Source of the DNA: Clostridia bacterium
GTDB taxonomy: Bacteria; Bacillota; Clostridia; Christensenellales; DTU072
Length of the DNA: 64,000 nucleotides
Direction: 5' to 3'
Assembly (NCBI GenBank): GCA_016297005.1
Contig: JAEDHK010000002.1
Location: 132,837-196,836 of the forward strand
Made by a program: the position numbers and the translations under genes. Positions within the stretch are counted from its first letter, which is position 1. Every line of letters begins with the position of its first letter. Shown in pieces: positions 1 through 64,000 of this stretch. The notes below the pieces were generated by a model, which was given only the letters and a program-made list of their open reading frames with translations, had not been told where the DNA came from and did not search any database.

Positions 1-180
1 TCCTACTCGTCCGCCGCGCGGTCCGTTACTCCGCACGATGGGTCCATATCGGACGTATTTTCAGATAAGCAGCTCACGGGTGTATTTTCGAACGATCGCT
101 TTCCTTCCGTCTTGCACCGACCGACGTCTCTCTGTCAGGGACATGCGCGTCTACTATTCCCGTTCAACGCTTTTTGAAGT
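1..180 (-). promoter_or_regulatory. T-box riboswitch leader, stem I (continues past the left edge); probable Tyr (UAC) specifier
   Basis: Minus strand from ~180 reads GTTGAACGGGAATAGTA (GA/K-turn plus AGTA). It continues with AGAGAG...GGTGCAAG (AG bulge and distal loop). Then comes GAAAAUAC-A-CCCGU, where CCCGU pairs back to ACGGG. The layout parallels the B. subtilis tyrS leader as I recall it. The antiterminator and regulated gene lie outside the window. Confidence 0.55.
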
Positions 181-187
181 TTTTTTA

Positions 188-216
188 AGCATAACAAACT
201 CAAAAACATTTGTCAA
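188..216 (-). promoter_or_regulatory. sigma-A-type promoter for the T-box leader
   Basis: Minus strand TTGACA (216-211), 17-nt spacer, TATGCT (193-188). Confidence 0.55.
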
Positions 217-370
217 TAATTTATCAAAAAAAACTAGATTGGCTCAAAAATATAGGATAATTACGTCCGCATAAAACTAAATCTTCTTATTGCGAGTAAA
301 GCCTCCTGATTGGCGGTGCGGTTTGCTCCCTTGAAACAAAACGCAAAGAGCGGTTGGTCGGCGAACCTAA

Positions 371-1537
371 TTAAAACTTCTTTAATACGGCGACCTTCAA
401 ATACAATCCCTCTTCCGCTCCCAATAAGAACGCATGGTCGCGCGCCTGCGTGCGTAATTCAACGAATCGCACCGGCGTTTTAGCCGCTACGCTCGCCTCC
501 GTCAGCATTTGCATAAAGAGCGGAACGGTAAGATGCTGAGAACAACTGCAAGTCACGAGAGTTCCGCCGTTATTTAAAAGTTTAAGTGCCTGTGTGTTGA
601 TATCACGGTACCCATAATACCCGTTTTTGACAGAATCAACCGTTTTTATGAAAGCGGGCGGATCGAGAATGATAACGTCGAATTTTTTACCTTCCTTCTT
701 ATAGTCTTTGAGCAGTTGGAACACGTCGGCGGCAATGGTAACGACGTTTTTGAAACCATTCATTGCGGCATTCTTTCGTACGCTCTCCAAAGCCGATTCG
801 CTGATGTCGGCGGCGACGACTTCTTTTGCGCCGTACTTTGCCGCGCACAAAGAAAATCCTCCTTGATTGCAAAAGCAGTCCAGAACGGTCTTATCTTTTA
901 CGTATCTTTTCAGATTGTCTCGATTTTCTTTTTGATCGAGGAAGTAGCCCGTTTTTTGTCCGTTTTCCACATCGATGCCCATTTTGATACTGTTTTCTTC
1001 TATGACGAGATCTTTATTGAGCTTCCCGTACAATAACCCTTTGGTCTGTTGCAGTCCCTCCTTTTCACGCACGGCCACGTCGCTCCGCTCGTAGATACAA
1101 GCAGGGTGAAAAAGATCGACCAAAATATCCACGATCATTTGCTTCCGCACTTCCATACCGAGGGCTAAAAACTGTACGCTTAGATGGTCGCCGTACTTAT
1201 CGACGATAAGGGCAGGCAAAAGATCGCTTTCGCCGAAAACGACGCGGTAACTGTCGCCGTATCCCAAACTTTCGCGGTATTCTTTGGCCATTTTTATCCT
1301 GTTATAAAAAAATTCCCGATCCACCGGAGTCTCGTCGCGGGAGAGGATACGAACCAAAATTTTTGATTTATGATTAATAAATCCGTACCCGACGAACCGT
1401 CCGTCGAAGGCCTGTACGCGAGCGATACTGCCCTGCGCGTCTTTTCCTTCGATCCTGGACACCTCGTTGGCGTACACCCAAGGATGAAATTGCATAATGC
1501 GCTTTTCTTCCCCTTTTTTCAGCGTAACGGTATACAT
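371..1537 (-). CDS. rlmI: class I SAM-dependent rRNA methyltransferase, RlmI/YwbD-like (PUA + MTase)
   Basis: ORF 371..1591 trimmed to the ATG at 1537 (MYTVTLKKGEEKRI...), which lies just after the trmB stop. Motifs: HPWVYANEV PUA-like N-terminus, VLDCFCNQGGFS SAM-binding motif, DVIILDPPAF. Confidence 0.8.
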   Translation of the reverse strand: MYTVTLKKGEEKRIMQFHPWVYANEVSRIEGKDAQGSIARVQAFDGRFVGYGFINHKSKILVRILSRDETPVDREFFYNRIKMAKEYRESLGYGDSYRVVFGESDLLPALIVDKYGDHLSVQFLALGMEVRKQMIVDILVDLFHPACIYERSDVAVREKEGLQQTKGLLYGKLNKDLVIEENSIKMGIDVENGQKTGYFLDQKENRDNLKRYVKDKTVLDCFCNQGGFSLCAAKYGAKEVVAADISESALESVRKNAAMNGFKNVVTIAADVFQLLKDYKKEGKKFDVIILDPPAFIKTVDSVKNGYYGYRDINTQALKLLNNGGTLVTCSCSQHLTVPLFMQMLTEASVAAKTPVRFVELRTQARDHAFLLGAEEGLYLKVAVLKKF

Positions 1538-1538
1538 T

Positions 1539-2225
1539 TTATTCCTTCTTTTCGGCGATGATTTCGTAAATAGGTAAGCCCATATTGACAAATCGCCTTT
1601 CGTATTCTGTCTGGATATTGATTTCGATCAGATCGCTCCGATAAAGATCAGTCTCGGCACGCAACACGTTGAATCCGCTTTCCGCGAATTGTTCTTTCGA
1701 GTACTCGAAAAAATCCCGGCTGTCCGTCTTTAAATAGATCTTTCCGCCGGGGACGAGCATTTCTTGATACAACGCCAAAAACCGCGGATGCGTCAGCCGT
1801 TGCCGAACGTACGGACCTTTGGGAAGGGGCGTGGAAAAATTAAGAAAAATTTCCTGCACTGAACCGGGACGGAAATAGCGAGGCAAAACTTCGCATGGGG
1901 AGTGCAGAAACAAAAGATTGGTTGGTTGCGGCTCGGCCGCGTCGGCCGCCATCAAAGCGGAAACGATAATATTCGCGTTTCGTTCTACGGCGACAAGGTT
2001 TTTCTCGGGGTTCCTGCGAGAAAATTCCACCGCAAAAGAGCCTTTTCCGCAGCCGATCTCCAAGCTGACGGGGAGATCTTTCTGAAAATGCTTCGACCAA
2101 TCGAAATAGGCTTTCTCCTGTACGGCAACCAAGGCGTTTTGCGAAGAAGCCGGGGCGGTGGGGAGCAAAAATCTCCTGCACCGCTCCAAGTGAGCGTCTA
2201 AATTATGCTTTCGTCTTTGTCTCAT
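1539..2225 (-). CDS. trmB: tRNA (guanine-N7)-methyltransferase TrmB-like (variant signature motif)
   Basis: Collinear with B. subtilis TrmB as recalled: LEIGCGKGSF SAM motif, KTDSRDFFEY, TEYERRF. The usual NFxDPWPKKRH reads NFSTPLPKGPY. Confidence 0.75.
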   Translation of the reverse strand: MRQRRKHNLDAHLERCRRFLLPTAPASSQNALVAVQEKAYFDWSKHFQKDLPVSLEIGCGKGSFAVEFSRRNPEKNLVAVERNANIIVSALMAADAAEPQPTNLLFLHSPCEVLPRYFRPGSVQEIFLNFSTPLPKGPYVRQRLTHPRFLALYQEMLVPGGKIYLKTDSRDFFEYSKEQFAESGFNVLRAETDLYRSDLIEINIQTEYERRFVNMGLPIYEIIAEKKE

Positions 2226-3406
2226 TTTTCGTAAGTAGCAAAGAGCGCTTTAAAGGCGGGCAAAGACCGGACGATCATGTCGTAAGAAACGCAATAAGAA
2301 ATGCGTACAAAACCGGGCGCGCCGAAAGTATCTCCGGGGACAAGGAGCAGGCCGAAGTTCTTGGCTCTGTCAGAAAAGGCGTTAGCGTCCGGCTCCGGCG
2401 TTTTCATCATCAGATAAAAGGCACCTTGCGGTTTAATACACTCGAACCCGATCTCCGTCAGCGACGAATACAGAAGTTTTCTGTTCTTGTCATACGCAGC
2501 CACGTCGGCGGGAGCGTCCACGCAATCAAGCAGGATCCGCTGAAAAAGGTGGGGCGCACAGACGTAGCCGAGAGCTCGACCGGCGCCGCATACGGCATAA
2601 TACAGTTCTTGCGCCTGCCGCGCTTTCGGACTGACGGCGATATAACCGATTCTTTCGCCGGGGAGAGACAACGACTTGCTGTAACTGTAACAGACCACGA
2701 CGTCGTCGTAATAATTCATCAGATACGGCACGAACACGCCGTCATACACGATTTCTCTATACGGCTCATCCGAAATAAGAAAGATCGGGTGCCCATACTC
2801 TTTTTCTTTGTCGCCCAAAAGTGCACAAAGAGCTTTGATTTCTTCTTCGGAATAGACTGCGCCGGACGGATTATTGGGGGAGTTGATAATAACGCCCTTG
2901 GTGTTTTCGTCGATCAATTTTGCGGCCGCCTGCAAATTCATTTTGCAGTCGTCTTTCATCGGAACCACGCGTAAAGCAGCTCCCGTGGCTTCGGTAAAAA
3001 CGGTATACTCGGGAAAGAACGGCGCAAAACAGAGGAAGTTGTCTCCATCCTCTTTCAATGCTTTCAGCGTAATGCAAAGAGCCGCCGCCGCGCCCACGGT
3101 CAGATAGATGAGATCGGGGCTCACGAGCACGTTATGGCACTTCTCGATATGAGCGGCAACGGCCTTTCTGACGTCCGGGTCGCCCTGTGCGGAAGAGTAG
3201 CCGTGCAAAACGGTGCTCTTGGGCATGTCGATCTGTTTCTGAATGGATTCTTTAACGATCGCAGGGGCAGGCACGCTGGGGTTGCCTAACGAAAAGTCGT
3301 ATACCTTATCGGCGCCTTCTTTGGCGGCGAGCTGTTTTCCGAACTCAAACAATTCCCGAATGACGGAGCGGTTGCTCCCCAAACGGTGCATTTTTTCATT
3401 GAACAT
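2222..3406 (-). CDS. PLP-dependent aminotransferase, class I/II (AspB/AlaT-like)
   Basis: 394 aa with the PLP-lysine motif SYSKSLSLPGERIGY and NPSGAVY. Overlaps the trmB start by 4 nt. Confidence 0.8.
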   Translation of the reverse strand: MFNEKMHRLGSNRSVIRELFEFGKQLAAKEGADKVYDFSLGNPSVPAPAIVKESIQKQIDMPKSTVLHGYSSAQGDPDVRKAVAAHIEKCHNVLVSPDLIYLTVGAAAALCITLKALKEDGDNFLCFAPFFPEYTVFTEATGAALRVVPMKDDCKMNLQAAAKLIDENTKGVIINSPNNPSGAVYSEEEIKALCALLGDKEKEYGHPIFLISDEPYREIVYDGVFVPYLMNYYDDVVVCYSYSKSLSLPGERIGYIAVSPKARQAQELYYAVCGAGRALGYVCAPHLFQRILLDCVDAPADVAAYDKNRKLLYSSLTEIGFECIKPQGAFYLMMKTPEPDANAFSDRAKNFGLLLVPGDTFGAPGFVRISYCVSYDMIVRSLPAFKALFATYEK

Positions 3407-3409
3407 GAT

Positions 3410-4546
3410 TTATTGTTTCTCCTTTTTCTCGGCGTCGGCCTTTTCTTTTAAGATCTTCGCGTACTCTTCGTCGTCGAAGGGCAAAGAAACAGACTCCTTA
3501 CGCCAGTTCGATAAGTAAATCCCATTGATCAGCGTCAGCGCGCAAAGGCCCTCTTCCCCCCGGGCTACCAGGAGGTCTCTGTTTCCGCTGTCGACAGCCT
3601 TCCCGAAGGCTTCGATTACGCGCCATTGCTGTCCGTAAATAAGGTCGACCGCTTTGCGGATCGGACCGTAGCCGTATCGATAGGTGCGCATGGGCGTCGA
3701 ACCGTACCCCCGGGTGGTCTCCGCGTTGACTTGCGGCTCCGACTTTTTAAGGATGGTATAGGTCATCTTCCAGCTGGTAATGACGATGGTACCCTTCGTA
3801 CCGACGATGGTAAAACGGTTTTCGCCGGGCAGTTCGTGCGTGGACGCGCAGAAATAGCAATCGAAGTCCTTATATCCGAACACGGCATACAGATCGTTTT
3901 CCGTGCTGATATTTCTTCCCACAGTGCGACAAGACGACGTTATCCTCTCCGGCATACCGAGCAACCATTGCACAAGATCGAGCTGATGCACGCATTGATT
4001 GATGAGCGTACCGCCGCCCTCTCCGGACCAACTTGCTCTCCAACCTCCCTGGTTATAATATGCCTGTGAACGGTACCAGTCCGTAATGACGTAGTTTGCG
4101 CGCTGTATCTTGCCGATCGCGCCGCTCTCTATCAATTCTTTCGCCTTACGGTACATCCGATTGGTACGTTGATTGAACATCATCCCGAAAAACACTTCCG
4201 GATGCGCCTTAGCCGTTTCAATGACCGACTTCGCTTCCAACGTGGTAACGGTCAGCGGTTTTTCTACCACGGTATGTAATCCCGCCGTAATACAATCTTT
4301 CGCGATCTGTCCGTGAAAATAGTGCGGAACGGCGATCATGACGGCCTTACATACGCCCGACTCAATCAAATCCTTATGATTATAAAATCCTTTGACGGAA
4401 GGATGCTTTTTGCAAAAATCATCCACCTTTTTCTTATCCACGTCGCAAACGGCGACCAGTCTGGATCCTTTCATTCTGCCGGCAGCCAGATTGCCGGCGT
4501 GTTTTCCACCCATTCTTCCGATGCCGATAACAGCAAAATCAGCCAT
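3410..4546 (-). CDS. Gfo/Idh/MocA family oxidoreductase
   Basis: N-terminal Rossmann segment FAVIGIGRMGGKHA, VVEKPL (EKP) motif, 378 aa. Confidence 0.75.
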   Translation of the reverse strand: MADFAVIGIGRMGGKHAGNLAAGRMKGSRLVAVCDVDKKKVDDFCKKHPSVKGFYNHKDLIESGVCKAVMIAVPHYFHGQIAKDCITAGLHTVVEKPLTVTTLEAKSVIETAKAHPEVFFGMMFNQRTNRMYRKAKELIESGAIGKIQRANYVITDWYRSQAYYNQGGWRASWSGEGGGTLINQCVHQLDLVQWLLGMPERITSSCRTVGRNISTENDLYAVFGYKDFDCYFCASTHELPGENRFTIVGTKGTIVITSWKMTYTILKKSEPQVNAETTRGYGSTPMRTYRYGYGPIRKAVDLIYGQQWRVIEAFGKAVDSGNRDLLVARGEEGLCALTLINGIYLSNWRKESVSLPFDDEEYAKILKEKADAEKKEKQ

Positions 4547-5192
4547 TTAGTAATCTCTCCTTAAAATATTTTTTTGCTTCTCGCGGACAATGCGTCGTCA
4601 GGTTCGAAAAGTTGTAACAAGACAGCTTTTCGAGGGCGATGGGATCGTCCACCGTGTAGACGGACAAAGCAAGCCCCGCGTCCGCCGCCGCGGCATAAAA
4701 TCCCGGTTCCGTCCACTTATAATTGATATTCAGTCCCACGACGCGCTCGCCGTGCTTTTTTAAAGCCTCTTTCAAAACCTCGGCGTCCTCCGGCACCGGT
4801 CGCAATCCCTTGCAGAAGGGATATACGTTGGCATATAGCACCCCGGCCGAAAGTTTTTTTGCCTCCTTGGGAGACACGTTTCCGGTATAGATAATCTGTT
4901 CGTCCATTCCCATAGACAAGACGAGATCCTGCACTTTCTCAAATATGCCGTGTTCTTTTACGTCGAGATTGATCTTGACGTTCTTTTCTTTGGCGACGGA
5001 AAGCGCTTCCGCCAAAGCAGTCTTTTTCTGCGGAAAGAGCGAAGGAAAATGCGACAGGTACAGACATCCTTTCCTATACCGCACGTCCACTTCGAACGCG
5101 TCGGCCGAGATCCGTCCGCTTCCGACCGCTTCTAAATAATCTCTGCCGTTTGGTTTCGTTTTTTGCGCACCGCTGTGCGCTGTGATCAACAT
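4539..5192 (-). CDS. glycerophosphodiester phosphodiesterase (GDPD)-family protein
   Basis: 217 aa. N-terminal LITAHSGA and a TIM-barrel-like pattern resembling small UgpQ-like GDPDs. This is a motif-level call only. Confidence 0.5.
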   Translation of the reverse strand: MLITAHSGAQKTKPNGRDYLEAVGSGRISADAFEVDVRYRKGCLYLSHFPSLFPQKKTALAEALSVAKEKNVKINLDVKEHGIFEKVQDLVLSMGMDEQIIYTGNVSPKEAKKLSAGVLYANVYPFCKGLRPVPEDAEVLKEALKKHGERVVGLNINYKWTEPGFYAAAADAGLALSVYTVDDPIALEKLSCYNFSNLTTHCPREAKKYFKERLLNG

Positions 5193-5386
5193 CCCTCTTC
5201 GTTCTCCCTGAAAATGCCGTCAGAAATCGACAACTAAATACATTATACATGCGCGCATAGCAAAATGCAAGCCACTTTTTACATCCTTTTGCCCCTTTTC
5301 GTCTTCTTGTATGCAGTCGGAATCAATAAAAACCGATTTTCAGTCATGTATTGATTTTCCTGAAAAAAAAGTTTAAAATAATATTC

Positions 5387-6298
5387 ATGAGAAAAGAAAG
5401 CACCGAATTGAACGTAAAGGCTCCCAAAGTCAGAACCGCCGTCCTGACGAGAAAAATCGGGAGCAGAATCAAAAACTTTTTTACCTATAATCCGCCCGGC
5501 AGAAATCCCCGCGTATGGGAACTGGACCTTCTGCGCGGAATTATGATGCTTGCCGTCACTCTCGATCACATCTTACTGTTCCTGTATGAGTGGCAATTCA
5601 TAAATTTCAATACCGAAATCGGTCAAAGAATAATGGATTTTGCTTATCTCTATCGTAACGGCTCTTTCCGGGACGCCATGCAACCGCTCTCATTGTTTTT
5701 GTTTTCTTTTCTTGCCGGTCTGAATTGTCGATTTACTCGAAGCAGTTTTCGTCGGGTGCTGAAATTCTGGATCTTTTGCGCCCTTTTCATGGGTGGGTTC
5801 GCCCTTATTAAGGTCATCTTTCCAAATATGCTCGCCGTTTATCTCATTTTTAATATCGTCACCGTTCTCGCCATATCTTTCACTGTCTGGTGGCTCTTGG
5901 ACCTCGTCAAATTACCCGCCTGGATACGGGCCTCGATCGGTACCGTCCTGATCGTCATCGGTATGGTATGCTACTACAAATATTTTGCTGAATCGGAAGA
6001 TTTTTACGTGCAAAACGAGTTTTTGGCGCTTATGGTCTATAACAGACACGGGTTTGAAATGTCCGCCAATAATTTTGAGCCCCTTCTTCCCCATCTCGGT
6101 TGGTTTTTGATCGGCGGCGTCATCGGTATGTTCGCTTATCCCGACAATAAAACCCACTGTAAACAGATCTATCCGCCCAAGCCGTTACGGCCCTTGCTCC
6201 TTATCGGAAAGCACTCGCTCTTCTTCTATCTTACCGGCCCCGTTATTATCCTCGCTCCGTTGTGGCTCGTCGTGTTGATCGTCGGTTTATTCCTATAA
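5387..6298 (+). CDS. multi-pass membrane protein, DUF1624 / heparan-glucosaminide N-acetyltransferase-like
   Basis: WELDLLRGIMMLAVTLDH resembles the DUF1624 N-terminal signature, and about 7 hydrophobic segments follow. Start is uncertain: TTG at 5351 or ATG at 5387, neither with a clear RBS. Confidence 0.45.
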   Translation: MRKESTELNVKAPKVRTAVLTRKIGSRIKNFFTYNPPGRNPRVWELDLLRGIMMLAVTLDHILLFLYEWQFINFNTEIGQRIMDFAYLYRNGSFRDAMQPLSLFLFSFLAGLNCRFTRSSFRRVLKFWIFCALFMGGFALIKVIFPNMLAVYLIFNIVTVLAISFTVWWLLDLVKLPAWIRASIGTVLIVIGMVCYYKYFAESEDFYVQNEFLALMVYNRHGFEMSANNFEPLLPHLGWFLIGGVIGMFAYPDNKTHCKQIYPPKPLRPLLLIGKHSLFFYLTGPVIILAPLWLVVLIVGLFL

Positions 6299-6323
6299 TC
6301 TCAAAATAATTAACGCATTAAAA

Positions 6324-6365
6324 CAAAAGCCCTCTCGCTTCGCTACGAAAGGGCTTTTGTTTTAT
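6324..6365. terminator. bidirectional rho-independent terminator between convergent genes
   Basis: AAAAGCCCTcTCG...CGAaAGGGCTTTT hairpin flanked by A- and T-runs. Confidence 0.65.
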
Positions 6366-6372
6366 AATAAGT

Positions 6373-7731
6373 CTATCCCAAGATTGAGACGGCAAGACCG
6401 CAATATAGGATCAAAGAAAGAGCGTCGACAATAGTCGTAATGAACGGGCTGGCAACGACGGCCGGATCGAGCTTGACCTTTTTAGCAAGCATCGGCAGCA
6501 TGCATCCGACCAACTTAGCGATTACGACGGTACACATTAAAGCAAGAGACACGACCAAGCAGGTAAAGGGCGTATAGTCCTTATACCCGAAAAGCAGATT
6601 GTCTATGAGCATCAATTTACCAAAGCACGCCACCGCCAAAGAAACGGCCAAAAGGAGCGAGGCTCTGATTTCTTTCCATAACACGCGGAACGCGTCTTTT
6701 GTAGTAATCTCGTTCAGCGCAAGAGAACGAATAACGGTGACCGACGCCTGAGAGCCGGCGTTACCGCCCGTGTCCATAATCATCGGCACGCAGGCAAAAA
6801 GCACCGAACTGATCAGGGATAATTTACCTTCGAACGTATTCAGAATAAGACCGGTAAACGTGGCCGAAACCATAAGAACAAGCAACCACGGAATGCGGTT
6901 TCGCCAGATGGCGAAGACGCTCGTCTTCAAATAGGGCTTATCGCTCGGCTTAACGGCGGCCATCTTAGCGATATCTTCGGTGTTCTCTTCCTGCAAGACG
7001 TCCATAGCGTCGTCGATGGTAATGATACCGACCAATCTTACTTCGCTGTCCACAACGGGGATTGCCAGAAAAGAATACTTATCGAACATCTGCGCGGCCG
7101 TTTCTTTATCGGCATGCGTTTCAATATAAATAACGTGATCCTCCATGATGTCTTCTACTTTCGTTTCATACGAATGGAGCAAAAGATCTTTGACCGTAAC
7201 AAGTCCCAGCAAGTGTCGACAATCGTCGATAACGTAACAAGTATAAACCGTCTCTTTATCGATACCGTTTTTTCTGATCTGCGCGAAGCTCTCCTCGACC
7301 GTCATCGTCGGATAGAGATAGACGTACTCGGTCGTCATGATTGAGCCGGCGCTGTCCTCAGGATATTGTAAAATAGTATTGATGGCCGATCTCGTCTCTG
7401 CGTCTGCCTGTTGCAAAATACGCCTGACTATGCTTGCCGGCATCTCTTCGATAAGATCAACGGCGTCGTCGACGTACAGTTCGTCCATAATCTGCTTTAA
7501 TTCTTTATCGGAAAAGCGCCTGATCAGGATTTCTTGCAGGTCGCTGTCCATCTCGACGAACGTTTCCGCCGCAAGATCTTTCGGGAGCAGGCGAAAAACG
7601 ACGGGAAGATCGCTCTCGTCCACCTCGGACAGAATATGCGCAACGTCCGCTCCGTTCATTTCGGAAAGAATCGGTTTCAGTTCTTTAAAATTCCTTTGTT
7701 CAAGAAGAGAAAAAATAATTTGCTCATCCAT
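6373..7731 (-). CDS. mgtE: magnesium transporter MgtE
   Basis: N-terminal MgtE domain, tandem CBS region and a C-terminal 5-TM domain with DTGGNAGSQ. Start trimmed to the ATG at 7731 (MDEQII...), preceded by GGAGG 6 nt upstream. Confidence 0.9.
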   Translation of the reverse strand: MDEQIIFSLLEQRNFKELKPILSEMNGADVAHILSEVDESDLPVVFRLLPKDLAAETFVEMDSDLQEILIRRFSDKELKQIMDELYVDDAVDLIEEMPASIVRRILQQADAETRSAINTILQYPEDSAGSIMTTEYVYLYPTMTVEESFAQIRKNGIDKETVYTCYVIDDCRHLLGLVTVKDLLLHSYETKVEDIMEDHVIYIETHADKETAAQMFDKYSFLAIPVVDSEVRLVGIITIDDAMDVLQEENTEDIAKMAAVKPSDKPYLKTSVFAIWRNRIPWLLVLMVSATFTGLILNTFEGKLSLISSVLFACVPMIMDTGGNAGSQASVTVIRSLALNEITTKDAFRVLWKEIRASLLLAVSLAVACFGKLMLIDNLLFGYKDYTPFTCLVVSLALMCTVVIAKLVGCMLPMLAKKVKLDPAVVASPFITTIVDALSLILYCGLAVSILG

Positions 7732-7744
7732 GATAACCTCCGTT

Positions 7745-7915
7745 ACAGTTGAAGTCGTAAATCGGGGCACAGGGGCAAAAGGTTATTTATTAAAAAAGGC
7801 TTTTATCGTACGGCACAAACAAATGTCCCCCATAACGGAACGTCGCCCAAATAACCGCTCTCTGTGCCCGTGCTACTTGCGGGTTCCATCTGCATGCCTC
7901 CTTAAATTTTTTTCA
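7745..7915 (-). promoter_or_regulatory. structured 5' leader of mgtE, possible M-box (ykoK-type) Mg2+ riboswitch
   Basis: About 170-nt GC-richer leader in an AT-rich spacer. It contains TTAAGGAGGC, GGGCGACGTTCCGTTATGGGGG (cf. M-box GACG..AAUGGG) and a long-range GGCACA/TGTGCC pairing. Only partial agreement with the consensus as I remember it. Confidence 0.4.
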
Positions 7916-8019
7916 CTAACATTATACTCATCGTCATTTTTTCTGTCAACCTGCAAGAAGAAAACTTTTCCCTCTCCGGACTCATTTTTTCTTTTCTCTC
8001 AAAACAATAAAAATTTCGC

Positions 8020-8048
8020 TTGCTTTTTTACGAAACACATGTTATAAT
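8020..8048 (+). promoter_or_regulatory. promoter of tRNA-Val
   Basis: TTGCTT (8020-8025), 17-nt spacer, TGtTATAAT (-10 at 8043-8048). The tRNA starts 11 nt downstream. Confidence 0.55.
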
Positions 8049-8059
8049 GCAAACGCTTT

Positions 8060-8135
8060 GGGATATTAACTCAGCTGGTAGAGTGTCTTCTTGACGTGGA
8101 GAAAGTCAGCGGTTCGAGTCCGTTATATCCCACCA
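8060..8135 (+). tRNA. tRNA-Val (anticodon GAC), CCA encoded
   Basis: Hand-folded cloverleaf. Acceptor GGGATAT/ATATCCC, D arm ACTC..GAGT, anticodon stem TCTTC/GGAGA with loop TTGACGT, T arm AGCGG-TTCGAGT-CCGTT, 3' ACCA. Confidence 0.9.
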
Positions 8136-8141
8136 AAAAGG

Positions 8142-8176
8142 ACCTAAGACGAACTTGTCTTAGGTTCTTTTTTATA
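8142..8176 (+). terminator. rho-independent terminator after tRNA-Val
   Basis: ACCTAAGAC-gaactt-GTCTTAGGT followed by TCTTTTTT. Confidence 0.75.
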
Positions 8177-8203
8177 CGATCCGAAAGCGAGAGCGAAGGA
8201 TCG

Positions 8204-8405
8204 GTATGTAATCATGCCCATGGCGTGTGTGTAATTGCAAGGCAAAACCTTGCGTATGTAATCGCCCAGTAAGAGCGTATGAATTTTCCGTTATCGGATC
8301 GATTACATACAAAATTGCGTTTTGATTACATACAGCGTTTCATACTGATGACATACATTGCTTATGCAATGATTACATGCAACGCATTTTGCGTTGATTA
8401 TGGAT
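8204..8405. repeat. symmetric array of a 10-12 bp motif (GC)GTATGTAATC / GATTACATAC with ~23-bp period
   Basis: Forward copies at 8204, 8227 (gtgtgtaatt), 8254 and 8277 (gtatgaattt). Inverted copies at 8301, 8324, 8347 (gatgacatac), 8371 (gattacatgc) and 8396 (weak). Paired copies are mirror-symmetric about ~8292. Confidence 0.8.
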
Positions 8406-8421
8406 AGTTGATTAATAAACA

Positions 8422-8430
8422 TGTTATAAT
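8422..8430 (+). promoter_or_regulatory. extended -10 promoter element (TGtTATAAT) for the phosphoesterase gene
   Basis: TG at 8422-8423 and TATAAT at 8425-8430, about 45 nt upstream of the ATG at 8476. No good -35. Confidence 0.4.
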
Positions 8431-8475
8431 AGAAAAGCAAAGAATATCGACGAAAGACATGGAAAGGACTAAAAG

Positions 8476-9204
8476 ATGAAAAAATTATTTGTTGTCGCGG
8501 ATGTTCACTCTTTTTACGAGGAAATGCTCGCTGCGTTAAAAGATAAGGGATTTGATCGTGATGATCCTGATCATATTTTTGTATCGCTCGGGGACTTATT
8601 GGATCGTGGACCGGCGCCGCTGAAGTGCCTTACTTTTGTGAACTCTCTTCCGATTGACCGAAAAATTTTGATTCGCGGCAACCACGAAGACCTTTTGGAA
8701 GAATGTCTTTTGCGGGAAGCATTTCTTTCTCACGACGTTCATAACGGGACAATGGATACTGTTCTGTCGCTCGCCGGTTCCAAAGGATACGATCTTTATC
8801 AGAAAGATACACATACGTTCTTTTCACTGGTGCGCGAAAAACCGATCTTGACGGAGTATTTGTCTGTGCTTCGTGATTATGCGGAAATTGGAGAATACCT
8901 CTTTGTCCACGGATGGATCCCCTCGAAGAAAAAATCACCGGGGAAAGACTGGCGTTTCGGAGATTGGAACCGCGCTCGTTGGTTCAACGGTATGGAAAAA
9001 TGGAAACAAGGCGCGAGGTTACGCAATAAAACGATTCTGTGCGGGCATTGGCATACCAGTTGGGGACATTCCGTCCTTGAAAAACGCGGTTTTGAGTTCG
9101 GTGAAAAAGCCGATTTTTCACCGTTCATCCAACCGGGCATCGTCGCTCTCGACGCTTGCACGAATTATTCCCATCAAGTAAATTGTTTTGTAATTGAGAT
9201 ATAA
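8476..9204 (+). CDS. metallophosphoesterase (PPP-family Ser/Thr phosphatase / ApaH-PrpE-like)
   Basis: Motifs in order: VVADVHS, GDLLDRGP, RGNHE, VHGW, CGHWH. Confidence 0.8.
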   Translation: MKKLFVVADVHSFYEEMLAALKDKGFDRDDPDHIFVSLGDLLDRGPAPLKCLTFVNSLPIDRKILIRGNHEDLLEECLLREAFLSHDVHNGTMDTVLSLAGSKGYDLYQKDTHTFFSLVREKPILTEYLSVLRDYAEIGEYLFVHGWIPSKKKSPGKDWRFGDWNRARWFNGMEKWKQGARLRNKTILCGHWHTSWGHSVLEKRGFEFGEKADFSPFIQPGIVALDACTNYSHQVNCFVIEI

Positions 9205-9208
9205 GGGT

Positions 9209-9964
9209 TTAGCTATTGCAGATAGTAAGCATTTCTTCTTTGCTGACGTTATATCGATAAAAATTTAATGATGACGGACTTTTCCCTTTATAATTCGCCC
9301 ATTCTTTTTCGGCGTCGTTCTCGCTCCCTTCATAGTACAAAACGGAATACTTCGGCAATGCTCCGATATAATTTGAAAAATGTAACTTTGGTATCCAAAA
9401 CTTAATACCATAGTTTTCCTTATCTATTATTTTAGATATATCCGGATCGATATATATTTGTCCGTTTTCATATCTTTTTATGGTTGGGATAAAAGAGCTT
9501 CCGGCAGCATGAAAGGCACCTGGTGCTATATCCTTAAGCGAGCGAGGCAAAACAACACACCGCAGATTTACGCAAAATTCAAAAGCGTCGCCGCCGATTG
9601 TTTCTACCTTATCCGGTAGAACGATATGGCGCAAGTTATGACACATAGCAAACGCGCCTCCGCCTATTTCCGTCAGACTATTCGGTAAGAAAATTTCGGT
9701 AAGATTTTCACATCGACAAAAGGCGAAGTCTTCAATCGTCTTCGCCCCTTCTGCAATAAAGACCTTTTCGACGTATTTGAATTTTTCAAACGCGCTTGTT
9801 GCCACGCCGACGACAGGCGAACCCAAATAGGACTCGGGAATGTGTACGTAACTATCGTTAAACACCTCTACGTCGGGACCGGTAACGTAAAAACCGTCTT
9901 CCCGTCGTCTCATTTTCAATTGTCCCATCTTGTCGTGGTTCTTATATTCTTCTTTCCCTGCCAC
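9209..9964 (-). CDS. BspA-type leucine-rich-repeat protein without signal peptide (predicted cytoplasmic)
   Basis: About 23-aa LRR_5-like repeats, e.g. IEDFAFCRCENLTEIFLPNSLTEIGGGAFAMCHNLRHIVLPDKVETIGGDAFEFCVNLRCVVLP. No hydrophobic N-terminus. The GTG start at 9964 abuts the stop of the upstream small ORF; an alternative ATG lies at 9928. Confidence 0.7.
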   Translation of the reverse strand: MAGKEEYKNHDKMGQLKMRRREDGFYVTGPDVEVFNDSYVHIPESYLGSPVVGVATSAFEKFKYVEKVFIAEGAKTIEDFAFCRCENLTEIFLPNSLTEIGGGAFAMCHNLRHIVLPDKVETIGGDAFEFCVNLRCVVLPRSLKDIAPGAFHAAGSSFIPTIKRYENGQIYIDPDISKIIDKENYGIKFWIPKLHFSNYIGALPKYSVLYYEGSENDAEKEWANYKGKSPSSLNFYRYNVSKEEMLTICNS

Positions 9965-10126
9965 TTATTGGGGGACAATATTGTAAAACTTAAACTGTGA
10001 ATTTCTCAGTTTATTTTGTGCCCAAGCTTCTGCATAATTACGATTGGCTGTAATTGTTTCGGTAAAAGCAGGCGCACCACTACGAAGCGCTGATTCTGTA
10101 AGATAGTAACATATTTTCCATTTCAT
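9965..10126 (-). CDS. small hypothetical protein (53 aa; below the ORF-track cutoff)
   Basis: Hand-translated as MKWKICYYLTESALRSGAPAFTETITANRNYAEAWAQNKLRNSQFKFYNIVPQ*. GAGGT sits 9 nt upstream. Its stop is directly adjacent to the GTG of the LRR gene. Confidence 0.45.
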   Translation of the reverse strand: MKWKICYYLTESALRSGAPAFTETITANRNYAEAWAQNKLRNSQFKFYNIVPQ

Positions 10127-10147
10127 CGTCATCATACCTCGCTTTTA

Positions 10148-10333
10148 TTATTTCTTTTCCTGCCACTTAGGACAAGCGGGATTCATAGCGGATTGATCTC
10201 CATTTCCTCTGCCGGATATTTTACATACATGCCACCCGTTCTCGTATTCAACAATACCTCCTTTTAATGTGGCTTTTCCGCCAAAGTGTTCACATGTGCA
10301 ACAATACTTGCTGTTTTTTGAAATCGTACTCAT
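10148..10333 (-). CDS. small Cys-rich hypothetical protein (61 aa)
   Basis: Strong RBS AAAGGAG 8 nt upstream. Cys pattern CCxC...C...C (C11, C12, C14, C37, C54). No family recognised. Confidence 0.55.
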   Translation of the reverse strand: MSTISKNSKYCCTCEHFGGKATLKGGIVEYENGWHVCKISGRGNGDQSAMNPACPKWQEKK

Positions 10334-10401
10334 TTTTTAGTCTCCTTTAATCATTTTTACGGAATAGTTTTCGTGTATATTAAAAGGATATCAGAGTTGT
10401 T

Positions 10402-10417
10402 ATCCCATATTTGGGAT
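10402..10417. promoter_or_regulatory. inverted repeat ATCCCA-TATT-TGGGAT overlapping a TATAAT box (candidate operator)
   Basis: Perfect 6+6 palindrome. The minus-strand TATAAT at 10421-10416 overlaps it, upstream of the 10333 operon. Confidence 0.35.
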
Positions 10418-10444
10418 TATACCGATATTTCCAATGTATTATGT

Positions 10445-11056
10445 CTATACATATTTGGTCTTTTCAATATCCCAATTATAAATCTCGATATCATATTTCC
10501 TATATACTTCTTCAATTATTTCTTTTGCACTGTTATAATTTCTCTTTTTTTTCTCTATTATTTTTCTATCTTCATTCTTCAACATTCTGCAAATACATAT
10601 TTTATTTAATATTGGTATTACCGTTTCATAAGTGACTTCAGATAATTCACATAGCTCATCAATAATCATATTCAAAGGTATAATATGTTCTTCATGAAAA
10701 ACGTCTCTATATACAAAACGTGGATGTTCTTTTGTATGTATTTCGCCATTCTTTTTAGAAGAATTCCCAATATAACGATCTAAAATTACATCACTATCAA
10801 TATCACATTCAACTATTTCTCTGTAATGATAATGGTCTATCGGTTTTGAAGTGATTTTTTCCCATGTTTGTTTTGCCGCTACTGTTATTAAATATCTATC
10901 ATTAATTTGATAATTTCGTAAAATTTGTCCTAATAAATATCTACATTTCCATATTCTGAAACTGCTCTGTTCATTCGGCTCAATAACGTCATTCTTTTTT
11001 TGACATGCCTTGATAAAAGTAATAATAATATCTAATACAACATTGTTTTCTTCCAT
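10445..11056 (-). CDS. hypothetical protein with HNH/DUF1524-like His-Me finger motif
   Basis: Start trimmed to the ATG at 11056 (RBS AAAGGAG, MEENNVVLD...). FHEEHIIP (aa 120-127) followed by RMLKNEDRKI resembles the (D/E)EHIxP...N signature of DUF1524/GmrSD-type HNH nucleases. Overlaps the WYL gene end by 15 nt. Confidence 0.45.
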   Translation of the reverse strand: MEENNVVLDIIITFIKACQKKNDVIEPNEQSSFRIWKCRYLLGQILRNYQINDRYLITVAAKQTWEKITSKPIDHYHYREIVECDIDSDVILDRYIGNSSKKNGEIHTKEHPRFVYRDVFHEEHIIPLNMIIDELCELSEVTYETVIPILNKICICRMLKNEDRKIIEKKKRNYNSAKEIIEEVYRKYDIEIYNWDIEKTKYV

Positions 11057-11069
11057 TTTTTCTTCTCCT

Positions 11070-12050
11070 TTATTGATTATATTTTTCCGTTGCCCAACAT
11101 AAGTTTTCTTTGACTTTTTCACGCAATGTGGTCGGCGTAAGTATTTCCACGGCATTGAGATACTGCATTGCCCAAAATTCCATCGCGTGCAAACTTGTTT
11201 TTACAGAGATAATGAATTTATCCTTTTCGGGTTGAATGTCGATATTTTTACCGAACCAATCGACAACCTGATCAATTGCCCACGGCTCGGCGCGAAAGGT
11301 GACAGGTTGCGGCTCGTCGGCGAACATATAGGGCATTTGACAGGAAAATCGGTTATAATCTATTCCGTTTTCAAACCCTTCGATGGTACGAATAGGCACT
11401 TGCGCTATCTCTTTTTTCTCTATCTTCGTGATACGGTCGAGACGGTAGTATTTCATCTGCTTGTAGTAGTCGTTATACGCCATAAGATAGTACCGCTGAT
11501 TATGTAGGATCATTTGATAGGGACTCGCCGTCACCCGCGAAGATCGGTGCAGTTTTTTATCCGCCCCGTACTTATTGTATTCAAAATAGACTTGTTTACC
11601 CTCGGTGATGGCTTCATCTACCACTTCCATAGTATAAAATAAGTCCTTATTGTCCGTCTTGTCCCAGTCGCCTATGCGATAAACGTACTTAACGTGCGTC
11701 TTAAAATATTTATTGGATAAACCGCATAATTTGTCTATTAAATCGGCGGAATGTTTGGTGCCGATATGCTTTCCGGCAAGAATACCGTCAATGAGCATAC
11801 GAAGCTCTACGTCCTCAAACGTCCTTTCGGCAAGATAGGAACCTTTTTTCGTCGTCACGATATCGTAACCGGCTTCGTTTAACAAAGAAATATTTCGTCC
11901 GATCGCTTTGCGCTCTATATTCAATTCGTATTCACTTTGCAGCTTCTTTACGATTTCATCGTGCGTTAAAGGGTGATCGATGTCCGTTTCCTTATTTAGT
12001 ATTTGATAAATACGTATTAAAGCAAGTTTTTTCGGTTCGGAGGTATACAT
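11070..12050 (-). CDS. WYL-domain transcriptional regulator (wHTH-WYL-WCX; YafY/BrxR/CapW-like)
   Basis: N-terminal wHTH (LALIRIYQILNKE...IERKAIGRNISLLNEAGYDI). Central WYL-like core QRYYLMAYNDYYKQMKYYRLDRI. C-terminal extension. 326 aa. Confidence 0.8.
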   Translation of the reverse strand: MYTSEPKKLALIRIYQILNKETDIDHPLTHDEIVKKLQSEYELNIERKAIGRNISLLNEAGYDIVTTKKGSYLAERTFEDVELRMLIDGILAGKHIGTKHSADLIDKLCGLSNKYFKTHVKYVYRIGDWDKTDNKDLFYTMEVVDEAITEGKQVYFEYNKYGADKKLHRSSRVTASPYQMILHNQRYYLMAYNDYYKQMKYYRLDRITKIEKKEIAQVPIRTIEGFENGIDYNRFSCQMPYMFADEPQPVTFRAEPWAIDQVVDWFGKNIDIQPEKDKFIISVKTSLHAMEFWAMQYLNAVEILTPTTLREKVKENLCWATEKYNQ

Positions 12051-12059
12051 AACGCAATA

Positions 12060-13091
12060 TTATTCCCATTCTTTGCTTCGAAGCAGTTTGGCGATTTCTT
12101 CAGAGGTAGGTTTTGTCTTATCTGTAGTTTCAAATAATTCCGTTAAATTAAAAATTCGTGAGCCCATGGGCGCTCGTGATGTGTTTTTTTTGAAGTCGGT
12201 TTCATAAAAATTGTCAACAAAAAAATAGCGGTGTTTAATATATCGAATATCCCAACCTCTTTCGAGAGCATCATCCATTGCGCGTTGAATAGTTTCCTTT
12301 CTTTTTTCAGTTAATTCCCCGCTTTCAACTTGATATTCGATCTCTCCATGGGAATTTTTTACAGCGGTTATACGGGCGATTATTTTTCCTATAGCGCGTA
12401 TGCTTTTATTAGCATAAAGTCCCAAATAATCGTGTGGACGAAATCCCCTTTCTGCGTTATCATAATAGCAGTTTTCTTTACAATTGAAGTCAATTGTTTT
12501 GCTTGCTAACTGCATTCGCAAATACTTCCAGGCGTCATAATTTGGTATCAAACCGTCATGGCAGAGAAAGTTTTTATAATCATCGAGAATTGCTTGCATT
12601 TCCATGTCTCTATCATCGATCATTGATCCAATTGAATTAGCAAGCGCTTCAAAAGTAGTTGCTTTAAATATGATTGGATGCTGATCATGCTCTTTATTGT
12701 ATTCTTCCAATTTTATTTGGAAATCCTTTACTTTTTCATCTGCAATCAATTCTGTTGACAGCGCCAAAACGACCCTGTATTTTTCATCAGAAAACGATGA
12801 TAAATGTCTTGTTAATTGATCGGTATAGAACCAGTCCGTTATTTTAGTTTCAATAACAATCTTAAAACTTTCCTGAGTAATCGTTGCGTCAGGAATACTA
12901 TTTTTACTTCCACTTTTTTCTTGTAATTTAAAATCTATTTCCGGTTCAAACGACTCTGGAAGATACTCTGTTTTCAAGAATTGATAAAATTTTCCACTTG
13001 AATATTGATAAAAACGGGATAGGAGTAACATCGTATTTGCGGTTGCCACGTTCTCTTTTTGATGATATCTTTGGAAATAATGAATATTCAT
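12060..13091 (-). CDS. hypothetical protein with N-terminal PD-(D/E)xK nuclease-like motif
   Basis: KENVATANTMLLL helix, then IPD68ATI...FKIVIE81TK83, which fits the PD...(D/E)xK pattern. The C-terminal ~200 aa are unassigned. RBS GGAG upstream. Confidence 0.45.
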   Translation of the reverse strand: MNIHYFQRYHQKENVATANTMLLLSRFYQYSSGKFYQFLKTEYLPESFEPEIDFKLQEKSGSKNSIPDATITQESFKIVIETKITDWFYTDQLTRHLSSFSDEKYRVVLALSTELIADEKVKDFQIKLEEYNKEHDQHPIIFKATTFEALANSIGSMIDDRDMEMQAILDDYKNFLCHDGLIPNYDAWKYLRMQLASKTIDFNCKENCYYDNAERGFRPHDYLGLYANKSIRAIGKIIARITAVKNSHGEIEYQVESGELTEKRKETIQRAMDDALERGWDIRYIKHRYFFVDNFYETDFKKNTSRAPMGSRIFNLTELFETTDKTKPTSEEIAKLLRSKEWE

Positions 13092-13173
13092 TTTTAAAAT
13101 CTCCTTCTTTTTTTAATATACTGGTCTTATTATACCAAAAATGTCGCAACAATTCAAGATGTATTGTACCGAA

Positions 13174-13195
13174 TTTGGGATAGAGCTTCCCATAT
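13174..13195. promoter_or_regulatory. inverted repeat TTTGGGAT-N6-TCCCATAT in the divergent promoter region (candidate operator)
   Basis: It has the same half-sites as the 10402 palindrome and overlaps a TATACT box at 13193-13198, upstream of the 13220 gene. Confidence 0.3.
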
Positions 13196-13219
13196 ACTTT
13201 TTATATCGGGAGGTAAAAT

Positions 13220-14872
13220 ATGACAAATACAGTACTATTTGATGAAAAGAACGCCGAAGAGATTTTTGAAAACCTTATTTCAACCGAAATAAAACAAAAA
13301 TATCCTAATATAACCGAAGAAATAGAAAAGCGGATCGAATACGAAAAGTCCGAAGTAAAGCGACTAGGATTTTTTCCTTATTTTTTATTTGTGCGAAAGC
13401 TTTGGGGAATTATCGAAAATGTTGATCCGTGTGCCTACGCGGACGGCGTGCAAAGCGGGTGTATTCTCAATTATCTGTTGGGTATCACCGATATCGATCC
13501 CATAGAAAACGGACTCTATTTCGAGAGTTTTATTAACGATCGTTATTATAAAAAAGATTTTCCGCATTACTTTTTTAACGTGCGCGAATCAATGTTGAAC
13601 GCGATCTGTAAAGCAATTCAAAAGGAAGTAGAGAAGAGCGGTATAGGCGTCAGAACGGAAAACCATTTCAGAAGTCATACAGTCGAACTGTATTTTGATG
13701 GAGAAAGCAGCAAGCAAGGATTCTTTATTACGCTTGGTTTGGACGAATATGCCGATCTTATTCATCTTTGCGAGGAGAAAACGGGCGTTGATTGTCCGGC
13801 ATATACCGATTATACCGATGAAAAAGTGTGGGAGTTGTTTCAAAAGGAACAATTTGAAAATCCGTTTATCGAGTATGCCAAAGAGCATCGAAAAAGCCAT
13901 CCGCATACTTTTATGCAACTTGCGGACGCTATTTCAGGTGGCTTTTTTATTTACGATTATTACAGTGACGATCAGAGTGCTTTTCTTCAATCATCATATG
14001 CGAAAGATGGATCGCCCCATTATAAAGAAGACTGGATCCGATTGGTTTCGGCGACACTCGGTATCGATAGCGCAAAAGCTCACTATTATAATCGTGAACT
14101 ATGTAGGTATCAATTATTCGGGAAGTATCTATCGAAAGATAAAGCCCTGAAAGAATTCATCGCCGACGGAGAAAAAGCCGGGTGTGAGAAATCGACTTTG
14201 CAAAAGATAGTCGATGACGTTAATCCGTACACGGTCGCATGGAAGGCAATCGTCGATACCATCGCAACGCAAATATACAAAATAGCCTATTTCCAAGCCA
14301 ATTTTCATGATGAATATGTAGCTGCGGTAAAAACTACCTATCAAGAAAAACTGAAATCGTGCCTGGATAACGGTGTCGTTATCTTTGATCTGGACACAGA
14401 CGGATTGGAACCGGTCGAGATAAAAACCGGCGACGAAGAGGTCCATTTTATTATGAAAATCGAAGCGCTCCGTATGAGAAATAATACGGTTGTTGATCGA
14501 CTTGAAACGTACGTTTACCGCGGATTGGATATACCGCCAAAACTTGCTGAAGTATTGAGGCTCAATTACGACGACCTGTGTAAAGCGATCAAGACTGACG
14601 AAGTAATGAAAAGGCTATCCGTCTTTCTCGGCAAGTTGCCCGTTATAACGCACAACGTACCTTTCGTAGAAAAATTTTTGGATTTTTATGATCAAAATCG
14701 TTTGCTCAAACGATTATATTGTGAGGACGTCATCACGTACTTCAACAAGATCATCCAACCGGACAAACCGATAAGAACGATGCGCAGTATGCGGAAAACG
14801 CTACGTATCGAGCAAACCCTCACCGACGCGGAAGCTATGCGAGAAATGGTCTGCATGCTGATAGATTTATGA
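13220..14872 (+). CDS. truncated, apparently inactivated DNA polymerase III alpha (DnaE)-like palm/fingers fused to a degenerate DnaQ-like DEDD exonuclease domain
   Basis: RLGFFPYFLFV, NYLLGITDIDPIENGLYFESFIN, FIADGEKAGC..KIVDDV and YFQANFHDEYVAAV are collinear with DnaE motifs. The catalytic PDFDVDF reads KDFPHYF. C-terminal motifs are VVIFDLDTDGL, ITHNVPFVEKFL and TLTDAEAM. RBS GGAGG. Confidence 0.6.
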   Translation: MTNTVLFDEKNAEEIFENLISTEIKQKYPNITEEIEKRIEYEKSEVKRLGFFPYFLFVRKLWGIIENVDPCAYADGVQSGCILNYLLGITDIDPIENGLYFESFINDRYYKKDFPHYFFNVRESMLNAICKAIQKEVEKSGIGVRTENHFRSHTVELYFDGESSKQGFFITLGLDEYADLIHLCEEKTGVDCPAYTDYTDEKVWELFQKEQFENPFIEYAKEHRKSHPHTFMQLADAISGGFFIYDYYSDDQSAFLQSSYAKDGSPHYKEDWIRLVSATLGIDSAKAHYYNRELCRYQLFGKYLSKDKALKEFIADGEKAGCEKSTLQKIVDDVNPYTVAWKAIVDTIATQIYKIAYFQANFHDEYVAAVKTTYQEKLKSCLDNGVVIFDLDTDGLEPVEIKTGDEEVHFIMKIEALRMRNNTVVDRLETYVYRGLDIPPKLAEVLRLNYDDLCKAIKTDEVMKRLSVFLGKLPVITHNVPFVEKFLDFYDQNRLLKRLYCEDVITYFNKIIQPDKPIRTMRSMRKTLRIEQTLTDAEAMREMVCMLIDL

Positions 14873-14882
14873 AGAAGCGGTA

Positions 14883-14911
14883 TTGACAAAAATGCAAGTT
14901 TTCGCTATTAT
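14883..14911 (+). promoter_or_regulatory. near-consensus sigma-A promoter
   Basis: TTGACA (14883-14888), 17-nt spacer, TATTAT (14906-14911). This leaves a ~190-nt leader before the ATG at 15105. Confidence 0.6.
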
Positions 14912-15104
14912 ATAAATAATAAAAAGCATGTAAGAAGATAAATAATCATGCATAAACATGGAAAGTTGTAACAATGATTATTCTATTAATAAAGAACTGC
15001 GCATATACGGTATACCGCATCCGTCGGGATACGGATTTAAACCAAAAGAATATAATAAAGTATTAGGAAACTTAATTTCAGATATACAATTTTAAGGAGG
15101 GATT

Positions 15105-15875
15105 ATGTGCTTAGATGATAAAAAAAACTATTTAGACAAAATGCCACAATTATTAAAGGAATGGCAAGCTTCTGCGGAAAAGGATAATATTTATAAAAAT
15201 CAAGGCAATCCCTGTGCAAACATTTTTATTTCCGATGGCATCGCACATCCCGACACCTGGTTTGCACAAGAAATCCGACCTTTGTTTGTTCTTAAAGAAG
15301 CGTATGATAAAAGTGGTGAACAAAAACCTTGGGATGAAGTAAAATGGTTTTTAACGACAAAAGAAGAAAACGGCGATGAAAGCGGAGGGAAAACCGGAAA
15401 AATTAGAGTTCAGACTTGGAAAAACATATGTCAGTGGTCCTCTTATATATATGAGGGGAACTACGATTGCGATACAGTATGGGAAAATAAAAACCTCGGA
15501 AAAATTGCCCTTATCAATATAAAAAAATATGGCGGTTGCGAGCGGTCCTCGTCTAAAGATTTGCAAAAACATGCGGAAAAATATTCTAAATATATTTATG
15601 AACAAATCAGACTTATAAAACCGACAATTATAATTTGCGGATATACCGGATGGTTGTTGGATATTGTTTGGGAAAAAGCAAGTAATAATAAACAGGCAAT
15701 AAGAAAGAATTGTTGCGGTGGACACGTGTACGACGTTCCCGAAATAAATGCAAAACTGATCGATTTCTGGCATCCCTCGGCACGAATCAAAGGCTTAAAG
15801 GGAGCTTTTATTGCGGATGTTGATATCGCTTTAGAAAGAACCGATACGAATGAAACAAATGACGTATGTAAATAA
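15105..15875 (+). CDS. hypothetical protein, possible divergent uracil-DNA-glycosylase-superfamily fold
   Basis: Strong RBS AAGGAGG. Order of elements: PLFVLKEAYD (cf. motif 1 GEAPG/GQDPY), ALINIKKYGG, KPTIIICGYTG, FWHPSAR (cf. motif 2 HPSP). Motif-level only. Confidence 0.35.
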   Translation: MCLDDKKNYLDKMPQLLKEWQASAEKDNIYKNQGNPCANIFISDGIAHPDTWFAQEIRPLFVLKEAYDKSGEQKPWDEVKWFLTTKEENGDESGGKTGKIRVQTWKNICQWSSYIYEGNYDCDTVWENKNLGKIALINIKKYGGCERSSSKDLQKHAEKYSKYIYEQIRLIKPTIIICGYTGWLLDIVWEKASNNKQAIRKNCCGGHVYDVPEINAKLIDFWHPSARIKGLKGAFIADVDIALERTDTNETNDVCK

Positions 15876-15966
15876 CCCTCTCTTATCTGTAATTTTTAAA
15901 TAAGATCCTTTATTTATCCCTTAAATGGGACAATCGCTCCTTTATACTGGAACAAAGGAGCTTTTT

Positions 15967-16551
15967 ATGAAATGCAAAGTTTGTGGGCATGAAAATCAAG
16001 AAGGTAGTACCTTTTGCGCTAATTGCGGTTCGGTATTGAAAAACGAACCATGCTCGGCGATTTACGAGAGCCGTCCAGAAGAAGAGGAACCGCATTCGGA
16101 CAATAAAGCCACTTCCGTGGCAACGATGACAAAAAGAAAGAGAATAATAGGTATCGTTATTGTTTGTATACTGCTTTTTTCTGCGCCGTTTTTGATAAAT
16201 TCTTTGTTATCGGGTGGACTTTTTCACTCAAACGTAAAGAAATACGTTTGCAATGCCGGCACCGATGCGGAATCCTATTTTGAAGTTAATTTTAATAATA
16301 ACACGTATAAATATGTAGGTTCAAACGTCGGAAGAAGAAACAGCACTTTTCACGGTTTTTTTATAGGCGGTGTGTTAGAGACAAACGGTATGATTTCTTT
16401 GCAAAAGACGGTAAACGGCGTAAAATATTATACTTTTACCAATAATCCGTGGGAAGATTTCGGCTACTATATCCTTATAGACGACAATGCGGGTTTATTG
16501 CTCGTATATGTGAATGATTACTTCAAATATGAATTCAAATTACAGCAATAA
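15967..16551 (+). CDS. zinc-ribbon membrane protein (hypothetical)
   Basis: Start trimmed to the ATG at 15967 (RBS AAAGGAG). MKCKVCGHENQEGSTFCANCG zinc ribbon, one TM (IIGIVIVCILLFSAPFLI), then an extracytoplasmic domain. Confidence 0.6.
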   Translation: MKCKVCGHENQEGSTFCANCGSVLKNEPCSAIYESRPEEEEPHSDNKATSVATMTKRKRIIGIVIVCILLFSAPFLINSLLSGGLFHSNVKKYVCNAGTDAESYFEVNFNNNTYKYVGSNVGRRNSTFHGFFIGGVLETNGMISLQKTVNGVKYYTFTNNPWEDFGYYILIDDNAGLLLVYVNDYFKYEFKLQQ

Positions 16552-16559
16552 TTTTTATT

Positions 16560-16709
16560 GAAAAATACACCCTAATCGAGTTTATTGTACATAACGGCGT
16601 GATGAAAGACCTGTCTGTCTTGCAAAAAACGCCGTTTACCGATCATGGTAGCGTAGTTGAGATTTTCGACGACATCACCATTTGGCTCGGTATCAAATCT
16701 ATTATTTAA
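16560..16709 (+). pseudogene. remnant of a restriction-enzyme R-subunit C-terminus (HsdR/EcoEI_R_C-like)
   Basis: Hand translation gives ...EFIVHNGVMKDLSVLQKTPFTDHGSVVEIFDDITIWLGIKSII*. This matches the recalled HsdR C-terminal pattern (NGvM...L...PFTD.G....lFdd). No start codon and no upstream body. Confidence 0.45.
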
Positions 16710-17102
16710 AAAAACAATGAAAACGCCATCGCGGCATAACTATTCGTTTTACGTTAGACCTTGCCCATCAACGACAACCTGAAACGAACCACCGTTTTGG
16801 GTTGTTATTTTTTTACGCGTTTCCTCCTTTTGCGGTGTTTTTTGATTCTCATGCGCCCTTTTTAAAATCGTCGTTTTACAGTGTATTCTTAACCAGAGGA
16901 GCGGAGCCGACTTGTTTCAAGCAGTCATATCGTCGCCATAACTATATTACTGTTTTTCACTGAACCGCGGCATCATAAACATGAGATAATGATTTTGAAA
17001 TATTCATAAGTATTGCCATTCTGGTTTATTCTAAATATGCAAGTTGATAGATTTGACATAGTGTGCTATAATATCATTATAAGTAAAAAAAGGAGAAGAA
17101 AT

Positions 17103-18023
17103 ATGAAAAAGCGCTGTTTTATTTTTTTTCTGACCGTAATTTTTACAATTATTTTGCTTGCAACGTTGATTGCTTGCGAAAACGCCGACAAAAACGATAT
17201 AAAAGGAACTTACGAACTCACCACGTGGGATTATTATTACGAGGACGACGTGGCTACCGATATTATGGAGAGGGACGAGGTCAAGGCATACGTCGTCATC
17301 GCGGGGCAAGACAGGGGCTTCTACGTTTATCAATCAAAATCGACTCCGCTCTATTGCAGACAAGTAAAGGTAGAGTTGGAGTATTCGTCAAGCGACCCCG
17401 AAAAGATAATTGTAGTCAGGCTAAATGACGGTATGGGGTGGAAAATTTCCTTTACAACCAGTAAAATTTCCAAAGACGTCAAGCTCAAAGACCACAAAAT
17501 CAAGTTTTTGGATCAAAAGAAAAGTCTGAAAGAATTCACCCGCATTTCCAAAGCAACCGACCTGAGCACGGTCAATAAAGAAGTCGGCGCGACTTTGACT
17601 TACGTAGATTATGAGCACGCGCCTTTCGACTGTTGGTACGAATACGTATATGAAGTATCCGATTATGAGCACTACGACGAGATCGACAAATACGTCTATT
17701 ACTTTGTCAAAACCAACGTTACAACCAATAAGGCGACGGCTTATTATTGTCTCAAAAGCGACTTGGTACAAAGAACGACTACCCTCGACACTTCGCTTGA
17801 CCTGGCTCAGAATGAATTTACGATAGGGGAAACTACGTTCTCAATCTCGTATGAAAACGACGACTGCATGTTATCCAACGTACAAACCGTCAGCCAGAGC
17901 GAAGCAGACCGGTACGACGTAACGACCTGGCTTTCCAGAATAGCGTCCGTCGACGATATAGACGCCCTCTGCGCCGAGAGATTGGAAGAGTATAGAACGT
18001 ATCTGGCACAATCTTCCAACTAA
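17103..18023 (+). CDS. lipoprotein (hypothetical)
   Basis: Start trimmed to the ATG at 17103 (RBS AAAGGAG). Signal peptide with lipobox LLATLIAC. Confidence 0.65.
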   Translation: MKKRCFIFFLTVIFTIILLATLIACENADKNDIKGTYELTTWDYYYEDDVATDIMERDEVKAYVVIAGQDRGFYVYQSKSTPLYCRQVKVELEYSSSDPEKIIVVRLNDGMGWKISFTTSKISKDVKLKDHKIKFLDQKKSLKEFTRISKATDLSTVNKEVGATLTYVDYEHAPFDCWYEYVYEVSDYEHYDEIDKYVYYFVKTNVTTNKATAYYCLKSDLVQRTTTLDTSLDLAQNEFTIGETTFSISYENDDCMLSNVQTVSQSEADRYDVTTWLSRIASVDDIDALCAERLEEYRTYLAQSSN

Positions 18024-18063
18024 TATCCATTAAGTACAAACCGATTTATTATCATCACAAGGC

Positions 18064-18087
18064 AACGCCGGCTTCGGCGTTGTTTTG
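18064..18087 (+). terminator. rho-independent terminator
   Basis: AACGCCG-gctt-CGGCGTT followed by GTTTTG. Confidence 0.55.
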
Positions 18088-18173
18088 CGTTGATACAAGC
18101 ATATGCTTCTTTGCCATTGGGCTTTTTTACCTTATTACTTTTATATTGGAATGGTTTTTTACGGTTTCGGGGA

Positions 18174-18202
18174 TTGCTAATAATAAAAAAATATTGTATA
18201 TT
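18174..18202 (+). promoter_or_regulatory. candidate promoter
   Basis: TTGCTA, 17-nt spacer, TATATT, about 40 nt upstream of the ATG at 18242. Confidence 0.4.
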
Positions 18203-18241
18203 GTCATATATCGCATTTTCGGTACAAAAGAGGAAACGTCT

Positions 18242-20350
18242 ATGAGAAAATCAAAAAATATTCTGTTCATTGCCGTCGTCGCGCTTGCGTCGGCTATTAT
18301 TCTTTCCGAGTTTGGTTTAATTCGGGCGCTGAGACTTGCGTCCCTGAGCTATATTATCTTACATTGTTGCTTTATTATTTTCTTTCAAATTGCGCTTTCC
18401 GTGCTGATAATGGTTCGCTATCCGATCTCGCGCGGGAAAAAGATCCTTGCTCTTTCTGTATTCTTTTTCCTGATTACCGCGCTGTGGCTACTTCTTATCG
18501 GTTATAGGCAGTTTGTCGCCGGCATTGTATGCTCCGGAGTGGCGCTGAGTTGTATCACTCTTTTTTGGGACGGCCCTAAAAAAATAAGGTGGAGAGGGCT
18601 TGCTTGCGCCGGACTATCCTTTCTGATGATCGTTACCGTCTGCCTCTCCTGCTATCTGCCCGGAAAAATTCAAATGAAAAAACGCCTCGAAGATGCTCCA
18701 CTCGCCGACCATTCGGCGGGTTTTGCTCACGCCAACGCTCCCAAAACCGTTTATCGCTTTCCCCTGACTGAATACAAGACAGAGGACGGCGTCCTGCTGA
18801 AATCGTTGCAAGGATGTCTGGGACTTACGTCCGACGTTCAGATTTTGTTGGAAAACCGGTACGAAGATCAGAGAAATAGAGAACTCTATTCTATCCCCGT
18901 CTACCTGGAAACCATCGAAAAGTATTATCCCGAAGTTACCTTGACCGAAGTGAACGATTTTGAAGAGCTTCTGGAAAAAGTGGGACCGCTGATAGAAAAC
19001 TATATCTTATGCGACGAGGAGGATCCGGAATCGTGCACGGTCGCTTTTAATCTTTGCCATCGCTTCCGTTCCGTCGTCCTGGGAAAAACTCACCTCCGCT
19101 ATGCCGAAAAATACGGCTGGAAAAGGGTATTTGACACCACAGGAAAGGATGAAAAATGGCTGATGAATTCGGAGTATTTTGCTTCGCTCAATAAATCGTT
19201 CGTCTTTATGTCCAAGCCGCTTAGTATGTTCGGTTCCTACGCCGATTACGTCATTATATCGGGGAGTTGGATGTTCAACCTCAAAAGCACGATCAAAGAA
19301 CTGGAAAAAATTCTTTGTCATCTCGACAGAAACTTTATTCTTGTCGGCGGCCTGAACGGAATGGATGAAAGAGCGGTTGTTTCCGCCGTCTCCCGATATA
19401 GCGGTACCTTCATCTTTTCAGGCGCCATGTGTAACGTCTCCGCCCTATCCGGATTCCGATTGGAAGACGCGGCAAAAACCGGCGTCAATACGGAAAGCGG
19501 GGTGAAAAGAAAAACAACCAACCCCAATACGGAAACGGGGAAAGGAAAGCACACCGTTTGCGTCGTACTTTCCGACGGAGACAATATGCGTTTTGTTTCC
19601 GGCGAAGCGCTGGCGTATCCGAACTTCCTCGGCAGCGATCAGCGCACAAAAGAAAACAACCTGACCTACGGAATGTCCGGTATGGCTACGCTCCTCATGC
19701 CTCTTGTGCTCCTCGCCCACTATGACAGAATGTCTCCCGCCGAGGACTATGTGATGCAATTGGGTTCGGTGGGGTATGTGTTACCATCTTACTGGCAGGA
19801 TGATGAAGCCTTTGGGAAAGTGACCGACTTATTGGCGCAGAGCATGGAAGTCGCCGATATTCACGTGGTAGAACTGATGGACGACATCTCCTTTTTGGAC
19901 GCAACGGACGCGGTCACAGACTATAACAGCATGCAACGCTATTTTGACAAATACACCTCTTACGATAACATAAACGGGTGCCTTTTTATTAACTTTATGG
20001 ATCTCTATTCCGGATTTAAAGGAAAAGTCTGCTGGTCCAATAACAAACCCGTCGTCTCAGCGCGTTATTCCGTCTGGAATGATATCGATAACTCCCTTGC
20101 GTCCGAACAGAACTCTATCGAGTACATAGCCGACGCTATCAATCATGCCAGCAGGGATGAGAGGAGTGAAGACGGATATTCTTTCATTATCATGCACGCA
20201 TGGAGCGGTCTGGACGAAAACGGAAACCTCGTACCAAACCGCGACGCGGTCGCGGCGATGACTAAACTGGTCTCTCTTTTCGACGAAGACGTGGACGTCG
20301 TATCTGCGGAAGAATTCATCGATCGCATGAACAAAAACGTGAAAAGATAA
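18242..20350 (+). CDS. polytopic membrane protein with large extracytoplasmic domain, possibly GxGYxYP-family (putative glycoside hydrolase)
   Basis: Start trimmed to the ATG at 18242 (RBS AGAGGAAA). About 5 N-terminal TM segments. VLSDGDNMRF and GSVGYVLPSYW resemble GxGYxYP-family signatures. Confidence 0.4.
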   Translation: MRKSKNILFIAVVALASAIILSEFGLIRALRLASLSYIILHCCFIIFFQIALSVLIMVRYPISRGKKILALSVFFFLITALWLLLIGYRQFVAGIVCSGVALSCITLFWDGPKKIRWRGLACAGLSFLMIVTVCLSCYLPGKIQMKKRLEDAPLADHSAGFAHANAPKTVYRFPLTEYKTEDGVLLKSLQGCLGLTSDVQILLENRYEDQRNRELYSIPVYLETIEKYYPEVTLTEVNDFEELLEKVGPLIENYILCDEEDPESCTVAFNLCHRFRSVVLGKTHLRYAEKYGWKRVFDTTGKDEKWLMNSEYFASLNKSFVFMSKPLSMFGSYADYVIISGSWMFNLKSTIKELEKILCHLDRNFILVGGLNGMDERAVVSAVSRYSGTFIFSGAMCNVSALSGFRLEDAAKTGVNTESGVKRKTTNPNTETGKGKHTVCVVLSDGDNMRFVSGEALAYPNFLGSDQRTKENNLTYGMSGMATLLMPLVLLAHYDRMSPAEDYVMQLGSVGYVLPSYWQDDEAFGKVTDLLAQSMEVADIHVVELMDDISFLDATDAVTDYNSMQRYFDKYTSYDNINGCLFINFMDLYSGFKGKVCWSNNKPVVSARYSVWNDIDNSLASEQNSIEYIADAINHASRDERSEDGYSFIIMHAWSGLDENGNLVPNRDAVAAMTKLVSLFDEDVDVVSAEEFIDRMNKNVKR

Positions 20351-20435
20351 ATTTGTCGGAAAAAGGAACCGACTTTGCGATTTGCAATCGCAAAACGTAT
20401 TCGTTTACGCCCGGCAGGATCTTTCCTGAAAAAAA

Positions 20436-20466
20436 ACAGTCGCCCGCATACGGACGACTGTTTTTA
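20436..20466 (+). terminator. rho-independent terminator
   Basis: CAGTCGcCCG-cata-CGGaCGACTG followed by TTTTT. Confidence 0.6.
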
Positions 20467-20620
20467 TGTTTTCTTAAAAATTATTTTTTAGGATACGGAT
20501 TCCTTTGAAAAGGGTTCTCTTATCTATCATTTCGGCATATTTTCGGTCGCCGAAAAACCTGTTTAAAACAAACGACCGGGCGGAACTTTCGATAATAAAC
20601 AGTCCCGCGCCGTTTCCGGA

Positions 20621-21058
20621 CTATTTTTTTTCGTTTGCTTTTTCTTCTTCGGCCTTTCTTTCGCGATAGGTTTTGTAGCCGACTTTTTCGTTATCGGCGG
20701 TATCCCATTTTTTACCGCCGACGGCCAGGACGGACAGGAGTGCGCAAACCGTAATAACAATGGCGATGATCGGCAAAGCTAGTTTGCTTTCGATCAGCGT
20801 ACCGACCAGTGCAAGAACGGCCGCAACCAAAAGAGCCGCTCCGCAAAGTACGTAAAACTTTTTGACGAACGTCAACGTTTTATCAAGGAATGCACGAAGA
20901 ATGAACATTGCGCCTAAGAGTCCGCAAGCAACGGCGATGACCCACCCGAGGTCGATATTGCCGAATTTTTCGGGCATCAGAACGGACAGGAGCCATACGA
21001 CGGCCGCCGCGACGAAGATCAGGGCTACTCCCACCTTAAAAAATACTTTCTTTTTCAT
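20621..21058 (-). CDS. 4-TM membrane protein with Lys/Glu-rich tail (hypothetical)
   Basis: 145 aa with four hydrophobic segments. Last gene of the SPFH operon, 11 nt after the preceding stop. Confidence 0.55.
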   Translation of the reverse strand: MKKKVFFKVGVALIFVAAAVVWLLSVLMPEKFGNIDLGWVIAVACGLLGAMFILRAFLDKTLTFVKKFYVLCGAALLVAAVLALVGTLIESKLALPIIAIVITVCALLSVLAVGGKKWDTADNEKVGYKTYRERKAEEEKANEKK

Positions 21059-21069
21059 AATTTTACCTC

Positions 21070-21486
21070 TTATCTAAGTATGACGCTATGTGATACCGGG
21101 CAGATCTTTTCTCCCGCGGCAAGGACGATACAAGAGTCGTGCTTATATTCGCGCACAAAGTCTCCCATTCTGATATTGAACGCGGACGCGACCTCCTGCG
21201 CGGCAAGAATAGTATACATGCCGGGTAAGATCCCGTCCTTCTCTCCGACGAGGTAGGTTTTTCCTTTTTCCAGAATGATATCCCCTTCCCTGTGCGTTAT
21301 GGCGACTTTGCCGTTTTCCGTTTCGGTTTTTTCTCCATAAGAGTATCTTACGCCGTCTTTAACGTATACGGCATGCTTGTCGGCTTTCTTTTTCTTGTTG
21401 TTTTTCAAAAGGATTCCGATCAAGGCGAGCGCCAGAACAAAAATAACGACGCTTTCGATAATGATAACGATCAGTTCGGTCGTCAT
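21070..21486 (-). CDS. single-pass membrane protein (positional YdjH analogue)
   Basis: N-terminal TM (LIVIIIESVVIFVLALALIGILL) followed by a beta-rich domain. ATGA overlap with the upstream gene. Confidence 0.5.
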   Translation of the reverse strand: MTTELIVIIIESVVIFVLALALIGILLKNNKKKKADKHAVYVKDGVRYSYGEKTETENGKVAITHREGDIILEKGKTYLVGEKDGILPGMYTILAAQEVASAFNIRMGDFVREYKHDSCIVLAAGEKICPVSHSVILR

Positions 21487-22574
21487 GAGTTACCTCCGAG
21501 CAAACAGATTGCTACGATACCGGCGATAACGGCCAGTCCCGCAAGAACGACGAGCGCGACTTTGAGCGGCGAGATCGGCACTTTTCCGGTGGTCCTACCG
21601 TTCCGTCCGTTCACAAAAAAGTTATATAATTTTTCTTTGAAGCTGAAATGCCCTATGTAAAGGGGTAACAGCACGTACTTATAAGTAACGTTATCATAGC
21701 TGACGGTCATACTGAATTTTTCTACGACGTCGTACGAATATTTTGACAGGATCTGCGTCCTCAGCTTCGCCCACATAATACCTTTTGCCTCTTCCCAGCA
21801 GGTCTTTCCGTCGCGCGTGTACTGCGTTGCCGAAAATCCGTACAGATAATCGGGAGAATACTTCTGCGAAGAATTGGTGTCAAACGGTTGGATCTTGTTC
21901 AGATCCTTTTGCGATATTTTTTCGGAAGCCTGTACCAGAACGTCGTCGTAAAACGCGTCGTAAACGCCGCTGATTGCAAAATAGCGTATTTTACGTACCT
22001 GTTGCCTTTTTCCGTTGACAGTTCTCGTTTCGTAATAATACTTTCCCAATCGTCCGCTGTACCGTCCGTGCGCATTGGCGTCGAACGTAAAGGACGGAGT
22101 ATAATTTCCGTTGATATTTTCGGGAACCGTCAAGCTTTGTTTGAATTTACGCGGAGCGAAAAACCTCTTTTTTGCCCAGGTCGCGGCGCTCTTTCCGGCT
22201 TCTTCTTTTGTTAAAGCGAACGGAAGGACCGCGTCGGGACGCATGCCGGACATACCCTCCGTCTCGATAATATTACTCGCCCCGCAATAGGCGCAACATT
22301 TGGAAATTTCGTTTTTGGAAATAACGGTCTGTGCACCGCAATTTTCGCACCTGAACGCCTTCGTCTCGGTCGCCCATGTATTTGCGCGGGCGGCGAAAAG
22401 TTCTTCAAGGTCGATTTCGGAACACTTTTTCCCCGCAATTTCCTCTTCCGTGCCGCAATAGGGGCATTTCAGTCCCCTCGTTTCCGGATCGTACACAAGA
22501 TCGGCCCCGCAAGAAGGGCACTTGGCCGTCTCCGTCGAAGCTCTTTCTTGTTCTCCCGTAAATAATTCGTCCAT
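21483..22574 (-). CDS. double zinc-ribbon protein with C-terminal TM (YdjG-like)
   Basis: CPSCGADL...CPYCG and CENCGAQ...CAYCG ribbons. C-terminal TM ALVVLAGLAVIAGIVAICLL. ATGA overlap with the SPFH gene. Confidence 0.6.
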   Translation of the reverse strand: MDELFTGEQERASTETAKCPSCGADLVYDPETRGLKCPYCGTEEEIAGKKCSEIDLEELFAARANTWATETKAFRCENCGAQTVISKNEISKCCAYCGASNIIETEGMSGMRPDAVLPFALTKEEAGKSAATWAKKRFFAPRKFKQSLTVPENINGNYTPSFTFDANAHGRYSGRLGKYYYETRTVNGKRQQVRKIRYFAISGVYDAFYDDVLVQASEKISQKDLNKIQPFDTNSSQKYSPDYLYGFSATQYTRDGKTCWEEAKGIMWAKLRTQILSKYSYDVVEKFSMTVSYDNVTYKYVLLPLYIGHFSFKEKLYNFFVNGRNGRTTGKVPISPLKVALVVLAGLAVIAGIVAICLLGGNS

Positions 22575-23602
22575 CAGATCTTACCTCCGCATTCCGGACA
22601 GAACCTGGTGCCGGGCGCCACCTTGGTGCCGCAAGCGGAACAGAAAGTCTTGATCTGCGCGCCGCATTCCGGACAGAACTTACTGGTGGAGGCGATCTGC
22701 GCCGAGCAAGAAGGACACTTGATCGTCGTGGGGGCGGCAGCGGCGGGCGTGGTCTGATTAAAAGCGGGACCGCCAAAGGCCTGAGCCATTCTCATACCCA
22801 TTCCCATGCCGAGGCCTGCGCCCATCATGCCGCCGGCGGTACCGGGGTTCCTGGCCGCTTCTTTAAGGGCATCGGCTTGCGCTTTTCGCTCGTAGATATC
22901 CATATTTTTACCGAGTATGTGGAGCGAAGTGCTTTCGTCAAGCGCTTTTTCCAACGCTTCGGGCATGGAGAAGTTCTCAAAGTTAAAGGTAACGATTTCG
23001 ATACCGGACTGACGGAATTCTTCGTTCAGCTCCCGTGCGACGAGAGATCCGAGTTCTACCAGATTACCCGCCATGTCGAGAACGGGAATCTTGCTTTCTC
23101 CCATGATATCGGTAGCTCGCGTCACGATAGAACTGCGGAGCCACTCCGAAATATCTTCGGTCCGATAAGATCTGACCGTGCCGGATATCTCTTTCATAAA
23201 ATAATACGGATCAGACACGCGGAAAGAATAGCTGCCGAAAGCGCGCACGCGCACTGCTCCGTAATCGGCGTCGCGAATAATAATGGGATTTTTCGTGCCC
23301 CATTTCTGGTTGGTAAACTGTTTGGTATTAACAAAAAAAACGTCCGACTTAAAAGGCGACTCAAAACCGTACTTCCAGGACATCAACTTGGTAAGAATGG
23401 GCACGTTGTCGGTTTCTAACGTATAATACCCGGGCAAAAATACGTCGGCCATCCGCCCTTTATCGCAAAAAACGCAGGCTTGCGACTCTCTTACGGTCAG
23501 CTTCGATCCGCGAGTAATATAATCCCGATTATTCAGGTCGTAACGATACACGATCGTATTCGTGCTGTTGTCTTTCCATTCAATTAGTTTTAACATCCCC
23601 AT
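22574..23602 (-). CDS. SPFH/band-7 domain protein with C-terminal zinc ribbons (YdjI-like)
   Basis: 342 aa with an SPFH-like body, a Gly/Met-rich linker and C-terminal CPSCSAQ...CPECG...CSACG...CPECG. Confidence 0.65.
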   Translation of the reverse strand: MGMLKLIEWKDNSTNTIVYRYDLNNRDYITRGSKLTVRESQACVFCDKGRMADVFLPGYYTLETDNVPILTKLMSWKYGFESPFKSDVFFVNTKQFTNQKWGTKNPIIIRDADYGAVRVRAFGSYSFRVSDPYYFMKEISGTVRSYRTEDISEWLRSSIVTRATDIMGESKIPVLDMAGNLVELGSLVARELNEEFRQSGIEIVTFNFENFSMPEALEKALDESTSLHILGKNMDIYERKAQADALKEAARNPGTAGGMMGAGLGMGMGMRMAQAFGGPAFNQTTPAAAAPTTIKCPSCSAQIASTSKFCPECGAQIKTFCSACGTKVAPGTRFCPECGGKI

Positions 23603-23636
23603 AAGTGATTACCTCTTTATCGTTAAGAATAATAAT

Positions 23637-23666
23637 AGTATACTATACGATGGAAAATCATGTCAA
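23637..23666 (-). promoter_or_regulatory. candidate promoter of the SPFH operon
   Basis: Minus strand TTGACA (23666-23661), 18-nt spacer, TATACT (23642-23637). RBS AAGAGG lies before the ATG at 23602. Confidence 0.45.
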
Positions 23667-23866
23667 GGCGGCGGACCTTCTCGCCGAAATTATTAAAAAA
23701 TTTCACATTGCATTCTATCGAATTTTTAGTTCCTTCTGAAAATCATTAAACATAAAAAATTTAACGTTTATCATTAAATAATACTTGACAAACATTAATT
23801 TTCGGCGTGTGATACTTTCAAAGATTAACGTCGGTAATAAAAAATATCGTCGTTGGGAGGTTACTT

Positions 23867-24223
23867 ATGAAAGAACTTTCTGTTAAAAGAATCAACGCTA
23901 TCGGTAAGGCCGGCAATATGATTGCTTTGATCGGCCGTATCGTCCTTATCGTCGCCCTGCTCTGCCGTGCTCTCCGCGACTGCAAATCGCCCTTTGACGA
24001 TACCGTCATCCGCCGTATGCGTAACTTTGCTTTCTCCATCATCGGGTGGTGCGTTCTGTCCGTTGTCTGCAACCTCGTCATTTCCTCTATATTCGCGTCG
24101 GCGATTCAGGTCGGCGTGAATTTCAGCCTCGGGAACGTTCTTCTCGTCCTGGTCATCCTCGGCTTATGCGGCATTTTCCGCTATGGTGCCAAATTGCAAC
24201 AAGAGCACGACGAAACGCTGTAA
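23867..24223 (+). CDS. DUF2975-like membrane protein
   Basis: 118 aa with 3-4 TM segments and a C-terminal GIFRYGAKLQQEHDETL tail typical of DUF2975. Paired with a YozG-type HTH gene. Confidence 0.6.
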   Translation: MKELSVKRINAIGKAGNMIALIGRIVLIVALLCRALRDCKSPFDDTVIRRMRNFAFSIIGWCVLSVVCNLVISSIFASAIQVGVNFSLGNVLLVLVILGLCGIFRYGAKLQQEHDETL

Positions 24224-24237
24224 AGAGGCCTTTTATT

Positions 24238-24459
24238 ATGGGAAGAATCATTTTACGACTGGATCGCGTAATGGCAGACAGAAAAATTTCGCTCAACGAG
24301 TTATCCAATCGCGTCGGCGTCGCCAACGTCAACCTCTCCAAAATGAAGACCGGCAAAATAAGCGCCATCCGCTTTTCCACGCTGGAAGCTATTTGCGAAG
24401 CTCTTCATTGTCAACCCGGGGATCTGTTGGAATATCGGGAAGAAGAACAACTAAAATAA
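24238..24459 (+). CDS. small XRE/Cro-type HTH regulator (YozG-like)
   Basis: ATG at 24238 inside ORF 24046..24459. MGRIILRLDRVMADRKISLNELSNRVGVANVNLSKMKTGK..., 73 aa. Confidence 0.75.
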   Translation: MGRIILRLDRVMADRKISLNELSNRVGVANVNLSKMKTGKISAIRFSTLEAICEALHCQPGDLLEYREEEQLK

Positions 24460-24668
24460 CGCTGTCACAGACAAGGAGAATCTTATTGGTGGCGTTTGCT
24501 TTCGCCTATTATTAAGAACAAAATTCCCTTATCCTGCTTAAACGGGGCGATAAAATCTATCGATACTTTGCATACGATTTGTCGTTTGTTGTGATGAACA
24601 TGATAATAGTTTAAAATCGACAGCGTATATCATATTCTTGCGCCTCTGCCTAATAAATATCACTTTAT

Positions 24669-25235
24669 TTACTTAACGAATTCTCTTAAAAAATAGGCGT
24701 GGAGAGAAGCATCGTCATTGAGTTCGGGATGAAAAGCAGTGACGAGCATATTCCTCTGCCTTGCCGCAACGATCTTCCCCTCTACTTCGGCAAGCACTTC
24801 TACGCCGGCGCCAAAGCTTTGTATATAGGGTGCACGTATAAAAGTCATCGGCACTTGACCCAGCCCTTTAAAGTCATCTTTGCAGAAAAAACTGCCAAGC
24901 TGTCTGCCATAGGCGTTGCGCTTTGCCACGATATCCATAGTAGCAAGATGCGGCTTTTCTCCGCCGTCTATACTCTTAGCAAGCAGAATAAGACCTGCGC
25001 AAGTGCCCCATACGGGCAAACCTTTTTCAATAAGTGCGCGCACTTTGTCCATCATGTCAAGTTCTTTTAAAAGTTTGCCCTGAACGGTGCTCTCTCCACC
25101 GGGAAGGATAAGGGCGTCAAAGTTTCTGTCCAAATCGCAAAGTTGACGAATTTCAAAGCTATCTACCCCTGACTTTGCAAGCATTTTCTCATGCTCAACA
25201 AACGCCCCCTGCAATGCAAGTACGCCGATTAACAT
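24669..25235 (-). CDS. pdxT: pyridoxal 5'-phosphate synthase, glutaminase subunit PdxT
   Basis: IGVLALQGAFVEH, GTCAG nucleophile elbow, FHPE. 188 aa. Confidence 0.9.
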   Translation of the reverse strand: MLIGVLALQGAFVEHEKMLAKSGVDSFEIRQLCDLDRNFDALILPGGESTVQGKLLKELDMMDKVRALIEKGLPVWGTCAGLILLAKSIDGGEKPHLATMDIVAKRNAYGRQLGSFFCKDDFKGLGQVPMTFIRAPYIQSFGAGVEVLAEVEGKIVAARQRNMLVTAFHPELNDDASLHAYFLREFVK

Positions 25236-26110
25236 TATTTGCCCCTTTCTTCCATAATGATCTTAATTTCGCTTTCGTTAATACCGACCATCGCTTCGCC
25301 TAAATCCTCGGAGAGTTCAGCAAGCATTTTTGCGTCTTTATAGTTGGTTACGGCCTTAACAATTGCCGCCGCTCTCTTTTCAGGGTTGCCGCTCTTGAAT
25401 ATGCCCGAACCTACAAACACGCCTTCTGCACCGATCTGCATCATAAGCGCCGCATCGGCGGGAGTAGCGATGCCGCCTGCCGCAAAGTTAACAACGGGCA
25501 GTTTTCCGTTCTCGTGAACGTATTGAATCAAGTCGTAGGGTACCTGCAAAGTCTTAGCCGCTTCGTATAACTCGTCCCGGGAAAGAGAAACAACCCTTCT
25601 GATTTCAGCCTGCATTGCTCTCATATGTCTGACGGCCTGAACGACGTCGCCCGTACCGGGTTCTCCCTTGGTTCTTATCATAGAAGCACCCTCGGCAATA
25701 CGCCTTAAAGCCTCGCCCAGGTCTCTTGCGCCGCATACAAAGGGCACGTCGAACTGCGTTTTATCTATGTGGTACTTGTCGTCGGCAGGAGAAAGCACTT
25801 CGCTCTCGTCGATATAATCGATCTCAATTGCTTGCAAAATCTGCGCTTCTGCAAAGTGACCGATACGACATTTAGCCATGACGGGAATGGATACCGCTTC
25901 CTGAATACCTTTAATCATCTTGGGGTCGCTCATGCGGGAGACGCCGCCTGCCGCCCTGATATCCGCAGGAATTCTTTCCAACGCCATAACTGCGCAAGCG
26001 CCTGCTTTTTCTGCAATTCTTGCCTGTTCGGGCGTAGTAACGTCCATAATAACGCCACCCTTGAGCATTTGCGCAAGGTTTTTATTTAATTCGTATCTTG
26101 TATTATCCAT
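25235..26110 (-). CDS. pdxS: pyridoxal 5'-phosphate synthase, lyase subunit PdxS
   Basis: [37 protein letters not shown]. Start set at the ATG at 26110 by N-terminal length comparison with B. subtilis PdxS. Upstream starts are possible. Confidence 0.9.
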
Positions 26111-26452
26111 TTTATTAAAGTCCTTTTTGTTTTTATTTGGTACCATTAGCAATTATACTCCATTTTGATATTATTGAAATAGCCAAAATAAATAAATTTT
26201 ATATTACCAGATTGTCGGAATACAAATTGAATAATTTGCGAAAAATCGAAAGATATGTTCCGTCGGTTCTGCTCCGAAAACGAACCTCGCTACCGATAAT
26301 TTCATTTTATAAATTCTCTCAAATATGCCCACTTAGAATTGGCCGTCGTAATATACGGTTAAACCGATTGAAATTTCTTCCATAAAAAAATCTCCCCCTA
26401 TCGCATCTGCGATACGAGGAAGCTCCTGCTTGTCTTTCGGGATCTTGCGGCT

Positions 26453-26480
26453 TAAAAAAAACAGGAGCAATCGTCCTGTT
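26453..26480 (-). terminator. rho-independent terminator after tRNA-Pro
   Basis: ACAGGA...TCCTGT hairpin followed on the minus strand by TTTTTTTA. Confidence 0.6.
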
Positions 26481-26488
26481 TGTTTTTT

Positions 26489-26565
26489 TGGTCGGAGTGA
26501 CTGGACTTGAACCAGCGGCCTCATGGTCCCGAACCATGCGCGCTACCAAACTGCGCTACACCCCG
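26489..26565 (-). tRNA. tRNA-Pro (anticodon CGG), CCA encoded
   Basis: Minus strand reads CGGGGTG-TAGCGCAGTTTGGTAGCGCG-CATGG-TTCGGGA-CCATG-AGGCC-GCTGG-TTCAAGT-CCAGT-CACTCCG-ACCA. The C1:G72 pair is typical of bacterial tRNA-Pro. Confidence 0.9.
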
Positions 26566-26767
26566 AAAACGCATCTATTTTATACCGTTTTTTTCTTTTT
26601 TGCAAGCGTTTTGCTTGAAAATCTTTTTTCGCCCTTTCCTTATTTGTTTCTTAGCTTCAAAAAATAAAAAAATCGTTGTTGACGGCGTTTGATATTTTAT
26701 GATATTATATAATAAATATTATGTTCGCCACGCGCGATACGCGCGCGAGCGCAGGTGTAATCGGGTT

Positions 26768-29700
26768 ATGAAAAAGAAACTTCTCATTTGTTTTTTCGTC
26801 GGCTTGCTCGCCCTTCTTTCGATCGGCGTTCTTGTCTCATGCAACGAATATAAGCCCGTCGACGTACCCACGCCGGATATCATCGGCGGCGACGCCGAAA
26901 ACTGCGAGCACGAATACGACGAGGGCGTCTTTTTCGAGGCGACCTGTCTTGTACGCGCGCATACCAAACACACGTGTAAAAAATGCAACAATTCTTACGT
27001 AATCTATGAAGGAGAATTCGGCCCTCACATCGAGGCGACGCGACACATTGCCGGAAAAAACTGTTTATCCTTCGGTTGCACCGAAACCTATTGCACCGTA
27101 TGTAATAACATTTTATCCACCGAGTACGATACGGAGTACGGTCCGCACTCTTACGTGAATACCAACCGAAAAGTCGCCGGAGATTGCAAAACTATCGGAT
27201 ACACCGTCTTAAAAACCTGTTCCGTCTGCAAAGAACAGATCATCGAAGCAGGAACGTACGGGGATCATAAATTAGGCAAAGCCGTCCACGTCGACCCCAC
27301 CTGCGTTTCCGAAGGATACGACGAAGCTACTTGCACCGTCTGTAACCAATATAAAGAAAAATATAACGTCGTACCGCCTTCGGACCACGATCTCAAAGAA
27401 GTTACCATGCCCGGCGCCGATTGCCAACATCTGACCGTCATCCTGTCGCGCTGTGTTAGATGCGACTACGAAAAAACGACGGAAACCTCTCTTTACGGAC
27501 CTCATGCCTTTGCGTCCGTCGACGGAGACACGCACGCTTGTTCCGTCTGCGGAACGTCCTCCTCTCATAACGTCGTTATAAAAAGCGTTTCGGACGCGGA
27601 GCATATGAGCTATTGCGACGTTTGCGGCCGTAGGCACGAAACTCAGACGCACAGTTACGGCTCGCCCGTTACGGTGGACGCGACTTGCACGCAAAACGGC
27701 TTGTCCACCTATTCTTGTAACGTGTGCGGGCATACTCATTCCGTCGTTCTCCCCGCAAAGCACGACTTCCGTTTGTCGACGGTTACCCTATCCTCCTGTG
27801 ATAAAAACGGAGACGCTACCATTGTTTGTTCTTCTTGCGGAAAGACGGAAAAAGCCCCTTTCTTCGCCCCGTCCGATTCTTCGGCGGTCGGCGTTGCTCC
27901 CGTCGTGTCGCTTCTTCCCGGCGCGCCCATAGGCAGCGGCGGCGAATACGTCTATTTCGGGTCTTATCCCTCCACCCGCGTCGTTCTGCCCACGATAACG
28001 AGCGTTCTGAATTCTTTGGCCGGCAATTTGCCTACGCCAAGTGACAACGCCGATTGGCGTCTCGCTTCTTATTGCGGAAACTCCGCCTATTCATGGTATA
28101 TCGACGTAACTCACGGCGGAGAAAAATACAGGGGATTGTATTTTACCGCCTATCGCCCCGCTCTCCTCTCCGATCAACCGGGCGCCGAACGATCTTATGT
28201 GGACGATAACGGCTACCTTGCGGGGACGGTCTATTGGTTCAGATACGAAAGTCTCCGTTGGAAGGTCCTTTCTTCCGATAACGGTTATATTCTTTTCTCC
28301 CACGCCATTACGGACGCACAGGCTCTCGGCGCTTCGCTGTCCTCCTGGGATAATTGCTCCCTGAAAGGTTATTTGGACGAAGAATTCTTTACCGTCGCTT
28401 TTTCCGACGAAGAAAAAGCGTCTGTGATCGCTACGTCCTTACTGTCGGATTCCGATCTGAAAAACGCCGACTACGGATTCCTCGGCAAAAACGTCTACGA
28501 CGAAGCGCTTTGTTTACAGACGACCGACTATGCCAAAGCGCAAGGGGCTCTTACCGGCGCGTTTTGGCTTACTCCTTCTTCCTCGACCGGAACGTACGCT
28601 CTTTCCTCTTACGGTTACGCGCTCGACCGCGCGCCCGGGCATAATTTTTCGGAAACGATCGATCCGTCCAACCTGCGCTCGCAAGCCACGTGCGTCGCGT
28701 ACGCCACCTACTATAAGGTTTGCTCGGTCTGCGGAAAACTTTCGGAAGAATATTTCAGCGACGAAGCGAACGGCTACGCCCTCCATTCTTACGCCTACTC
28801 TTATACGCCCGTTCTGCATAAATACGCATGTTCCGTCTGCGGAGAGGAGCTTCTGGAAGAGGACCATACGCTTACTCACACGGACGAACAGAACGGTCTG
28901 CATCATCGTTCCGTCTGTTCGGTCTGCGGTTATAACGCTCGGGAAGAACACGCTTTCAACGAAAGCGCCTGCTCGCTGTGCAATGTATCGAAGGTGTCGT
29001 ATACCGCTTACTGGGACGTTTCCGGCGGCACGTACGACGTCGTCGCTTATTTAAACGGCACGACTCTGACCATCCTCGGCCGTGGGGAAATGTCCGATTA
29101 TTCGACGCAGTCGCTCCCGCCCTATTCTTCTTATTCCCACACGATTACCGACGTCGTCTTCGGCGAAAACGTCACTTCGATCGGAGCGTATGCCTTTTAC
29201 GGTTTTTCAGCCCTGACCTCCGTGACCGTTCCCGAACAGATCGAAAAGATCGGCAAGTGCGCTTTCGCTCATGCCGAAAAGGTATCGTTGCTGCATTTTA
29301 AAGCCGTTTCCTGCGGTTCTTTCCCGGCGAACAATAACGTCTTTGCCAACCTGGGCGCAAACAGCGCCTCTTTGTCCGTTGTGATCGGCGAAAACGTAAC
29401 GACCGTCCCGGACTGTTTCCTTTATCCCTCCGCGGACGCCTTGCCGTCGGTCACGTCTTTGACCATCGAAAGCGAATGCCTTACTTCGATCGGCGATTAC
29501 GCTTTTTATAATCTGTCTTTACCGACCGACGTTTCTCTTCCTGATGTCCGTTCGATCGGCGATTACGCTTTTTACGGAAACGCCGCCGCCACCTCTTTTA
29601 TGCTCGGCGGCGAGCTTACTTCGGTCGGGAAATACGCCTTTTATCAGTGCGAAAACGCGACCTTCCGCGCCGGATCATACTTTACGTCGGTCGGAGAATA

Positions 29701-32700
29701 CGCTTTCTATAATTGCCGCGGTCTCTCGTCCGCTTGTCTGAACGTCAATATCGTTCCCGACTATGCTTTTTTCAATACCGGATTGGACGTTCTTATGTTG
29801 TCCGAAGCGCCGACTTTCATCGGCAAGTATGCCTTTTATAACGCGCCGCTTACGACTGTACTGAACGCCGATCTCTCGTCCGGGAATCTCCTGCTTTCCG
29901 CTTCTTACGTAGGCGACTGCGCTTTCTTCCAATCGCAAATAGGCGGAGACCTTTCGTCGGACAATCTCGTTTCCGTCGGAGAAAAAGCCTTCTATGGTTG
30001 CCGGAATCTATTGTCCGTCTCCGCTCCCGCGCTTTCTTCCATAGGCATATATGCTTTTGCCGAATGCTCCGACTTAGGCGGCTTTTTTGCAGACGGCCTG
30101 ACTTCCGTATCCGACGGTTGCTTCGCCGGCGATTCCGATTTGAGACGCCTCCGCTTCTCCTCGTCGTTAACGGACGTTGGAAAAGAGTCTTTCTTGTCTT
30201 GCTATCGATTGAATTCTTTTACGCTGCCGGCGACGCTCTCTTCCATCGGCACGAACGCCTTTAAAGGGTGCTTTACTCTCGTCGAAGTGGATAACCGCTC
30301 CTCTCTCGGCATAAAGGAGGGCGCGATCAGTAACGGTTACGTCGCCGCCTATACCAAACGTATCTACGACGGAAGGAACGACCTTTCCGCCCTGACGGAA
30401 GAAAACGGATTGATCCTCTTACAGACGACCGATACTTCTTTGATCGTCGGTTACGACGCTCCCGGCAACGTGCTGGATCTTTCTTATGACGTAGCCGCTT
30501 ATGCGTTCTATAAGGCCTCCGGCATCGAATCCGTTACCGTCCGCAACGGCAAAACCGTCGGCCGTTTCGCCTTTTACGGAGCAAAAGACCTTACTTCCGT
30601 CCGTTTGTCCGGAACGGCGGGCACCGAGGCTTTCTCCTCTTGTGAAAATTTGTCCTTCGTCGCCATCGGCGCCGGTTCTGCCATAGCCATCGACGCTTTT
30701 TCGGGCGACCTTCTTCGGGAGATCGCGTTCGATTCTTCTTTATTTACCTCCCTGAAAGAACTCTTTTCCGTTGTAGAAGCTCAGACGCTCCGTATGACTT
30801 CTTATACGGAAGGTTCCGTTCCTGCCATCGACGGATACTCGGGCGTTCAGGAAACGAACGAAGTCGTCTATACAAGCACGACGGAAATCGAGACAATCAC
30901 GGCAAATATCACTCCTTCCGTTACTTACACGCTGAAAAAGATCCGTCCGAACGGATACAGCCTTTCGATTAACGGAACGGGTACTTTGCCCGACTTTACC
31001 GAAAATAACGTTCCTTGGGCCGATTATATCGAAGTCATAATCTCTTTGACCGTCGAAAGCGGCGTTACAAATATCGGCGCGTACGCCTTATACGGAGCGA
31101 CTTCTCTCAGCGAGATCCTCTCTTTCGGCGACGTGACAAATATCGGCGACTACGCCTTTTTCGGTTGTGCGGCGCTCTCTTCCTGCGAACTGCCGAGCGG
31201 ACTGACTTTGGTCGGAAACCATGCTTTCGAAAACTGCTCCTCGTTGCAAACGCTTTCTTTGCCCTCTTCTCTGACGAGCATAGAGAGCTATGCGTTCTCC
31301 GGGTGTTCTTCTTTGAAAAACGGAGCCGTCCTGCCCGAGGGCGTGACGAGCATAGGCTCGCATGCGTACGACGGGTGCGTATCTTTGACGGAGATTTCTT
31401 TGCCATATTCAATAACCTACCTGGGCGGATACGCCTTCGCCGATTGCCGATCCTTAACGCGTATCGTCTATAACTGCGAAGATTGCGCCGACCTTGAAAG
31501 AGACAATTACCTGTTCTATAACTGCGGACAATCCGCGGACGGCATTACGTTAGTCATCGGCGACGACGTCCGGTCTATCCCGGCCTATCTATTCAACCCC
31601 GTATTCAATTTGAAGTACGCGTCGCCTCGTATCCTCGCCGTTACCGTTCCGCATCCGCTGACCGTCGGCGACTACGCTTTCCGTAACGTCGGGGCCTCAG
31701 AGATCGACCTTTCTCTCGCTACCTCGATCGGCAAGGGCGTCCTGTCAGGCACTACGCCCGAGGTCCTTGTCCTAAAAGAACTTACAACCACGTTCGGCTA
31801 TCTGTTCGGCGGCTCAAACGCCTCCGTCCCGGCAGAATTGAAGCGCGTCAAGTTTACTTCTTCCGCGTCCGTCCCCGATAACGCCTTCTCCGGATGCGCT
31901 CACCTTGTCTCGGTGACCTTGCCGTCCGGTAACGAGAATATAACCATCGGTCAGAACGCCTTCTACGGTTGTCTTTCTTTAAGCTCGATATCCGTATCGG
32001 GAGACGGTATCTCCGTCGGGACGAGCGCCTTTTTCGGTTGCTCTTCTTTACAATCGGTATCCATTTCTTCCTCCGATAAGAACGTAACCTTGGGCGAGCA
32101 TGCTTTTGCCGAATGTTCCGCTCTGACCGAAGTCAGCGTCGATTGTTTATCGTCCGTCGGAACGGGCGCATTCTTGAAATGCAAACAGGTCTCCTCTTTC
32201 TCCTGCACGGGGCAAAACGTTGCCGTCCATCAAAGCGGCGACGCATTCGGACTGTACAGTCTCTCTTCTTTTGCCACCCTGATCGGATTCGTGGGGCCGG
32301 CGACCGGCTACGAGATCCCCGGTTCCGTCGGAGGAAAGACGGTCTCCGTGATCGGCGAAGAAGCTTTTGCTTCTCTCGACGGTCTGTACGAAGTCACTCT
32401 GCCTTCGACCGTCACTTCCGTCGAAGAAAAAGCATTCTTCGATTGCTCCTCGTTAAAAACCGTTGACTTCGGCGATAACGACGTCATGCGCGCCGTCGGC
32501 GTACAAGCGTTTGCCAAGTGCACGAACTTACGTAATATCGTCCTGCCCGCTTCTACACAGATCGTTTCGGAACGGGCGTTCGAGGATTGTTCCTCTCTGA
32601 CATCTTTCTTACTTCCCGCCGAAACGAATACGCTCGGCGAAAGAGCTTTCGCTTCTTGTCGCAAACTGAAAACTTTCTCCTTCGGCGGCAAAAAACTCGC

Positions 32701-34843
32701 CTCTCTGCCAACAGGGGCTTTCTCGTCCTGCGTTCTGTTGTCTTCCATCGACTTGCCGCAAGGTATGGAAATCATCGGCGATAACGCTTTCGAGCAATGC
32801 TCGTCCTTGCTTTCCGTCACTTTGCCGACCGGCTTGAAGCAAGTTCGTTCTTATGCTTTCTCTCATTGTAAAAACCTGACTGCGCTTTCCATCCCCAACT
32901 CGGTTATCACGTTGGGCGATAAGGTCTTTAACGGTTGCATAGGACTGGAAGAACTGCAATTCGGCACAGGAATCTCTTCTCTCGGCATGGGCATGCTCAG
33001 CGGATGTAAAAGCCTGCGCTCGCTTACGTTACCTTTCGTTGGCGCAACCAACGCCGAGTCGAAAACCATCTATCCTTTCGGATATATCTTCGGCACCGCC
33101 TCTTACGACGGCTCCGTAAAAACGCCTCAATCCGTCATAGAGGTATCCACGTTCGGCGGAGAAACGGTTTATACCTCGTCTTCGGTCACATATTACCTGC
33201 CCCAGGCGTTAAAAACGGTAACCATCAGAAGCGGCTCTATCAACGAAGGCGCTTTCTCCGGCTGCTCTTCTTTACAGACGGTCGATATCTCCGCCACCGG
33301 CGTACGCAAGATAAGCAAAAAAGCCTTCTCCGGGTGCAGCCAACTGACTAAGATCGTCTTCCCCGACACTTTGACGACCATCGAAGCGGAAGCCTTCTTT
33401 TATTGCTCGTCTCTAACCGACCTTCTTTTACCCGAACGTGTCAGCGACATCGACTTTGACGAAAGCGCATACGTCGCGAAATCGGCTTTTACTTATTCCG
33501 GGTATTATTCCAATCAACGCAACTGGGAAGAAGGCGTTTTCTATCTGAAAGTAAAACGCGGCTCCGGTTATGCGCTCTTTGCCGCGGACGCCCAGACGGG
33601 AACGGATCGTCCCTGTCACGTAAAAGAAGGAACAATACTGATCCTCGATAATGCTTTTGAAAACAGTTCTTTTACCGAAGTATATCTGCCGTCGTCCGTT
33701 CAACGGGTCGGCGAAAACGTTTTGAAAGGCAATAGCCGTATCTCCGTACTATCGGTGCCTTTTGTCGGAAAGACTCCTTCCGAAAATAATTTCCTCGCCT
33801 ATTTCTTCGGCGGCAAGTTGGATCCAACCGTTGCCGATCCCGAGTATAAAGTCAACTCCTCCCAGGATTACATACCGTCTTCTCTGACATCATTGATCCT
33901 GACCGGAAACGGCGCCGTTCCCGATCGCGTCTGCCATGGTTGCAGTCATCTCGCTTCCGTCGTGATCGGCAACGGCTATACTTCCGTCGGAACGCAATCT
34001 TTTGCCGGCTGTCCTATCCTGGAAAGCGTTACCCTCCCCGACTCCATGAGCGTAATCGGCATGTACGCTTTCGAGTATTGCACCTCGTTGCAATCCATTA
34101 TTCTGCCCAACAGCGTTACCAACGTCAGAAAGGGTGCTTTTGCAAGCTGTACCGCCATGCGCTTCTATTCCGCTCCCTTCGTCGGGGCAACGCCCACGGG
34201 CAACACCTATCTCGGTTACGTCTTCTGCCCCTCGTCCGAGGAATCGCCCTCCGCGACCATGAACGGCGATCTTGTGCCCGAGTCCCTGGAGATCGTATCC
34301 CTGAGCGGAAACTATTCTTCCGTCCCGGCAGGCGCCTTCTATGGGTGCAGATATATACGTACCATCATTCTGAACGTCAACGCGTCCACCATCGGTTCCG
34401 ACGCATTCTATAATTGCGCTTTACTTTCCGACGTTTATATCGTAGGCACGGGTAGCTATAAGGCAACGTACAGAGACAGCAATACTTCTCGTTACGAACA
34501 CTTTGCCAACGCGTCGTTCCACCAGATCTATTTCGACTCGGAATCGGTCACACGTAACCTGTCCACCATTCTGCAAGACAACACTTACGTCAACCGCCTC
34601 AATAGCAACGACACCTCTCTTACCATAGAGTCGACCAAATACGTTTCCTCCGATCCATCCGTCGCTGCCTTCCAATACGAATTTGACGAGAACGGAAACG
34701 GCGTCATAGAAGCCACGGAAAAGAAAGACCACTCTTCGGACGGCCTCGTCACTTTCTTCAAAAAAGGTACGACCGTCATCACGGTCACGGTCAAAACGAC
34801 TTACTTTACCGTCTCCCTTTCCTACACGTTGACGGTCTCTTAG
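26768..34843 (+). CDS. giant surface lipoprotein: Cys-rich repeats + DUF6273-like region + many BspA-type LRRs + C-terminal Big_2-like domain
   Basis: Start trimmed to the ATG at 26768 (MKKKLLICFFVGLLALLSIGVLVSC lipobox). About 8 repeats of G.H...C..(G)....C..C. Dozens of IG.YAF..C..L..(V/I).(L/I)P LRR_5 units. C-terminal VTFFKKGTTVITVTVKT. Confidence 0.8.
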   Translation: MKKKLLICFFVGLLALLSIGVLVSCNEYKPVDVPTPDIIGGDAENCEHEYDEGVFFEATCLVRAHTKHTCKKCNNSYVIYEGEFGPHIEATRHIAGKNCLSFGCTETYCTVCNNILSTEYDTEYGPHSYVNTNRKVAGDCKTIGYTVLKTCSVCKEQIIEAGTYGDHKLGKAVHVDPTCVSEGYDEATCTVCNQYKEKYNVVPPSDHDLKEVTMPGADCQHLTVILSRCVRCDYEKTTETSLYGPHAFASVDGDTHACSVCGTSSSHNVVIKSVSDAEHMSYCDVCGRRHETQTHSYGSPVTVDATCTQNGLSTYSCNVCGHTHSVVLPAKHDFRLSTVTLSSCDKNGDATIVCSSCGKTEKAPFFAPSDSSAVGVAPVVSLLPGAPIGSGGEYVYFGSYPSTRVVLPTITSVLNSLAGNLPTPSDNADWRLASYCGNSAYSWYIDVTHGGEKYRGLYFTAYRPALLSDQPGAERSYVDDNGYLAGTVYWFRYESLRWKVLSSDNGYILFSHAITDAQALGASLSSWDNCSLKGYLDEEFFTVAFSDEEKASVIATSLLSDSDLKNADYGFLGKNVYDEALCLQTTDYAKAQGALTGAFWLTPSSSTGTYALSSYGYALDRAPGHNFSETIDPSNLRSQATCVAYATYYKVCSVCGKLSEEYFSDEANGYALHSYAYSYTPVLHKYACSVCGEELLEEDHTLTHTDEQNGLHHRSVCSVCGYNAREEHAFNESACSLCNVSKVSYTAYWDVSGGTYDVVAYLNGTTLTILGRGEMSDYSTQSLPPYSSYSHTITDVVFGENVTSIGAYAFYGFSALTSVTVPEQIEKIGKCAFAHAEKVSLLHFKAVSCGSFPANNNVFANLGANSASLSVVIGENVTTVPDCFLYPSADALPSVTSLTIESECLTSIGDYAFYNLSLPTDVSLPDVRSIGDYAFYGNAAATSFMLGGELTSVGKYAFYQCENATFRAGSYFTSVGEYAFYNCRGLSSACLNVNIVPDYAFFNTGLDVLMLSEAPTFIGKYAFYNAPLTTVLNADLSSGNLLLSASYVGDCAFFQSQIGGDLSSDNLVSVGEKAFYGCRNLLSVSAPALSSIGIYAFAECSDLGGFFADGLTSVSDGCFAGDSDLRRLRFSSSLTDVGKESFLSCYRLNSFTLPATLSSIGTNAFKGCFTLVEVDNRSSLGIKEGAISNGYVAAYTKRIYDGRNDLSALTEENGLILLQTTDTSLIVGYDAPGNVLDLSYDVAAYAFYKASGIESVTVRNGKTVGRFAFYGAKDLTSVRLSGTAGTEAFSSCENLSFVAIGAGSAIAIDAFSGDLLREIAFDSSLFTSLKELFSVVEAQTLRMTSYTEGSVPAIDGYSGVQETNEVVYTSTTEIETITANITPSVTYTLKKIRPNGYSLSINGTGTLPDFTENNVPWADYIEVIISLTVESGVTNIGAYALYGATSLSEILSFGDVTNIGDYAFFGCAALSSCELPSGLTLVGNHAFENCSSLQTLSLPSSLTSIESYAFSGCSSLKNGAVLPEGVTSIGSHAYDGCVSLTEISLPYSITYLGGYAFADCRSLTRIVYNCEDCADLERDNYLFYNCGQSADGITLVIGDDVRSIPAYLFNPVFNLKYASPRILAVTVPHPLTVGDYAFRNVGASEIDLSLATSIGKGVLSGTTPEVLVLKELTTTFGYLFGGSNASVPAELKRVKFTSSASVPDNAFSGCAHLVSVTLPSGNENITIGQNAFYGCLSLSSISVSGDGISVGTSAFFGCSSLQSVSISSSDKNVTLGEHAFAECSALTEVSVDCLSSVGTGAFLKCKQVSSFSCTGQNVAVHQSGDAFGLYSLSSFATLIGFVGPATGYEIPGSVGGKTVSVIGEEAFASLDGLYEVTLPSTVTSVEEKAFFDCSSLKTVDFGDNDVMRAVGVQAFAKCTNLRNIVLPASTQIVSERAFEDCSSLTSFLLPAETNTLGERAFASCRKLKTFSFGGKKLASLPTGAFSSCVLLSSIDLPQGMEIIGDNAFEQCSSLLSVTLPTGLKQVRSYAFSHCKNLTALSIPNSVITLGDKVFNGCIGLEELQFGTGISSLGMGMLSGCKSLRSLTLPFVGATNAESKTIYPFGYIFGTASYDGSVKTPQSVIEVSTFGGETVYTSSSVTYYLPQALKTVTIRSGSINEGAFSGCSSLQTVDISATGVRKISKKAFSGCSQLTKIVFPDTLTTIEAEAFFYCSSLTDLLLPERVSDIDFDESAYVAKSAFTYSGYYSNQRNWEEGVFYLKVKRGSGYALFAADAQTGTDRPCHVKEGTILILDNAFENSSFTEVYLPSSVQRVGENVLKGNSRISVLSVPFVGKTPSENNFLAYFFGGKLDPTVADPEYKVNSSQDYIPSSLTSLILTGNGAVPDRVCHGCSHLASVVIGNGYTSVGTQSFAGCPILESVTLPDSMSVIGMYAFEYCTSLQSIILPNSVTNVRKGAFASCTAMRFYSAPFVGATPTGNTYLGYVFCPSSEESPSATMNGDLVPESLEIVSLSGNYSSVPAGAFYGCRYIRTIILNVNASTIGSDAFYNCALLSDVYIVGTGSYKATYRDSNTSRYEHFANASFHQIYFDSESVTRNLSTILQDNTYVNRLNSNDTSLTIESTKYVSSDPSVAAFQYEFDENGNGVIEATEKKDHSSDGLVTFFKKGTTVITVTVKTTYFTVSLSYTLTVS

Positions 34844-34866
34844 TATCAGCGTATTATTCGCCTTCG

Positions 34867-34896
34867 ACCTTGCGTAACGACGCAAGGTTTTTTTTA
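34867..34896 (+). terminator. rho-independent terminator
   Basis: ACCTTGCGT-aacg-ACGCAAGGT followed by TTTTTTTT. Confidence 0.8.
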
Positions 34897-34985
34897 TGAG
34901 TATTTCTTTTCTTCTTATCCTTATATAATATAAAGAAATCCGTTCTTTCCGTCCGAAAAAAACGTGCGAAAAAACGCTAAAATAA

Positions 34986-35014
34986 TTGACAAAGAGAGTA
35001 ACAATATATATAAT
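34986..35014 (+). promoter_or_regulatory. consensus sigma-A promoter of the regulator-potABCD operon
   Basis: TTGACA (34986-34991), exactly 17 nt of spacer, TATAAT (35009-35014). Confidence 0.7.
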
Positions 35015-35094
35015 ACGTTTTGTTTAGCTATGATAAACTTTTTTCTTACAATGCCTTAACTCAAAAGGCGTAAAAGAAGAATGGGAGAAAGCGC

Positions 35095-35631
35095 ATGGAG
35101 ATCGGGACCAGAATTAAAGAATTACGACTGAAAAATAATCTTACGCAAGAAGAACTTGGGGACAGATGCGAACTGACCAAGGGCTTTATCAGTCAGCTCG
35201 AAAACGACCTGACCACGCCCAGCATCGACACTCTGAACGATATTGTTACCATTCTCGGCTCCAATCTGAGCGAATTTTTCGACGAAAGAAAAGAAGATCC
35301 CGTCGTCTTTAAGAAAGACGACTATTTTGTGAAAGAGAGCGAAGACGGCAGCTCCGTTACCTGGCTGGTTCCTTCCGCGCAAAAAAACGAAATGGAGCCC
35401 ATTCTCATTACTCTTCCGCCGCACACCGAGAGCGAAGGAGACATTCCGCACGAGGGAGAAGAATTCGGATACGTTCTTTCCGGCAAGGTCAGACTGCTCC
35501 TTGGTAAAAAGTCTTATATCGTGCGCAAAGGGGAAACATTTTATTATAAAGCGGACAAGCCGCACCACATCGTCAACGACACCGATAAAAGTTGCGAAGT
35601 GCTCTGGATTTCTTGCCCGCCCAATTTTTAG
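35095..35631 (+). CDS. XRE-HTH + cupin transcriptional regulator (PuuR-like)
   Basis: N-terminal [38 protein letters not shown] and a C-terminal cupin ([12 protein letters not shown]...GETFYY). Confidence 0.8.
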
Positions 35632-35660
35632 AACAAATAACCATCGGAGGCTTACAACAG

Positions 35661-37169
35661 ATGAAGAATCCTTTTATCAGAATTATCGAAAAATTCCGTA
35701 AAGACAAAGCGCCCAAGCAGGTCATAAAGACCGAGCCGGAGGTAGAACAGCTCCCGCTGAAAAAATCGGATCGCATCATAGAAGTAAAAAACATTACGAA
35801 AGTCTTCGACGGCGTTACCGTAATAGACAATATGAACCTCTCTATCAAGCGGGGCGAATTCGTTACGCTACTTGGTCCTTCCGGATGCGGCAAAACGACT
35901 CTTCTTCGCATCATCGCCGGGTTCGAGACGCCCACCGAGGGCACGGTTTATATCGAAAACGTCGACGTGACCAACACGCCTCCTTATAACAGACCCGTCA
36001 ATACCGTCTTCCAACGATACGCTCTTTTTCCCCATCTGAACGTCTATAAAAATATTGCTTTCGGCCTCAAAATCAAAAAGATGGACAAGAACCTGATCGA
36101 TCAGAAGGTCAACGCCGCATTAAAAATGGTCGGTCTCGAAGGATATGGCTACCGCGATGTGACCTCTCTTTCCGGCGGTCAGCAACAGCGAGTGGCTATT
36201 GCCCGCGCCCTCGTTTGCGAGCCGAAAGTTCTTTTGCTCGACGAGCCTTTGGGCGCGCTCGACCTGAAAATGCGTAAAGAAATGCAAGAAGAACTGATGG
36301 CCATGCATAAGCGACTCGGCATTACCTTTATTTACGTCACTCACGATCAGGAAGAGGCTTTGACTATGAGTGATACCGTCGTCGTCATCAACGACGGTGT
36401 TGTCCAACAGATCGGCACATCGAAAAAGATCTACGACGAACCGGCCAACGCCTTCGTCGCCGACTTTATCGGAGAAAGCAACATCATAAGCGGTATAATG
36501 GTTCGCGATTTCTGCGTATCTTTCCTCGGAGAAGAGTTCTCGTGCGTAGATAAGGGTTTCAGCAAAAACGAGCGGGTTGACCTCGTTATTCGCCCCGAAG
36601 ATATCTCCGTCTATCCCGAAGACAGCCCGAAAGGGCAGCTTGTCGGCCAGGTCGTTTCTTCCATCTTTAAGGGGACTTTCTATCAGATGGAAATTCTCTG
36701 CAACGGCTATCAATTTACCGTGCAGTCGACAAAAGAGACCAAAGAAGGTCAGACGGTGCGCATCGGTGTCAAGCCGGACGGCATCCATATCATGAAAAAA
36801 TTGCGTAGCACGAATAAGTTTTTCGGAGAAGTCACCGGAGAAAACACCGTTACGTTCTGTGGCGGCGACTTCACTTTCCGGAATACCGACAACCTCGAAA
36901 TCGGCGCGTCCGTCGTAGCGGAAATCGGATTCGACGGAATCGAACTTACCGACGACGAAGAAGACGGCACCATCGGCGCATACGTTTCTCAAACGCTTTA
37001 TAAAGGCACTTATTATCAGGTGCAAATCTATACCGACACCGACGAAGACTTTTATATCGACACCAAGGACGAATGGGATCTCGGCGACCGCGTTGGCGTT
37101 AAGATCAACCCGGACAGACTGAAAGTCGAACGTTACGATCCCGACGGCGAGGAGGCAAGAGAAGAATGA
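35661..37169 (+). CDS. potA: spermidine/putrescine ABC transporter ATPase PotA with tandem C-terminal TOBE-like domains
   Basis: Start at the ATG at 35661 (GGAGG 10 nt upstream). Walker [19 protein letters not shown], Walker B LLLDEP. Two similar C-terminal modules (...[10 protein letters not shown]...[12 protein letters not shown] / ...[10 protein letters not shown]...[12 protein letters not shown]). Confidence 0.85.
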
Positions 37170-37981
37170 AAAAGAAGAAAGCCAAAGTCTTCCGCCCCAC
37201 CGCGTTTGCGTTCCCCTATCTGGTTGTAACCGTCGTTTTCGTAATCGTTCCGCTCATTCTGGTACTCGTGTATGCCTTCCGCGGAGAAAACGGGAGCTTT
37301 ACGTTTGATAACTTCCGCAAGGTTTTTACCGAGACGGAGACTCTGCGCCAACTCGTTCAGACGCTCGAGCTCGCCGCGCTGTCTACGGTCGTGTGTCTTT
37401 TGATCGCCTATCCGGTCGCCTATATTCTCTCTTCGGCGCCCTTTAAAAAAATGGCCATCCTCGCCCTACTCTTTATCATTCCGATGTGGATTAACTTCAT
37501 GCTGCGTATTTTCGCTTTGCAGTCGCTACTGAATATGATCGGTCTGAAAAAAGGCTTCGCCGCGGCGGTGATCGGTATCGTGTACGACTTTTTCCCATAT
37601 ATGCTCCTTCCTATCTATAACGTCCTCTCCAATATGGACAAAAGCTATGTAGAAGCCTCCCGCGACCTGGGTGCAAACGGCGTAAAAACCTTCTTTAAGG
37701 TTACTCTTCCGTTGTCTTTTCCCGGCGTTATCAGCGGCGTCAGCATGATGTTCATGCCTATCTTCAGTTCTTATGCCATCACCAAAATGATGGGCGATAT
37801 GAATACGACGGTCATCGGCGCCAAAATCGCCAATCTCTTCGAGTATCAAAACTACGGCAACTACGGATACGGCTCCGCCCTGTCCTTCGTTCTGCTCATC
37901 GTCGTGCTCCTGTTTATGACGTTAGCCAATTTCTTGACTCGAAGATCTCAAAAAGCGCCCAAAGGAGGTAAAGCGGCATGA
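37166..37981 (+). CDS. potB: spermidine/putrescine ABC transporter permease PotB
   Basis: 6-TM BPD-type permease with an EAA loop ([21 protein letters not shown]). 4-nt overlap with potA. Confidence 0.85.
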
Positions 37982-38823
37982 AAAGCAAAGCTTCTTCCCG
38001 GCTCTTTTTGATTCTGAAATGGGTAATCTTGCTTGTCGTCCTTGCGGCCATTTATTTGCCCCTTATCATGATCATCGCCTACTCGTTCAGCACGGCGAAA
38101 TCGGTCGGAGGCGACTTCGGCGACTTCACGTTCGTTCTGTACGAAAAGCTGTTCCAAAACAAAACGCTCCTTACCGCCGCGAAGAACACGGTCATTATCG
38201 GTCTCGTTTCGGCCCTGCTTTCTACCATCCTCGGAACGACGGCCGCAATCGGTATTCACTACATGCGCCGGAAGACCAAGGCCGCCGTGGACGCGGCGTC
38301 GCAAATTACCATTGTCAACACCGAGATCGTCACGGCTATGGGATTTTTCCTTCTGATGATCTTTGTACGCGATACCGTTCGCATTCCCGTCAATTTCAGC
38401 ATCTGGTGGCTGATCATAACGCATACCGTTATTACCATGCCGTACGTCGTACTGACCGTCTCGCCGCGCTTAAAACAACTCAATCCCAACCTTCTGGAAG
38501 CCAGCATGGACCTGGGAGCGGGACCGATGCGAAGTCTGGTTACCGTCATGCTGCCGCAACTTGCCGGCGCCATGATCTCCGGCTTTGCGCTCGCCTTTAC
38601 GTTGTCCCTTGACGACTTTGTCGTTACCAACATCAACTCGTTCGGCGCCAACGTAGAAACCATATCTACCTACGTATACTCCGGTATTCGTAAAAAGATG
38701 CCCAGCGATATCCGGGCGCTGTCCACTATTATCTTTCTGGTCGTATTGATCGTACTGATCGTATATAACGTAATCAAAAATAAAAAAGCGAAGAACGAAG
38801 CTCGCAAAAATCTATTAAAATAA
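37978..38823 (+). CDS. potC: spermidine/putrescine ABC transporter permease PotC
   Basis: EAA loop LEASMDLGAGPMRSLVTVMLP. 4-nt overlap with potB. Confidence 0.85.
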   Translation: MKSKASSRLFLILKWVILLVVLAAIYLPLIMIIAYSFSTAKSVGGDFGDFTFVLYEKLFQNKTLLTAAKNTVIIGLVSALLSTILGTTAAIGIHYMRRKTKAAVDAASQITIVNTEIVTAMGFFLLMIFVRDTVRIPVNFSIWWLIITHTVITMPYVVLTVSPRLKQLNPNLLEASMDLGAGPMRSLVTVMLPQLAGAMISGFALAFTLSLDDFVVTNINSFGANVETISTYVYSGIRKKMPSDIRALSTIIFLVVLIVLIVYNVIKNKKAKNEARKNLLK

Positions 38824-38835
38824 GGAGAATAAAAA

Positions 38836-40047
38836 ATGAAAAAAGTTGTTTCCGCCATTCTTTGCATCGCTTTGCTTGCCGGTCTCGTCACAGCCCTCGC
38901 CGCGTGCAATAATACGCCTCGCGAAGAGATCCTGAAATTGTACATGCCCGGCGAATACATCGACGAGGACATTTTTGAAGAATTCGAAAGTTGGTATCAA
39001 GATAATTACGGCAAGAAAATTACCGTCCAGCTGGAAACCTTCGACGCGGTAGAAGACGTTCAGCTCGCTGTAGAAGGCAGCAAAGCCGACTATGACCTGC
39101 TCTGCCCCAGCGACTATATGGTCGAATATCTCCTTTCTAAAAATCTGCTTCTGGAAAGCGGCGTCGACTTAACCCGGGAAGGCTTGTTCCGCAACGAATA
39201 CGTAGAAACCACTCGTCAGTTCGACCCCACGCTGAAATATGCCGTTCCTTATATGTACGGCACCCTCGGCCTTGTGTACGACATAACCAAAACGAACGGA
39301 AAGAAGATTGACAGTTGGGACTCTCTGTTCGGCGGAGAATTTTCCGGCAAGCGCTCGGTAAAGGATTCTATCCGCGACGCTTATGCCGCGGCCTGCCTCT
39401 ACAATAAGCGTAACGAAACCGCCGGCCTTACCGGAAACGAACAAAGAGCGGCCATCCAATCCATCTTTGAGGATACTTCCGCCGAAACCGTAAACGCTGC
39501 AAAAAACACCCTTCTGAACGTCAAAAACGGTTCTGTCTGGGACGTCGATAACGTTAAGTACGAAATGGCCGCAAATCAGACGAACGTCGCAGTTGCTCTG
39601 ATGTGGTCCTGCGACGCCGGATACGTTATGAACGCCTATGAAGATGAAGACGGCAACGAACACGATGGGAACCATAACCTGTGGTACGTCGTACCCAAAG
39701 AAGGCGGCAACGTCTACATCGACGCTTTCGTCGTCAGTAAGTATGCCGCCAACGTCGACGCGGCAAGAGCCTTTTTGCAGTTTATTTGCACCAAGGATAT
39801 CGCCGTCAGAAACAGCGAATACGCCGGCGCCATCAGTCCGGTAGCCGAAGCCTATAACGAACTTTACGCTTACTACACCGAAGACGAAGACGGACTCTTC
39901 TCCGAAGAGGACGTGTCAACCGGTTGGAAAGATATGTTCCTCGAAACCATGTTTCCCTCTGTCGAAACGCTCAACCGTTGCGGCGTTATGAAAGACTTCG
40001 GCGACGGCAAAACGCGCGTAACCGAAATGTGGTCGAACATTCAATAA
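38836..40047 (+). CDS. potD: spermidine/putrescine-binding lipoprotein PotD
   Basis: Lipobox LVTALAAC. PotD/PotF-like body (DLLCPSDYM, VPYMYGTLG). Confidence 0.8.
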   Translation: MKKVVSAILCIALLAGLVTALAACNNTPREEILKLYMPGEYIDEDIFEEFESWYQDNYGKKITVQLETFDAVEDVQLAVEGSKADYDLLCPSDYMVEYLLSKNLLLESGVDLTREGLFRNEYVETTRQFDPTLKYAVPYMYGTLGLVYDITKTNGKKIDSWDSLFGGEFSGKRSVKDSIRDAYAAACLYNKRNETAGLTGNEQRAAIQSIFEDTSAETVNAAKNTLLNVKNGSVWDVDNVKYEMAANQTNVAVALMWSCDAGYVMNAYEDEDGNEHDGNHNLWYVVPKEGGNVYIDAFVVSKYAANVDAARAFLQFICTKDIAVRNSEYAGAISPVAEAYNELYAYYTEDEDGLFSEEDVSTGWKDMFLETMFPSVETLNRCGVMKDFGDGKTRVTEMWSNIQ

Positions 40048-40123
40048 ACCGTTTTTTATCGAATCAAGGCGGGACCGTATCGGCTCCGCCTTCCTATTCA
40101 CTTTACCGAGCAAGGAGAACGAC

Positions 40124-40795
40124 ATGAAAAAACCGATTGGCATCGTTATTGCCATGGAAAGCGAACTACGCCCCTATCTGACCGCAAAAACAACGGAAAT
40201 CGTCATCGGCGGGAAAACTTTTTTTAAAACCGTTATCGGCAAAAGAGACGCCGTGATCGTTTTCAGTGGCATCGGAAAGGTAAACGCAGCCTACGCCTGC
40301 ACCCTTCTTTGTCACGAGTTTTCGCCGGAATTCATCGTAACGACGGGTTTGAGCGGCGGACTGGGACGGAGCAACGTTCTTGACCTCGTTGTCGCTACGG
40401 CCACCTGTCAACACGACTCGGACACCACCGCGCTCGGAGACCCTATCGGACTCGTCAGCACGGTTAATAAAATCTACTTTCCTTCGGACGAAAAACTGAC
40501 CGACCTGTTTTGCCGTCTGACGGGAGGGAAGAAAGGCGTTTTTGCTTGCGGCGATCAGTTTATCGCCAACAAAGAAAAAGCTCGAAAAATCATTGATGAT
40601 TTCGACGCAATCGCTTGCGATATGGAAAGCGGCGCAATAGGTCAGGTGGCTTATCTTGCCGACGTCCCATACGTTGCCGTTCGCATTATCTCCGACGGAG
40701 CCGGCGAAGGCGCTTCGATGAGTTTTTCCGAATTGACGGAAAAAGCGTCCGTTCTTCTTTACGACGCCGTGAAAAAAGCCATCGAGGCGTTGTAA
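40124..40795 (+). CDS. mtnN: 5'-methylthioadenosine/S-adenosylhomocysteine nucleosidase
   Basis: IGIVIAMESE, SGIGKVNAA, CDMESGAIGQVA. Confidence 0.85.
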   Translation: MKKPIGIVIAMESELRPYLTAKTTEIVIGGKTFFKTVIGKRDAVIVFSGIGKVNAAYACTLLCHEFSPEFIVTTGLSGGLGRSNVLDLVVATATCQHDSDTTALGDPIGLVSTVNKIYFPSDEKLTDLFCRLTGGKKGVFACGDQFIANKEKARKIIDDFDAIACDMESGAIGQVAYLADVPYVAVRIISDGAGEGASMSFSELTEKASVLLYDAVKKAIEAL

Positions 40796-41925
40796 TGAAA
40801 TATAAGATCGTCGTTACCGCCGCCTTCGGCGTAGAATCGGTTACAAAAAACGAATTGAGAAGACTGGGCGTTCACGATCCCAAAGCTATCGAAGGGAGTA
40901 TCTCGTTCGACGGCACAGCCGAAGACGTCGCTCGTTGTAATCTTCTTCTTCGCACGGGCGAACGAGTCTATATCTCCGTGGGGAACTTTCACGCCGAGAG
41001 CTTTGACGAATTGTTTGACGCCGTAAAGGCCCTCCCGTGGGAAAATTACATTCCCAAAGACGGCAGAGTGATCGTCACGGGTAAATCCAAAAAAAGCAAA
41101 CTCTTTGCTCTGTCTTCTTGTCAGAGTATTATTAAAAAAGCCATTCTCGTTCGCCTGATGCCCAAGTATCATACGCGGATTTTCGAGGAAAGCGGCGCCG
41201 ATTATAACGTCGAATTCGCCATTAACAACGACGAGGTTACACTTCTTCTCAACACCTCGGGCAAAGGTCTGCATAAGCGAGGATATCGCACGTTGGTCGC
41301 TCCCGCACAGATGAAAGAAACGCTTGCCGCCGCCATCGTTTCTCTCAGCGATATGACCGCCGAAAAACCGTTTATCGACCCCTTTTGCGGTTGCGGCACC
41401 TTCGTCGTCGAGGCGGCTCTTGCCGCGCTCAATATCGCCCCGGGCAAAAACCGGGACTTCGACTTCCTGCATTGGGATTGCTTTGAAAAATCGCCTTATC
41501 AAAGACTTCTCCGGGAAGCGACGGAGAAAGAAAGGCGAGATCTCGAATTGCATTTTTGCGGATACGACATCGATCCCGCCGTTATCAAACTCGCGCATTA
41601 CCACGCCAAGCAGGCCGGGATCGAGAACAAAGTCCACTTTCAGGTGCGCGACGTAAAAGAATTATCCAGTCGCTTTTCCGAAGGTACGCTTTGCTGCGAC
41701 CCGCCGTACGGAAAACGCCTCGGCGACCTGAAAGAAGCGCAAGCCTTGACCGATATTCTCGGTGGAAGATACCGCGCGCTCGGGCCTCGTTGGTCGGCGT
41801 ACGTCGTTTCCGCCGTGCCCGATTTCGAACGCCACTTCGGCAAAAAGGCGGATAAAAACAGAAAATTCTTTAACGCCAACGAGCTGTGCCGACTCTATTC
41901 TTACTTCCCCGAAAGGAAACCATGA
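40795..41925 (+). CDS. THUMP-domain class I SAM-dependent RNA methyltransferase (RlmL/YpsC-like)
   Basis: Start at the ATG at 40795 (TAATG overlap with mtnN). THUMP N-terminus. DPFCGCGTFVVEA SAM motif and catalytic CDPPYG. Confidence 0.8.
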   Translation: MKYKIVVTAAFGVESVTKNELRRLGVHDPKAIEGSISFDGTAEDVARCNLLLRTGERVYISVGNFHAESFDELFDAVKALPWENYIPKDGRVIVTGKSKKSKLFALSSCQSIIKKAILVRLMPKYHTRIFEESGADYNVEFAINNDEVTLLLNTSGKGLHKRGYRTLVAPAQMKETLAAAIVSLSDMTAEKPFIDPFCGCGTFVVEAALAALNIAPGKNRDFDFLHWDCFEKSPYQRLLREATEKERRDLELHFCGYDIDPAVIKLAHYHAKQAGIENKVHFQVRDVKELSSRFSEGTLCCDPPYGKRLGDLKEAQALTDILGGRYRALGPRWSAYVVSAVPDFERHFGKKADKNRKFFNANELCRLYSYFPERKP

Positions 41926-43064
41926 GAACGAAAAAACTGTACGAAAAAGACTCCTATACGCTCTCCTTTACCGCGACCGTCCTTTCCTGCGTTCCCACGG
42001 AAAAAGGCAATGCCGTCATTTTGGATAAAACGGCTTTCTTCCCGGAACAGGGTGGCCAATATGCAGATAAAGGGAGCCTGAACGGACAAAACGTGATCGA
42101 CGTACAGATAGAAAACGACGAGATCGTACACTACGTCGCCGTTTCTTTTTTGGCAGGCGAACAAGTCGCCGGGACGATCGACCGAACCACGCGCTTTGTC
42201 AGAATGCAGACGCACACGGGCGAACATATTCTGTCCGGCGTTATTCATAATCTGTACGGTTATGACAACGTGGGATTCCATCTCGGAGACGGCTATGCCA
42301 CGGTGGATACCGGCGATCCGCTGACCAAAGAGAAGATCGCCCGGGCCGAAGAAGAGGCCAACCGTATCGTTTGGGACGACCGCGCCGTATACGCAACTTA
42401 CCCTTCTCTCGAAGAACTGAAAACCCTTTCTTATCGTAGCAAGATCGATCCACGCGAGGGTATTCGTCTGATCCATATCGACGACTGCGACGTCTGCGCC
42501 TGTTGCGCACCCCACCTTTCGTCCACCGGCCAAGTCGGCTTAATTAAGATTGTTTCCGCCGAACCGCGTAAAAAAGGCACGCGCCTGACCGTTCTTTGCG
42601 GATCGGACGCTTACGAAAACTACGTTCGTACGCAAAGCCTTACGCAAGAAGCCCAACGTATGCTGTCTGCTACGCCCGATACCCTGCTATCCGAGATCAA
42701 ACGTGCCCTTGATCGCCTCGCCGAAAAAGAAAAGGAGATCAAATCTCTCAAAGTTGCCTGTGCCCTTTCTTCCTTGTCTTTTGATTCGGCGACCACCTGC
42801 GATTACGCCTTTATAAAAAACGCCGATCCTGACGTTTTACGCGCCGTCGCGCCGTCCGTTACGACCGAAAACATCCGCGTCCTCCTTTCCGAAAAGGACG
42901 ATCTTATTTCTTACGTCGTCTTCTCTTCCGATGCGGACGTCCGTCCGCTTGTTAAAGATCTGAACACCGCGTTCAACGGCAAAGGCGGCGGCTCTCCGAC
43001 CTTCGCGCAAGGGAAAATAAGCGCAAAAAAAGAAGACGTTTCCGCCTTCTTGAAAAATTATTGA
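41922..43064 (+). CDS. alanyl-tRNA editing protein (AlaX-L type: editing domain + DHHA1-like C-terminus)
   Basis: Start at the ATG at 41922 (ATGA overlap). Zn motifs HTGEHILSG and CACCAPH. Confidence 0.75.
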   Translation: MRTKKLYEKDSYTLSFTATVLSCVPTEKGNAVILDKTAFFPEQGGQYADKGSLNGQNVIDVQIENDEIVHYVAVSFLAGEQVAGTIDRTTRFVRMQTHTGEHILSGVIHNLYGYDNVGFHLGDGYATVDTGDPLTKEKIARAEEEANRIVWDDRAVYATYPSLEELKTLSYRSKIDPREGIRLIHIDDCDVCACCAPHLSSTGQVGLIKIVSAEPRKKGTRLTVLCGSDAYENYVRTQSLTQEAQRMLSATPDTLLSEIKRALDRLAEKEKEIKSLKVACALSSLSFDSATTCDYAFIKNADPDVLRAVAPSVTTENIRVLLSEKDDLISYVVFSSDADVRPLVKDLNTAFNGKGGGSPTFAQGKISAKKEDVSAFLKNY

Positions 43065-43077
43065 TTTTATTCTTATC

Positions 43078-44079
43078 TTATAACAACTTAATGCCGTGCT
43101 TTCTGCACTCTTCCACCATGTCTTTGGGCCAGATGGAAGCGTGGACTTCGCCAAGGTGCGCTTTGCCTAAAAGGAGCATGCACAGGCGGGACTGACCGAT
43201 ACCGCCGCCGACCGAAAGCGGGAGTTCTCCGGCGAGGAGCATTTTGTGATATTTGAGATTGGCTCTTTCCGGGCAATCGGCTTTTTGAAGCTGTTCCGCA
43301 AGTGACTTTTCGTCAACGCGGATACCCATGGAGCTGACCTCATACGCAATACCGAGAACGTCGTTCCAGAACAGGATATCGCCGTTCAGCGCCCAGTCGT
43401 CGTAGTCGGGGGCTCTTCCGTCATGAGGAACGCCGCTCTTTAATTTATCACCGATCTGCATGACGAAAACGGTCTTGTGCTCTTTGACAAAGGCGTCTTC
43501 TCTCTGCTTGGGGGTAAGGTCGGGGTATTTATCTTCCAATTCTTGCGAAGTGATAAAGGTAACGTCTCTTTGCAAAGAAACGGTGTTGGGATAAAGCTTT
43601 TTAACTTCATCCAGCGTGTCGCAGATGGCGTTTACAATACAGGTCACGACCGTCTTTAAGTACGAGACGGTACGTTGCTCGCGAGTGATGACCTTTTCCC
43701 AATCCCATTGGTCGACGTAGATGGAGTGAATGTTGTCCGGCTCCTCGTCTCTTCGTATGGCATTCATATTGGTATACAGGCCTTCGCCTGCGGAAAAACC
43801 GTAGTTCTTGAGACTGAGACGCTTCCACTTTGCCAGGCTATGTACGATCTGAGCCGTGACGTCCGGGATGTTCAGAATATCAAATTCGACCGCTCGTTCG
43901 GTGCCGTTGAGGTCGTCGTTAACGCCTTCGCCCGCCACAACGAACAAAGGGGCGCTGACGCGCTCTAAATTAAGGGCTCCGCACAATTTTTTCTCAAAGG
44001 TATCGCGGACGAACTTGATCGCCTTTTGCGTGTCGCGGTAGTCGAGCGGATTGTTGTATTTTTCCGGAATGATCAACAT
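43078..44079 (-). CDS. asnA: aspartate--ammonia ligase AsnA
   Basis: 333 aa. N-terminal [29 protein letters not shown] and a class II aaRS-like core (GGGIGQSRL). Confidence 0.85.
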
Positions 44080-44100
44080 AAAACTTTCTCCAAATAGTAC

Positions 44101-44907
44101 TTAATTTTCGTAATAAACGTTGCTGGTAATATAGTCGACGCCGAGCCTTCTCACTCTGTTTTGCCTCAGCTTGTTATTGATCGTCCAGACGTTGACGTCC
44201 AGTCCTTTGTCGTGGAATTTTTTGACAAGACTCCGACGAACGACTATATAACAGACGTCGATGGAAAAACCTTCTTTCAGGCAGTCCCCAAAATGCGGAT
44301 CGTCTTTCCGGCAAGAAAGATATTGCAGTTTCATGGTCGGATCGGCAACGTGCACACGGTACAGGCTATCGTAGTCGAAAGCAATGACGATACACTTTTT
44401 ACGGTCGTACGTTTCGTCGATCTCGGACAAAACTTGCGCAATCATATCTTCGGTAAAAACGTCTTTCAGTTCCACCACGGCCACTTTGTCGCCGCTTTTA
44501 CAAACGGAAAGGTATTCTTTAAAGGTACTGATGAAAACGTCGTTTTTCGTCTTACCGTTTTTGAGCGGTTTGGCCGCTAATTCGGCATAACTGCTCTTTT
44601 CTACCGTTCGTCTGCTCCCGTCGGTAAAAACGACGTCCGCGTCGTGAGAACAAACAAGAATCCCGTCATTCGTCTTACGAATATCGGTCTCGATACCGAA
44701 AAAATCTTCGTTTTCGGCTGCCGCGGTAAAAGAATCTACCGTATTGTCGGGATAATACTCCGAAAAACCGCGATGCGCGATATATTGGGGGTTGGATTTA
44801 GGCGAAAATATCATAATACCTCCCATAACACCAAGTGCAAGGATCGCCCCGCACGCCACGACAGCGATGACGATCAACATCTTATTCCGGGTGTGTTGCT
44901 TCTTCAT
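44101..44907 (-). CDS. membrane-anchored glycerophosphodiester phosphodiesterase (GDPD)
   Basis: N-terminal TM, then IAHRGFSEYYPDNT, GIETDIRKTNDG and WTIN motifs. Confidence 0.75.
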   Translation of the reverse strand: MKKQHTRNKMLIVIAVVACGAILALGVMGGIMIFSPKSNPQYIAHRGFSEYYPDNTVDSFTAAAENEDFFGIETDIRKTNDGILVCSHDADVVFTDGSRRTVEKSSYAELAAKPLKNGKTKNDVFISTFKEYLSVCKSGDKVAVVELKDVFTEDMIAQVLSEIDETYDRKKCIVIAFDYDSLYRVHVADPTMKLQYLSCRKDDPHFGDCLKEGFSIDVCYIVVRRSLVKKFHDKGLDVNVWTINNKLRQNRVRRLGVDYITSNVYYEN

Positions 44908-44909
44908 AA

Positions 44910-46283
44910 TCAGTACAGGTTGTTGACGGTACGCGGATAAAGAATGACGTCGCGGATGTTGCTCATGCCGGTAACGTACATCAGGATCCTTTCAAAGCCC
45001 AACCCGAAACCGCCGTGCGGCGTCGAACCGAACTTTCTCAGATCGAGATAGTTTTCGTAAGCGGAAATATCCATATTACGGGCTTTCATCGCCGCAAGCA
45101 ACTTATCGTAATCCGCTTCTCTCTCGCTACCGCCGATGATCTCTCCTACGCCGGGCACAAGCAGGTCGCTGGCGGCAACCGTCTTTCCGTCGGCGTTCTG
45201 TTTCATATAGAAAGACTTGATCTCCTTCGGATAATTGATAACGAAAACAGGTTTTTTAAAGTGCTTTTCCGTGATATAACGCTCGTGCTCGGTCTGTAAA
45301 TCGCATCCCCAGTAAACCGGATATTGGAAGTTCTCTCCGCTATTTTTCAAAATTTCAATCGCGTCGGTATATTCCAGAACGGCAAAGTCTTCGGAGATAG
45401 CGTCTTCCAACTTCTGACGAAGCCCCTTTTCGAAGTGCTGTTCAAAAAAGTCAATCTCGGTCGGACACTTTTTCAATACCGTTCCGATAACTGAACGGAA
45501 CATATCTTCGGCGAGTGCAAGCACGTCGCGAAGATCCGCAAACGCAATTTCCGGCTCGATATGCCAGAATTCGGCTACGTGTCGGGGCGTATTGCTGTTT
45601 TCGGCGCGGAAAGAGGGTCCGAAAGTGTAGATTTTACCGAAAGCCATAGCGCACACTTCGCCTTCCAACTGTCCCGAAACGGATAAGCCCGCTTTCTTCC
45701 CGAAAAAGTCGGTGGCATAATATTCTTCTTCCGTCCTGGCGTCCGTCTTATAACCGTGCGTCGTAACGCGGAACATTTCTCCGGCGCCTTCGCAGTCGCT
45801 ACCGGTGATAAGCGGCGTATTGACGTAAACGAAGTTTCTGCTTTGAAAAAACTCGTGCAGGGCCGCAGCCAGAACGCTTCTTACCCTAAAAACTGCGTTA
45901 AACGTGTTGGTACGAAGTCTCAGATGAGGAAGGGTACGAAGGTATTCGAGCGTGTGTCTCTTCTTTTGCAAAGGATATTCCGCAGGGCAATCGCCAAGAA
46001 CGGAGATAGCGTCCGCGTCCATTTCCACGCCGCCCTCGCGGACGACGGACGGAACGACCTTACCTTCCACTTTCAATGCCGATCCCAGCTTCATAAAAGG
46101 AGCAACGTCGTTAATAACTTCTTTGTTAATAACAATTTGAAGGCGGTCCAGACTCGTACCGTCGTTGATTTCCAAAAAAGCCATGTTTTTAGAGTCTCTG
46201 CTCGTACGGACCCATCCGCAAACGGTCAGATTCTCGCCCATGTGCTGTTTATCCAATATTTCTTTGATGTCGGTATGTTTCAT
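44910..46283 (-). CDS. asnS: asparagine--tRNA ligase
   Basis: OB-fold N-terminus (VCGWVRTSRDSKNMAFLEINDG). Class II motifs FRAE, GGSERE, GFGLGFERI. 457 aa. Confidence 0.9.
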   Translation of the reverse strand: MKHTDIKEILDKQHMGENLTVCGWVRTSRDSKNMAFLEINDGTSLDRLQIVINKEVINDVAPFMKLGSALKVEGKVVPSVVREGGVEMDADAISVLGDCPAEYPLQKKRHTLEYLRTLPHLRLRTNTFNAVFRVRSVLAAALHEFFQSRNFVYVNTPLITGSDCEGAGEMFRVTTHGYKTDARTEEEYYATDFFGKKAGLSVSGQLEGEVCAMAFGKIYTFGPSFRAENSNTPRHVAEFWHIEPEIAFADLRDVLALAEDMFRSVIGTVLKKCPTEIDFFEQHFEKGLRQKLEDAISEDFAVLEYTDAIEILKNSGENFQYPVYWGCDLQTEHERYITEKHFKKPVFVINYPKEIKSFYMKQNADGKTVAASDLLVPGVGEIIGGSEREADYDKLLAAMKARNMDISAYENYLDLRKFGSTPHGGFGLGFERILMYVTGMSNIRDVILYPRTVNNLY

Positions 46284-46475
46284 TTTTTACCTTCTCGACA
46301 AATGAATTTTTTATTATATTATCATAAATAATATAAAAAACGCAAGCGAGCAAGGGCATTTGCTTCATTTATGATAATAAGAATAGCCGTTTTCGGCAAA
46401 AGAAACCCCCATAAACCGTTTTCTACGGACTTACGGGGATGGTTAATCGACGACGCATTACGTTTTATACGAGAC

Positions 46476-46630
46476 TCAATAATTTATAATGCCAAGCAAA
46501 TAATCGGCAGAAACGCCGAAATAATTGGCAATCTTCACGATATTACTTGCAGTAGGCTCCGCGCGAGATGTTTCCCAATAGCAGATCAAAGAACAACTGA
46601 CGCCTATATCCTTTGTCGATTTTGTTATCT
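46476..46630 (-). pseudogene. 5'-truncated XRE-family HTH gene remnant
   Basis: Hand translation gives KITKSTKDIGVSCSLICYWETSRAEPTASNIVKIANYFGVSADYLLGIINY*. It is preceded by an in-frame stop, has no start codon, and helix 1 of the HTH is missing. Confidence 0.45.
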
Positions 46631-46691
46631 TTTAAACCGATAGGCACAGAAGTAAAAATAAAGCTTTATTAAACCGTTCGATAAGAAAAAT

Positions 46692-46725
46692 CAAAAAGGC
46701 AACGAGTCGCCTCGTTGCCTTTTTA
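46692..46725 (-). terminator. bidirectional rho-independent terminator downstream of the LRR gene
   Basis: AGGCAACGAG-tcgc-CTCGTTGCCT flanked by AAAAA and TTTT. Confidence 0.75.
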
Positions 46726-46776
46726 TTATCTGTCTCCGAAGAAAACCTTCCTCCGTTAAAAATTTATCCTGCGCTC

Positions 46777-48921
46777 TTATTCTTCCGCGTTGCCGTCTTG
46801 TTTGGTCGGCTCTTCCTCTTTTACGGATTCGGCTTCTTCTTTCTTTTCTTCCGCTTCGGATTTCTCTTCCGTTGCCGTTACTTCATTTTTTGCTTCTTCG
46901 GTTTTCTGCGAACCGCGGATCTTCTTTTTGATCTTACGGATGGCCCACATAACGAGGAGAACGATCGCGACAACAATCAGAATCCCACAAACAACGATGG
47001 CCATGATGGTGTTGGTGGTCAGCTTGATCTTCTTTTCTCCCGTCCAATCGATCTTTGTTCCGCCCTTCACTTCGGTACCGCAAAAATCGTTCCATTCTCC
47101 GTCCCATTCTTCCGGTTGTTCGCCGAGAGCAACGTTGATCTCGCCGAGATTGGAGCATCCGCTGAATGCGTATCCGCCGACGTAATCTATCGTCTTGGGA
47201 AGAGTGATCTTGGTCAAAGAAACACAGTTATAAAACGCATAGGCGCCGATCGATTTCACATCTTCCCCGATCACGATCTCGTCTATATCCTTCTCTCCGA
47301 CGCGCAATTTTTCGCCGTAATACAAAGGATTGGCTTCGGGATCGTCGAAGCGGATTCCGCACCACTTATCTACGTTTGCAATCGCTACGCCGCCGTTTTT
47401 AAGATGCAGGCATCCCTTGAACGCGGAAGCACCGACGCTTTCCAGACTTTCCGGCAAGGTCGTTTTGATAAACCCTCCGTTCACGAATGCATACGCCCCA
47501 ATAGATTTGACGCCGTCAGGCACGACGATCTCTTCCGCTTCCGCACCGTTCAGGTACAACTTCCCGGCCTGGAACAGTGGGTTAGAAATGGCGTCTTCAA
47601 ACACATATCCGCACCATGCGGTCAAGTCGTCGATATATACGCCGCTCAACTTAAAGCAGTTATTAAAGGCTTCCGAACCGAATGAAAGAGAAACCTTTTT
47701 CTCGCTATTTCTCTTGATCGTAATCTTTTCAACGTTAATACAGTTATTAAAAGCGCCTTTTCCGACGGACTCGGCGTCCTCGGGCAGTTCTATCTCGGTA
47801 ATGGTAACGCAGTTATCGAATGCTCCCGCGCCGACGGACTTCGTTTTGTCGGACAGGACGCAATCGGTCAGAGCGATACAGTTATCGAAAGCGTTATCGC
47901 CCAACGTCTCGACTTCCTGCGCGTCATTTACCGCCTGCAATTTGACACAGTTTCTGAAAGCGCCGGCGCCGATCGATCTGACCGTGCCGGGAAGGGAGAT
48001 TGTCGTCAGCCCGACGCAGTTCTCGAAAGCGGATTCGCCGACCGATCTGATACCGTCGCCGATGTCGACGTTATTGAGTCCGCAACAGTCGTAGAACATC
48101 GCCGGGGAGATATCTCCGATAGCTGCGGGGATACGTACGCTGTTCAGGCTCGTACATCCGGAAAAAGCTTTTTCGCCCACACTATTGACGGTTTCGGGGA
48201 TATCGATACTTTCAAGAGAAGTACACCCTTTGAATGCGCTTGCGCCGATCTTTTCCAGACCGTCCGGCAACGTAATGTTTTTCAGTCCGCTGCAATCGGA
48301 AAAGGCATAATCGGAAATATACTTGGTACCCGCTTCGATATCGTCGGCCGTAAGTACGGTATTGGGCGCCATATTGCCTTTGAATTCGTAAAGAAAACTA
48401 CCCACGTAAATGATCTTGCCGTTGGGCTGGTCTTTATACCAGGCGGTATCTTCAAAAGCGCCCTCGCCGATACCGGTGACCGATTTAGGCACGCTGATGT
48501 CTTTTAACGCGGTACAACCGGAAAAAGCTCCGGCTCCGATCCTCTCCAAACCTTCGTTCAGTTCCAGCGTTTTAAGAGTGGACCAGTTGAGACAGGCGTT
48601 GTCGCCGATGGTCTTCACGCCGGCTTCTATAATGAGCGTGCTGAATTCACACCCGCTGAAAACGTTTTTACTCCCGTCGCCCAGGGCGACGACCTTCTTG
48701 CCTTTGTGTTCGGCGGGGATGACGATGGGCTTATCTTTGACGACGGTACAGGCAGTCACAGTCAACGTTCCGTCTCCGTTATCCGCAGTCGTAAGGACGT
48801 AATAGTCATACCTTATTTCTCCGCAAGCAGACAGTGCCGTTACGGAAATTATTGCCATCAACGCCGTCAAAACGACGAGTATGACGAATTTAACAATTTT
48901 TTTCTGTGCGGAAGTATGCAT
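46777..48921 (-). CDS. BspA-type LRR surface protein with N-terminal lipobox and C-terminal TM + charged tail
   Basis: Start at the ATG at 48921 (AGGAGG RBS). Lipobox VTALSAC. About 15 LRR_5 units. C-terminal TM IMAIVVCGILIVVAIVLLVMWAI followed by a K/E-rich tail. Confidence 0.8.
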   Translation of the reverse strand: MHTSAQKKIVKFVILVVLTALMAIISVTALSACGEIRYDYYVLTTADNGDGTLTVTACTVVKDKPIVIPAEHKGKKVVALGDGSKNVFSGCEFSTLIIEAGVKTIGDNACLNWSTLKTLELNEGLERIGAGAFSGCTALKDISVPKSVTGIGEGAFEDTAWYKDQPNGKIIYVGSFLYEFKGNMAPNTVLTADDIEAGTKYISDYAFSDCSGLKNITLPDGLEKIGASAFKGCTSLESIDIPETVNSVGEKAFSGCTSLNSVRIPAAIGDISPAMFYDCCGLNNVDIGDGIRSVGESAFENCVGLTTISLPGTVRSIGAGAFRNCVKLQAVNDAQEVETLGDNAFDNCIALTDCVLSDKTKSVGAGAFDNCVTITEIELPEDAESVGKGAFNNCINVEKITIKRNSEKKVSLSFGSEAFNNCFKLSGVYIDDLTAWCGYVFEDAISNPLFQAGKLYLNGAEAEEIVVPDGVKSIGAYAFVNGGFIKTTLPESLESVGASAFKGCLHLKNGGVAIANVDKWCGIRFDDPEANPLYYGEKLRVGEKDIDEIVIGEDVKSIGAYAFYNCVSLTKITLPKTIDYVGGYAFSGCSNLGEINVALGEQPEEWDGEWNDFCGTEVKGGTKIDWTGEKKIKLTTNTIMAIVVCGILIVVAIVLLVMWAIRKIKKKIRGSQKTEEAKNEVTATEEKSEAEEKKEEAESVKEEEPTKQDGNAEE

Positions 48922-48957
48922 CCGACGTCCTCCTATGGGTCTCAATAAATATTATGA

Positions 48958-48986
48958 ATTATAAGTCTATTTAACAGTTTTGTCAA
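48958..48986 (-). promoter_or_regulatory. consensus promoter of the LRR gene
   Basis: Minus strand TTGACA (48986-48981), 17-nt spacer, TATAAT (48963-48958). Confidence 0.65.
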
Positions 48987-48992
48987 TGGACA

Positions 48993-49196
48993 TTATTTTC
49001 TTTTTATCGCAAAATACAGGATAGTAAACACAAAAAACGCACCGTTGACGGCGGCCGCTGCAATGCACAGCGGAAAGAACCATTCCGGCACAAAAATAAC
49101 TCCTTTGATCTTTCCGACCAGGACCCAGGTCGTCATCCCTGCAAAGACGAGATCGAACAAGACGGTCACGCCCATCAGGATAAGATAAATAAGCAT
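48993..49196 (-). CDS. small 2-TM membrane protein (67 aa)
   Basis: ATG at 49196, 4 nt after the stop of the GLUG gene. MLIYLILMGVTVLFDLVFAGM... has two hydrophobic helices. The longer 108-aa ORF would overlap the upstream gene. Confidence 0.5.
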   Translation of the reverse strand: MLIYLILMGVTVLFDLVFAGMTTWVLVGKIKGVIFVPEWFFPLCIAAAAVNGAFFVFTILYFAIKRK

Positions 49197-49200
49197 TCCT

Positions 49201-52023
49201 TTACTTGGCTTCACTTTCGAATACCTCCTTGTATGCGTCGCTTTTTTCCATCTCTTCCTCGGTGGAGTAGGCCGTTGTCTGCAAATCGTAGACTTCTTCC
49301 GGTGCGTCGTCGTAATCATTTATTTTTCCGAAACCTTTCTTATCCGTTCCGACGTAATTGTTTTTGTAATAATAAGCGTTGTTGGAAAAACTTTCTTCCA
49401 ACACGCTTTCCAGATTACTGTCATCTCCGTACATCATGATACAATACTGTTTAGCTTTTTCTCTGTTTGCCTCTTTATATGTGTACGTATACTTGACGGA
49501 ATAACCGTCCGCACTCCCGACCACGCCTCCGACAAAAGAGCCGTCGCCTGCCGCAAATTCGCACGACGAGAAGCAATGCCCAACCTTTCCCTGTTCGTTT
49601 TTACCGACGATACCTCCTAAAACGGAAGAACTCCCGGCCGTCGTCTTAACGGAGGTTTTCGAGATCTTGACGATACCGCCGGCATTATAGCCGATCAATC
49701 CGCCGATAGCGCTCTCCGCGTCCCCGGATAAAGTCCCTTCCGCTTCACATTCGCTCACAACCGCAGACGACTTACCGACGATACCGCCCGCCGTAGTCTT
49801 TTCTCCGGCCTCAATCGTAACGGTTGCGGAACATCCGCTGATAGTGGTCGAAAGGTTATTTTGATAAGAAGAGCTGCCGACGATGCCTCCCAAAAAGCAT
49901 TCGTCCCGGACCGTAGCCGTCAACGTAGAAGCGCAGTTTATGACTCTTCCGTCCCCGGTGCCCACGATGCCTCCGGCATAGCCCTTGTTGCCCGCCTCTA
50001 TCGTTGAAGTCGCGGTACAGCCTTCTATTGAATATCTGCCTAATCCGGCTATTCCTCCGACTGTAAGGCCGTTTTTTCCTTTCAGTTTGCCGTTGAATTC
50101 ACATCCGCTTACGTTAACGGTTGTCGCTCCCGCAATACCACCGACGTAATTATCCTGTTCCGCTTCGCCAAGTGAAGTAATCGACGCCGTTGACGTAACG
50201 CCGAAAACGCCCAAATAAGGAGAGTAATAATACAGTGACGTCGGCGAGGTATTGCACCCGACCGCACCGCCGAGGAAAAACCGCTGAGCGTCGCATTCGA
50301 TATTGGCCGACGTTTCGCCCCCCGTCACCTTTCCACCATTATTAAATCCGACTATTCCGCCGGCGTTAACGTCGTTCGTATCCTCGGATAAACATTCTAT
50401 CCGTACGGAAACGACAGCGTTTTCGACCGAACCAAATCGGTACGTATTGTTTTCCAGTCCATAATAATTGATACCGGCGATACCGCCGACGAACGACCGT
50501 GATTCTTTTGCTTCCGTTTTGAGAGATCCGGAAGAAACGCACCCGACGATCGTGCCCGTATTCAACGAAACGACGCCTCCGACGTAAAAGAGCGCGCCTT
50601 GCGATTTACCGGCAATTTCACCATCGAACCGACAGTTTTCTATCGTGCCCTCATTGATACAAGATATCCCTCCAAGATATACGACTTCCGATTGCTCTTC
50701 CGTCGAGTCTGTCGATTCTAACTCGCACGTTGCCGTAACCGAACCCTTAGATAAGCAGTCCGAAACGGTGCCGTAATTATGCAGGCACACGCCGGCCACG
50801 TTCGGCGACCATCCTTTCTGCGACGTCTCCTGCGACAGGCTTGCGTTGCTTTCGCACCCGGAGATAACGCCCCCTTCTTTGTTCTCGGCGACCAGTCCTG
50901 CGAGATCCGTCGTTGTGGAAGCAACTTTCCCGCTTGTAGAACATTTGGTTACCGTTCCGCTGTTTTCGGAAACCAATACGGACAGATACGCATTCCTTCC
51001 GCCCGGATTATCCGCTGTCAGATCGCACGTTATCGCACACCCCGAGACGATTCCGCTATTCTGCCCGACGAAGGCCGATATATACACGGTTTCTTGCTCT
51101 TGTTCTTCGCCTGCATTCTCTTTTTCTTTGACCGAGATCTTTCCTTTAACGGTCAATTTCACGTTTTCGAGGGTACCGGTATTCTCAGCGATCAACAACG
51201 CCAGACTTTCGCTTGTTTCCACTTCGCCCGCGTCGATCACGAATTCCACGTCCTTGATCGTACCCTCCGTTTGAGAAAAGACCGTGCCGGCGGAACTTGC
51301 GGACAAGGCCACTTTGTGTCCGTTACCGTTCAGAGAGCCCTTGAACGCCGTACCCGGGTTTACCGTCAACGTAACGTCGTCGGCGAGCTTGTAATATCCT
51401 TCGTTTTGTAGTGCGAGGACAAGCTGTTTTTCGCTGCTTATCGTAACCGGGCTGTCTTCCGTTCCTTTGTCGTTCGGCATTAAAAAGTATCCGAGCAAGG
51501 CGCAGGCAACTATGACGATCGACAAAGCGCACGCCACGTACGTCGTGATTTTTTGCAGACGCGGCGTATGTTGACGGCGTATACGAATGCGATTTTTTCC
51601 GAACTCGACGACGCTACCGAATATCGTTTCCGCCGCATAAGCGATCTCTTCACGTATTGTCTCGTCCTTATAGGCGATAGGATAAAGGGTTTTCAGGCTG
51701 TCGTGCCGACCGAGCAGGGCGAGCATGACGAGCGGAGAAACGGGCCGCCTTGCGCCGACGAACAGTCTTAAAACGCGATGAGCGCGCTTACGGAAAAGAT
51801 AATAACTCTCTCTGTCTTCTTCGACGATCGTATAACGAGAGACAGAAAGGAGCTTTTTTTCGTAGGTTAATGCGATCTTGACGCTACCGTACAGATAGCA
51901 AAGACTGAGCAGAGGAAAGCGACCGAAAGAATACTTTTCGGTATCTTTGTTGAATTCTTTTTTAAATGCGGTAAGATCGTCTTTTTTGATTGCCGCAAGC
52001 AGTTTCTTTGCTTTCTCCTCCAT
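49201..52023 (-). CDS. type II membrane protein: cytoplasmic N-domain, one TM, extracellular GLUG-motif (beta-helix-like) repeats
   Basis: RIRIRRQHTPRLQK then TM ITTYVACALSIVIVACALLGYFLM. Entry motif FKGSLNGNGHKV. Many GG(I/V)(A/V)G repeats (VGGIAGINY, AGGIVGFNNG, VGGIAGATT, IGGLIGYNAG, LGGIVGKNEQ, VGGVVGSADG). Confidence 0.65.
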   Translation of the reverse strand: MEEKAKKLLAAIKKDDLTAFKKEFNKDTEKYSFGRFPLLSLCYLYGSVKIALTYEKKLLSVSRYTIVEEDRESYYLFRKRAHRVLRLFVGARRPVSPLVMLALLGRHDSLKTLYPIAYKDETIREEIAYAAETIFGSVVEFGKNRIRIRRQHTPRLQKITTYVACALSIVIVACALLGYFLMPNDKGTEDSPVTISSEKQLVLALQNEGYYKLADDVTLTVNPGTAFKGSLNGNGHKVALSASSAGTVFSQTEGTIKDVEFVIDAGEVETSESLALLIAENTGTLENVKLTVKGKISVKEKENAGEEQEQETVYISAFVGQNSGIVSGCAITCDLTADNPGGRNAYLSVLVSENSGTVTKCSTSGKVASTTTDLAGLVAENKEGGVISGCESNASLSQETSQKGWSPNVAGVCLHNYGTVSDCLSKGSVTATCELESTDSTEEQSEVVYLGGISCINEGTIENCRFDGEIAGKSQGALFYVGGVVSLNTGTIVGCVSSGSLKTEAKESRSFVGGIAGINYYGLENNTYRFGSVENAVVSVRIECLSEDTNDVNAGGIVGFNNGGKVTGGETSANIECDAQRFFLGGAVGCNTSPTSLYYYSPYLGVFGVTSTASITSLGEAEQDNYVGGIAGATTVNVSGCEFNGKLKGKNGLTVGGIAGLGRYSIEGCTATSTIEAGNKGYAGGIVGTGDGRVINCASTLTATVRDECFLGGIVGSSSYQNNLSTTISGCSATVTIEAGEKTTAGGIVGKSSAVVSECEAEGTLSGDAESAIGGLIGYNAGGIVKISKTSVKTTAGSSSVLGGIVGKNEQGKVGHCFSSCEFAAGDGSFVGGVVGSADGYSVKYTYTYKEANREKAKQYCIMMYGDDSNLESVLEESFSNNAYYYKNNYVGTDKKGFGKINDYDDAPEEVYDLQTTAYSTEEEMEKSDAYKEVFESEAK

Positions 52024-52024
52024 C

Positions 52025-52741
52025 TTACTTCTTGATCTTTACCTTTCTCGACGCCGCCCATTTATCGATAACGGTATAGATATATTCTTCATTGACGTCG
52101 TTACTTTCGGCAATTTTTTTCAGTAGCTCGGCGTTCTTTTGCGAAGATTCTAACAGAGCGTCCACGGACGCCCGTTCTTCGGACAATTCTTTTCCCAGAT
52201 TCTCTTCTCCTTGCTTGATTGCGTCGATCTTGCGGGCGTTTTCACTGAGCACTTCGGCTACGTCCTTGTTAATAAAATCGCTCACTTTCCGTACGTTGTT
52301 GTCGTATCCTTCGAGCGAACGTTGCAGATCGCGGAGATTATAGTTTATTTTCTTTTCTTCGATCACCGCGTCCAGCTTTTTGATCTGTTCGGAAGCTTTT
52401 CCTTCGATCTCGTTGATTGCGGAAATCCGTTGTTCGGTCTTTTCGAGTAACGTTACGAGATTGTCGATCTGCGCCACGTACTTGGACGTCGCTTTTGCAA
52501 ACTGCTCTATCCGGGAAGAAAGATCGGTACTCTTTTCCGCCTGAGACGCAAGCGTTCGCGCAATCGACTGAAGATTGCTTTGCGCGCTTCCGTCGAAAGC
52601 TGAATTCAACTTCTCAATATCGTCGCGCACCCCATTATACGTCTCCAAAAAATCCGTTAGTCCGCTTTGAATGGGCGTCAGCAGATCCCGATAGCCGACA
52701 AAAGCGTCGATAAGGGTCTTTAAGTCTTCTGTCTTGTCCAT
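52025..52741 (-). CDS. cytoplasmic coiled-coil protein (hypothetical)
   Basis: 238 aa, heptad-rich, with no TM or signal peptide. Its start lies 2 nt after the helicase stop, and its stop lies 1 nt before the next ATG. Confidence 0.55.
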   Translation of the reverse strand: MDKTEDLKTLIDAFVGYRDLLTPIQSGLTDFLETYNGVRDDIEKLNSAFDGSAQSNLQSIARTLASQAEKSTDLSSRIEQFAKATSKYVAQIDNLVTLLEKTEQRISAINEIEGKASEQIKKLDAVIEEKKINYNLRDLQRSLEGYDNNVRKVSDFINKDVAEVLSENARKIDAIKQGEENLGKELSEERASVDALLESSQKNAELLKKIAESNDVNEEYIYTVIDKWAASRKVKIKK

Positions 52742-52743
52742 AC

Positions 52744-55167
52744 TTACCTTCCTTTATTCTGTTTGAATTTTCGGTTGATTTCTTTCTGATTTTCGGCGAG
52801 GCGCGCAAGGTCGGTTTCCAGGACGCGAAGAATGAGCGCGCGCGCCCCCTCGTTCTCCGTAAGATCGGGATAAAACTTTACGACGCTCGCGTCCAGCGAA
52901 CCCGCATTTCCCTTCGTGATTGCGTCCACAAGTTCTACCAGGGCTTCGTCTCCCGACAAAGAAAACATTTCTTTCGCGTCGTCCGTCATGCCCAGTTGCC
53001 AATATTTTATTCCCGCGTCGCGATAAGCGCCGTGACGAACGAATTCTTCGTTGACGTCGATACGATTATTATAAGCGCGGCGCAAAGCGTCGTCCTCGAT
53101 CTTGTCCGCCAAAAAGCGAGCGTTATCATACTGTCCGAGCCGTACGAACTGCATCGTCCGTTCGACAATCTCGTCCTGATCGACGTCGATCCTGCGTACC
53201 ACTTCGGAAAGTTGTTCAACCGCTTCTTCCTCGCTCTTTTTCTCAAAATTCTTCTTGAAGAACGTCGCAAACAACGGCACTTCTTCTCTTTCGGCCACAT
53301 ACAGATATTGTTTTGCGCGAGATACGCCGACGTAGAATAGATTGAAATAATAACGGTAGACGGAGTTTTCATCTGCCGTTTTTCGATTGATCGAGTTCCT
53401 TTCAAGCGCCCTCCACCTATCTCCGTTATCGGAAAGGACGTTATAAAGAAGCACCGCTTCCCGCTCCAATCCTTTAATTTCCGAGATGATCAGAATTTCT
53501 TGCTTTTTCAGCACTTTTCTCAATCTTTCTTTCTCTTTCGCACCCGAACAAACCACGGTAAAGTTATCGAAGTTTTCTTTGGCGATCCGTTCGGCAAAGC
53601 CATCCCCTCGTACGTACACCGCCGAGGTTTGCGCGCCGCTTTCCACGCTTTGGCCTTTCAGGACGAAACTGTGCGTTCCGAACCGGGAACGGTTAATTTC
53701 GCCGAGGGATTCGATGATTTTTTCTATTTTTTCGCTGTTGCGATAATTATGTTTCAGTTCAATCACCGACGCTTCGTCTTCCTTGAAAAGAAGTCTTTTT
53801 AAATAAGCGAAACCGAAATACGACGGATTGATCATCTGGAGAGCGTCGCCCACGCAAAAGATCCGGAAAGATATCTTTTTGAACAGAAATAGGTTGACCT
53901 GTGTAAAGTCCTGCACTTCGTCGAGAATGGTCAGAGAATAAAGCTGTCCGCATTTCTCGATCAACTTCCGACTGATGGAGTTATTGTCTTCCAATCCTTC
54001 CCTTTCCATAAACTTTCCGTAATCGACGGCGATAGAGTAGATCGCGTCGCTTTCCGCTTTGCCGAAATCGTTTTTGCGCGCTTCTATATACTCCTCTCTC
54101 GTCATACAGGGGGCGGGGCGGGCGGGGTCGTAACGTCCGTAAATCATACCGAAGATCTCTTTGTAGATTACCTCGTACGATATCTCTTTCAGTTTGTCCA
54201 ACATCCCCGTTAAACGATAGTTCTTCAAATTGCCTACGTATTCTTTAATAAAAAAGCCTTCGTCCGTTACCTCTCTTTCTCCGATATGCTTCTTATACAG
54301 ATCTTCGAGCAAAAAATAATCGACCTGCGTTTCTAAAAAAGAAATAACGGAACGGACCTTTTCTACAATTTCTTTTTCTCCATCGACGGTAAACAGGATT
54401 CCCAGGCGATTTTCAATGGCTGAACGATGGTTTTTGTCGCAAAACACGATCCGACCCTCTTCGTATTGCCGAACAAACTCGGTCAGACTCTTCTTGAAAA
54501 GATTAACGCGGGTCTTGGTATCGACGAGCAATCCTCGCGAGAAAGTGGAATACAGAACCCGACCGGCATAATCTCTGCTTGCGGCGTAGATGATCTTGTC
54601 GATACAAATATTGGTCTTTCCGCTGCCAGCCACCCCTTGTACGAGGACATTTTTGTCCTCCGTCGTCACGATCTTTCTCTGTTCGCAATTAAGCAGGGGG
54701 AAGTTTACGGCGTCCGAATGAGACAGACGATATATCTTTTTGAATTCGACTGCCGAAAAAGCGTCCTTGATCGAACGCACCGTCAACAAAAAATGCTTAT
54801 GCGAGAGCAAAAAATCGATAAAACGCTGATCGTTGGTCCGACTGCGTTTTTCCCGATCGATATATCTGAAAAAAACGATATCTTTGGGAAGCAAGGGCAG
54901 GTCGGATTCGATCTGACAACCGAAGCGAAACAAAAAAGAATGTTCTCCGCCCTCGGTCGACACGAAATAAGCGTTCTCCCTCTCTTTTACAAACGAAAAG
55001 TCTCGGAGAGACGACCATACGCCTTCGGCAATTTTAAACAAAAAATCATCCGTGCCCGACATGCGCCGGGTCTCTTTAATGAATTGTTCCGTTTTAAAAA
55101 CTCTGCTTTCCGAGGATAAAAAACTTTTTTCTGCCTCTACGCGCAACGTTCGCTCTTTTTCTGCCAT
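52744..55167 (-). CDS. UvrD/Rep-like SF1 helicase with unassigned N-domain and C-terminal helical-repeat region
   Basis: SF1 motifs in order: VQGVAGSGKT (I), TFSRGLL (Ia), ILDEVQDFT (II), CVGDALQMI (III), HNYRNSEKI (IV), IKGLEREAV (V), YVGVSRAKQYLYV (VI). Confidence 0.75.
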   Translation of the reverse strand: MAEKERTLRVEAEKSFLSSESRVFKTEQFIKETRRMSGTDDFLFKIAEGVWSSLRDFSFVKERENAYFVSTEGGEHSFLFRFGCQIESDLPLLPKDIVFFRYIDREKRSRTNDQRFIDFLLSHKHFLLTVRSIKDAFSAVEFKKIYRLSHSDAVNFPLLNCEQRKIVTTEDKNVLVQGVAGSGKTNICIDKIIYAASRDYAGRVLYSTFSRGLLVDTKTRVNLFKKSLTEFVRQYEEGRIVFCDKNHRSAIENRLGILFTVDGEKEIVEKVRSVISFLETQVDYFLLEDLYKKHIGEREVTDEGFFIKEYVGNLKNYRLTGMLDKLKEISYEVIYKEIFGMIYGRYDPARPAPCMTREEYIEARKNDFGKAESDAIYSIAVDYGKFMEREGLEDNNSISRKLIEKCGQLYSLTILDEVQDFTQVNLFLFKKISFRIFCVGDALQMINPSYFGFAYLKRLLFKEDEASVIELKHNYRNSEKIEKIIESLGEINRSRFGTHSFVLKGQSVESGAQTSAVYVRGDGFAERIAKENFDNFTVVCSGAKEKERLRKVLKKQEILIISEIKGLEREAVLLYNVLSDNGDRWRALERNSINRKTADENSVYRYYFNLFYVGVSRAKQYLYVAEREEVPLFATFFKKNFEKKSEEEAVEQLSEVVRRIDVDQDEIVERTMQFVRLGQYDNARFLADKIEDDALRRAYNNRIDVNEEFVRHGAYRDAGIKYWQLGMTDDAKEMFSLSGDEALVELVDAITKGNAGSLDASVVKFYPDLTENEGARALILRVLETDLARLAENQKEINRKFKQNKGR

Positions 55168-55351
55168 ATATATAATACTAACACATATACTTTAAATTAA
55201 CAATAAAATGTGCCCCGTCGGCTTGCGTTGCGCCGCCATTTTTTCATCGATTATCCGGCTTTCGGTTTTTTAATCATCAAAAAAAGAGTACGGCTTGCGC
55301 GGAGCTATCCCGACCCCGCCGTGGATTGCCGCGAATAAAAAATACTGTTTT

Positions 55352-57256
55352 TTACCGATCCGCTCTTTGTTCTTCCTCTTTTTTGCAGCGATCCTCTTTG
55401 ACTTTCAAGAAACGGGACTTCGCAACGAAATCCTTTCGGAAAGCCTCTTCGTCAAAAGGCGTCTTTGCCTTCTTCTTCGCGCGACCGAGCATAAACTGAT
55501 ACCGCTTTTCTTCCATTTCGCAATCGCGTAAAAAGGCCTCTTCTTTCTCTTTTTCTTCCCGTTGCGCTTTCCGCTCGCAAGCGGCTTCGTAATGTTCAAG
55601 TATCTTATCGTACTCGGTATGTTTATTAAATTCGTCGCGAAGATATCCGGTAATGCCGGCGGCGTTCTTTTCGTCGTTATAGTAGTCGACGATCTCTTTG
55701 ACGTTCAGAACGTCTTCGTCGGTCAGGTCGCCGGTATTATAGTTGGCACAGGCGGCGCGAAGGCGCAACGCTCGTACGATATCGGCATGCTTTTTCTCGC
55801 TCAGATTATAAAAAGCCATGGGCAGAATGCGCCCGAGAGATCCGAGGAAAGCAAGCAACGTGGTAAAGAAAAACGCGCTGTACATTTTTTCTTTGTTGGC
55901 GAACGCAACGTCGATGGGGTCGCCGAACCCGATCCCGGCCATACTCATAAAGATGGGAGAAAGCATCCCCGTAAAAACGCCGATGACGGTGGTCAGAAAG
56001 CCGCCGTAATTGTTCCAGAATCCGTCCAGCCTCTTGCCCGATCGGTACTGTTCGTAGTCGAGTGCCTCGCTCGTCATGATGTCGGTATAAAAATTGAAAC
56101 TGCCGAACGTGAGGTGCAAGAATGTGCACAAAAGTATAAGAATAGGAAGCCTGTATGCAAGGAGCTGCAACCCAATCGCCGCGCTATAAAGAATGTTAAC
56201 GATACCGAGGACTTTGACTTTCCCGAACTTTTTCGACAGGATCGGGCCTAAAAAGATACCCACGCCGCATCCCAGACCGAGCGTCATATTGCAGACGCCG
56301 ATCAGTGTGTCGCCGACCGCTCCACCGACAGCATAATAGCATACCCACAAGTAAAAGTTTGCGCCGCCGGCGATGCCGTTAAAAATGCCGAAGATCCAGA
56401 TGAGCCAAAAATATTTATTGGTACTGAGCGCTTTTGCTCCTTCCCAGAAATTGACTTTCGCTTCGAACTTTCTTCCGGCGACCATACGCTCTCTTGTGCC
56501 CTTATAAGCAAAGAGGATAAGTCCGATATTGAGGACGGCGCAGATCGGAAAGATAATACGATAAACAAGCACGTTACCCGTGCCGCCTGAAAAGAACCAC
56601 GCCGCAATAAAAGGGATCGCAACGCCGAAGATATTGGACGGCCAAGATCCGAAAAGACTGAGTACAGACGCGATGATCGACCGCTCCTGAGAAACGCTCG
56701 TTATGGTGTTTTTCAGACCGTTCAGACCTTGAGAAACAAATTCGTACACGAACCCCGCCGCGTCGTTCAGAAGCCACGCCGCAAGCACCCCCAACGTAAG
56801 CGTAACCTGAGACGCCTCGGCGATCCCCATAACGGGGATGGCCGGGATAACGAACGACAGCACGTCCGTATTTATCCACGTTTGAGGAATAAACGGTATG
56901 GCGGTAAGAAGCAATGCGGAAATAACGGTGGGAACGACGAGAAGTCGCCGGAACTTGCCGTTGAGCGACTTACTGTTGTCGATTACCATAGAAAGAATCG
57001 GACGCTTAATAAACGCGAGCACGGTGCCAAGCAGACCGAGAATAAAAAGAATGCCGGTAGAAACTTTAAAGTAAGAAACCATCAACGGAACGGACGTCGC
57101 CATGCCCGCCCAGGTAGTAAAAACCCCGTGCAAAGCGTTCCCCATGTGGCCTACGACGAGATTACTCATTTCTTTATACGAGACCTCGTACCCTTTGGGC
57201 GGGGTGTTCCAATACCCGCGGAATTTATACCATAAGTTAATTACTTTTTCCTTCAT
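55352..57256 (-). CDS. GPH/MFS_2-type glycoside:cation symporter with ~190-aa charged cytoplasmic tail
   Basis: About 12 hydrophobic segments over aa 30-440, then a hydrophilic K/E-rich C-terminus. Located next to the GH38 gene. Confidence 0.55.
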   Translation of the reverse strand: MKEKVINLWYKFRGYWNTPPKGYEVSYKEMSNLVVGHMGNALHGVFTTWAGMATSVPLMVSYFKVSTGILFILGLLGTVLAFIKRPILSMVIDNSKSLNGKFRRLLVVPTVISALLLTAIPFIPQTWINTDVLSFVIPAIPVMGIAEASQVTLTLGVLAAWLLNDAAGFVYEFVSQGLNGLKNTITSVSQERSIIASVLSLFGSWPSNIFGVAIPFIAAWFFSGGTGNVLVYRIIFPICAVLNIGLILFAYKGTRERMVAGRKFEAKVNFWEGAKALSTNKYFWLIWIFGIFNGIAGGANFYLWVCYYAVGGAVGDTLIGVCNMTLGLGCGVGIFLGPILSKKFGKVKVLGIVNILYSAAIGLQLLAYRLPILILLCTFLHLTFGSFNFYTDIMTSEALDYEQYRSGKRLDGFWNNYGGFLTTVIGVFTGMLSPIFMSMAGIGFGDPIDVAFANKEKMYSAFFFTTLLAFLGSLGRILPMAFYNLSEKKHADIVRALRLRAACANYNTGDLTDEDVLNVKEIVDYYNDEKNAAGITGYLRDEFNKHTEYDKILEHYEAACERKAQREEKEKEEAFLRDCEMEEKRYQFMLGRAKKKAKTPFDEEAFRKDFVAKSRFLKVKEDRCKKEEEQRADR

Positions 57257-57274
57257 CCCCGTATCTACGCTTCC

Positions 57275-59791
57275 TTATGCCTCCATTTCGGTCATAAGAA
57301 CGTACTTCCACTCCTTGGCTCCGTCGGCAAGGAAATAAGTGTCTACGCTATAAGGCTTGAACGTTGCCGTAAGCGGCGTCGGAAGAATACCTCCGCCGAT
57401 GGTCGCCGTCGTTTCTTTGCCGTCCGTTTCATAGGCACGAAGAACGACGCCTTTTCCGTCTTCACTCCTCTTGATTGCAGAAACGATAATATTGTCCGCG
57501 TCGCAGATCAGGCCGGAATAGGTTGTCTTTAAGGTACCGTTATGGTTGTTTTCCATCACGAAAGTCGGTGCGGTATTAAAAAGTTTCGCCTTTTTTACCG
57601 TGCTCGCGTTGCCTTCATACAGGGTGATCCCATAGCCGAACTCGGTTATTCCCTGATCGGTCAACTCGCTTTCGGGACTGATAAACGGCGCGCCGTGATC
57701 GGCATAAAAGGGGCTGCGGATAGCCGTCAGGCTCATAACGTTGTCTTTGACCGAAAAGCTGTATTTGCTGTCGTTGAGCATGGCAACGCCCCCTTCTTTT
57801 CCGAGGGTGGCGATCCACATATGTCCGCATTCTTCTTCTCCGTTGGTCGGACGTTCGATCACGCCGAATGGCATCTCGTACAGAGAGGTCGTACCGGTCA
57901 GGTCGAGCGGGAAAGCGAGCTTCAATAATTTCTGCTTCTCGTGCCAGTCGAGCTTAACTTCTACGTGCAAAACGCCGTCGTTCTGCAAACGGAATATCTG
58001 TTGCAAAGTGGACTTGTTATAGGTGGACGTAACGCGTATAGCCGTGCGGAGAGGACCTTTTTCTAGCCTTTCGAGCTTAGCGTTCTTAAAATATCCTACC
58101 ACCTTGTCGAAATAATTTTTTCCGTGACTCCAGGTATCGTGCGCCGATTCGTCGATGACCGTCGGCACCGCTCCGCAAACGGACGCAAATAACGCTTCCT
58201 GCTTCCTTAAACGGCAGCGACACTTCTTTTCCGTGCCCTTCTTATTTAGCAATTCACGATTGTTCTTGCGGTCGAACAGCGAGACGATATACCCGGTCTT
58301 GCTATCAAACTCCACCTTGAAAAAGTTATCTTCGATGGTGTTTCCGCTGATACTCGCGTCGCCTTTGGACGAAATGAGATGATCGAGGGCATATCTCATG
58401 CGCCCCACTTCGGCAGCGTAGTTATCGATAAAACCGGGCGTATGATCGCGGTCGAGATAATACGTTGCGTACCCGAAGGCGGGCACCTTGACGCGGAATA
58501 AGCTGTCGCACCTGCGATAGCAAAGATGCGTCTGAGAATAAACGTATTGAAAGGTCAGTTCTTTTCCTTCTTCGTCGTGAACAGACGTGATCTGTTTACC
58601 AATTTTCAGGACGGTATCGATCGGGAAGGGATGAGGGTTAAAAACGATAACCGGGATACCTTTCTTCCGATCAGAGGTATCCACCGCCCAAGAAATGGTC
58701 TGCACAGCGTTGTTGATCGCCTTGACGGCAATGCCCAGACTCTCTCCTCCGAGCGCTTCCGAGTCCGGATAGGCGTCTTTGATGCAACATCCGCCCATGA
58801 TATCATGAAAGTGTAAAAAGTTAATATTTTTCCATCCCTCGGCAAACTTTTCGGTCGGATACTTTTTTCCGAGAAGAGCGTTGTTCATCATCGAATAAAC
58901 TTCGGCGGCAAGCAGAGACGTCTCTCCTTTCCGTACCAACGTTTTAATGGGCGAATAAGCCGCATAACAACCGCTTGCGTGGTGTTGCAGGTCATCCCTG
59001 TGTTCCGGAATGACGTAATCTTTCTGTTCTTGCATGCAAACAAAGAAGTCGCTGACGTCGCTGAAAATGATCTCCGTTTCCGGGTGCTTTTTTGCGTGCT
59101 CTAAAAGTAACTGTATATGTCTGATGGTCGGCCCGCCGCCGTGATTGCCCACGCCGTAAAAAAAGGGCACGCAGTCGAGGTCGGTCGGCGCTTTGGAAGA
59201 GACGTACTCGAGCTCCTTAGTAAGAATGACCGAATTGCTGAATTTATAATTATAAAACCCGGTCAACCGATACGCCAGCACCTCGCTGCCATCGGGAGAG
59301 ATCCACCGGAAAGCATTGCTGTCCATCGCTTTTTCGTGCTGCATCGGCCGCATAAAAATGTAGTAGTCCATGCCGCTCTTTTTCAAAATTTGCGGCAACA
59401 TTCCGTTATGACCGAAAGAGTCTACGTTGTATCCCACCTTGGCCGTCTTGCCGAATTTTTCATAGAAATACCGCTGAGAATACAGGCTCTGTCGCGCAAA
59501 GCCCTCTCCCGAAGGGATATTGCAGTCGGGCTGAACGTACCACCCGCCAACGATAACAAAACGTCCTTCTGCCACTCTCTGTCTGATCTCCTCGAACATA
59601 TCGGGATCAAACTCTTCTATCCACTCGTACACTGACGCAGAAGAACAAGCAAATTTGAACTCCGGAAATTCTTTCATGCGATCGAGCGCCGAACGTATGG
59701 TTGCTTTCGCCTCCGCACTTCCTTCTTGCCACTTCCACATCCACGCCGGATCCAAGTGCGCGTTCCCTACGCAAAAAATCTTCTGTTTCAT
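57275..59791 (-). CDS. GH38 alpha-mannosidase
   Basis: N-terminal CVGNAHLDPAWMWKWQEG, VDSFGHN and FFYGVGNHGGGP motifs. 838 aa. Confidence 0.85.
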   Translation of the reverse strand: MKQKIFCVGNAHLDPAWMWKWQEGSAEAKATIRSALDRMKEFPEFKFACSSASVYEWIEEFDPDMFEEIRQRVAEGRFVIVGGWYVQPDCNIPSGEGFARQSLYSQRYFYEKFGKTAKVGYNVDSFGHNGMLPQILKKSGMDYYIFMRPMQHEKAMDSNAFRWISPDGSEVLAYRLTGFYNYKFSNSVILTKELEYVSSKAPTDLDCVPFFYGVGNHGGGPTIRHIQLLLEHAKKHPETEIIFSDVSDFFVCMQEQKDYVIPEHRDDLQHHASGCYAAYSPIKTLVRKGETSLLAAEVYSMMNNALLGKKYPTEKFAEGWKNINFLHFHDIMGGCCIKDAYPDSEALGGESLGIAVKAINNAVQTISWAVDTSDRKKGIPVIVFNPHPFPIDTVLKIGKQITSVHDEEGKELTFQYVYSQTHLCYRRCDSLFRVKVPAFGYATYYLDRDHTPGFIDNYAAEVGRMRYALDHLISSKGDASISGNTIEDNFFKVEFDSKTGYIVSLFDRKNNRELLNKKGTEKKCRCRLRKQEALFASVCGAVPTVIDESAHDTWSHGKNYFDKVVGYFKNAKLERLEKGPLRTAIRVTSTYNKSTLQQIFRLQNDGVLHVEVKLDWHEKQKLLKLAFPLDLTGTTSLYEMPFGVIERPTNGEEECGHMWIATLGKEGGVAMLNDSKYSFSVKDNVMSLTAIRSPFYADHGAPFISPESELTDQGITEFGYGITLYEGNASTVKKAKLFNTAPTFVMENNHNGTLKTTYSGLICDADNIIVSAIKRSEDGKGVVLRAYETDGKETTATIGGGILPTPLTATFKPYSVDTYFLADGAKEWKYVLMTEMEA

Positions 59792-60213
59792 TGGTCAAAA
59801 CTCCCTGAATAATTATTTTATATGATAATAAATATTATCATTAAAATGCCCTTTTGTCAATGCCGGTCCGACGGACTTTTCCAACTATTTTCACGTGCGT
59901 ATCGGGAATGAAAAGCTAAGAATTATGCTCTCTAAGTTTTGTATTATATGAATTTTTATCAGCATTTGTCGAATTAATAAAAGCCAAAGAAAAACAATCT
60001 GTCCGACAACAACTATCAACCTCAGAAAAGCTGCTAAAAATGAAAGTAAAAACAAAAAAAACGGGCTATGTCGACGGACGCAATCTCTTTATTATAGACG
60101 ATATAGCAAAAATTCTTTACGGCAGCTTCCCTTGCAGGCATTACGTACTATGTTCTTGCTAACGTAAGTATGTATTACGGCAAGCAGAAAACTTTATAGA
60201 TCGTAAGCAGTGG

Positions 60214-60246
60214 CAAAAAAACGCCGCCCCTTTTTTGGGGCGGCGA
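60214..60246 (-). terminator. rho-independent terminator downstream of the dihydroxyacetone kinase gene
   Basis: CGCCGCCCC-loop-GGGGCGGCG with a T-run on the minus strand (an A-run on the plus strand at 60215-60221). Confidence 0.8.
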
Positions 60247-60270
60247 ATTGTTTTTTATCAAAAGTTCTTA

Positions 60271-62097
60271 TCAGAAGTTTTTGATGAAGACGGCGAGTTC
60301 GTTGAAGATAACGTCGAGGCCGTGCGCGCCGGCGTCGGGATAGCCGATAGATCTTTCTCCTACGGTCCCCGCTCTGCCGAGGGTAGCAACGTGAGACTTG
60401 GTCGCTTCTGCACCGTCATGGGCTGCCTTTGCGCCGAGATCGATACCTTGTTGCAGTTTCTTGCCCTCTTCGGCGGCTTTGGTAAGTGCGAGAGCGCAGG
60501 GTTTGAGTGCGTCGACAAGGGTCTTATCGCCGATATCGGCACCCTTACCGAAGGACTTCTTGCCCGTTTCGTACACGCCGCGATTGGCTTCCATAAAGAG
60601 GAAAGCGAGGTCGGTCAGGTTGATCTCTTTCTTGCCGAGCATCGCTTTACCGGCATACTTAAAAGCACTGCCCCAGATAGGACCGGAGGCACCGCCACAG
60701 TACTCTTTGATGATCTCGGAGCAACTGACAAGGAACTGTCCGATGTCGCCTTTTTTACGTGTTGCCCAGTCGGCTTTGAGCTGTTTGAATCCCTTGGCGA
60801 TGCTCATACCGAAGTCTCCGTCGCCCATCTTGTCCGCTTCGCAGAACGGAACTTCGTTTTCGATGATGACGTCGGCCATTTTTTCAACGATTTTAACGAA
60901 AGCGGCGGTGTTAATGGTTTCGCCGATCGCCGGGGTACCTTCTACTTCGTAGACGGCATTCTCTTCTTCGGCCGCGGCGGCTTTTTTAGCTTTTTTTGCA
61001 GCGGCAGGAGCGGCAACGGGAGTGATGTTGAGAGCTTTGGCGATGGCGTTCATCGCTTCGACGGCGGCTTCCGCTTGCGCGTTCATGGCGCCGCCCCAGG
61101 TGAGTGCGGGAGCGCTGACCGGATAGTCGATCAGTTTCTTCAATTCATCGTCCACTTTCAACACGGAAATAGAAGCGCCGGCCATATCGATAGAGGTCAT
61201 GAAGTTACCTACGATGGTGCGATGAATCTTGATTCCGTCGGCTTCGAGAGCCTTGGTGGTGGAGTTGTTGAGAATGTACAGTTCTTGCAACGGGCTTCCG
61301 CCAAAACCGTTGATAAGAAGGACAATTTCGTCGCCGGATTTGACTTTGAGGTCTTCTTCAATGTCGGTAACGATTCTTCTTGCGAGGTCGTCGCTGAAAG
61401 AACCCTTGCTGTAATCGATCTTTTCACGGAAACGTCCGGGTTCGCCGTGGATGCCTACGCCGAATTCCATTTCGTCGTCGCCGATCTCAAAAGTCGGATG
61501 TCCGGCGGCAGGTACGGTACAGGAAGTGAAAGCAAAACCGAAAGAACGAACGTTTTCGATGACCTTATTGGCTACGGCCTTGACTTCTTCCAACTCTTTG
61601 CCCTGTTCGGCGGCGGCGCCGGCGCACTTATGAACGAGTACGGTACCGGCAACGCCACGACGACCTACGGTATAAAGGCTGTCTTTAACGGCGATATCGT
61701 CGTTGACGTATACGGCGTCGACCTTAATTCCGTCTTCCTGTGCGTCGCTCATGGCATTGTTAAAGTTCATGCAATCGCCGGAATAGTTTTTTATGATAAG
61801 GAGCACGCCCTTATCGGTAGCGCACGCTTTGATGGCGTTATAGACCTGGACTTGCGAGGGAGAAGCGAAGACGTCGCCGCAAACGGCGCAGTCGAGCATA
61901 CCCTTGCCGACGAATCCGGCATGAGCCGGTTCGTGACCGGACCCGCCGCCCGAGATCAGGCTGACTTTTTCGTCGTTGATGTCCTTTTTCTTGACGATCT
62001 TGAACTTTTCGACGAATTCCAACTCCGGATGCGCCTTAGCAAGACCGTGGCACATATCATAGACGAAGGTTTCCGGGGTGTTCATTATTTTTTTCAT
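60271..62097 (-). CDS. fused DhaK-DhaL ATP-dependent dihydroxyacetone kinase
   Basis: GGGSGHEPAHAGFVGKGML (DhaK), an Ala/Lys-rich linker, and a DhaL part with DKMGDGDFG. Confidence 0.85.
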   Translation of the reverse strand: MKKIMNTPETFVYDMCHGLAKAHPELEFVEKFKIVKKKDINDEKVSLISGGGSGHEPAHAGFVGKGMLDCAVCGDVFASPSQVQVYNAIKACATDKGVLLIIKNYSGDCMNFNNAMSDAQEDGIKVDAVYVNDDIAVKDSLYTVGRRGVAGTVLVHKCAGAAAEQGKELEEVKAVANKVIENVRSFGFAFTSCTVPAAGHPTFEIGDDEMEFGVGIHGEPGRFREKIDYSKGSFSDDLARRIVTDIEEDLKVKSGDEIVLLINGFGGSPLQELYILNNSTTKALEADGIKIHRTIVGNFMTSIDMAGASISVLKVDDELKKLIDYPVSAPALTWGGAMNAQAEAAVEAMNAIAKALNITPVAAPAAAKKAKKAAAAEEENAVYEVEGTPAIGETINTAAFVKIVEKMADVIIENEVPFCEADKMGDGDFGMSIAKGFKQLKADWATRKKGDIGQFLVSCSEIIKEYCGGASGPIWGSAFKYAGKAMLGKKEINLTDLAFLFMEANRGVYETGKKSFGKGADIGDKTLVDALKPCALALTKAAEEGKKLQQGIDLGAKAAHDGAEATKSHVATLGRAGTVGERSIGYPDAGAHGLDVIFNELAVFIKNF

Positions 62098-62117
62098 AAT
62101 AAATTCTCCTTTTTGTT

Positions 62118-62165
62118 CCTATTTACGAAAAAATGGGGTGTAACAAATATTATTCGTCACGCCCC
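62118..62165 (-). terminator. intercistronic hairpin/terminator between gldA and the kinase gene
   Basis: Minus strand AUGGGGCGUGAC...GUUACACCCCAU (one mismatch) followed by UUUUUU. Confidence 0.45.
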
Positions 62166-62187
62166 ATAATTTTTATACGGTTAAAAA

Positions 62188-63363
62188 TTATTCGGCGTCG
62201 CCGTATTTATAGGCATAGCCGATAGCGTCTGCCGTCTTGATTGCGGCGACAACCATCTCTTCGGTGACCTTGAAAGGCATGTTGTGGATGGATTCGTCCG
62301 GAATGCAAGTCTTTTTGGCAACGGCTTTCAGCTCTTCGTCGGTCAAAGAATCTCTTGCAACTTCGCCGGTCTTCTTGTTGGTCATAAGGTCTCTGATACA
62401 GATCGGCAGGCCTACTTCTTCGCAGAAACCGAGGACTTCGTAAATTTCTTCTTCCGGAGCATTCTCCAGAATGAGTTGGCAGAGAGTACCGAAAGCAACG
62501 ACTTCGCCGTGGAAATTGTTGTTGTGGATCTCATGAACGATGGTAATACCGTCGTGGATGGCGTGAGCCGCGGCGAGACCGCCGGATTCAAAACCGAGAC
62601 CGGACAGAAGGATATTGGTTTCGACGATCTTCTCGAAAGCGCCGGTAACGGCGTGCTTTTCGCAGGCGACTTTGGCCTTCGCGCCGTCGGAGATAAGATT
62701 TTTATAGCAAAGTTCCGCAAGAGCAAAAGCGGTGTGAGTGCCGTAGCCGAGGAGCGTACCCTTCTTTCTGTCGGCGCCGCAAGGAAGTCCCGCGTTTACG
62801 TTGCTGACCGAACGAACGTTGGCTCTGGCTTCAAAATAGGTGGACAGAGCGTCGCCCATGCCGGAAACGAGGAAGCGCGCCGGAGCGTTGGCGATGACGT
62901 TCAGGTCGATAAGTACTACGCTGGGGTTCTGACGGAAATAGGCATAGTCGTCGAACTCGTGGTTATCGAAGTACATAACGGCGCTGTGGCTGGTGGGGGC
63001 GTCGGTAGCCGCGATGGTCGGGCAAATAATCAGGTTATTGCCGGCGGCGACGCACTTACTGGTATCGATGGCTTTTCCGCCGCCGAGACCGATGGTGCAA
63101 GCGCATCTGTTGGCTTTGGCCACTTCTTGCAGTTTGGCTACGACGGTACGGGAGCACTCGCCCTTGAAGATATCTCCGGCAGAAACGAATTCAACGCCGT
63201 ATTTGGCTTGGGTCGCTTCCAACTTATCTTTAACAAGAGTAAGCGCAAACGGATCGGCAATAAGCAGAGCTTTTTTACCGAAGGTCTTCACAAAATAACC
63301 AAGGTTCAAGAGCTCGTCTTCACCTTGTACATACTTGGTAGGGCAAATAAATGCTTTTCTCAT
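62188..63363 (-). CDS. gldA: glycerol dehydrogenase (iron-containing ADH family)
   Basis: Start at the ATG at 63363 (RBS AAAGGAG). GLGGGKAIDTSK and metal-ligand His cluster AAHAIHDG. Confidence 0.85.
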   Translation of the reverse strand: MRKAFICPTKYVQGEDELLNLGYFVKTFGKKALLIADPFALTLVKDKLEATQAKYGVEFVSAGDIFKGECSRTVVAKLQEVAKANRCACTIGLGGGKAIDTSKCVAAGNNLIICPTIAATDAPTSHSAVMYFDNHEFDDYAYFRQNPSVVLIDLNVIANAPARFLVSGMGDALSTYFEARANVRSVSNVNAGLPCGADRKKGTLLGYGTHTAFALAELCYKNLISDGAKAKVACEKHAVTGAFEKIVETNILLSGLGFESGGLAAAHAIHDGITIVHEIHNNNFHGEVVAFGTLCQLILENAPEEEIYEVLGFCEEVGLPICIRDLMTNKKTGEVARDSLTDEELKAVAKKTCIPDESIHNMPFKVTEEMVVAAIKTADAIGYAYKYGDAE

Positions 63364-63492
63364 ACAAAAATCTCCTTTTTTGATTTTGATATTGTATTTC
63401 AATTATAACCGATAAAAAATGGAAAATCATTGGACAATCTTGCTATTATATGGTAAAATAATTGCAATTAAATATTCGTTTAAGAGTGAAAC

Positions 63493-63969
63493 ATGCACAA
63501 TTTTATTGTTTTTGACAAAACAGAAGCGGAGAAGGCCGTCGAACGGGGAGAAGCGATGGCGCTTTTTGTCGTTGATTCTGAGGGTAACCCTCTTCGCAAA
63601 GTCAGCGCCGTCAATTATTCTTCCACGCCAAAAGAAAAACAACATAATAAATATGTGGCAAAAGCCGTCGAGTACATTGAAGAAAACTACTATAAAGATA
63701 TCCGTCTGGATGATCTTGCCCGGTTTTGCGACGTCAGTTCTTCTCATCTGAGCCGGCTTTTTACCGCCGCCACCGGCACAACCGTGACCGGCTATATCCT
63801 TTCCGTCCGTATGAACCGCGCGGCCTATCTTCTTGTCAACACGGACGAAAGCGTCGTCAATATCGCTCGGGAAGCGGGATATCCCGACTGCGGATATTTT
63901 CATAAGCACTTCCGATCTTTTTTCGGCGTTACTCCGCTTATCTATCGCAACGCGATCACTTTGAGCTGA
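63493..63969 (+). CDS. AraC-family transcriptional regulator (short; C-terminal HTH domain)
   Basis: LDDLARFCDVSSSHLSRLF...IAREAGYPDCGYFHKHFRSFFGVTP. Divergent from gldA. Confidence 0.8.
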   Translation: MHNFIVFDKTEAEKAVERGEAMALFVVDSEGNPLRKVSAVNYSSTPKEKQHNKYVAKAVEYIEENYYKDIRLDDLARFCDVSSSHLSRLFTAATGTTVTGYILSVRMNRAAYLLVNTDESVVNIAREAGYPDCGYFHKHFRSFFGVTPLIYRNAITLS

Positions 63970-64000
63970 TTTCCGGAATGTTTTTATAGGTAAAAACGAG

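Follow-up and report, generated by a model that had tools for sequence, protein, structure and literature searches.

We found that a three-gene locus in the 64,000-nucleotide stretch of Clostridia bacterium DNA analysed here (the window) is probably a mobile, self-regulated cassette built around a WYL-domain transcription factor, likely responsive to single-stranded DNA (ssDNA), carrying exchangeable effectors and serving most likely in defence. This reading is supported by 9-nt and 13-nt gaps between genes with ribosome-binding sites, a signature promoter, gene pairings that recur in other genomes and the cargoes of sister cassettes, as well as by the invariance of the D68/E81/K83 triad in gene 1, the homology of the regulator to DriD and the setting in an AT-rich island next to a tRNA-Val gene. 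Judged from sequence, the operon is held together by a promoter and putative operator conserved across the WYL subfamily, and the cassette unit reaches downstream to two conserved micro-ORFs. The features of the locus and its surroundings are as follows.

8060-8135, plus strand: tRNA-Val, at the left edge of the AT-rich island
9965-10126, minus strand: p53, 53 aa, called as a gene on the identical contig
10148-10333, minus strand: p61, Cys-rich, 61 aa, a conserved cassette accessory
10445-11056, minus strand: gene 3, 203 aa, candidate effector-slot gene, ATG at 11056
11070-12050, minus strand: gene 2, 326 aa, wHTH-WYL-WCX transcription factor, the cassette hub
12060-13091, minus strand: gene 1, 343 aa, N-terminal PD-(D/E)xK domain and beta-rich C-terminal domain
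13129-13157, minus strand: signature promoter and putative WYL operator (-35 box TTGAAT at 13152-13157, TTGCGACA at 13142-13149, extended -10 box TGGTATAAT at 13129-13137)
13176-13192, plus strand: inverted repeat TGGGA-N7-TCCCA, between the two divergent genes
13220-14872, plus strand: divergent neighbour, 550 aa, a DNA pol III alpha fragment fused to an RNase_T (DEDDh-type) exonuclease
15105-15875, plus strand: UDG-superfamily-like protein (context), 256 aa, with a weak NCBIfam match to type-4 UDG

A first-pass annotation of this DNA had described three packed minus-strand genes, and we confirmed these open reading frames and their common orientation, together with the 9-nt spacing between genes 1 and 2. 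The 15-nt overlap that it placed after gene 2 was wrong: a 13-nt gap separates the gene 2 stop (11070) from the gene 3 ATG (11056), and the sole overlapping version, by 86 nt, is an unlikely 236-aa reading of gene 3 from 11155. GGAG-type ribosome-binding sites lie 5' of gene 1 and of gene 3, a promoter scan returned no internal promoter in the three-gene operon, and genes 1 and 3 can be taken as real genes because each has many homologues.

Upstream of gene 1, the promoter scan gave a sigma-70-type promoter with 10/12 consensus matches plus a TG extension, in which TTGAAT and then TGgTATAAT are spaced by 17 nt. Its consensus across WYL loci is TTGAnn-N3-TTGCGACA-N4-TGGTATAAT, and the TTGCGACA-N4-TGGTATAAT part recurs, exact or near-exact, at 18 distinct sites; the chance rate of the promoter string at up to three mismatches is ~2 matches per Mb. 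At the 16 sites outside the window lineage, the promoter stands ~25-50 nt upstream of orthologous WYL genes; the remaining two sites, one in the window and its identical contig L013 and the other in L001, have it upstream of gene 1. Conservation of the spacer is at least 90%, whereas the WYL proteins are just 52-72% identical and the flanks are unconserved, a pattern that could reflect inheritance with the cassette instead of retention as an operator. TTGCGACA occurs once in the locus. The element contains CGAC, the half-site of DriD; its second half-site, GTAT, is degenerate and overlaps the -10 box, and its dyad symmetry is weak, with one good CGAC half-site. That this element sits within a strong promoter close to consensus suggests repression; promoters that depend on an activator tend to have poor -35 boxes.

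The earlier assignment of gene 2 as a wHTH-WYL-WCX regulator was supported by a Pfam WYL match above threshold (E 8e-13), with WCX (E 1.3e-3) and HTH_11 (E 5e-3) both below it, and by a match to the PADLOC WYL model (E 2e-25); the L089 orthologue matches WCX better (E 8e-6). Two groups of proteins offer points of comparison. The BrxR/CapW family comprises wHTH-WYL-WCX repressors of BREX, CBASS, restriction-modification and other defence islands, and DriD of Caulobacter and PafBC of mycobacteria are ssDNA-activated WYL transcription activators of the DNA-damage response. The annotation had placed gene 2 in the class that includes BrxR and CapW, which is right as to architecture, but the nearest solved relatives of the gene 2 subfamily are DriD (E 3e-5) and PafC (E 0.011), not BrxR or CapW, whose chains were not found in the PDB sequence set with gene 2 alone (E up to 1) or with a 28-sequence profile (E up to 10).

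Gene 2 shares with BrxR and CapW its three-domain architecture and similar size (~300 aa), and its putative operator overlaps its own promoter, as theirs do. Its orthologues co-localise with many different defence-type genes, just as regulators of the BrxR family are found together with a variety of defence systems (PMC9122601), and by analogy with CapW-type repressors, which let go of DNA on binding ssDNA (PMC11662680), ssDNA is a plausible ligand. Unlike BrxR and CapW, gene 2 has QRYYLM where they have the RWHVR motif, lies mid-operon in the window and is accompanied by one CGAC half-site within the spacer instead of a long inverted repeat. Its source differs too, being Firmicutes, against a set of BrxR homologues that is 97% proteobacterial (PMC9122601); the criterion of Picton et al. 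for a BrxR homologue is BLASTP E < 1e-5 against BrxR.

The likeness to DriD is closest in the WYL and WCX region, which aligns to DriD over residues 175-320 and places Y188, Y202 and R203 of gene 2 opposite the DriD ssDNA contacts Y192, W206 and R207 (PMC10853764, which also gives CGAC as the target half-site). DriD binds its own promoter as well. The window locus differs from DriD and PafBC in that its cassette appears mobile and lies in an island, in its putative targets, which are adjacent nuclease-type cargo genes and not a chromosomal regulon, in an element set within a strong promoter, which suggests repression, and in the degenerate second half-site. The kept contacts, the relatedness to DriD and PafC and the half-site inside the conserved element favour an alternative in which the locus is a DNA-damage module. 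A DriD/PafBC-like WYL protein would then sense ssDNA from damage and switch on repair or tolerance genes or BapE-like death nucleases, with no phage role; the candidates for such genes are gene 1 and gene 3, to which the genes for the DnaE-fragment/exonuclease and the UDG-like protein might be added. Several neighbours are indeed repair- or replication-like: homologues of the UDG-like 256-aa protein adjoin WYL in a redundant set of 36 loci and gene 1 in L051, and weakly match Pfam UDG, and the other such neighbours are the DnaE fragment with its exonuclease, further RNase_T exonucleases, DnaB_C and AlkD-like proteins.

We nevertheless regard a DNA-damage module as unlikely. The cassette lies in an AT-rich island and is patchily distributed, the element within a strong promoter suggests repression, and the cargoes of sister cassettes are of restriction type (HEC-06/GmrSD-like, IetA-like and PDC-S26-like). 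In addition, ssDNA sensing serves defence in CapW too, so the DriD likeness cannot separate the defence reading from the DNA-damage one. If the latter were true, the locus would be the first described DriD-like ssDNA-responsive circuit on a Firmicutes mobile cassette.

For the defence cassette that we favour, the genes found beside orthologous WYL genes (52-72% identical) are IetA-like ATPases, HEC-06/GmrSD-like nucleases, PDC-S26-like proteins and Cas4-like proteins, with sister cargoes matching the PADLOC entries HEC-06/Orf5/SspE (E 3e-29), PDC-S26, IetA (E 3e-18) and Cas4. HEC-06 is an anti-T4 nuclease validated by experiment (PMC12366544). The proposal of a defence island was supported by the company that orthologous WYL genes keep; in the window itself, no neighbour matches a known system in PADLOC (2023 version). 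For the whole operon, too, PADLOC returned no known system, with nothing for gene 3 and generic WYL models alone for gene 2.

The pairing of the WYL gene with gene 3 is recurrent. WYL is followed by gene 3 in 6/10 gene-3 contexts (the window, L174, L175, L178/L179, L180 and L200/L201), with gaps of -4 to +17 nt, and the WYL proteins of the other pairs are 62% identical to gene 2; the four contexts without WYL include one inside a cell-division gene cluster. WYL and gene 1 are neighbours in two further, independent cases: in L089 gene 1 follows WYL, and in L125 the order is gene 1, a single other gene, WYL. Taking the three genes as one obligate unit was not supported by a neighbourhood survey of their homologues, in which the parts were mostly found apart: 78/79 genomic gene-1 loci have no WYL gene and 79/79 no gene 3, and members of the two effector-like families were never seen together except in the lineage of the window. 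The closest relative, L001, has a gene 1 that is 88% identical and a WYL gene and lacks gene 3, which together with p61 and p53 forms an indel (window 9932-11053) absent from L001; these three are thus dispensable for gene 1 and WYL.

A compact and translationally coupled WYL/gene 3 pair, found at unrelated housekeeping sites in different genomes behind a promoter that looks autoregulated, might also be expected of a toxin-antitoxin-like or addiction module, in which the toxic nuclease would be gene 3 and/or gene 1 and the WYL protein, controlling its own expression, would serve as antidote or repressor, with the pair keeping the mobile island stable or bringing about abortive infection. We hold this to be improbable, as the solitary occurrences of both gene 3 and gene 1 fit poorly with a constitutive toxin needing an antidote, and the same regulator accompanies many unrelated cargoes, as a general regulator would. 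Least probable is a fortuitous juxtaposition of three unrelated island genes, with WYL regulating something else or itself alone: the mostly separate lives of the gene 1 and gene 3 families and the L001 arrangement would agree with it, but the WYL signature promoter precedes gene 1, the downstream gaps are short, and WYL adjoins gene 3 in five other contexts and gene 1 in two others, with differing gene orders.

As for what the cassette would deploy in defence, the gene 1 sequence supports a PD-(D/E)xK nuclease of predicted activity. The motifs reported earlier (KENVATANTMLLL, IPD68 and IVIE81TK83) are all present, and the proposed restriction-endonuclease-like character gained weight from the family: no column other than those of D68, E81 and K83 is invariant among 116 members (28-54% identity), and PDDEXK_4, the only recurring Pfam family, is matched weakly by 8/116 (best E 9.6e-5), with Mrr_cat matched by 1/116. 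Like PDDEXK_4 (PF14281) and Mrr-like restriction endonucleases, gene 1 combines the D...ExK triad with a conserved Glu in the first helix (E13) and a predicted element order in keeping with the core fold. In its AlphaFold2 model (pLDDT 73, falling below 50 over residues 51-72), elements run alpha-beta-beta-beta-alpha-beta around the motif, with D68 just before strand 69-72 and E81/K83 within strand 76-83.

In contrast to those enzymes, gene 1 of the window has no match in Pfam, NCBIfam or PHROGs; PADLOC gave it two weak matches, PDC-M15A (E 1e-3) and pVip-kinase (E 2e-3), and nothing else, and its model has no significant Foldseek match in the PDB. It also has an additional C-terminal domain of ~150 aa (~residues 195-343), beta-rich and conserved, that belongs to no known family. 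A search for a type IV (modification-dependent) restriction layout, in which a nuclease is joined to a PUA-like EVE/ASCH/SRA/YTH reader, gave weak ASCH/PUA-like fold matches only (Foldseek with the C-terminal half: 2kku, 2dp9 and 1t62, probability 0.2-0.4), and none of the 116 family members has a Pfam modified-base reader domain. The family is unannotated and large (1067 clusters at 50% identity), ranging over Firmicutes, Actinobacteria, Fibrobacter, spirochaetes and a Ruminobacter; its members adjoin restriction-type genes and are also found on 17 IMG/VR contigs.

Gene 3 carries the FHEEHIIP motif noted before, at residues 120-127, but the DUF1524/GmrSD likeness built on it found no profile or fold evidence. 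Gene 3 as an HNH/DUF1524 nuclease was not supported: 0/113 family members matched any nuclease Pfam model (E up to 0.1 for HNH and DUF1524 models). Comparison with a genuine GmrSD-like DUF1524 C-terminus in hhalign gave a probability of 0.05-0.14%, a PDB profile search gave no matches, a Foldseek search of the model against the PDB gave no match and no His-Me structure, and no profile library searched contained a match. The AlphaFold2 model (pLDDT 85.8, pTM 0.77) consists, around the motif, of strand 120-124, two inserted helices, strand 155-159 and helix 160-165, and its fold has weak matches to uncharacterised phage proteins and nothing else.

Within the gene-3 family of 136 proteins, nearly all of ~200 aa apart from occasional fragments and longer variants that reach 332 aa, the invariant residues are Y40, L42, Q44, R47, F120, H124, C156, K160, E162 and R172; H121 and E123 are nearly invariant, and the Asn residues after the motif are variable. 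The pattern (F)HxEHIIP ... C-R-M-L-K-x-E loosely resembles the (D/E)HxxP ... NLxxL ... N of HEC-06/GmrSD-type (DUF262-DUF1524) proteins, whose genes are found in sister cassettes at the corresponding place, immediately 3' of the orthologous WYL gene. Unlike them, gene 3 has no DUF262 domain, and the motif Asn positions are not conserved.

Downstream of gene 3, homologues of p61 (68-87% identity) follow a cargo gene in L100, L108, L110, L115 and L178/L179, and one adjoins a gene-1 homologue in L084. Homologues of p53 occur in L098, L100, L102, L108, L115, L143, L174 and L178/L179.

We infer the following course of events for a defence cassette. A single strong sigma-70-type promoter would drive gene 1, the WYL gene and gene 3, and probably p61 and p53 too. 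The WYL protein, presumably as a dimer, most likely binds the TTGCGACA element, overlapping the spacer and the -10 box, and so would repress its own operon. A signal received by the WYL domain, most plausibly ssDNA from phage infection or DNA damage (as for CapW, DriD and PafBC), would alter DNA binding and raise expression. Gene 1 would then act as an endonuclease through its triad, its C-terminal domain perhaps serving to read the substrate, and gene 3 would be a second effector, given that its slot directly 3' of WYL holds HEC-06/GmrSD-like modification-dependent nucleases or PDC-S26-like proteins in sister cassettes. The likely role would be defence against phages or other mobile DNA. This reading is weakened by the scarcity of WYL beside gene 1 and its absence from four gene-3 contexts, by the lack of a convincing PADLOC match or significant PDB fold match for either gene, and by a regulator nearest to DNA-damage activators with repair- and replication-like neighbours.

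WYL regulators that gate defence islands are already established in Proteobacteria, with BrxR and CapW as examples. What is new here is that such logic turns up in Clostridia-type bacteria of the gut, under a regulator nearer to DriD, that the promoter element is sharply conserved and that the cassette layout exchanges effectors in one slot. If the reading is true, the unannotated families of gene 1 and gene 3 become candidate effectors, and the cassette frame (promoter, WYL, p53 and p61) could serve as a search handle in which each slot occupant is a defence-gene candidate; BrxR-linked and Hma-embedded genes were mined earlier in like manner. More tentatively, and with real doubt, we envision a modular WYL-cassette platform in gut Firmicutes, in which the promoter/operator TTGAc-N3-TTGCGACA-N4-TGGTATAAT, a DriD-like ssDNA-sensing WYL protein, p53 and p61 would frame an exchangeable effector slot. 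On this view the platform would deliver two families of defence effectors not recognised before: that of gene 1, which joins PD-(D/E)xK to a new C-terminal domain, and that of gene 3, whose new fold holds an H/E/H...C/K/E cluster.

The surroundings are consistent with the AT-rich context described earlier, GC being 0.36-0.40 across ~9-17 kb vs 0.47-0.53 in the flanks; an att-like direct repeat was not found at the island. An HsdR remnant said to lie 3.5 kb away was not recovered, as no HsdR-family domain is recorded for the called genes of the identical contig, and the genes on the other side of the operon are LRR_5 and metallophosphoesterase genes. The divergent polymerase gene, by comparison, was confirmed as a fragment: its DNA pol III alpha part covers ~95 residues of a 260-position model. 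We treat it as context only, although it may have a regulatory region in common with the operon. Its synteny with gene 1 and WYL extends to L001, and a different RNase_T fusion comes after the WYL gene in L125. The inverted repeat between the two divergent genes is not common to other WYL loci; in L001, its stems are kept and its loop varies.

We consider it rather probable, on the basis of comparative sequence analysis, that this locus is a mobile, self-regulated WYL cassette delivering nuclease-type effectors, most likely for defense, in which gene 1 would be a PD-(D/E)xK nuclease and gene 3 the effector occupying a cargo slot. The first-pass annotation described a three-gene candidate defense operon (PD-(D/E)xK, WYL and HNH-like). 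The recurrence of two downstream micro-proteins, p61 and p53, after the cargo gene of sister cassettes (loci with orthologous WYL genes) suggests a larger unit consisting of a promoter, gene 1 in this lineage, the WYL gene, a variable cargo gene, p53 and p61:

13157-13129, minus strand: promoter upstream of gene 1 (TTGAAT, 17-nt spacer, TGgTATAAT)
12060-13091, minus strand: gene 1, ORF of 343 aa
11070-12050, minus strand: gene 2, the WYL regulator, ORF of 326 aa
10445-11056, minus strand: gene 3, ORF of 203 aa
10148-10333, minus strand: p61, Cys-rich micro-ORF after gene 3 (CCxCxH...C...C)
9965-10126, minus strand: p53, micro-ORF after gene 3

Genes 1, 2 and 3 are head-to-tail ORFs, with a 9-nt gap between genes 1 and 2. 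The 15-nt overlap originally reported between genes 2 and 3 is wrong, and only an implausible 236-aa reading of gene 3 overlaps gene 2 at all; the 203-aa gene starts at an ATG at 11056, preceded by AGGAG and 13 nt past the gene 2 stop.

DNA comparison upstream of orthologous WYL genes yielded the promoter consensus TTGAc-tta-TTGCGACA-a.tT-TGGTATAAT, present at 18 distinct sites. Conservation reaches at least 90% in the spacer element and is lacking in its flanks, with the WYL proteins behind these promoters only ~55-70% identical. By chance no exact match would be expected, and allowing up to three mismatches gives ~2 matches per Mb in shuffled sequence. At other loci this promoter occupies the gap separating the WYL gene from its upstream neighbor, 25-50 nt ahead of the WYL start codon, whereas in the window and in its closest relative, locus L001, it precedes gene 1, which suggests that gene 1 belongs inside the WYL-led transcription unit. 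TTGCGACA occurs once in the locus. Because the promoter is near consensus and the element lies within its spacer, we infer the direction of control: the operon would be repressed, and a signal would relieve that repression.

Sister cassettes carry varied genes in the corresponding positions. Directly after the orthologous WYL gene lie GmrSD_N/DUF7834 proteins matching PADLOC HEC-06/Orf5/SspE (E 3e-29) or proteins weakly matching PDC-S26, and directly before it lie IetA-like AAA+ proteins (E 3e-18) or DUF2779/Cas4-like nucleases. HEC-06 itself has been validated by experiment as an anti-T4 nuclease (PMC12366544). Following the variable cargo gene, p61 recurs in L100, L108, L110, L115 and L178/L179, and p53 in L098, L100, L102, L108, L115, L143, L174 and L178/L179; p61 also follows a gene 1 homologue in L084, a locus without a WYL gene. 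Homologues of p61 are 68-87% identical, above the WYL protein of the same loci (~57-63%), whereas those of p53 (43-60%) are not. Among 77 metagenomic loci with WYL orthologues 52-72% identical, a gene 1 family member appears once (L125; 33% identity, hhalign probability 100%), in the order gene 1, one gene, WYL, exonuclease.

The wHTH-WYL-WCX architecture initially assigned to gene 2 is supported: the WYL domain matches Pfam (E 8e-13), and the WCX and HTH matches are sub-threshold. Searched alone against the PDB, gene 2 matched only the PafBC-complex chain 7p5x (E 0.47); a subfamily profile of 28 WYL sequences matched the WYL and WCX domains of DriD (8tp8, 7u02; E 3e-5) and PafC (E 0.011), with no match to BrxR or CapW. 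Residues Y188, Y202 and R203 of gene 2 align with Y192, W206 and R207, through which DriD contacts ssDNA (PMC10853764); R203 is invariant in the gene 2 subfamily, and in a three-sequence alignment Y202 is invariant and Y188 identical in all three. DriD reads CGAC-N7-GTCG. The conserved element here contains CGAC; 7 nt beyond it lies GTAT, overlapping the -10 box. The repressor CapW likewise binds ssDNA, and then lets go of its operator (PMC11662680). The resemblance of the regulator to DriD, together with repair-like neighbors (a UDG-like protein, a DnaE fragment with an exonuclease, DnaB_C and an AlkD-like protein), would also suit a DNA-damage response module, which we regard as unlikely. 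A WYL-gated cassette delivering effectors remains our preferred reading, and WYL-gated defense islands have already been described (PMC9122601). What is new here is a Firmicute, DriD-like WYL subfamily, its sharply conserved promoter element, an exchangeable-slot cassette layout with two conserved micro-proteins and two unannotated candidate effector families.

The DnaE-fragment/exonuclease gene (13220-14872, plus strand) encodes a 550-aa protein in which a stretch covering ~95 residues of the model for DNA pol III alpha is fused to an RNase_T exonuclease, whose first motif is FDLDTDGL (DLD rather than DxE). In L001 its synteny with gene 1 and the WYL gene is kept, and the next gene there encodes an unrelated 248-aa protein, with no similarity to p256, the 256-aa UDG-superfamily-like protein that it replaces. 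Members of the p256 family (15105-15875, plus strand, in the window) are 23-29% identical to the window protein and have weak Pfam UDG matches. In a single human-gut lineage, represented redundantly by 36 loci (L129-L170), a UDG-like gene is convergent to the orthologous WYL gene, and another lies directly upstream of a gene 1 homologue in L051 (7315-7968), with an AlkD-like DNA-alkylation repair gene ~1.6 kb further upstream.

In L001, whose gene 1 is 88% identical, the DnaE-fragment/exonuclease gene diverges from gene 1 and WYL, and an LRR gene comes directly after these two; the locus lacks window positions 9932-11053, exactly gene 3 and the two micro-ORFs. HMM searches of 79 genomic loci with gene 1 homologues found a WYL gene in one (L089, WYL then gene 1) and gene 3 in none; an obligate three-gene unit is therefore not supported. 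The genes around gene 1 differ widely between loci and are often restriction-like (SWI2/SNF2, ResIII, PDDEXK_4, methylases, HsdR_N, STAND NTPases and recombinases), and further homologues adjoin type I R-M genes. Relatives occur on 17 IMG/VR contigs and on plasmids, the plasmid ones being annotated only as hypothetical.

Gene 1 has no match in Pfam, NCBIfam or PHROGs and a weak one in PADLOC (PDC-M15A, E 1e-3). At 90% identity the family falls into 1261 clusters, and clustering at 50% leaves 1067 representatives, of which 366 are below E 1e-30 and nearly all are ~335 aa, with hosts including Firmicutes, Actinobacteria, Fibrobacter, spirochaetes and a Ruminobacter. Across 116 aligned members, which share 28-54% identity with the window protein, D68, E81 and K83 are the sole invariant columns, and E13, Q92 and H96 are near-invariant. 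The AlphaFold2 model (pLDDT 73) has the order alpha-beta-beta-beta-alpha-beta, with D68 just ahead of one strand and E81/K83 within the next, and PDDEXK_4 is the only Pfam family that recurs across these members (8 members, best E 9.6e-5). Because of this triad, strand order and recurrence, the PD-(D/E)xK assignment proposed earlier is accepted as a prediction, as far as motif and secondary structure go. The C-terminal 150 residues, conserved but assigned to no family, gave only weak ASCH/PUA-like fold matches (Foldseek probability 0.2-0.4). Searches of PDB sequences with gene 1 and gene 3, as single proteins and as profiles of 13, 32 and 116 sequences, returned nothing or spurious short matches, among them I-OnuI (E 0.026) and HP0721, and Foldseek of both models against the PDB gave nothing significant.

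In 24 of the 79 loci (L014, L017, L019-L024, L052-L056, L061, L093 and others), a gene 1 homologue closes another tight operon, after DUF6508 (~163 aa) and a 322-335-aa protein without a Pfam match; in 7 loci a related 548-aa PDDEXK_4 protein takes the middle position. This arrangement is a candidate separate system sharing the effector. Comparison by hhalign does not support gene 1 being a paralogue of the protein most often found upstream of it, whether the 326-aa or the 548-aa PDDEXK_4 protein (probability at most 1.4%). The commonest gut lineage of gene 1 homologues (L002-L007; 62% identical) carries a 259-aa protein 16 nt after gene 1 and then a 309-aa protein (7031-7810 and 8227-9156 in L002); both weakly match HNH_3/HNH_5, and their genes adjoin DUF2326, HTH_26 and a PIN_12-containing type I R-M system.

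Gene 3 matches nothing in Pfam, NCBIfam, PHROGs or PADLOC. Its family consists of 136 unannotated proteins, nearly all ~200 aa, with a few fragments and a few variants of up to 332 aa; Y40, L42, Q44, R47, F120, H124, C156, K160, E162 and R172 are invariant, and H121, E123 and P127 near-invariant. The fold model is confident (pLDDT 85.8, pTM 0.77), and Foldseek against BFVD gave only weak matches to uncharacterized phage proteins. The HNH/DUF1524 identity suggested at first sight failed each test: nuclease Pfam models found no match across 113 family members, the Asn positions of the putative motif vary among relatives, and hhalign was negative against whole sister-cassette GmrSD-like proteins and gave <1% against their DUF1524 C-terminus (a shallow template profile of 6 sequences). 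That gene 3 retains a degenerate His-Me site is possible but unsupported. No homologues were found in IMG/VR viral contigs or in plasmids.

In the first three contexts examined gene 3 stood alone; in one of them, L009 (6001-6588), the homologue lies by itself in the cell-wall/division (dcw) cluster, flanked by ftsW and murA, an unusual site for an accessory gene. A toxin-antitoxin-like pair is improbable, because gene 3 and gene 1 are frequently solitary. Elsewhere, gene 3 directly follows a 327-aa WYL gene (L174, L175, L178/L179, L180 and L200/L201; gaps of -4 to +17 nt) whose product shares 62% identity with gene 2, so that the pair is found in 6 of 10 distinct gene 3 contexts, the window included; this recurrence overturned the idea of an unrelated solo insertion. 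Chance juxtaposition is very improbable given the promoter position and the recurrent adjacencies. Four contexts also have, on one side of the pair or the other, a short DnaB_C-only protein (229-275 aa), a RecA-like ATPase lacking the helicase N-terminus:

L174, 3268-3957: DnaB_C-only protein
L175, 5697-6509: DnaB_C-only protein
L178, 6128-6955: DnaB_C-only protein
L180, 3268-3957: DnaB_C-only protein

The AT-rich context noted initially is confirmed, with GC of 0.36-0.40 across ~9 to 17 kb against 0.47-0.53 in the surroundings, whereas the HsdR remnant said to lie nearby is absent from the called genes. A search over 12 kb for an att-like direct repeat matching the end of tRNA-Val found none; this tRNA-Val (GAC; 8060-8135, plus strand) lies exactly where GC begins dropping and may be the integration site of the island. 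An inverted repeat, TGGGA-N7-TCCCA (13176-13192), lies inside the 128-bp divergent intergenic region; it was rejected as a general WYL operator, being absent near other WYL genes. It overlaps a possible promoter spacer of the DnaE-fragment gene, and L001 keeps its stems with a different loop.

Follow-up and report, generated by a model that had tools for sequence, protein, structure and literature searches.

A gene for a 550-aa protein, divergent from a WYL operon in an AT-rich island

The window, the whole 64,000-nt stretch of Clostridia bacterium DNA that was analysed, carries on its plus strand an ORF for 550 aa (13220..14872), at the position given by an earlier reading made from the sequence alone (hereafter the sequence-only reading), with a strong ribosome-binding site, GGGAGG, 7 nt upstream of the ATG. 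The GC content is 31-41% between 10 and 17 kb compared with 45-53% in the flanks, in line with the AT-rich island that had been described around the gene, and the locus is an AT-rich recombination mosaic. A 128-bp divergent control region (13092..13219, with no strand assigned), delimited by promoter scan, sequence and conservation, is common to the 550-aa gene and a leftward operon containing a WYL regulator gene. The region is conserved at loci L002 and L091, and in L091 the WYL gene itself abuts it. Within it, the -35 element of a leftward promoter-like site (13152-13157) is overlapped by ACAAT-N9-ATTGT (13149-13167), which we infer to be an operator, with 5-bp arms that are within chance expectation.

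The first gene of the leftward operon (12060..13091, minus strand) encodes a 343-aa protein (cluster c30) that is PD-(D/E)xK-like by motif only. It carries IPDA..IETK..QL..HL, of which IPDA..IETK is conserved in four homologues, and gave a weak match to PADLOC PDC-M15A (1e-3), no Pfam, NCBIfam or PHROG match and no cross-match to the c3 or PDDEXK_4 profiles. Members of the c30 family directly follow the WYL gene at L026 and L060, without any mini-DnaE of the kind described below, and are absent from L091. The conserved anchor of the island is a regulator of probable wHTH-WYL-WCX order (11070..12050, minus strand), with a clear Pfam WYL match (E 8e-13) and a PADLOC WYL match at 2e-25; WCX (1.3e-3) and HTH_11 (5e-3) matches were both under the Pfam cut-offs but in the expected order. 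The last gene of the operon (10445..11056, minus strand; longest ORF to 11155), called in L001 and L002, encodes a 203-aa protein (cluster c52) with a DEH(I/V)IP motif, His-Me/GmrSD_C-like again by motif only, that matched no profile in Pfam, PADLOC, NCBIfam and PHROG searches. At two loci, L023 and L038, a homologue lies behind the WYL gene, in the latter with an active RNase_T gene next. This arrangement agrees with the divergence from a WYL-linked nuclease operon reported by the sequence-only reading, the nuclease part of that description being motif-based.

Downstream of the 550-aa gene, and separated from it by another promoter-like site, a gene at 15105..15875 (plus strand) encodes a 256-aa UDG-superfamily-like protein (cluster c10), 38% identical to a 267-aa protein of L004. 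Against the PDB, the c10 profile found family-4 UDGs at the top, weakly (4zbx, E 0.005); NCBIfam Arch_udg was matched at 1.5e-3, and c10 was linked to the UDG2 family, which matches Pfam UDG, by hmmsearch (E 7e-6) and, at 46%, by hhalign. HP(S/A) is invariant in the c10 family and motif A reads KEA. The slot occupied by this gene holds an unrelated UDG-like (UDG2) gene in L002 and GmrSD_N in L091, and behaves as a swappable cassette. The rightward gene string ends with a zinc-ribbon membrane protein (cluster c49; 15967..16551, plus strand; Pfam Zn_Ribbon_1), followed by a terminator at 16773-16806; c49 is present in the window, L002 and L010, and its membership of the module is uncertain. In PADLOC-DB v2, the proteins of the locus matched no system model, only generic DEDDh and WYL models and, weakly, two candidate models, PDC-S48 (5e-5) and the PDC-M15A mentioned above.

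A trimmed Pol III alpha core with replaced catalytic positions

The sequence-only reading had proposed that the 550-aa protein is a short DnaE homologue with recognizable palm and fingers. Pfam DNA_pol3_alpha (PF07733) matched aa 16-108 (13265..13543, plus strand; profile positions 3-97 of 260) with E 1.9e-15 and 57.6 bits, against a cut-off of 23.9, which corresponds to the N-terminal half of the palm. A phmmer search of the PDB reproduced the alignment with E. coli DnaE, placing aa 33-118 on residues 319-406 (E 4e-7) and, in a weak second stretch, aa 312-376 on residues 726-792. For the remainder of the core, a profile of aa 121-378, built from the query and its distant relatives, was compared by hhalign with a separately aligned profile of true DnaEs. 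The match had a probability of 99.0% and E 5.4e-18 over 200 columns and equated aa 162-372 (13703..14335, plus strand; alignments A2 and A5) with the last palm strand, which in DnaE bears the third catalytic Asp, and the fingers; with the query family alone, the E value was 1.3e-3. Overall identity to real DnaE is ~20-25%.

In the computed alignment, all three positions of the E. coli Pol III alpha catalytic triad (D401, D403 and D555) are replaced. The GRGSxAGS motif has become DGV(Q/E/K)SGC in the query family, the P-D-x-D-x-D dyad reads P115-H-Y-F-F-N (aa 115-120), and K-M-D-F-L-G reads I-T-L-G-L, with no Asp at the third catalytic position; changes at all three motifs had been picked out in the sequence-only reading, the last of them as an apparent one. 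The pairwise phmmer alignment instead sets D113 on D401, by which at most one Asp is kept, and D403 is lost in both alignments. The fingers are altered as well: YQEQ reads YKED, NKSH is lost and RRAMGKK is broken by a 6-residue insert in the query family.

The protein is also shortened. No match to the PHP domain (PF02811) was found and the palm starts at once, profile position 3 falling on aa 16, as expected from the claim that PHP is missing. Only ~50 residues separate the dyad position from the last palm strand, compared with ~145 in true DnaEs, amounting to a deletion of ~95-100 residues, equivalent to the thumb, between the two palm halves. After the fingers, neither clamp-binding/HhH (PF14579) nor OB (PF01336) domains were matched, and the exonuclease domain follows directly. 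The thumb and the clamp-binding/HhH region are what grips duplex DNA in a genuine Pol III alpha, and their loss counts against DNA binding by the 550-aa protein, as does the disruption of RRAMGKK in the query family.

A degenerate DEDD exonuclease domain

The C-terminal part (aa 387-550; 14378..14869, plus strand) is a degenerate DEDD exonuclease domain of the RNase_T fold. Pfam RNase_T (PF00929) matched aa 387-529 (E 6.1e-7, 30.6 bits, cut-off 24) and the PADLOC model for CRISPR-associated DEDDh matched at 9e-8, consistent with the DnaQ/PolC-type fold assigned earlier. The domain was also aligned with the T. maritima PolC exonuclease 2p1j, and its motifs were read from the computed alignment. 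The Exo II motif HNxxFD is HNVPFV in every member of the family, with Val in place of the Asp, and Exo III has lost the segment that carries the His but retains the Asp, D536; the Val and the missing His had been noted. The Glu-to-Asp change reported for Exo I stands for three of the five family members (P0001-P0003), which have D-L-D, and not for P0004 and P0005, which keep the canonical D-(L/V)-E. Both variants are acidic and metal binding may persist. With two of the five DEDDh residues gone, the domain is predicted to be inactive as a nuclease.

An AF2 model built from the five family members alone was unusable (pLDDT 41), and one built from a trimmed alignment of 26 sequences was confident (pLDDT 81.7), though not independent of the homology argument because real DnaEs are in that alignment. 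When this model was searched with Foldseek, Pol III alpha and PolC came top, with DEDDh exonucleases next; the best matches were Pol III alpha of Taq, M. tuberculosis and E. coli, and PolC, and the target-normalised TM to epsilon, the PolC exonuclease and DnaQ was ~0.7. Alignment A4, with whole DnaEs at full length, was dropped, as in it the C-terminal domains of DnaE were pushed onto the exonuclease. Together, the significant profile matches, hhalign, Foldseek on the model and the motif table, in which the catalytic residues are not intact, indicate that the 550-aa protein is very probably a scaffold of a dead polymerase and a dead exonuclease, the central proposal of the sequence-only reading.

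Distant relatives and selection

The query family is a single 50%-identity cluster among 1.84 billion representatives, with five variants (P0001-P0005, 76-100% identity), all intact. Scanning 185,579 species-representative genomes with query aa 110-550, and viral contigs with the query, P0012 and c25, returned no relative; both scans used exact peptide patterns, which distant relatives would escape. Approximately 10 distant clusters, at ~25% identity to the query, carry the same dead core without thumb and PHP (among them P0012, P0017, P0022, P0031, P0048 and cluster c25; P0062 and L010 have the fingers only). Most of these mini-DnaEs have no exonuclease and are instead fused to, or lie next to, an ABC-ATPase-like domain without Walker A (N-dom), for which no homologue was found in the window. 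The gene that follows the compact mini-DnaE, c6, was first thought to be UDG-like and proved to belong to the N-dom family.

The query and the distant relatives have in common G-x-Q-[SC]-[GCS]-[SC] where DnaE has GRGSxAGS, and [FY]-P-[HYFN]-[YF]-[FYC] where DnaE has P-D-x-D-x-D. Because these replacement motifs are conserved in distant relatives and are not random, they point to a pocket that has been repurposed rather than one that has decayed. A conserved substituted pocket, with its G-x-Q-S/C-G-S/C and aromatic cluster, could also belong to an enzyme that is still active through a non-canonical site, for example a nucleotidyltransferase or nuclease using other residues, and the retained Exo I carboxylates and Exo III Asp, with DxE kept in two members, would suit such an enzyme. 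We regard this as very unlikely, given that no acidic residue stands at the three polymerase metal-ligand positions in the computed alignment and that every member lacks the general-base His and the Exo II Asp. To our knowledge, there is no precedent.

Comparison with L002 gave a dN/dS of ~0.28 for the 550-aa gene, and values of 0.14-0.40 for its individual domains, the dead exonuclease included. The protein is under purifying selection, and because of this dN/dS we consider it a working gene and not a remnant. A decaying prophage or plasmid replicase without present function would account for the truncation relative to DnaE, the loss of all the catalytic residues and the horizontally acquired AT-rich island. 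This explanation is extremely improbable in view of the overall dN/dS and of values below 0.41 in every domain, five variants, at identities as low as 76%, in which the ORF is unbroken, the strong ribosome-binding site, the same replaced motifs in relatives at ~25% identity and the absence of relatives on viral contigs in the exact-peptide-pattern scans. A pseudogene is rejected on the dN/dS together with the motif conservation, and, going by those viral-contig scans, the homologues are not the usual replication genes of prophages.

A WYL regulator anchoring variable cargo

In the window, L002 and L091, the query family comes with a WYL gene and the 128-bp control region, while the surrounding genes vary: c30 and c52 are present or absent, and the downstream gene is c10-UDG-like, UDG2-like or GmrSD_N. 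The divergently transcribed WYL regulator is the one partner that stays constant throughout the query family. The distant mini-DnaEs have a similar setting, and their neighbours in defence islands again include WYL, PD-(D/E)xK or UDG-like genes, a recurrence that the sequence-only reading had suggested checking. The order is WYL, N-dom-mini-DnaE and PDDEXK_4 in L004; N-dom, a fingers-only protein and PDDEXK_4, with a WYL gene near, in L007; N-dom, mini-DnaE and PDDEXK_4-like in L090; and AAA, mini-DnaE and a UDG-like protein, within a GmrSD/SNF2/MoxR island, in L006. At five WYL loci, the compact mini-DnaE c25 abuts or overlaps the N-dom gene c6.

A search with the regulator gave 144 species hits; 80 loci, at 53-72% identity, carry variable cargo. 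This cargo comprises GmrSD; SNF2 with MoxR and VWA; UvrD with AAA and Macro; an AAA-M41 protease with nSTAND3; DUF2779/Cas4-like; and PDDEXK_4-like proteins. In at least 80 species of Clostridia, the regulator stands as the anchor of defence genes that change from locus to locus. Defence systems of many kinds are known to lie beside BrxR-family WYL regulators (PMC9122601), and ssDNA is the ligand that CapW senses (PMC11662680). The 550-aa gene is probably cargo of such a WYL-anchored defence hotspot, where "defence" is guilt by association, since WYL regulators also control DNA-damage regulons.

The same regulators give some weight to a WYL-controlled accessory function in repair or damage tolerance, in which the dead polymerase would act as a scaffold, much as the dead Y-family protein ImuB does, together with the glycosylase-like protein and the nucleases, on the cell's own DNA. 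PafBC, DriD and SiwR are WYL regulators that drive damage responses, several partners have repair-like folds (UDG-like, PD-(D/E)xK-like, exonuclease and UvrD), and dead polymerases acting as scaffolds are an established idea (PMC12926913). Such a housekeeping role predicts stable vertical inheritance, but members of the family are very few and patchily distributed (no relatives by peptide patterns in the 185,579 genomes and one cluster in 1.84 billion), lies in an AT-rich island and has its downstream cassette swapped, even for a GmrSD-type restriction gene, while the other cargo of the regulator is typical defence. We therefore consider a repair function decidedly unlikely.

Possible modes of action

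The best overall explanation, to which we give about an even chance, is that the 550-aa protein is a non-catalytic subunit, binding DNA 3´ ends or primer-template junctions, of an anti-phage module controlled by the WYL regulator. In this model, the protein would bind DNA and act without catalysis, its polymerase and exonuclease remnants (in the latter, the Exo I carboxylates and D536 of Exo III remain) recognizing primer-template junctions or free 3´ ends, structures produced when phages replicate, or once bases have been excised or DNA cleaved. The WYL regulator, if it behaves like its analogues CapW and BrxR, would de-repress the locus in response to ssDNA or damage. The bound protein could then either cap ends and stall phage replication, or recruit and license neighbouring effectors. 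Candidates for the latter are the downstream UDG-like protein or GmrSD and the PD-(D/E)xK-like and His-Me-like proteins of the WYL operon. That an end or junction binder works with these neighbouring effectors is plausible, at somewhat less than an even chance. As the query family has no constant downstream partner, the 550-aa protein may work by itself, beside neighbours that could be separate systems merely sharing the hotspot.

A different role for the same scaffold would be that of a decoy or guard, in which the 550-aa protein mimics the polymerase core and proofreader of the host replisome and phage-encoded inhibitors of replication or repair bind to it, triggering the neighbouring nucleases or glycosylases; in the relatives, proteins of the RecF/RecN/SbcC type would be what the Walker-A-less ABC-like domain imitates. 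Polymerase, exonuclease and ABC-like head are all conserved without their key motifs, as though surfaces had been kept and chemistry lost, the mini-DnaE genes sit with effectors in defence hotspots, and fast mosaic recombination within the 550-aa gene fits a target in an arms race. A protein with ~20-25% identity to real DnaE, without thumb, PHP and clamp-binding surfaces, would nevertheless be a poor mimic of the host, and its pocket bears a conserved new motif and is not merely neutralised. We know of no phage partner for the protein, and hold the decoy to be unlikely, if still worth considering beside the DNA 3´-end-binding subunit.

More broadly, the 550-aa gene could be the founding example of an undescribed anti-phage class in which dead copies of replisome and repair proteins serve as sensors or decoys, with interchangeable effectors and an ssDNA-sensing WYL regulator. 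The copies would be the Pol III alpha core, the proofreading exonuclease and, in the relatives, the Walker-A-less ABC-ATPase-like head, and the effectors PD-(D/E)xK, UDG-like and GmrSD proteins. We propose this class only tentatively, with the balance tilted against it.

Comparison with known systems

With Pol III alpha (DnaE1/2/3 and PolC), the query shares a homologous and collinear N-terminal palm half, last palm strand and fingers. It differs in the missing PHP, thumb, clamp-binding/HhH and OB domains, in the replaced GS motif and three Asp positions, in size (550 aa compared with roughly 1000-1450 aa for C-family polymerases) and in the place of the exonuclease, which is C-terminal in the query and inserted within the PHP domain in PolC. 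A 2026 census found the PHP domain to be universal in the C family (PMC12926913). Like the DnaQ/epsilon-type DEDDh exonucleases (PolC, the DinG N-terminal domain and CRISPR-associated DnaQ), the query has the RNase_T fold, an acidic Exo I motif (DxD or DxE) and the Exo III Asp; unlike them, it has Val for the Exo II Asp and a deleted Exo III His segment.

A parallel is offered by ImuB and other dead polymerase paralogues that serve as scaffolds, each also a polymerase fold under selection without catalytic residues, with partners in DNA metabolism and a stress-responsive regulator. ImuB, however, belongs to the Y family, retains the whole fold and a clamp-binding motif and has an active DnaE2 partner in the ImuA-ImuB-DnaE2 mutasome, whereas the query is a heavily trimmed C-family protein in a defence-hotspot context with no active polymerase partner nearby. 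Two censuses of C-family polymerases (one of them PMC12926913) describe no dead C-family homologue; fragments whose active site was incomplete were excluded from one, and the other dropped strongly diverged or truncated sequences before phylogenetics. A literature search for defence systems with a Pol III alpha-like domain found nothing relevant. C-family polymerases are usually treated as strictly replicative or translesion enzymes, always with PHP, and a selected, trimmed and dead core would be the first non-enzymatic offshoot of the family, comparable to ImuB for the Y family. The WYL-hotspot setting raises the hypothesis, supported by the links to other proteins without their key catalytic motifs and to swappable effectors, that the DNA-recognizing shell of the bacterial replicase may have been put to a second use, in sensing or blocking the replication of phages.

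The distant mini-DnaEs have the same core as the query, the same style of replaced motifs and similar neighbours, and differ in their ~25% identity and in mostly having N-dom instead of the exonuclease. The regulator resembles BrxR and CapW in its WYL domain and weak HTH and WCX matches, and in being constant beside varying cargo, much of it known defence, which matches the reported behaviour of BrxR (PMC9122601). BrxR has been reported mainly in Proteobacteria, in contrast to the Clostridia-specific lineage of the regulator described here, and the systems described in association with BrxR or CapW do not include mini-DnaEs. In uncultured gut Clostridia, the well-conserved WYL gene marks a defence hotspot that is rich and for the most part unannotated.

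A C-family polymerase homologue without catalytic motifs

The ORF lies at 13220-14872 (+ strand), as the sequence-only reading proposed; it encodes 550 aa, and its ATG is preceded by GGGAGG with a spacing of 7 nt. Both suggested homologies were recovered with Pfam: residues 16-108 matched positions 3-97 of 260 in DNA_pol3_alpha (E 1.9e-15, 57.6 bits) and residues 387-529 matched RNase_T (E 6.1e-7, 30.6 bits), each exceeding the gathering threshold. With NCBIfam and PHROGs, the N-terminus matched DnaE/PolC models at about positions 290-400, and the C-terminus matched 3´-5´ exonuclease and PolC-exonuclease models. The alignment to E. coli DnaE proposed in the sequence-only reading was reproduced by phmmer against PDB sequences (residues 33-118 with DnaE 319-406), which also gave a weak match of a second stretch, residues 312-376, to DnaE 726-792.

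Because Pfam coverage stops at residue 108, the middle of the protein was examined separately. Searching 1.84 billion representatives exhaustively with HMMER identified a few short proteins that align with residues 14-375 (P0012, P0017, P0022, P0031, P0062 and P0008). A profile of residues 121-378 from the query family and short relatives, compared with a profile of separately aligned true-DnaE segments, gave an hhalign probability of 99.0% (E 5.4e-18, 200 columns). In agreement with the claimed continuation into the fingers, residues 162-372 correspond to the segment from the third-catalytic-Asp strand through the end of the fingers. The query family by itself was collinear with true DnaE, weakly (E 1.3e-3). 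The Asp dyad and the third-Asp strand are separated by about 50 residues, versus about 145 in true DnaEs, indicating that the thumb is deleted. AF2 gave a pLDDT of 41 with the five close homologues only, and a pLDDT of 81.7 and pTM of 0.80 with a trimmed 26-sequence alignment. The top Foldseek matches of the model were Taq, M. tuberculosis and E. coli Pol III alpha as well as PolC (probability 1.0, query-normalised TM about 0.5), followed by the DEDDh exonucleases epsilon, PolC exonuclease, DinG exonuclease and CRISPR DnaQ. Since real DnaEs were in the alignment, the model is consistent with the sequence result and is not independent proof of it.

The motifs of active enzymes were compared with their counterparts in the query family. 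In the polymerase core, GRGSxAGS reads DGV(Q/E/K)SGC, P-D-x-D-x-D reads P115-H-Y-F-F-N, K-M-D-F-L-G reads I-T-L-G-L and YQEQ reads YKED, while RRAMGKK is broken by a six-residue insert and NKSH is gone. The pairwise phmmer alignment offset the dyad by two residues, placing D113 on D401; D403 is absent under both this alignment and the motif comparison. In the exonuclease domain, Exo II (HNxxFD) is invariantly HNVPFV, and Exo III (H-x4-D) retains its Asp (D536) with the His segment deleted. The earlier motif assignments were correct except at Exo I (D-x-E), where the reported Glu-to-Asp change holds for three members (D-L-D) and is not family-wide, two keeping D-(L/V)-E. We conclude that the protein is a homologue of C-family polymerases that fails to show the hallmark PHP domain, catalytic triad, thumb and C-terminal domains, and that its exonuclease domain has a DEDDh fold in which two catalytic motifs fail.

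In distant relatives the GS motif is replaced by G-x-Q-[SC]-[GCS]-[SC], and the dyad by [FY]-P-aromatic-aromatic. Given these same types of replacement, the pocket looks remodelled and conserved rather than simply decayed. Such a pocket might belong to a non-canonical enzyme, a reading we consider very improbable. Seven other C-family homologues (P0068, P0113, P0153, P0049, P0050, P0104 and P0143) have altered Asp dyads (PD(I/V)(S/A)ID, LPSINID, IPFSVCVD), and retain a normal GRGS motif or PHP domain; they could represent additional DnaE-like proteins, inactivated or atypical.

An intact but rare gene family

All five query-family variants are intact, at 76-100% identity. Against the orthologue in L002, another of the loci compared, dN/dS was 0.28 overall, with 0.14 for residues 1-120, 0.30 for 121-200, 0.28 for 201-380 and 0.40 for the exonuclease domain. 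These values reject a pseudogene, a reading to which we give almost no credence. The family proper forms one 50%-identity cluster among the 1.84 billion representatives, and when 5.8 billion protein clusters were searched through a word index, only five sequences of the family were obtained. Scans based on exact peptide patterns, which would overlook distant relatives, detected no relative among 185,579 species-representative genomes or on IMG/VR viral contigs. The wider group of thumb-less, PHP-less relatives (mini-DnaEs) adds roughly ten clusters, every one a metagenomic singleton.

A constant WYL partner and exchangeable neighbours

The AT-rich island noted initially was evident (31-41% GC, versus 45-53% in the flanks), as was divergence from a WYL operon on the - strand, comprising a 343-aa protein (cluster c30, 12060-13091), the WYL regulator (11070-12050) and a 203-aa protein (c52, 10445-11056). 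The 343-aa and 203-aa proteins appear nuclease-like from their motifs only, PD..ETK and DEH(I/V)IP, respectively. Downstream of the 550-aa gene lie a 256-aa c10 protein (15105-15875, + strand) and a zinc-ribbon membrane protein. The top PDB profile matches of the c10 family were family-4 UDGs (4zbx, E 0.005), HP(S/A) is invariant across it, and the profile of a Pfam-UDG-matching family detected c10 members (E 7e-6), which is modest evidence that c10 is UDG-superfamily-like. None of the PADLOC system models fits the locus proteins.

The window and L002 form a recombination mosaic: identity is 75-85% in the flanks, 99% in the 343-aa gene and 83% to 98% in blocks within the 550-aa gene, and the window's downstream gene (14969-15907) is supplanted in L002 by an unrelated 245-aa protein resembling Pfam UDG (E 3.9e-5, 24.2 bits, cut-off 24.3). 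In L091, which encodes a protein 84% identical to the query, the mini-DnaE gene is transcribed divergently from the WYL gene directly beside it, with neither a 343-aa nor a 203-aa gene; downstream comes a gene for a GmrSD_N protein. All three loci share a conserved 128-bp control region between the divergent units. With downstream and operon genes varying while the WYL gene and control region persist, the WYL regulator and divergent promoter region are the sole constant partner.

The downstream position is a swappable slot (window 14969-15907, L002 11654-12524, L091 8079-10034) holding the c10 UDG-like, Pfam-UDG-like 245-aa and GmrSD_N 631-aa proteins, respectively. UDG-like glycosylases and GmrSD are protein types able to act on modified phage DNA. 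The 343-aa genes of the window (12060-13091) and L002 (8840-9871) differ by seven amino-acid and zero synonymous changes; as the flanks share no more than 75-85% identity, the pattern suggests that the segment was transferred very recently, possibly with positive selection. An ACAAT-N9-ATTGT inverted repeat (13149-13167) overlapping the -35 hexamer (13152-13157) of a leftward promoter-like site is conserved in L091; it could be the WYL operator, with arms of just 5 bp, within chance.

A WYL-anchored hotspot

Homologues also recur beside WYL, PD-(D/E)xK or UDG-like genes in five loci. L004 encodes a c10-type protein, WYL, a 740-aa fusion of mini-DnaE with an N-terminal domain (N-dom) and PDDEXK_4; L007, N-dom (298 aa), a fingers-only protein (215 aa) and PDDEXK_4, with LRR_5 and WYL genes alongside; L090, N-dom, mini-DnaE (416 aa) and a PDDEXK_4-like protein; L006, an AAA ATPase, mini-DnaE (446 aa) and UDG-like protein within a GmrSD/SNF2/MoxR island; and L009, a fingers-plus-exonuclease protein followed by a UDG-like protein.

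N-dom, a new family of about 300 aa (for example NVIAGEDTRAVFAAL, with C-terminal KPLFI..D....RQVF), is fused to, abuts or overlaps mini-DnaE proteins. It occurs in L034 (14957-15862), L041 (14515-15429), L048 (13813-14676), L007 (4227-5123), L010 (11644-12492) and L004 (9072-10100, the N-terminal part of the 740-aa protein), and a 170-aa C-terminal half comes after an AAA+ ATPase and before a Macro-domain gene in L057, L073, L076 and L084. By inspection of its sequence, N-dom resembles an ATPase head of the ABC/SMC type that lacks Walker A; no profile match, in Pfam or elsewhere, backs this resemblance.

Identity among the three WYL proteins is 49-72%, against only about 25% among the adjacent mini-DnaEs. 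When species-representative genomes were scanned using the WYL alignment, 144 matches were obtained, and cargo was examined at the best 80 (L010-L089), nearly all in gut/rumen Clostridia MAGs (Christensenella, Scatosoma, Borkfalkia, Gallimonas, Acutalibacteraceae and Oscillospiraceae). Clustering of the ORFs neighbouring these 80 revealed a constant regulator and variable cargo, as published for BrxR-type WYL regulators, which adjoin many different defence systems (PMC9122601). By Pfam, the cargo includes AAA with Peptidase_M41 and nSTAND3, DUF2779/Cas4-like proteins, a 339-aa PDDEXK_4-like protein (the gene found most often after WYL), GmrSD pairs, SNF2 with MoxR-AAA and VWA, UvrD with AAA and Macro, a DnaB_C/KaiC-like ATPase and an active stand-alone RNase_T. 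Mini-DnaE-type proteins were detected in six of the best 80 loci (L010, L034, L041, L048, L051 and L055), in five of which c25 (about 320 aa, palm and fingers remnants) abuts or overlaps the N-dom gene c6; a mini-DnaE or N-dom gene is also present in six of eight loci with the c10 family.

One WYL lineage (53-72% identical), which includes the window's regulator (11070-12050), marks a hotspot of variable cargo in at least 144 gut/rumen Clostridia species. Many cargo clusters without a Pfam match (such as c13, c17, c52 and c56) could be unexplored defence genes. Stand-alone RNase_T exonucleases occur in L038 (4547-5128), L062 (14552-15223) and L081 (7749-8327); that of L038, adjoining a homologue of the 203-aa protein, is fully canonical DEDDh (Pfam E 5e-32) and that of L081, at the other end of the range, is degenerate. 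The exonuclease module appears to lose catalysis repeatedly in these islands.

Possible function

The 550-aa protein is a dead polymerase-plus-proofreader shell kept under selection, and its gene, located in a defence hotspot, is transcribed divergently from that of a WYL regulator. Polymerase paralogues that are catalytically dead, ImuB among them, are already known, as are defence islands anchored by WYL genes. We tentatively favour a protein that would bind DNA non-catalytically, most plausibly at 3´ ends or primer-template junctions, where the surviving Exo I carboxylates and Exo III Asp could still hold a 3´ terminus. Upon de-repression of the WYL regulator, it might cap ends and block phage replication or, alternatively, bring in neighbouring effectors. 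The missing thumb and clamp-binding domains, the broken fingers Arg/Lys motif and the lack of a fixed effector partner count against this DNA-binding reading. Alternatively, the shell might be a decoy targeted by phage-encoded replisome inhibitors, which is unlikely, or an ImuB-like repair scaffold, which is decidedly unlikely.

The literature searched revealed no defence system containing a Pol III alpha-like domain. It is conceivable, if doubtful, that the protein marks a new class of dead-enzyme sensor/decoy systems. Two censuses recognise four active groups of C-family polymerases (PMC12926913, PMC3919608). One called the PHP domain universal and dropped strongly diverged or truncated sequences before phylogenetic analysis (PMC12926913), and the other excluded fragments without an intact active site (PMC3919608). 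The WYL protein CapW has been reported as an ssDNA sensor (PMC11662680).

Other features of the window

A tRNA-Val (8060-8135), about 2 kb ahead of the AT-rich island and just before Metallophos and LRR_5 genes, could be an old integration site. About 7 kb downstream of the 550-aa gene, 21483-23602 (- strand) encodes a Band_7 (SPFH) protein bearing zinc ribbons and a 363-aa partner; immediately beyond the pair lie small genes for DUF2975 and HTH proteins. In L004, too, a Band_7_1 module (14009-17487) with an HTH gene ahead follows closely after the mini-DnaE locus, and Band_7 genes may be another island-associated module. Finally, a very long ORF (26699-34843, + strand; 2714 aa) adjoins a tRNA-Pro (26489-26565).

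Follow-up and report, generated by a model that had tools for sequence, protein, structure and literature searches.

The window, a 64,000-nucleotide stretch of DNA from the Christensenellales (gut bacteria of which few have been cultured), holds three core components of a multi-gene system conserved in this taxonomic order: a helicase, a coiled-coil protein and a membrane anchor. Normally the unit starts with a further gene, a putative codon-blind paralogue of release factor 1 (RF1), a partner that the preliminary description of the locus had missed. Our preferred reading, to which we assign a probability of about 0.4, is that the cassette is a membrane-tethered conflict or defence machine acting on translation. 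If this holds, the system would represent an undescribed link between the cell surface and the translation apparatus, established by a helicase motor and a stop-blind release factor (RF).

A conserved gene order

The cassette lies on the minus strand and comprises the genes for a helicase (52744-55167, 807 aa), a coiled-coil protein (52025-52741, 238 aa), a GLUG membrane protein (49201-52023, 940 aa) and a small transmembrane (TM) protein (48993-49196, 67 aa from an ATG 4 nt past the GLUG stop codon; an alternative 108-aa frame is longer and overlaps the GLUG gene). The open reading frames and a reading of the junctions confirmed the four lengths and the gaps of 2, 1 and 4 nt given in the preliminary description: the junction is TAA-GT-ATG between helicase and coiled coil, TAA-G-ATG between coiled coil and GLUG gene, and TAA-AGGA-ATG between GLUG gene and small TM gene. 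The cassette lies among ordinary genes (GH38, MFS and AsnRS) and outside any island. The gene past the cassette, which encodes a BspA-type LRR protein, is found downstream of it in the two nearest species only; its promoter, a perfect TTGACA-17-TATAAT (48958..48986, minus strand; 12 of 12 matches in the promoter scan), marks the 3' limit of the cassette, and no terminator-like hairpin is present between the cassette and this promoter.

In all 14 orthologous loci of the genus, the helicase gene is followed by those for the coiled coil and the membrane protein. Across 80 species-level genomes (Christensenellales-type MAGs), the coiled-coil gene follows the helicase gene in 79 of 79 evaluable loci and the membrane-protein gene stands in order in 72 of 72, and the synteny persists to 45% helicase identity as well as in a sister family that is 28% identical. 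Judged by this comparison of genomes, the arrangement is a conserved functional unit, far beyond what chance would give. Loss of synteny, the observation named at the outset as one that would speak against a common unit, was looked for and is not what the genomes have, as the order is kept in all evaluable loci of the 80 species. The synteny supports the proposal that the four genes act as one unit, with the fourth being optional. The cassette occurs patchily, in 29 of the 301 genomes of the order and in 16 of the 25 genus members, and the flanks vary by species. Any one family of flanking genes is shared by at most 7 of the 80 loci, so the main family has no fixed site on the chromosome and no mobile-element neighbour that keeps recurring. 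Viral contigs (2.9 million) yielded no homologue and a plasmid collection only distant helicases (22-31% identity), so there is no support for the main family having arisen on a phage or plasmid.

With dN/dS values of 0.043 and 0.039, respectively, the helicase and the coiled-coil protein are as constrained as AsnRS (0.031), all being about 0.04; for the helicase core, the value against the nearest species is 0.03. The whole membrane-protein gene gave 0.16 and the RF-like gene 0.24.

Ahead of the helicase gene lies the promoter-like element TTGTTA-17-(TGt)TAGTAT (55175..55203, minus strand), which on direct reading ends 7 nt before the helicase ATG, just where the preliminary description had placed it; no Shine-Dalgarno sequence is found ahead of this ATG. 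The element matches 8 of 12 consensus positions, so it is absent from the list of a generic promoter scan; its -10 box is of the extended TGn type. This layout, with TTGTTA or TTGTAA, a 17-nt spacer, TGnTAnnAT and 6-10 nt to the ATG, is kept upstream of the helicase in 5 of 5 species of the window's clade. Of 70 genes that open a cassette, 31 have an extended -10 at 4-9 nt ahead of their start codon; among 532 control ORFs, 4 do. We regard the element as a candidate promoter of a leaderless mRNA, a suggestion of the preliminary description which gains comparative support, by sequence comparison only, from the five species and the contrast with the control ORFs.

The encoded proteins and their release-factor partner

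On the basis of its motifs and its match to the Pfam family UvrD-helicase (PF00580; 38.5 bits, cut-off 23), the helicase can be placed among the SF1A (UvrD-like) helicases. All of the SF1 motifs recognized earlier are indeed present, and they are invariant in an alignment of 31 sequences: Q163, GSGKT 181-185, DEVQD 416-420, GD..QMINP 440-448, YRN 475-477, KGLE 565-568 and YVGVSRA 612-618. The UvrD/PcrA-like core, recognized by Pfam, a PDB profile search and the invariant motifs, spans aa 167-640 (53248..54669, minus strand); its ATPase and translocase motifs are all intact, and its matches in the PDB profile search are PcrA (2e-12), HelD (6wvk_H, 3e-8) and UvrD (3e-8). The C-terminal domain (aa 641-807 with the stop codon; 52744..53247, minus strand), which shows conserved columns in the same alignment, gave only sub-threshold TPR_8/TPR_2 matches on Pfam, in 2 of 10 members, and is possibly a TPR-like helical repeat.

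The core is preceded by a compact, family-specific alpha/beta domain (aa 1-166; 54670..55167, minus strand) with conserved residues L17, K25, T26, F29, D40, D96, F99, D113 and Y146, as modelled by AlphaFold2 (pLDDT 92, pTM 0.89). In a Foldseek search of the PDB, the top matches of this model are the HigB2 toxin (E 0.013, probability 0.95, TM-score 0.34/0.47) and the RelE-type ribosome-dependent RNase Cami1 (E 0.14), all at low TM-scores and with a high RMSD; a search against BFVD viral structures returned nothing. By sequence, no relatives of the domain were found in the PDB profile search or in Pfam, and 45 such N-domains gave only noise on Pfam. The single match, to PF06296 at E 0.37, belongs to that noise, and membership in the RelE/ParE/HigB Pfam families was rejected. 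Because the TM-scores are low and a sequence match in PDB or Pfam is lacking, the RelE-like reading of the modelled domain is only a lead.

The 238-aa protein has no TM segment, a single proline and a hydrophobic periodicity of 3.5 residues (z = 8.5), in agreement with the cytoplasmic coiled coil described before, and its length stays within 236-242 aa across 71 loci. Pfam gave nothing above cut-off and NCBIfam and PADLOC no informative match; weak matches were to coiled-coil families only (ZorA tail, JetC, LmuB and Fib_alpha). We take it, from its sequence properties, to be a soluble helical protein of coiled-coil type and fixed length.

The membrane protein is predicted to be of type II, as had been proposed, with a cytoplasmic domain of about 160 aa, a single helix at aa 163-181 and a GLUG ectodomain. 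The helix (51481..51537, minus strand) averages 2.59 on the Kyte-Doolittle scale across its 19 residues, a helix within residues 155-204 is present in all full-length orthologues, and the R/K residues that precede it would imply an N-in topology. The cytoplasmic N-domain (aa 1-160; 51544..52023, minus strand) bears the motif FGRFPxLSxCYLY...YE...VSPLEML and forms a helical repeat in the AlphaFold2 model (pLDDT 86, pTM 0.73). Its best 50 Foldseek matches in the PDB are all ankyrin-repeat proteins, albeit weak ones (E >= 0.05, TM-scores 0.3-0.55), and neither Pfam (no Ank) nor the PDB profile search gave a match; from the model we tentatively describe the domain as ankyrin-like. A collection of 1.84 billion proteins contains 346 clusters of this N-domain family; in 150 of the 150 best hits listed the domain stands at or near the protein N-terminus.

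The extracytoplasmic region (aa 185-940; 49201..51471, minus strand) carries GLUG-type repeats (Pfam Glug, PF07581, 2.5e-15; 56.2 bits, cut-off 20.5), and beyond these no informative match for the membrane protein was obtained in Pfam, NCBIfam or PADLOC. Its identity is 65% where that of the helicase is 92% (nearest species) and 39% against 77% (next species), and the whole protein ranges from 598 to 1082 aa in orthologues. By these comparisons the GLUG ectodomain is fast-evolving and length-variable; in the sister family its place is taken by LRR_5/Flg_new/Glug or by almost nothing. A search for DNA-level repeats or inverted repeats able to drive ectodomain switching found none.

The small TM peptide (67 aa) is hydrophobic, with 2-3 TM segments and the motif FVPEWFFPLCIAAAAVNG; it gave nothing above cut-off in Pfam and nothing informative in NCBIfam or PADLOC. 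It had been listed as a 2-TM member of the system. It is present in the window, starting 4 nt past the GLUG stop codon, but HMM homologues occur in only 27 of 62 evaluable loci; about a dozen of the others have an unrelated small TM ORF at this position and about 20 have none. The gene of the peptide, the last of the cassette, is thus optional.

The usual partner of these proteins, the RF1 paralogue, is encoded directly before the helicase; this holds for 68 of about 76 evaluable loci, where the two genes often overlap by 4 nt. In 2 further loci it adjoins the helicase in inverted orientation. As in a class-I release factor, it has the PCRF and RF-1 domains and an invariant GGQ; the stop-codon tripeptide (PxT in RF1, SPF in RF2) is absent, an 8-residue deletion having removed the PxT loop where the housekeeping RF1 of the same genome carries PET. 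These features point to an RF1-derived, stop-codon-blind copy of a class-I release factor. It evolves fast, with 64% identity where the helicase has 92%.

In the window's genome (G000), the RF paralogue lies on another contig (G000:C13:50614-51498), followed by a gene for a beta-helix protein; this copy (L028:7603-8553) scores 107 bits for RF-1 and 49.6 bits for PCRF, both above the cut-offs. In the tree, the unlinked copies of G000, G001 and G002 are nested among the operon RFs, and this clade is the sister group of RF1 (SH-aLRT 99). Of 25 genomes of the genus, 16 combine the cassette with a third RF and the other 9 lack both, without a discordant case, a co-occurrence which is partly explained by shared ancestry. 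By sequence, then, the RF gene of the window's clade is unlinked from the cassette yet retained wherever the cassette is.

Possible functions of the cassette

In the conflict reading that we favour, the ankyrin-like domain and the coiled-coil protein would tether the helicase beneath the membrane, the ectodomain would face an adversary or signal from outside, and the motor and the codon-blind RF (in trans here) would act on translating ribosomes or mRNA near the membrane. An anti-phage or anti-MGE role of this kind seems the most likely because the ectodomain and the RF evolve fast, the distribution is patchy, and the sister family occurs in a defence and mobile context. The sister family (28-32% helicase identity) has the same trio and no RF; its cassettes adjoin a bona fide Gabija pair (GajA 575 bits, GajB 579 bits) with an integrase, and elsewhere DarT-NADAR, a MobL relaxase, or a Rep protein with a serine recombinase. 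This defence-island argument draws on five or six contigs of the distant sister family, not on the main family. The defence-like flavour sensed in the preliminary description is backed indirectly by the sister family's neighbours (Gabija, DarT-NADAR, integrase, relaxase and recombinases). Against a conflict role stand the window's own locus among ordinary genes, the absence of homologues from the viral contigs and of useful similarity in plasmids, and the PADLOC result, with weak GajB-type fragments for the helicase and nothing for the membrane proteins.

A more specific and rather improbable form of the conflict reading is an immune machine made up of a hypervariable surface sensor, an ankyrin-like anchor, a coiled coil of fixed length and an SF1 motor with a RelE-like domain that would dock on the ribosome. 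Upon an envelope trigger, for instance phage adsorption or DNA injection, the motor would place the codon-blind RF on ribosomes and bring about a local stop of translation. If true, this would be the first defence system with a release factor as effector, and the window's clade would show that effector working in trans.

The main rival, which we consider unlikely but the most serious of the alternatives, is an accessory housekeeping role in membrane-tethered ribosome rescue or quality control. The anchored helicase and coiled coil would spot ribosomes stalled during membrane insertion or secretion, the RF would free the nascent chain, and the ectodomain would have no more than an anchoring or regulatory part. 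An RF1 paralogue with an intact GGQ and a deleted decoding loop is as expected for a stop-independent release factor, and such a role would fit its close translational coupling with the helicase, seen in most species, and its occurrence in the genus wherever the cassette occurs and nowhere else. It would also fit the weak matches of the helicase N-domain to HigB2/Cami1, whose fold binds in the A site of the ribosome, and the chromosomal, non-island location of the main-family locus. However, rescue leaves the hypervariable modular ectodomain unexplained, and also the fast evolution of the RF (64% versus 92% for the helicase; dN/dS 0.24), the presumed target ribosome being conserved. Moreover, the RF-less sister family keeps the trio in defence or mobile contexts, and the cassette is absent from about 90% of the order and from 9 of the 25 genus members.

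Transmembrane signalling of the anti-sigma type, to which we give little credence, would have a HelD/UvrD-like motor held at the membrane by a coiled-coil adaptor until an ectodomain ligand (a host glycan, a neighbouring cell or envelope damage) frees it to remodel RNA polymerase or nucleic acids and so alter gene expression. A cytoplasmic protein-binding domain, a single TM helix and a variable sensor ectodomain do amount to an anti-sigma topology, and ectodomains of the GLUG and LRR kinds are characteristically found on adhesin-like surface proteins. The weak similarity of the helicase to HelD (NCBIfam 8e-8; PDB 6wvk_H 3e-8) corresponds, however, to a score of 30.6 bits against a cut-off of 419; the co-occurring RF paralogue would be left without a role, and no conserved regulator or target genes stand beside the cassette, whose flanks vary among species. 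Last, and very improbable, is an envelope machine for DNA uptake, exclusion or translocation with the helicase acting on membrane-crossing DNA: although, among solved structures, the core comes closest to the DNA helicases PcrA and UvrD and the sister family resides on elements with relaxase, Rep protein and recombinases, the cassette has no channel-forming, competence or conjugation component, its membrane protein has a single TM helix, and its conserved partner is a translation factor rather than a DNA-binding protein. The likeness to DNA-translocation machineries drawn earlier was not upheld.

Should a ribosome-directed role prove true, for rescue or for immunity, the cassette would form a new class among such systems, and several hundred families of Christensenellales proteins whose present annotation stops at 'ATP-dependent helicase' or 'hypothetical' would gain a function. 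The window also offers a natural experiment, in that the RF gene has been split from the operon and both parts persist and co-occur, which makes their joint working directly testable.

Relation to known systems

No description of this gene combination was found in the literature, and no described system matches the cassette; the preliminary description, which knew of no such combination, was right in this respect, and the family libraries too gave no match to such a system. GajB is the UvrD-like helicase of the Gabija GajAB defence complex, whose other subunit, GajA, is an OLD-type ATPase-TOPRIM. The helicase of the window is likewise a divergent UvrD-like SF1A enzyme, and its best PADLOC matches are GajB models; however, its N- and C-terminal domains are foreign to GajB. 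Gabija membership was rejected, as the GajB hits reach 51 bits at best in 3 fragments (579 for a genuine GajB) and no GajA is found in the window, where the helicase has the coiled-coil protein and an MFS transporter as neighbours.

The helicase shares all SF1A motifs with UvrD/PcrA/Rep and with HelD, the RNA-polymerase recycling factor, and PcrA, HelD and UvrD are its nearest solved structures. In contrast to these, its 2B region is short, it carries additional domains at the N-terminus (166 aa) and the C-terminus (167 aa), its operon partners are obligate, and its scores stay far below every equivalog cut-off (e.g., PcrA 32.7 versus 911). Membership of HelD (NF041464) was rejected at 30.6 bits against 419 (NCBIfam 8e-8).

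In Cami1 and the multidomain RelE/ParE (BECR-fold) defence toxins, a RelE/HigB-like domain that targets the ribosome is carried on a larger regulatory protein (PDB 8phj; PMC11980606). HigB2 and Cami1 are the best fold matches of the helicase N-domain, but the similarity is weak (E 0.013-0.3, TM-score <=0.48) and without sequence support, and PMC11980606 describes no fusion to a helicase.

In Zorya, the long coiled-coil tail of the ZorAB membrane complex recruits the soluble ZorC and the helicase-nuclease ZorD (PMC11946911). The cassette resembles it in joining an envelope component, a long cytoplasmic helical or coiled-coil element and a soluble helicase-type effector in one operon. Unlike Zorya, it has no MotA/ExbB-type channel, ZorB, ZorC or SNF2-type ZorD; its anchor is single-pass, with an ankyrin-like domain and a large ectodomain, and its RF partner has no Zorya counterpart. 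Zorya membership was rejected, PADLOC giving only a weak ZorA-tail match for the coiled-coil protein (E 1.6e-4) and none for the third and fourth genes.

A release-factor homologue is also found in PrfH (RF-H) with RtcB2, where it is paired with an RNA ligase in rescue and repair of damaged ribosomes (PMC1586002; PMC12829566). Membership of PrfH-RtcB2, defined by an RF homologue without domain 1 beside RtcB, was rejected, as PCRF is present and the copy is sister to RF1. Unlike PrfH, the RF copy here is RF1-derived and keeps its N-terminal PCRF domain; its partner is an SF1 helicase with a coiled coil and a membrane anchor instead of RtcB, and in the window's clade it is not even linked to the partner genes. 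What the two systems have in common is a class-I RF paralogue that has kept GGQ and lost normal stop reading, a small operon with a nucleic-acid enzyme, and a patchy distribution.

A conserved helicase, coiled-coil and membrane-protein unit

The cassette is a conserved gene unit with an intact motor. Its four minus-strand genes lie where the preliminary description placed them (48993-55203) and encode the helicase (gene 1; 52744-55167, 807 aa), a coiled-coil protein (gene 2; 52025-52741, 238 aa), a GLUG protein (gene 3; 49201-52023, 940 aa), and a small hydrophobic protein (gene 4; 48993-49196, 67 aa), with the reported spacings of 2, 1, and 4 nt at the junctions TAA-GT-ATG, TAA-G-ATG, and TAA-AGGA-ATG. 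In Pfam, gene 1 matches UvrD-helicase and gene 3 the Glug motif, and genes 2 and 4 have no match above cut-off. PADLOC gave only fragmentary GajB-type matches to the helicase, and NCBIfam matches fell far under all equivalog cut-offs.

The window belongs to contig C34 of a 1.86-Mb MAG (G000), in which a GH38 mannosidase and an MFS transporter lie upstream of the cassette and a BspA-type LRR gene, followed by AsnRS, GDPD, and AsnA, lies downstream. The tail of the MFS/GPH-type transporter (55352-55924, minus strand) is long and K/E/R-rich at its C-terminus. A hairpin and T-run seen by eye just past its stop codon (about 55270-55340; absent from the terminator-scan list) probably end this transcript ahead of the cassette promoter. 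The LRR gene directly after the cassette (46777-48986, minus strand) has its own perfect sigma-70 promoter, TTGACA-17-TATAAT, occupies this position in the two nearest species only, and encodes hydrophobic segments at both the N and C ends of its product. Because LRR_5/Flg_new/Glug domains form the anchor ectodomain itself in locus L131, which has no release-factor (RF) gene, the LRR gene might represent an alternative surface module or a detached one.

Within the genus, full-length helicase orthologues (45-92% identity) are present in 16 of 25 genomes, and all 14 flanks retrieved keep the three genes in the order helicase, coiled coil, membrane protein. In a wider scan of GTDB, with each species represented by a single genome, relatives turned up in 226 genomes; the 80 best of these, gut and rumen MAGs of Christensenellales type throughout, were examined. 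The coiled-coil gene follows the helicase in 79/79 evaluable loci and the membrane protein comes next in 72/72, with most junctions either overlapping by 1-11 nt or leaving a short gap. Absence of synteny in other genomes would have spoken against the operon as first proposed; since the order holds in every evaluable locus, that objection falls away. The 67-aa peptide, also proposed as an operon member, is present in the window and optional elsewhere: an HMM homologue occurs in 27 of 62 evaluable loci, another small TM ORF takes its position in roughly a dozen, and about 20 have none. Of 301 genomes drawn evenly across the order, 29 carry the cassette (12/150 genera, about 7 families), and even inside the genus its presence is patchy. 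The flanks are variable, the most recurrent family appearing in at most 7 of 80 loci among ordinary-looking neighbors, and no relatives were found on viral contigs.

All SF1A motifs attributed to the helicase are present and invariant in the alignment, and the closest solved structures of its core, PcrA, HelD, and UvrD, are all remote. The N-domain (residues 1-166) gave a confident model (pLDDT 92, pTM 0.89). Among PDB folds this model resembled most closely, though at low TM-scores, the HigB2 toxin (E 0.013, prob 0.95) and Cami1, a ribosome-dependent RNase of the RelE type. Sequence searches gave no support for a RelE/HigB relation and a fold search against BFVD gave no match, so that 'RelE-like' is best taken as a lead from the model. 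Three helicases from elsewhere in the order, in another family or genus (G161:C10:77064-79145, G289:C67:30738-32705, and G085:C8:9484-11454), have profile alignments that begin only at position 97 or 145, and seem to lack this domain or to carry a different one. The C-domain has sub-threshold TPR matches only. The coiled-coil protein, 236-242 aa long in 71 loci, has a single proline and a strong 3.5-residue periodicity.

Gene 3 encodes a membrane anchor whose outer domain evolves fast and whose inner domain is modeled as ankyrin-like. In line with the type II membrane protein of the preliminary description, it has a single TM helix (residues 163-181). The modeled cytoplasmic domain (residues 1-160; pLDDT 86) had ankyrin-repeat proteins as 50/50 of its best PDB matches, all weak. 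Its family comprises 346 clusters (50% identity) in a set of 1.84 billion proteins. Every one of the best 150 hits listed carries the domain at its N-terminus or close to it, and the length of most of these proteins is 600-1,089 aa.

An RF1-derived paralogue, its displacement, and the cassette start

In more distant orthologous loci, a gene of 316-345 aa sits immediately upstream of the helicase, in many cases overlapping it by 4 nt, and encodes PCRF and RF-1 domains with an invariant SGAGGQNVNKV. Every genome has ordinary RF1 and RF2 besides this paralogue. In alignments with housekeeping RF1 from the same genomes, an 8-residue deletion takes the PxT (PET) codon-reading loop out of the paralogues, whose C-terminal part is degenerate. 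In a maximum-likelihood tree the operon RFs form a single clade, sister to RF1 (SH-aLRT 99), within which the helicase-unlinked copies from G000, G001, and G002 nest.

This GGQ-positive copy without a PxT loop tracks the cassette even if unlinked. The genus gives a clean pattern: of its 25 genomes, the cassette and a third RF occur together in 16 and are both missing from nine (including the fragmentary G022), and none is discordant. In G000, the paralogue lies outside the window (G000:C13:50614-51498), beside argG/argH. It shares 4 nt with the start of the gene for a 548-aa protein, which combines a GLAA-B beta-barrel and a right-handed beta-helix, and an MBL-fold protein comes next; this stretch corresponds to G000:C13:50614-53884 (= L028:7603-10884). 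The same pairing occurs in G002 (70% identity), the RF gene stands alone in G001, and unlinked copies are also found in G016 and in the genome of L036. ArgG/ArgH-like ORFs, judged from N-terminal sequences only, were also noticed near the cassette of G021 (L015). Given the nesting of the unlinked copies and the absence of discordant genomes, the window shows a derived state in which the operon was split and both halves were retained. The RF gene is co-directional with the cassette in 68 loci and adjacent but inverted in two more, convergent 2 nt after the last cassette gene at L033:14273-15355 (G021) and divergent 147 nt upstream of the helicase at L099:6805-7794. These arrangements may be intermediates of the break-up.

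The promoter-like element TTGTTA-17-TAGTAT indeed ends 7 nt ahead of the helicase ATG, with no Shine-Dalgarno sequence, and a preceding TG makes TAGTAT an extended -10. The layout is the same before the helicase in 5/5 species of the window's clade, where sequence further upstream is wholly different. Ahead of the unlinked RF gene of G000 lies TGATACAAT, followed after 8 nt by the ATG. Across the family, 31/70 first cassette genes have an extended -10 at a distance of 4-9 nt from a start codon, versus 4/532 control ORFs, and SD-like motifs occur in 9/70 and 267/532, respectively; these counts admit several candidate starts per first gene and take in non-genes among the controls. The earlier idea of a leaderless mRNA thus gains comparative support, as the extended -10 is close to the start, SD motifs are scarce, and the layout is conserved in five species, and leaderless expression of the cassette is likely on this sequence evidence.

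Comparing G000 with G002, for which dS is about 1 and dN/dS ratios are therefore approximate, we found the helicase (92% identity, dN/dS 0.043) and the coiled coil (93%, 0.039) to be strongly constrained even where the RF is not in cis, close to the nearby AsnRS used for comparison (94.5%, 0.031). The fast-evolving components are the gene-3 ectodomain (65%, 0.16) and the unlinked RF copy (64%, 0.24). The gene-3 cytoplasmic domain (76%) gave 0.13, gene 3 as a whole 0.16, and the 67-aa peptide (85%) 0.14.

An RF-less sister family

L026 (G018:C32), a second locus in a genus member, encodes a helicase (28% identity), a 331-aa coiled coil, and an ankyrin-like domain copy of 174 aa that has no TM helix. 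Searching with this helicase led to a small subfamily (P0275-P0282) on AT-rich contigs (GC 23-35%), with the same trio, in which the anchor has its TM helix and ends in a variable C-terminal region of 185-828 aa that sometimes carries LRR_5/Flg_new/Glug. No RF-like gene was found in any reading frame of the sister-family loci. As this family keeps the trio without the RF, helicase, coiled coil, and ankyrin-like anchor are the conserved core, to which the main family has added the RF.

The RF-less family resides in defense and mobile contexts. Directly before the L026 cassette, an AT-rich stretch (L026:9-2877) encodes a protein of 565 aa (DarT-like domain, weak dsRBD match), a DarT1-associated NADAR (8e-65), and a 173-aa protein; PADLOC 2.0 recognized none of these. 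A phage-type integrase and a complete Gabija system (GajA 8e-173, GajB 3e-174) lie directly upstream of another sister cassette (L128:65-5006; contig of 25% GC). A MobL relaxase adjoins a further one, and a Rep_ORF2-G2P protein and a serine recombinase occur in yet another neighborhood. In one of the RF-less cassettes, an 806-aa Sel1-repeat protein (L132:4448-6868), whose gene comes after the anchor gene and overlaps its end by 7 nt, may be an extra lineage-specific component. Near the L026 cassette we also noticed an ArgH-like ORF, judged from its N-terminal sequence only.

Possible function and relation to known systems

We propose that the anchor and the coiled coil would keep the helicase at the membrane, and that the target of the system would be translation. 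A role in conflict or defense is the reading we favor, at a probability of roughly 40%, because evolution is fastest in the surface domain and the RF copy, the distribution is patchy, and the sister family sits beside known defense systems and on mobile elements. Its main rival, membrane-tethered ribosome rescue, accounts for the RF but leaves the ectodomain unexplained, and accounts neither for the fast evolution of the RF nor for the RF-less family; we consider it rather unlikely. Anti-sigma-like signaling is improbable, and DNA handling, the weakest of these readings, very improbable.

The preliminary description recognized no described system in this combination, and a literature search likewise found no description of helicase, coiled coil, anchor, and RF together. 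New here are the split of the operon in the window's clade, the test of RF/cassette co-occurrence, a sister family that lacks the RF and lies in defense contexts, model-based fold leads for two domains, and comparative support for a putative leaderless start. Tests of membership placed the cassette in neither Gabija nor Zorya, the helicase outside HelD, and the RF paralogue outside PrfH-RtcB2. The cassette is nevertheless akin in logic to Zorya (PMC11946911) and, through its RF component, to PrfH (PMC1586002, PMC12829566), and what it shares with each of them is generic folds only.
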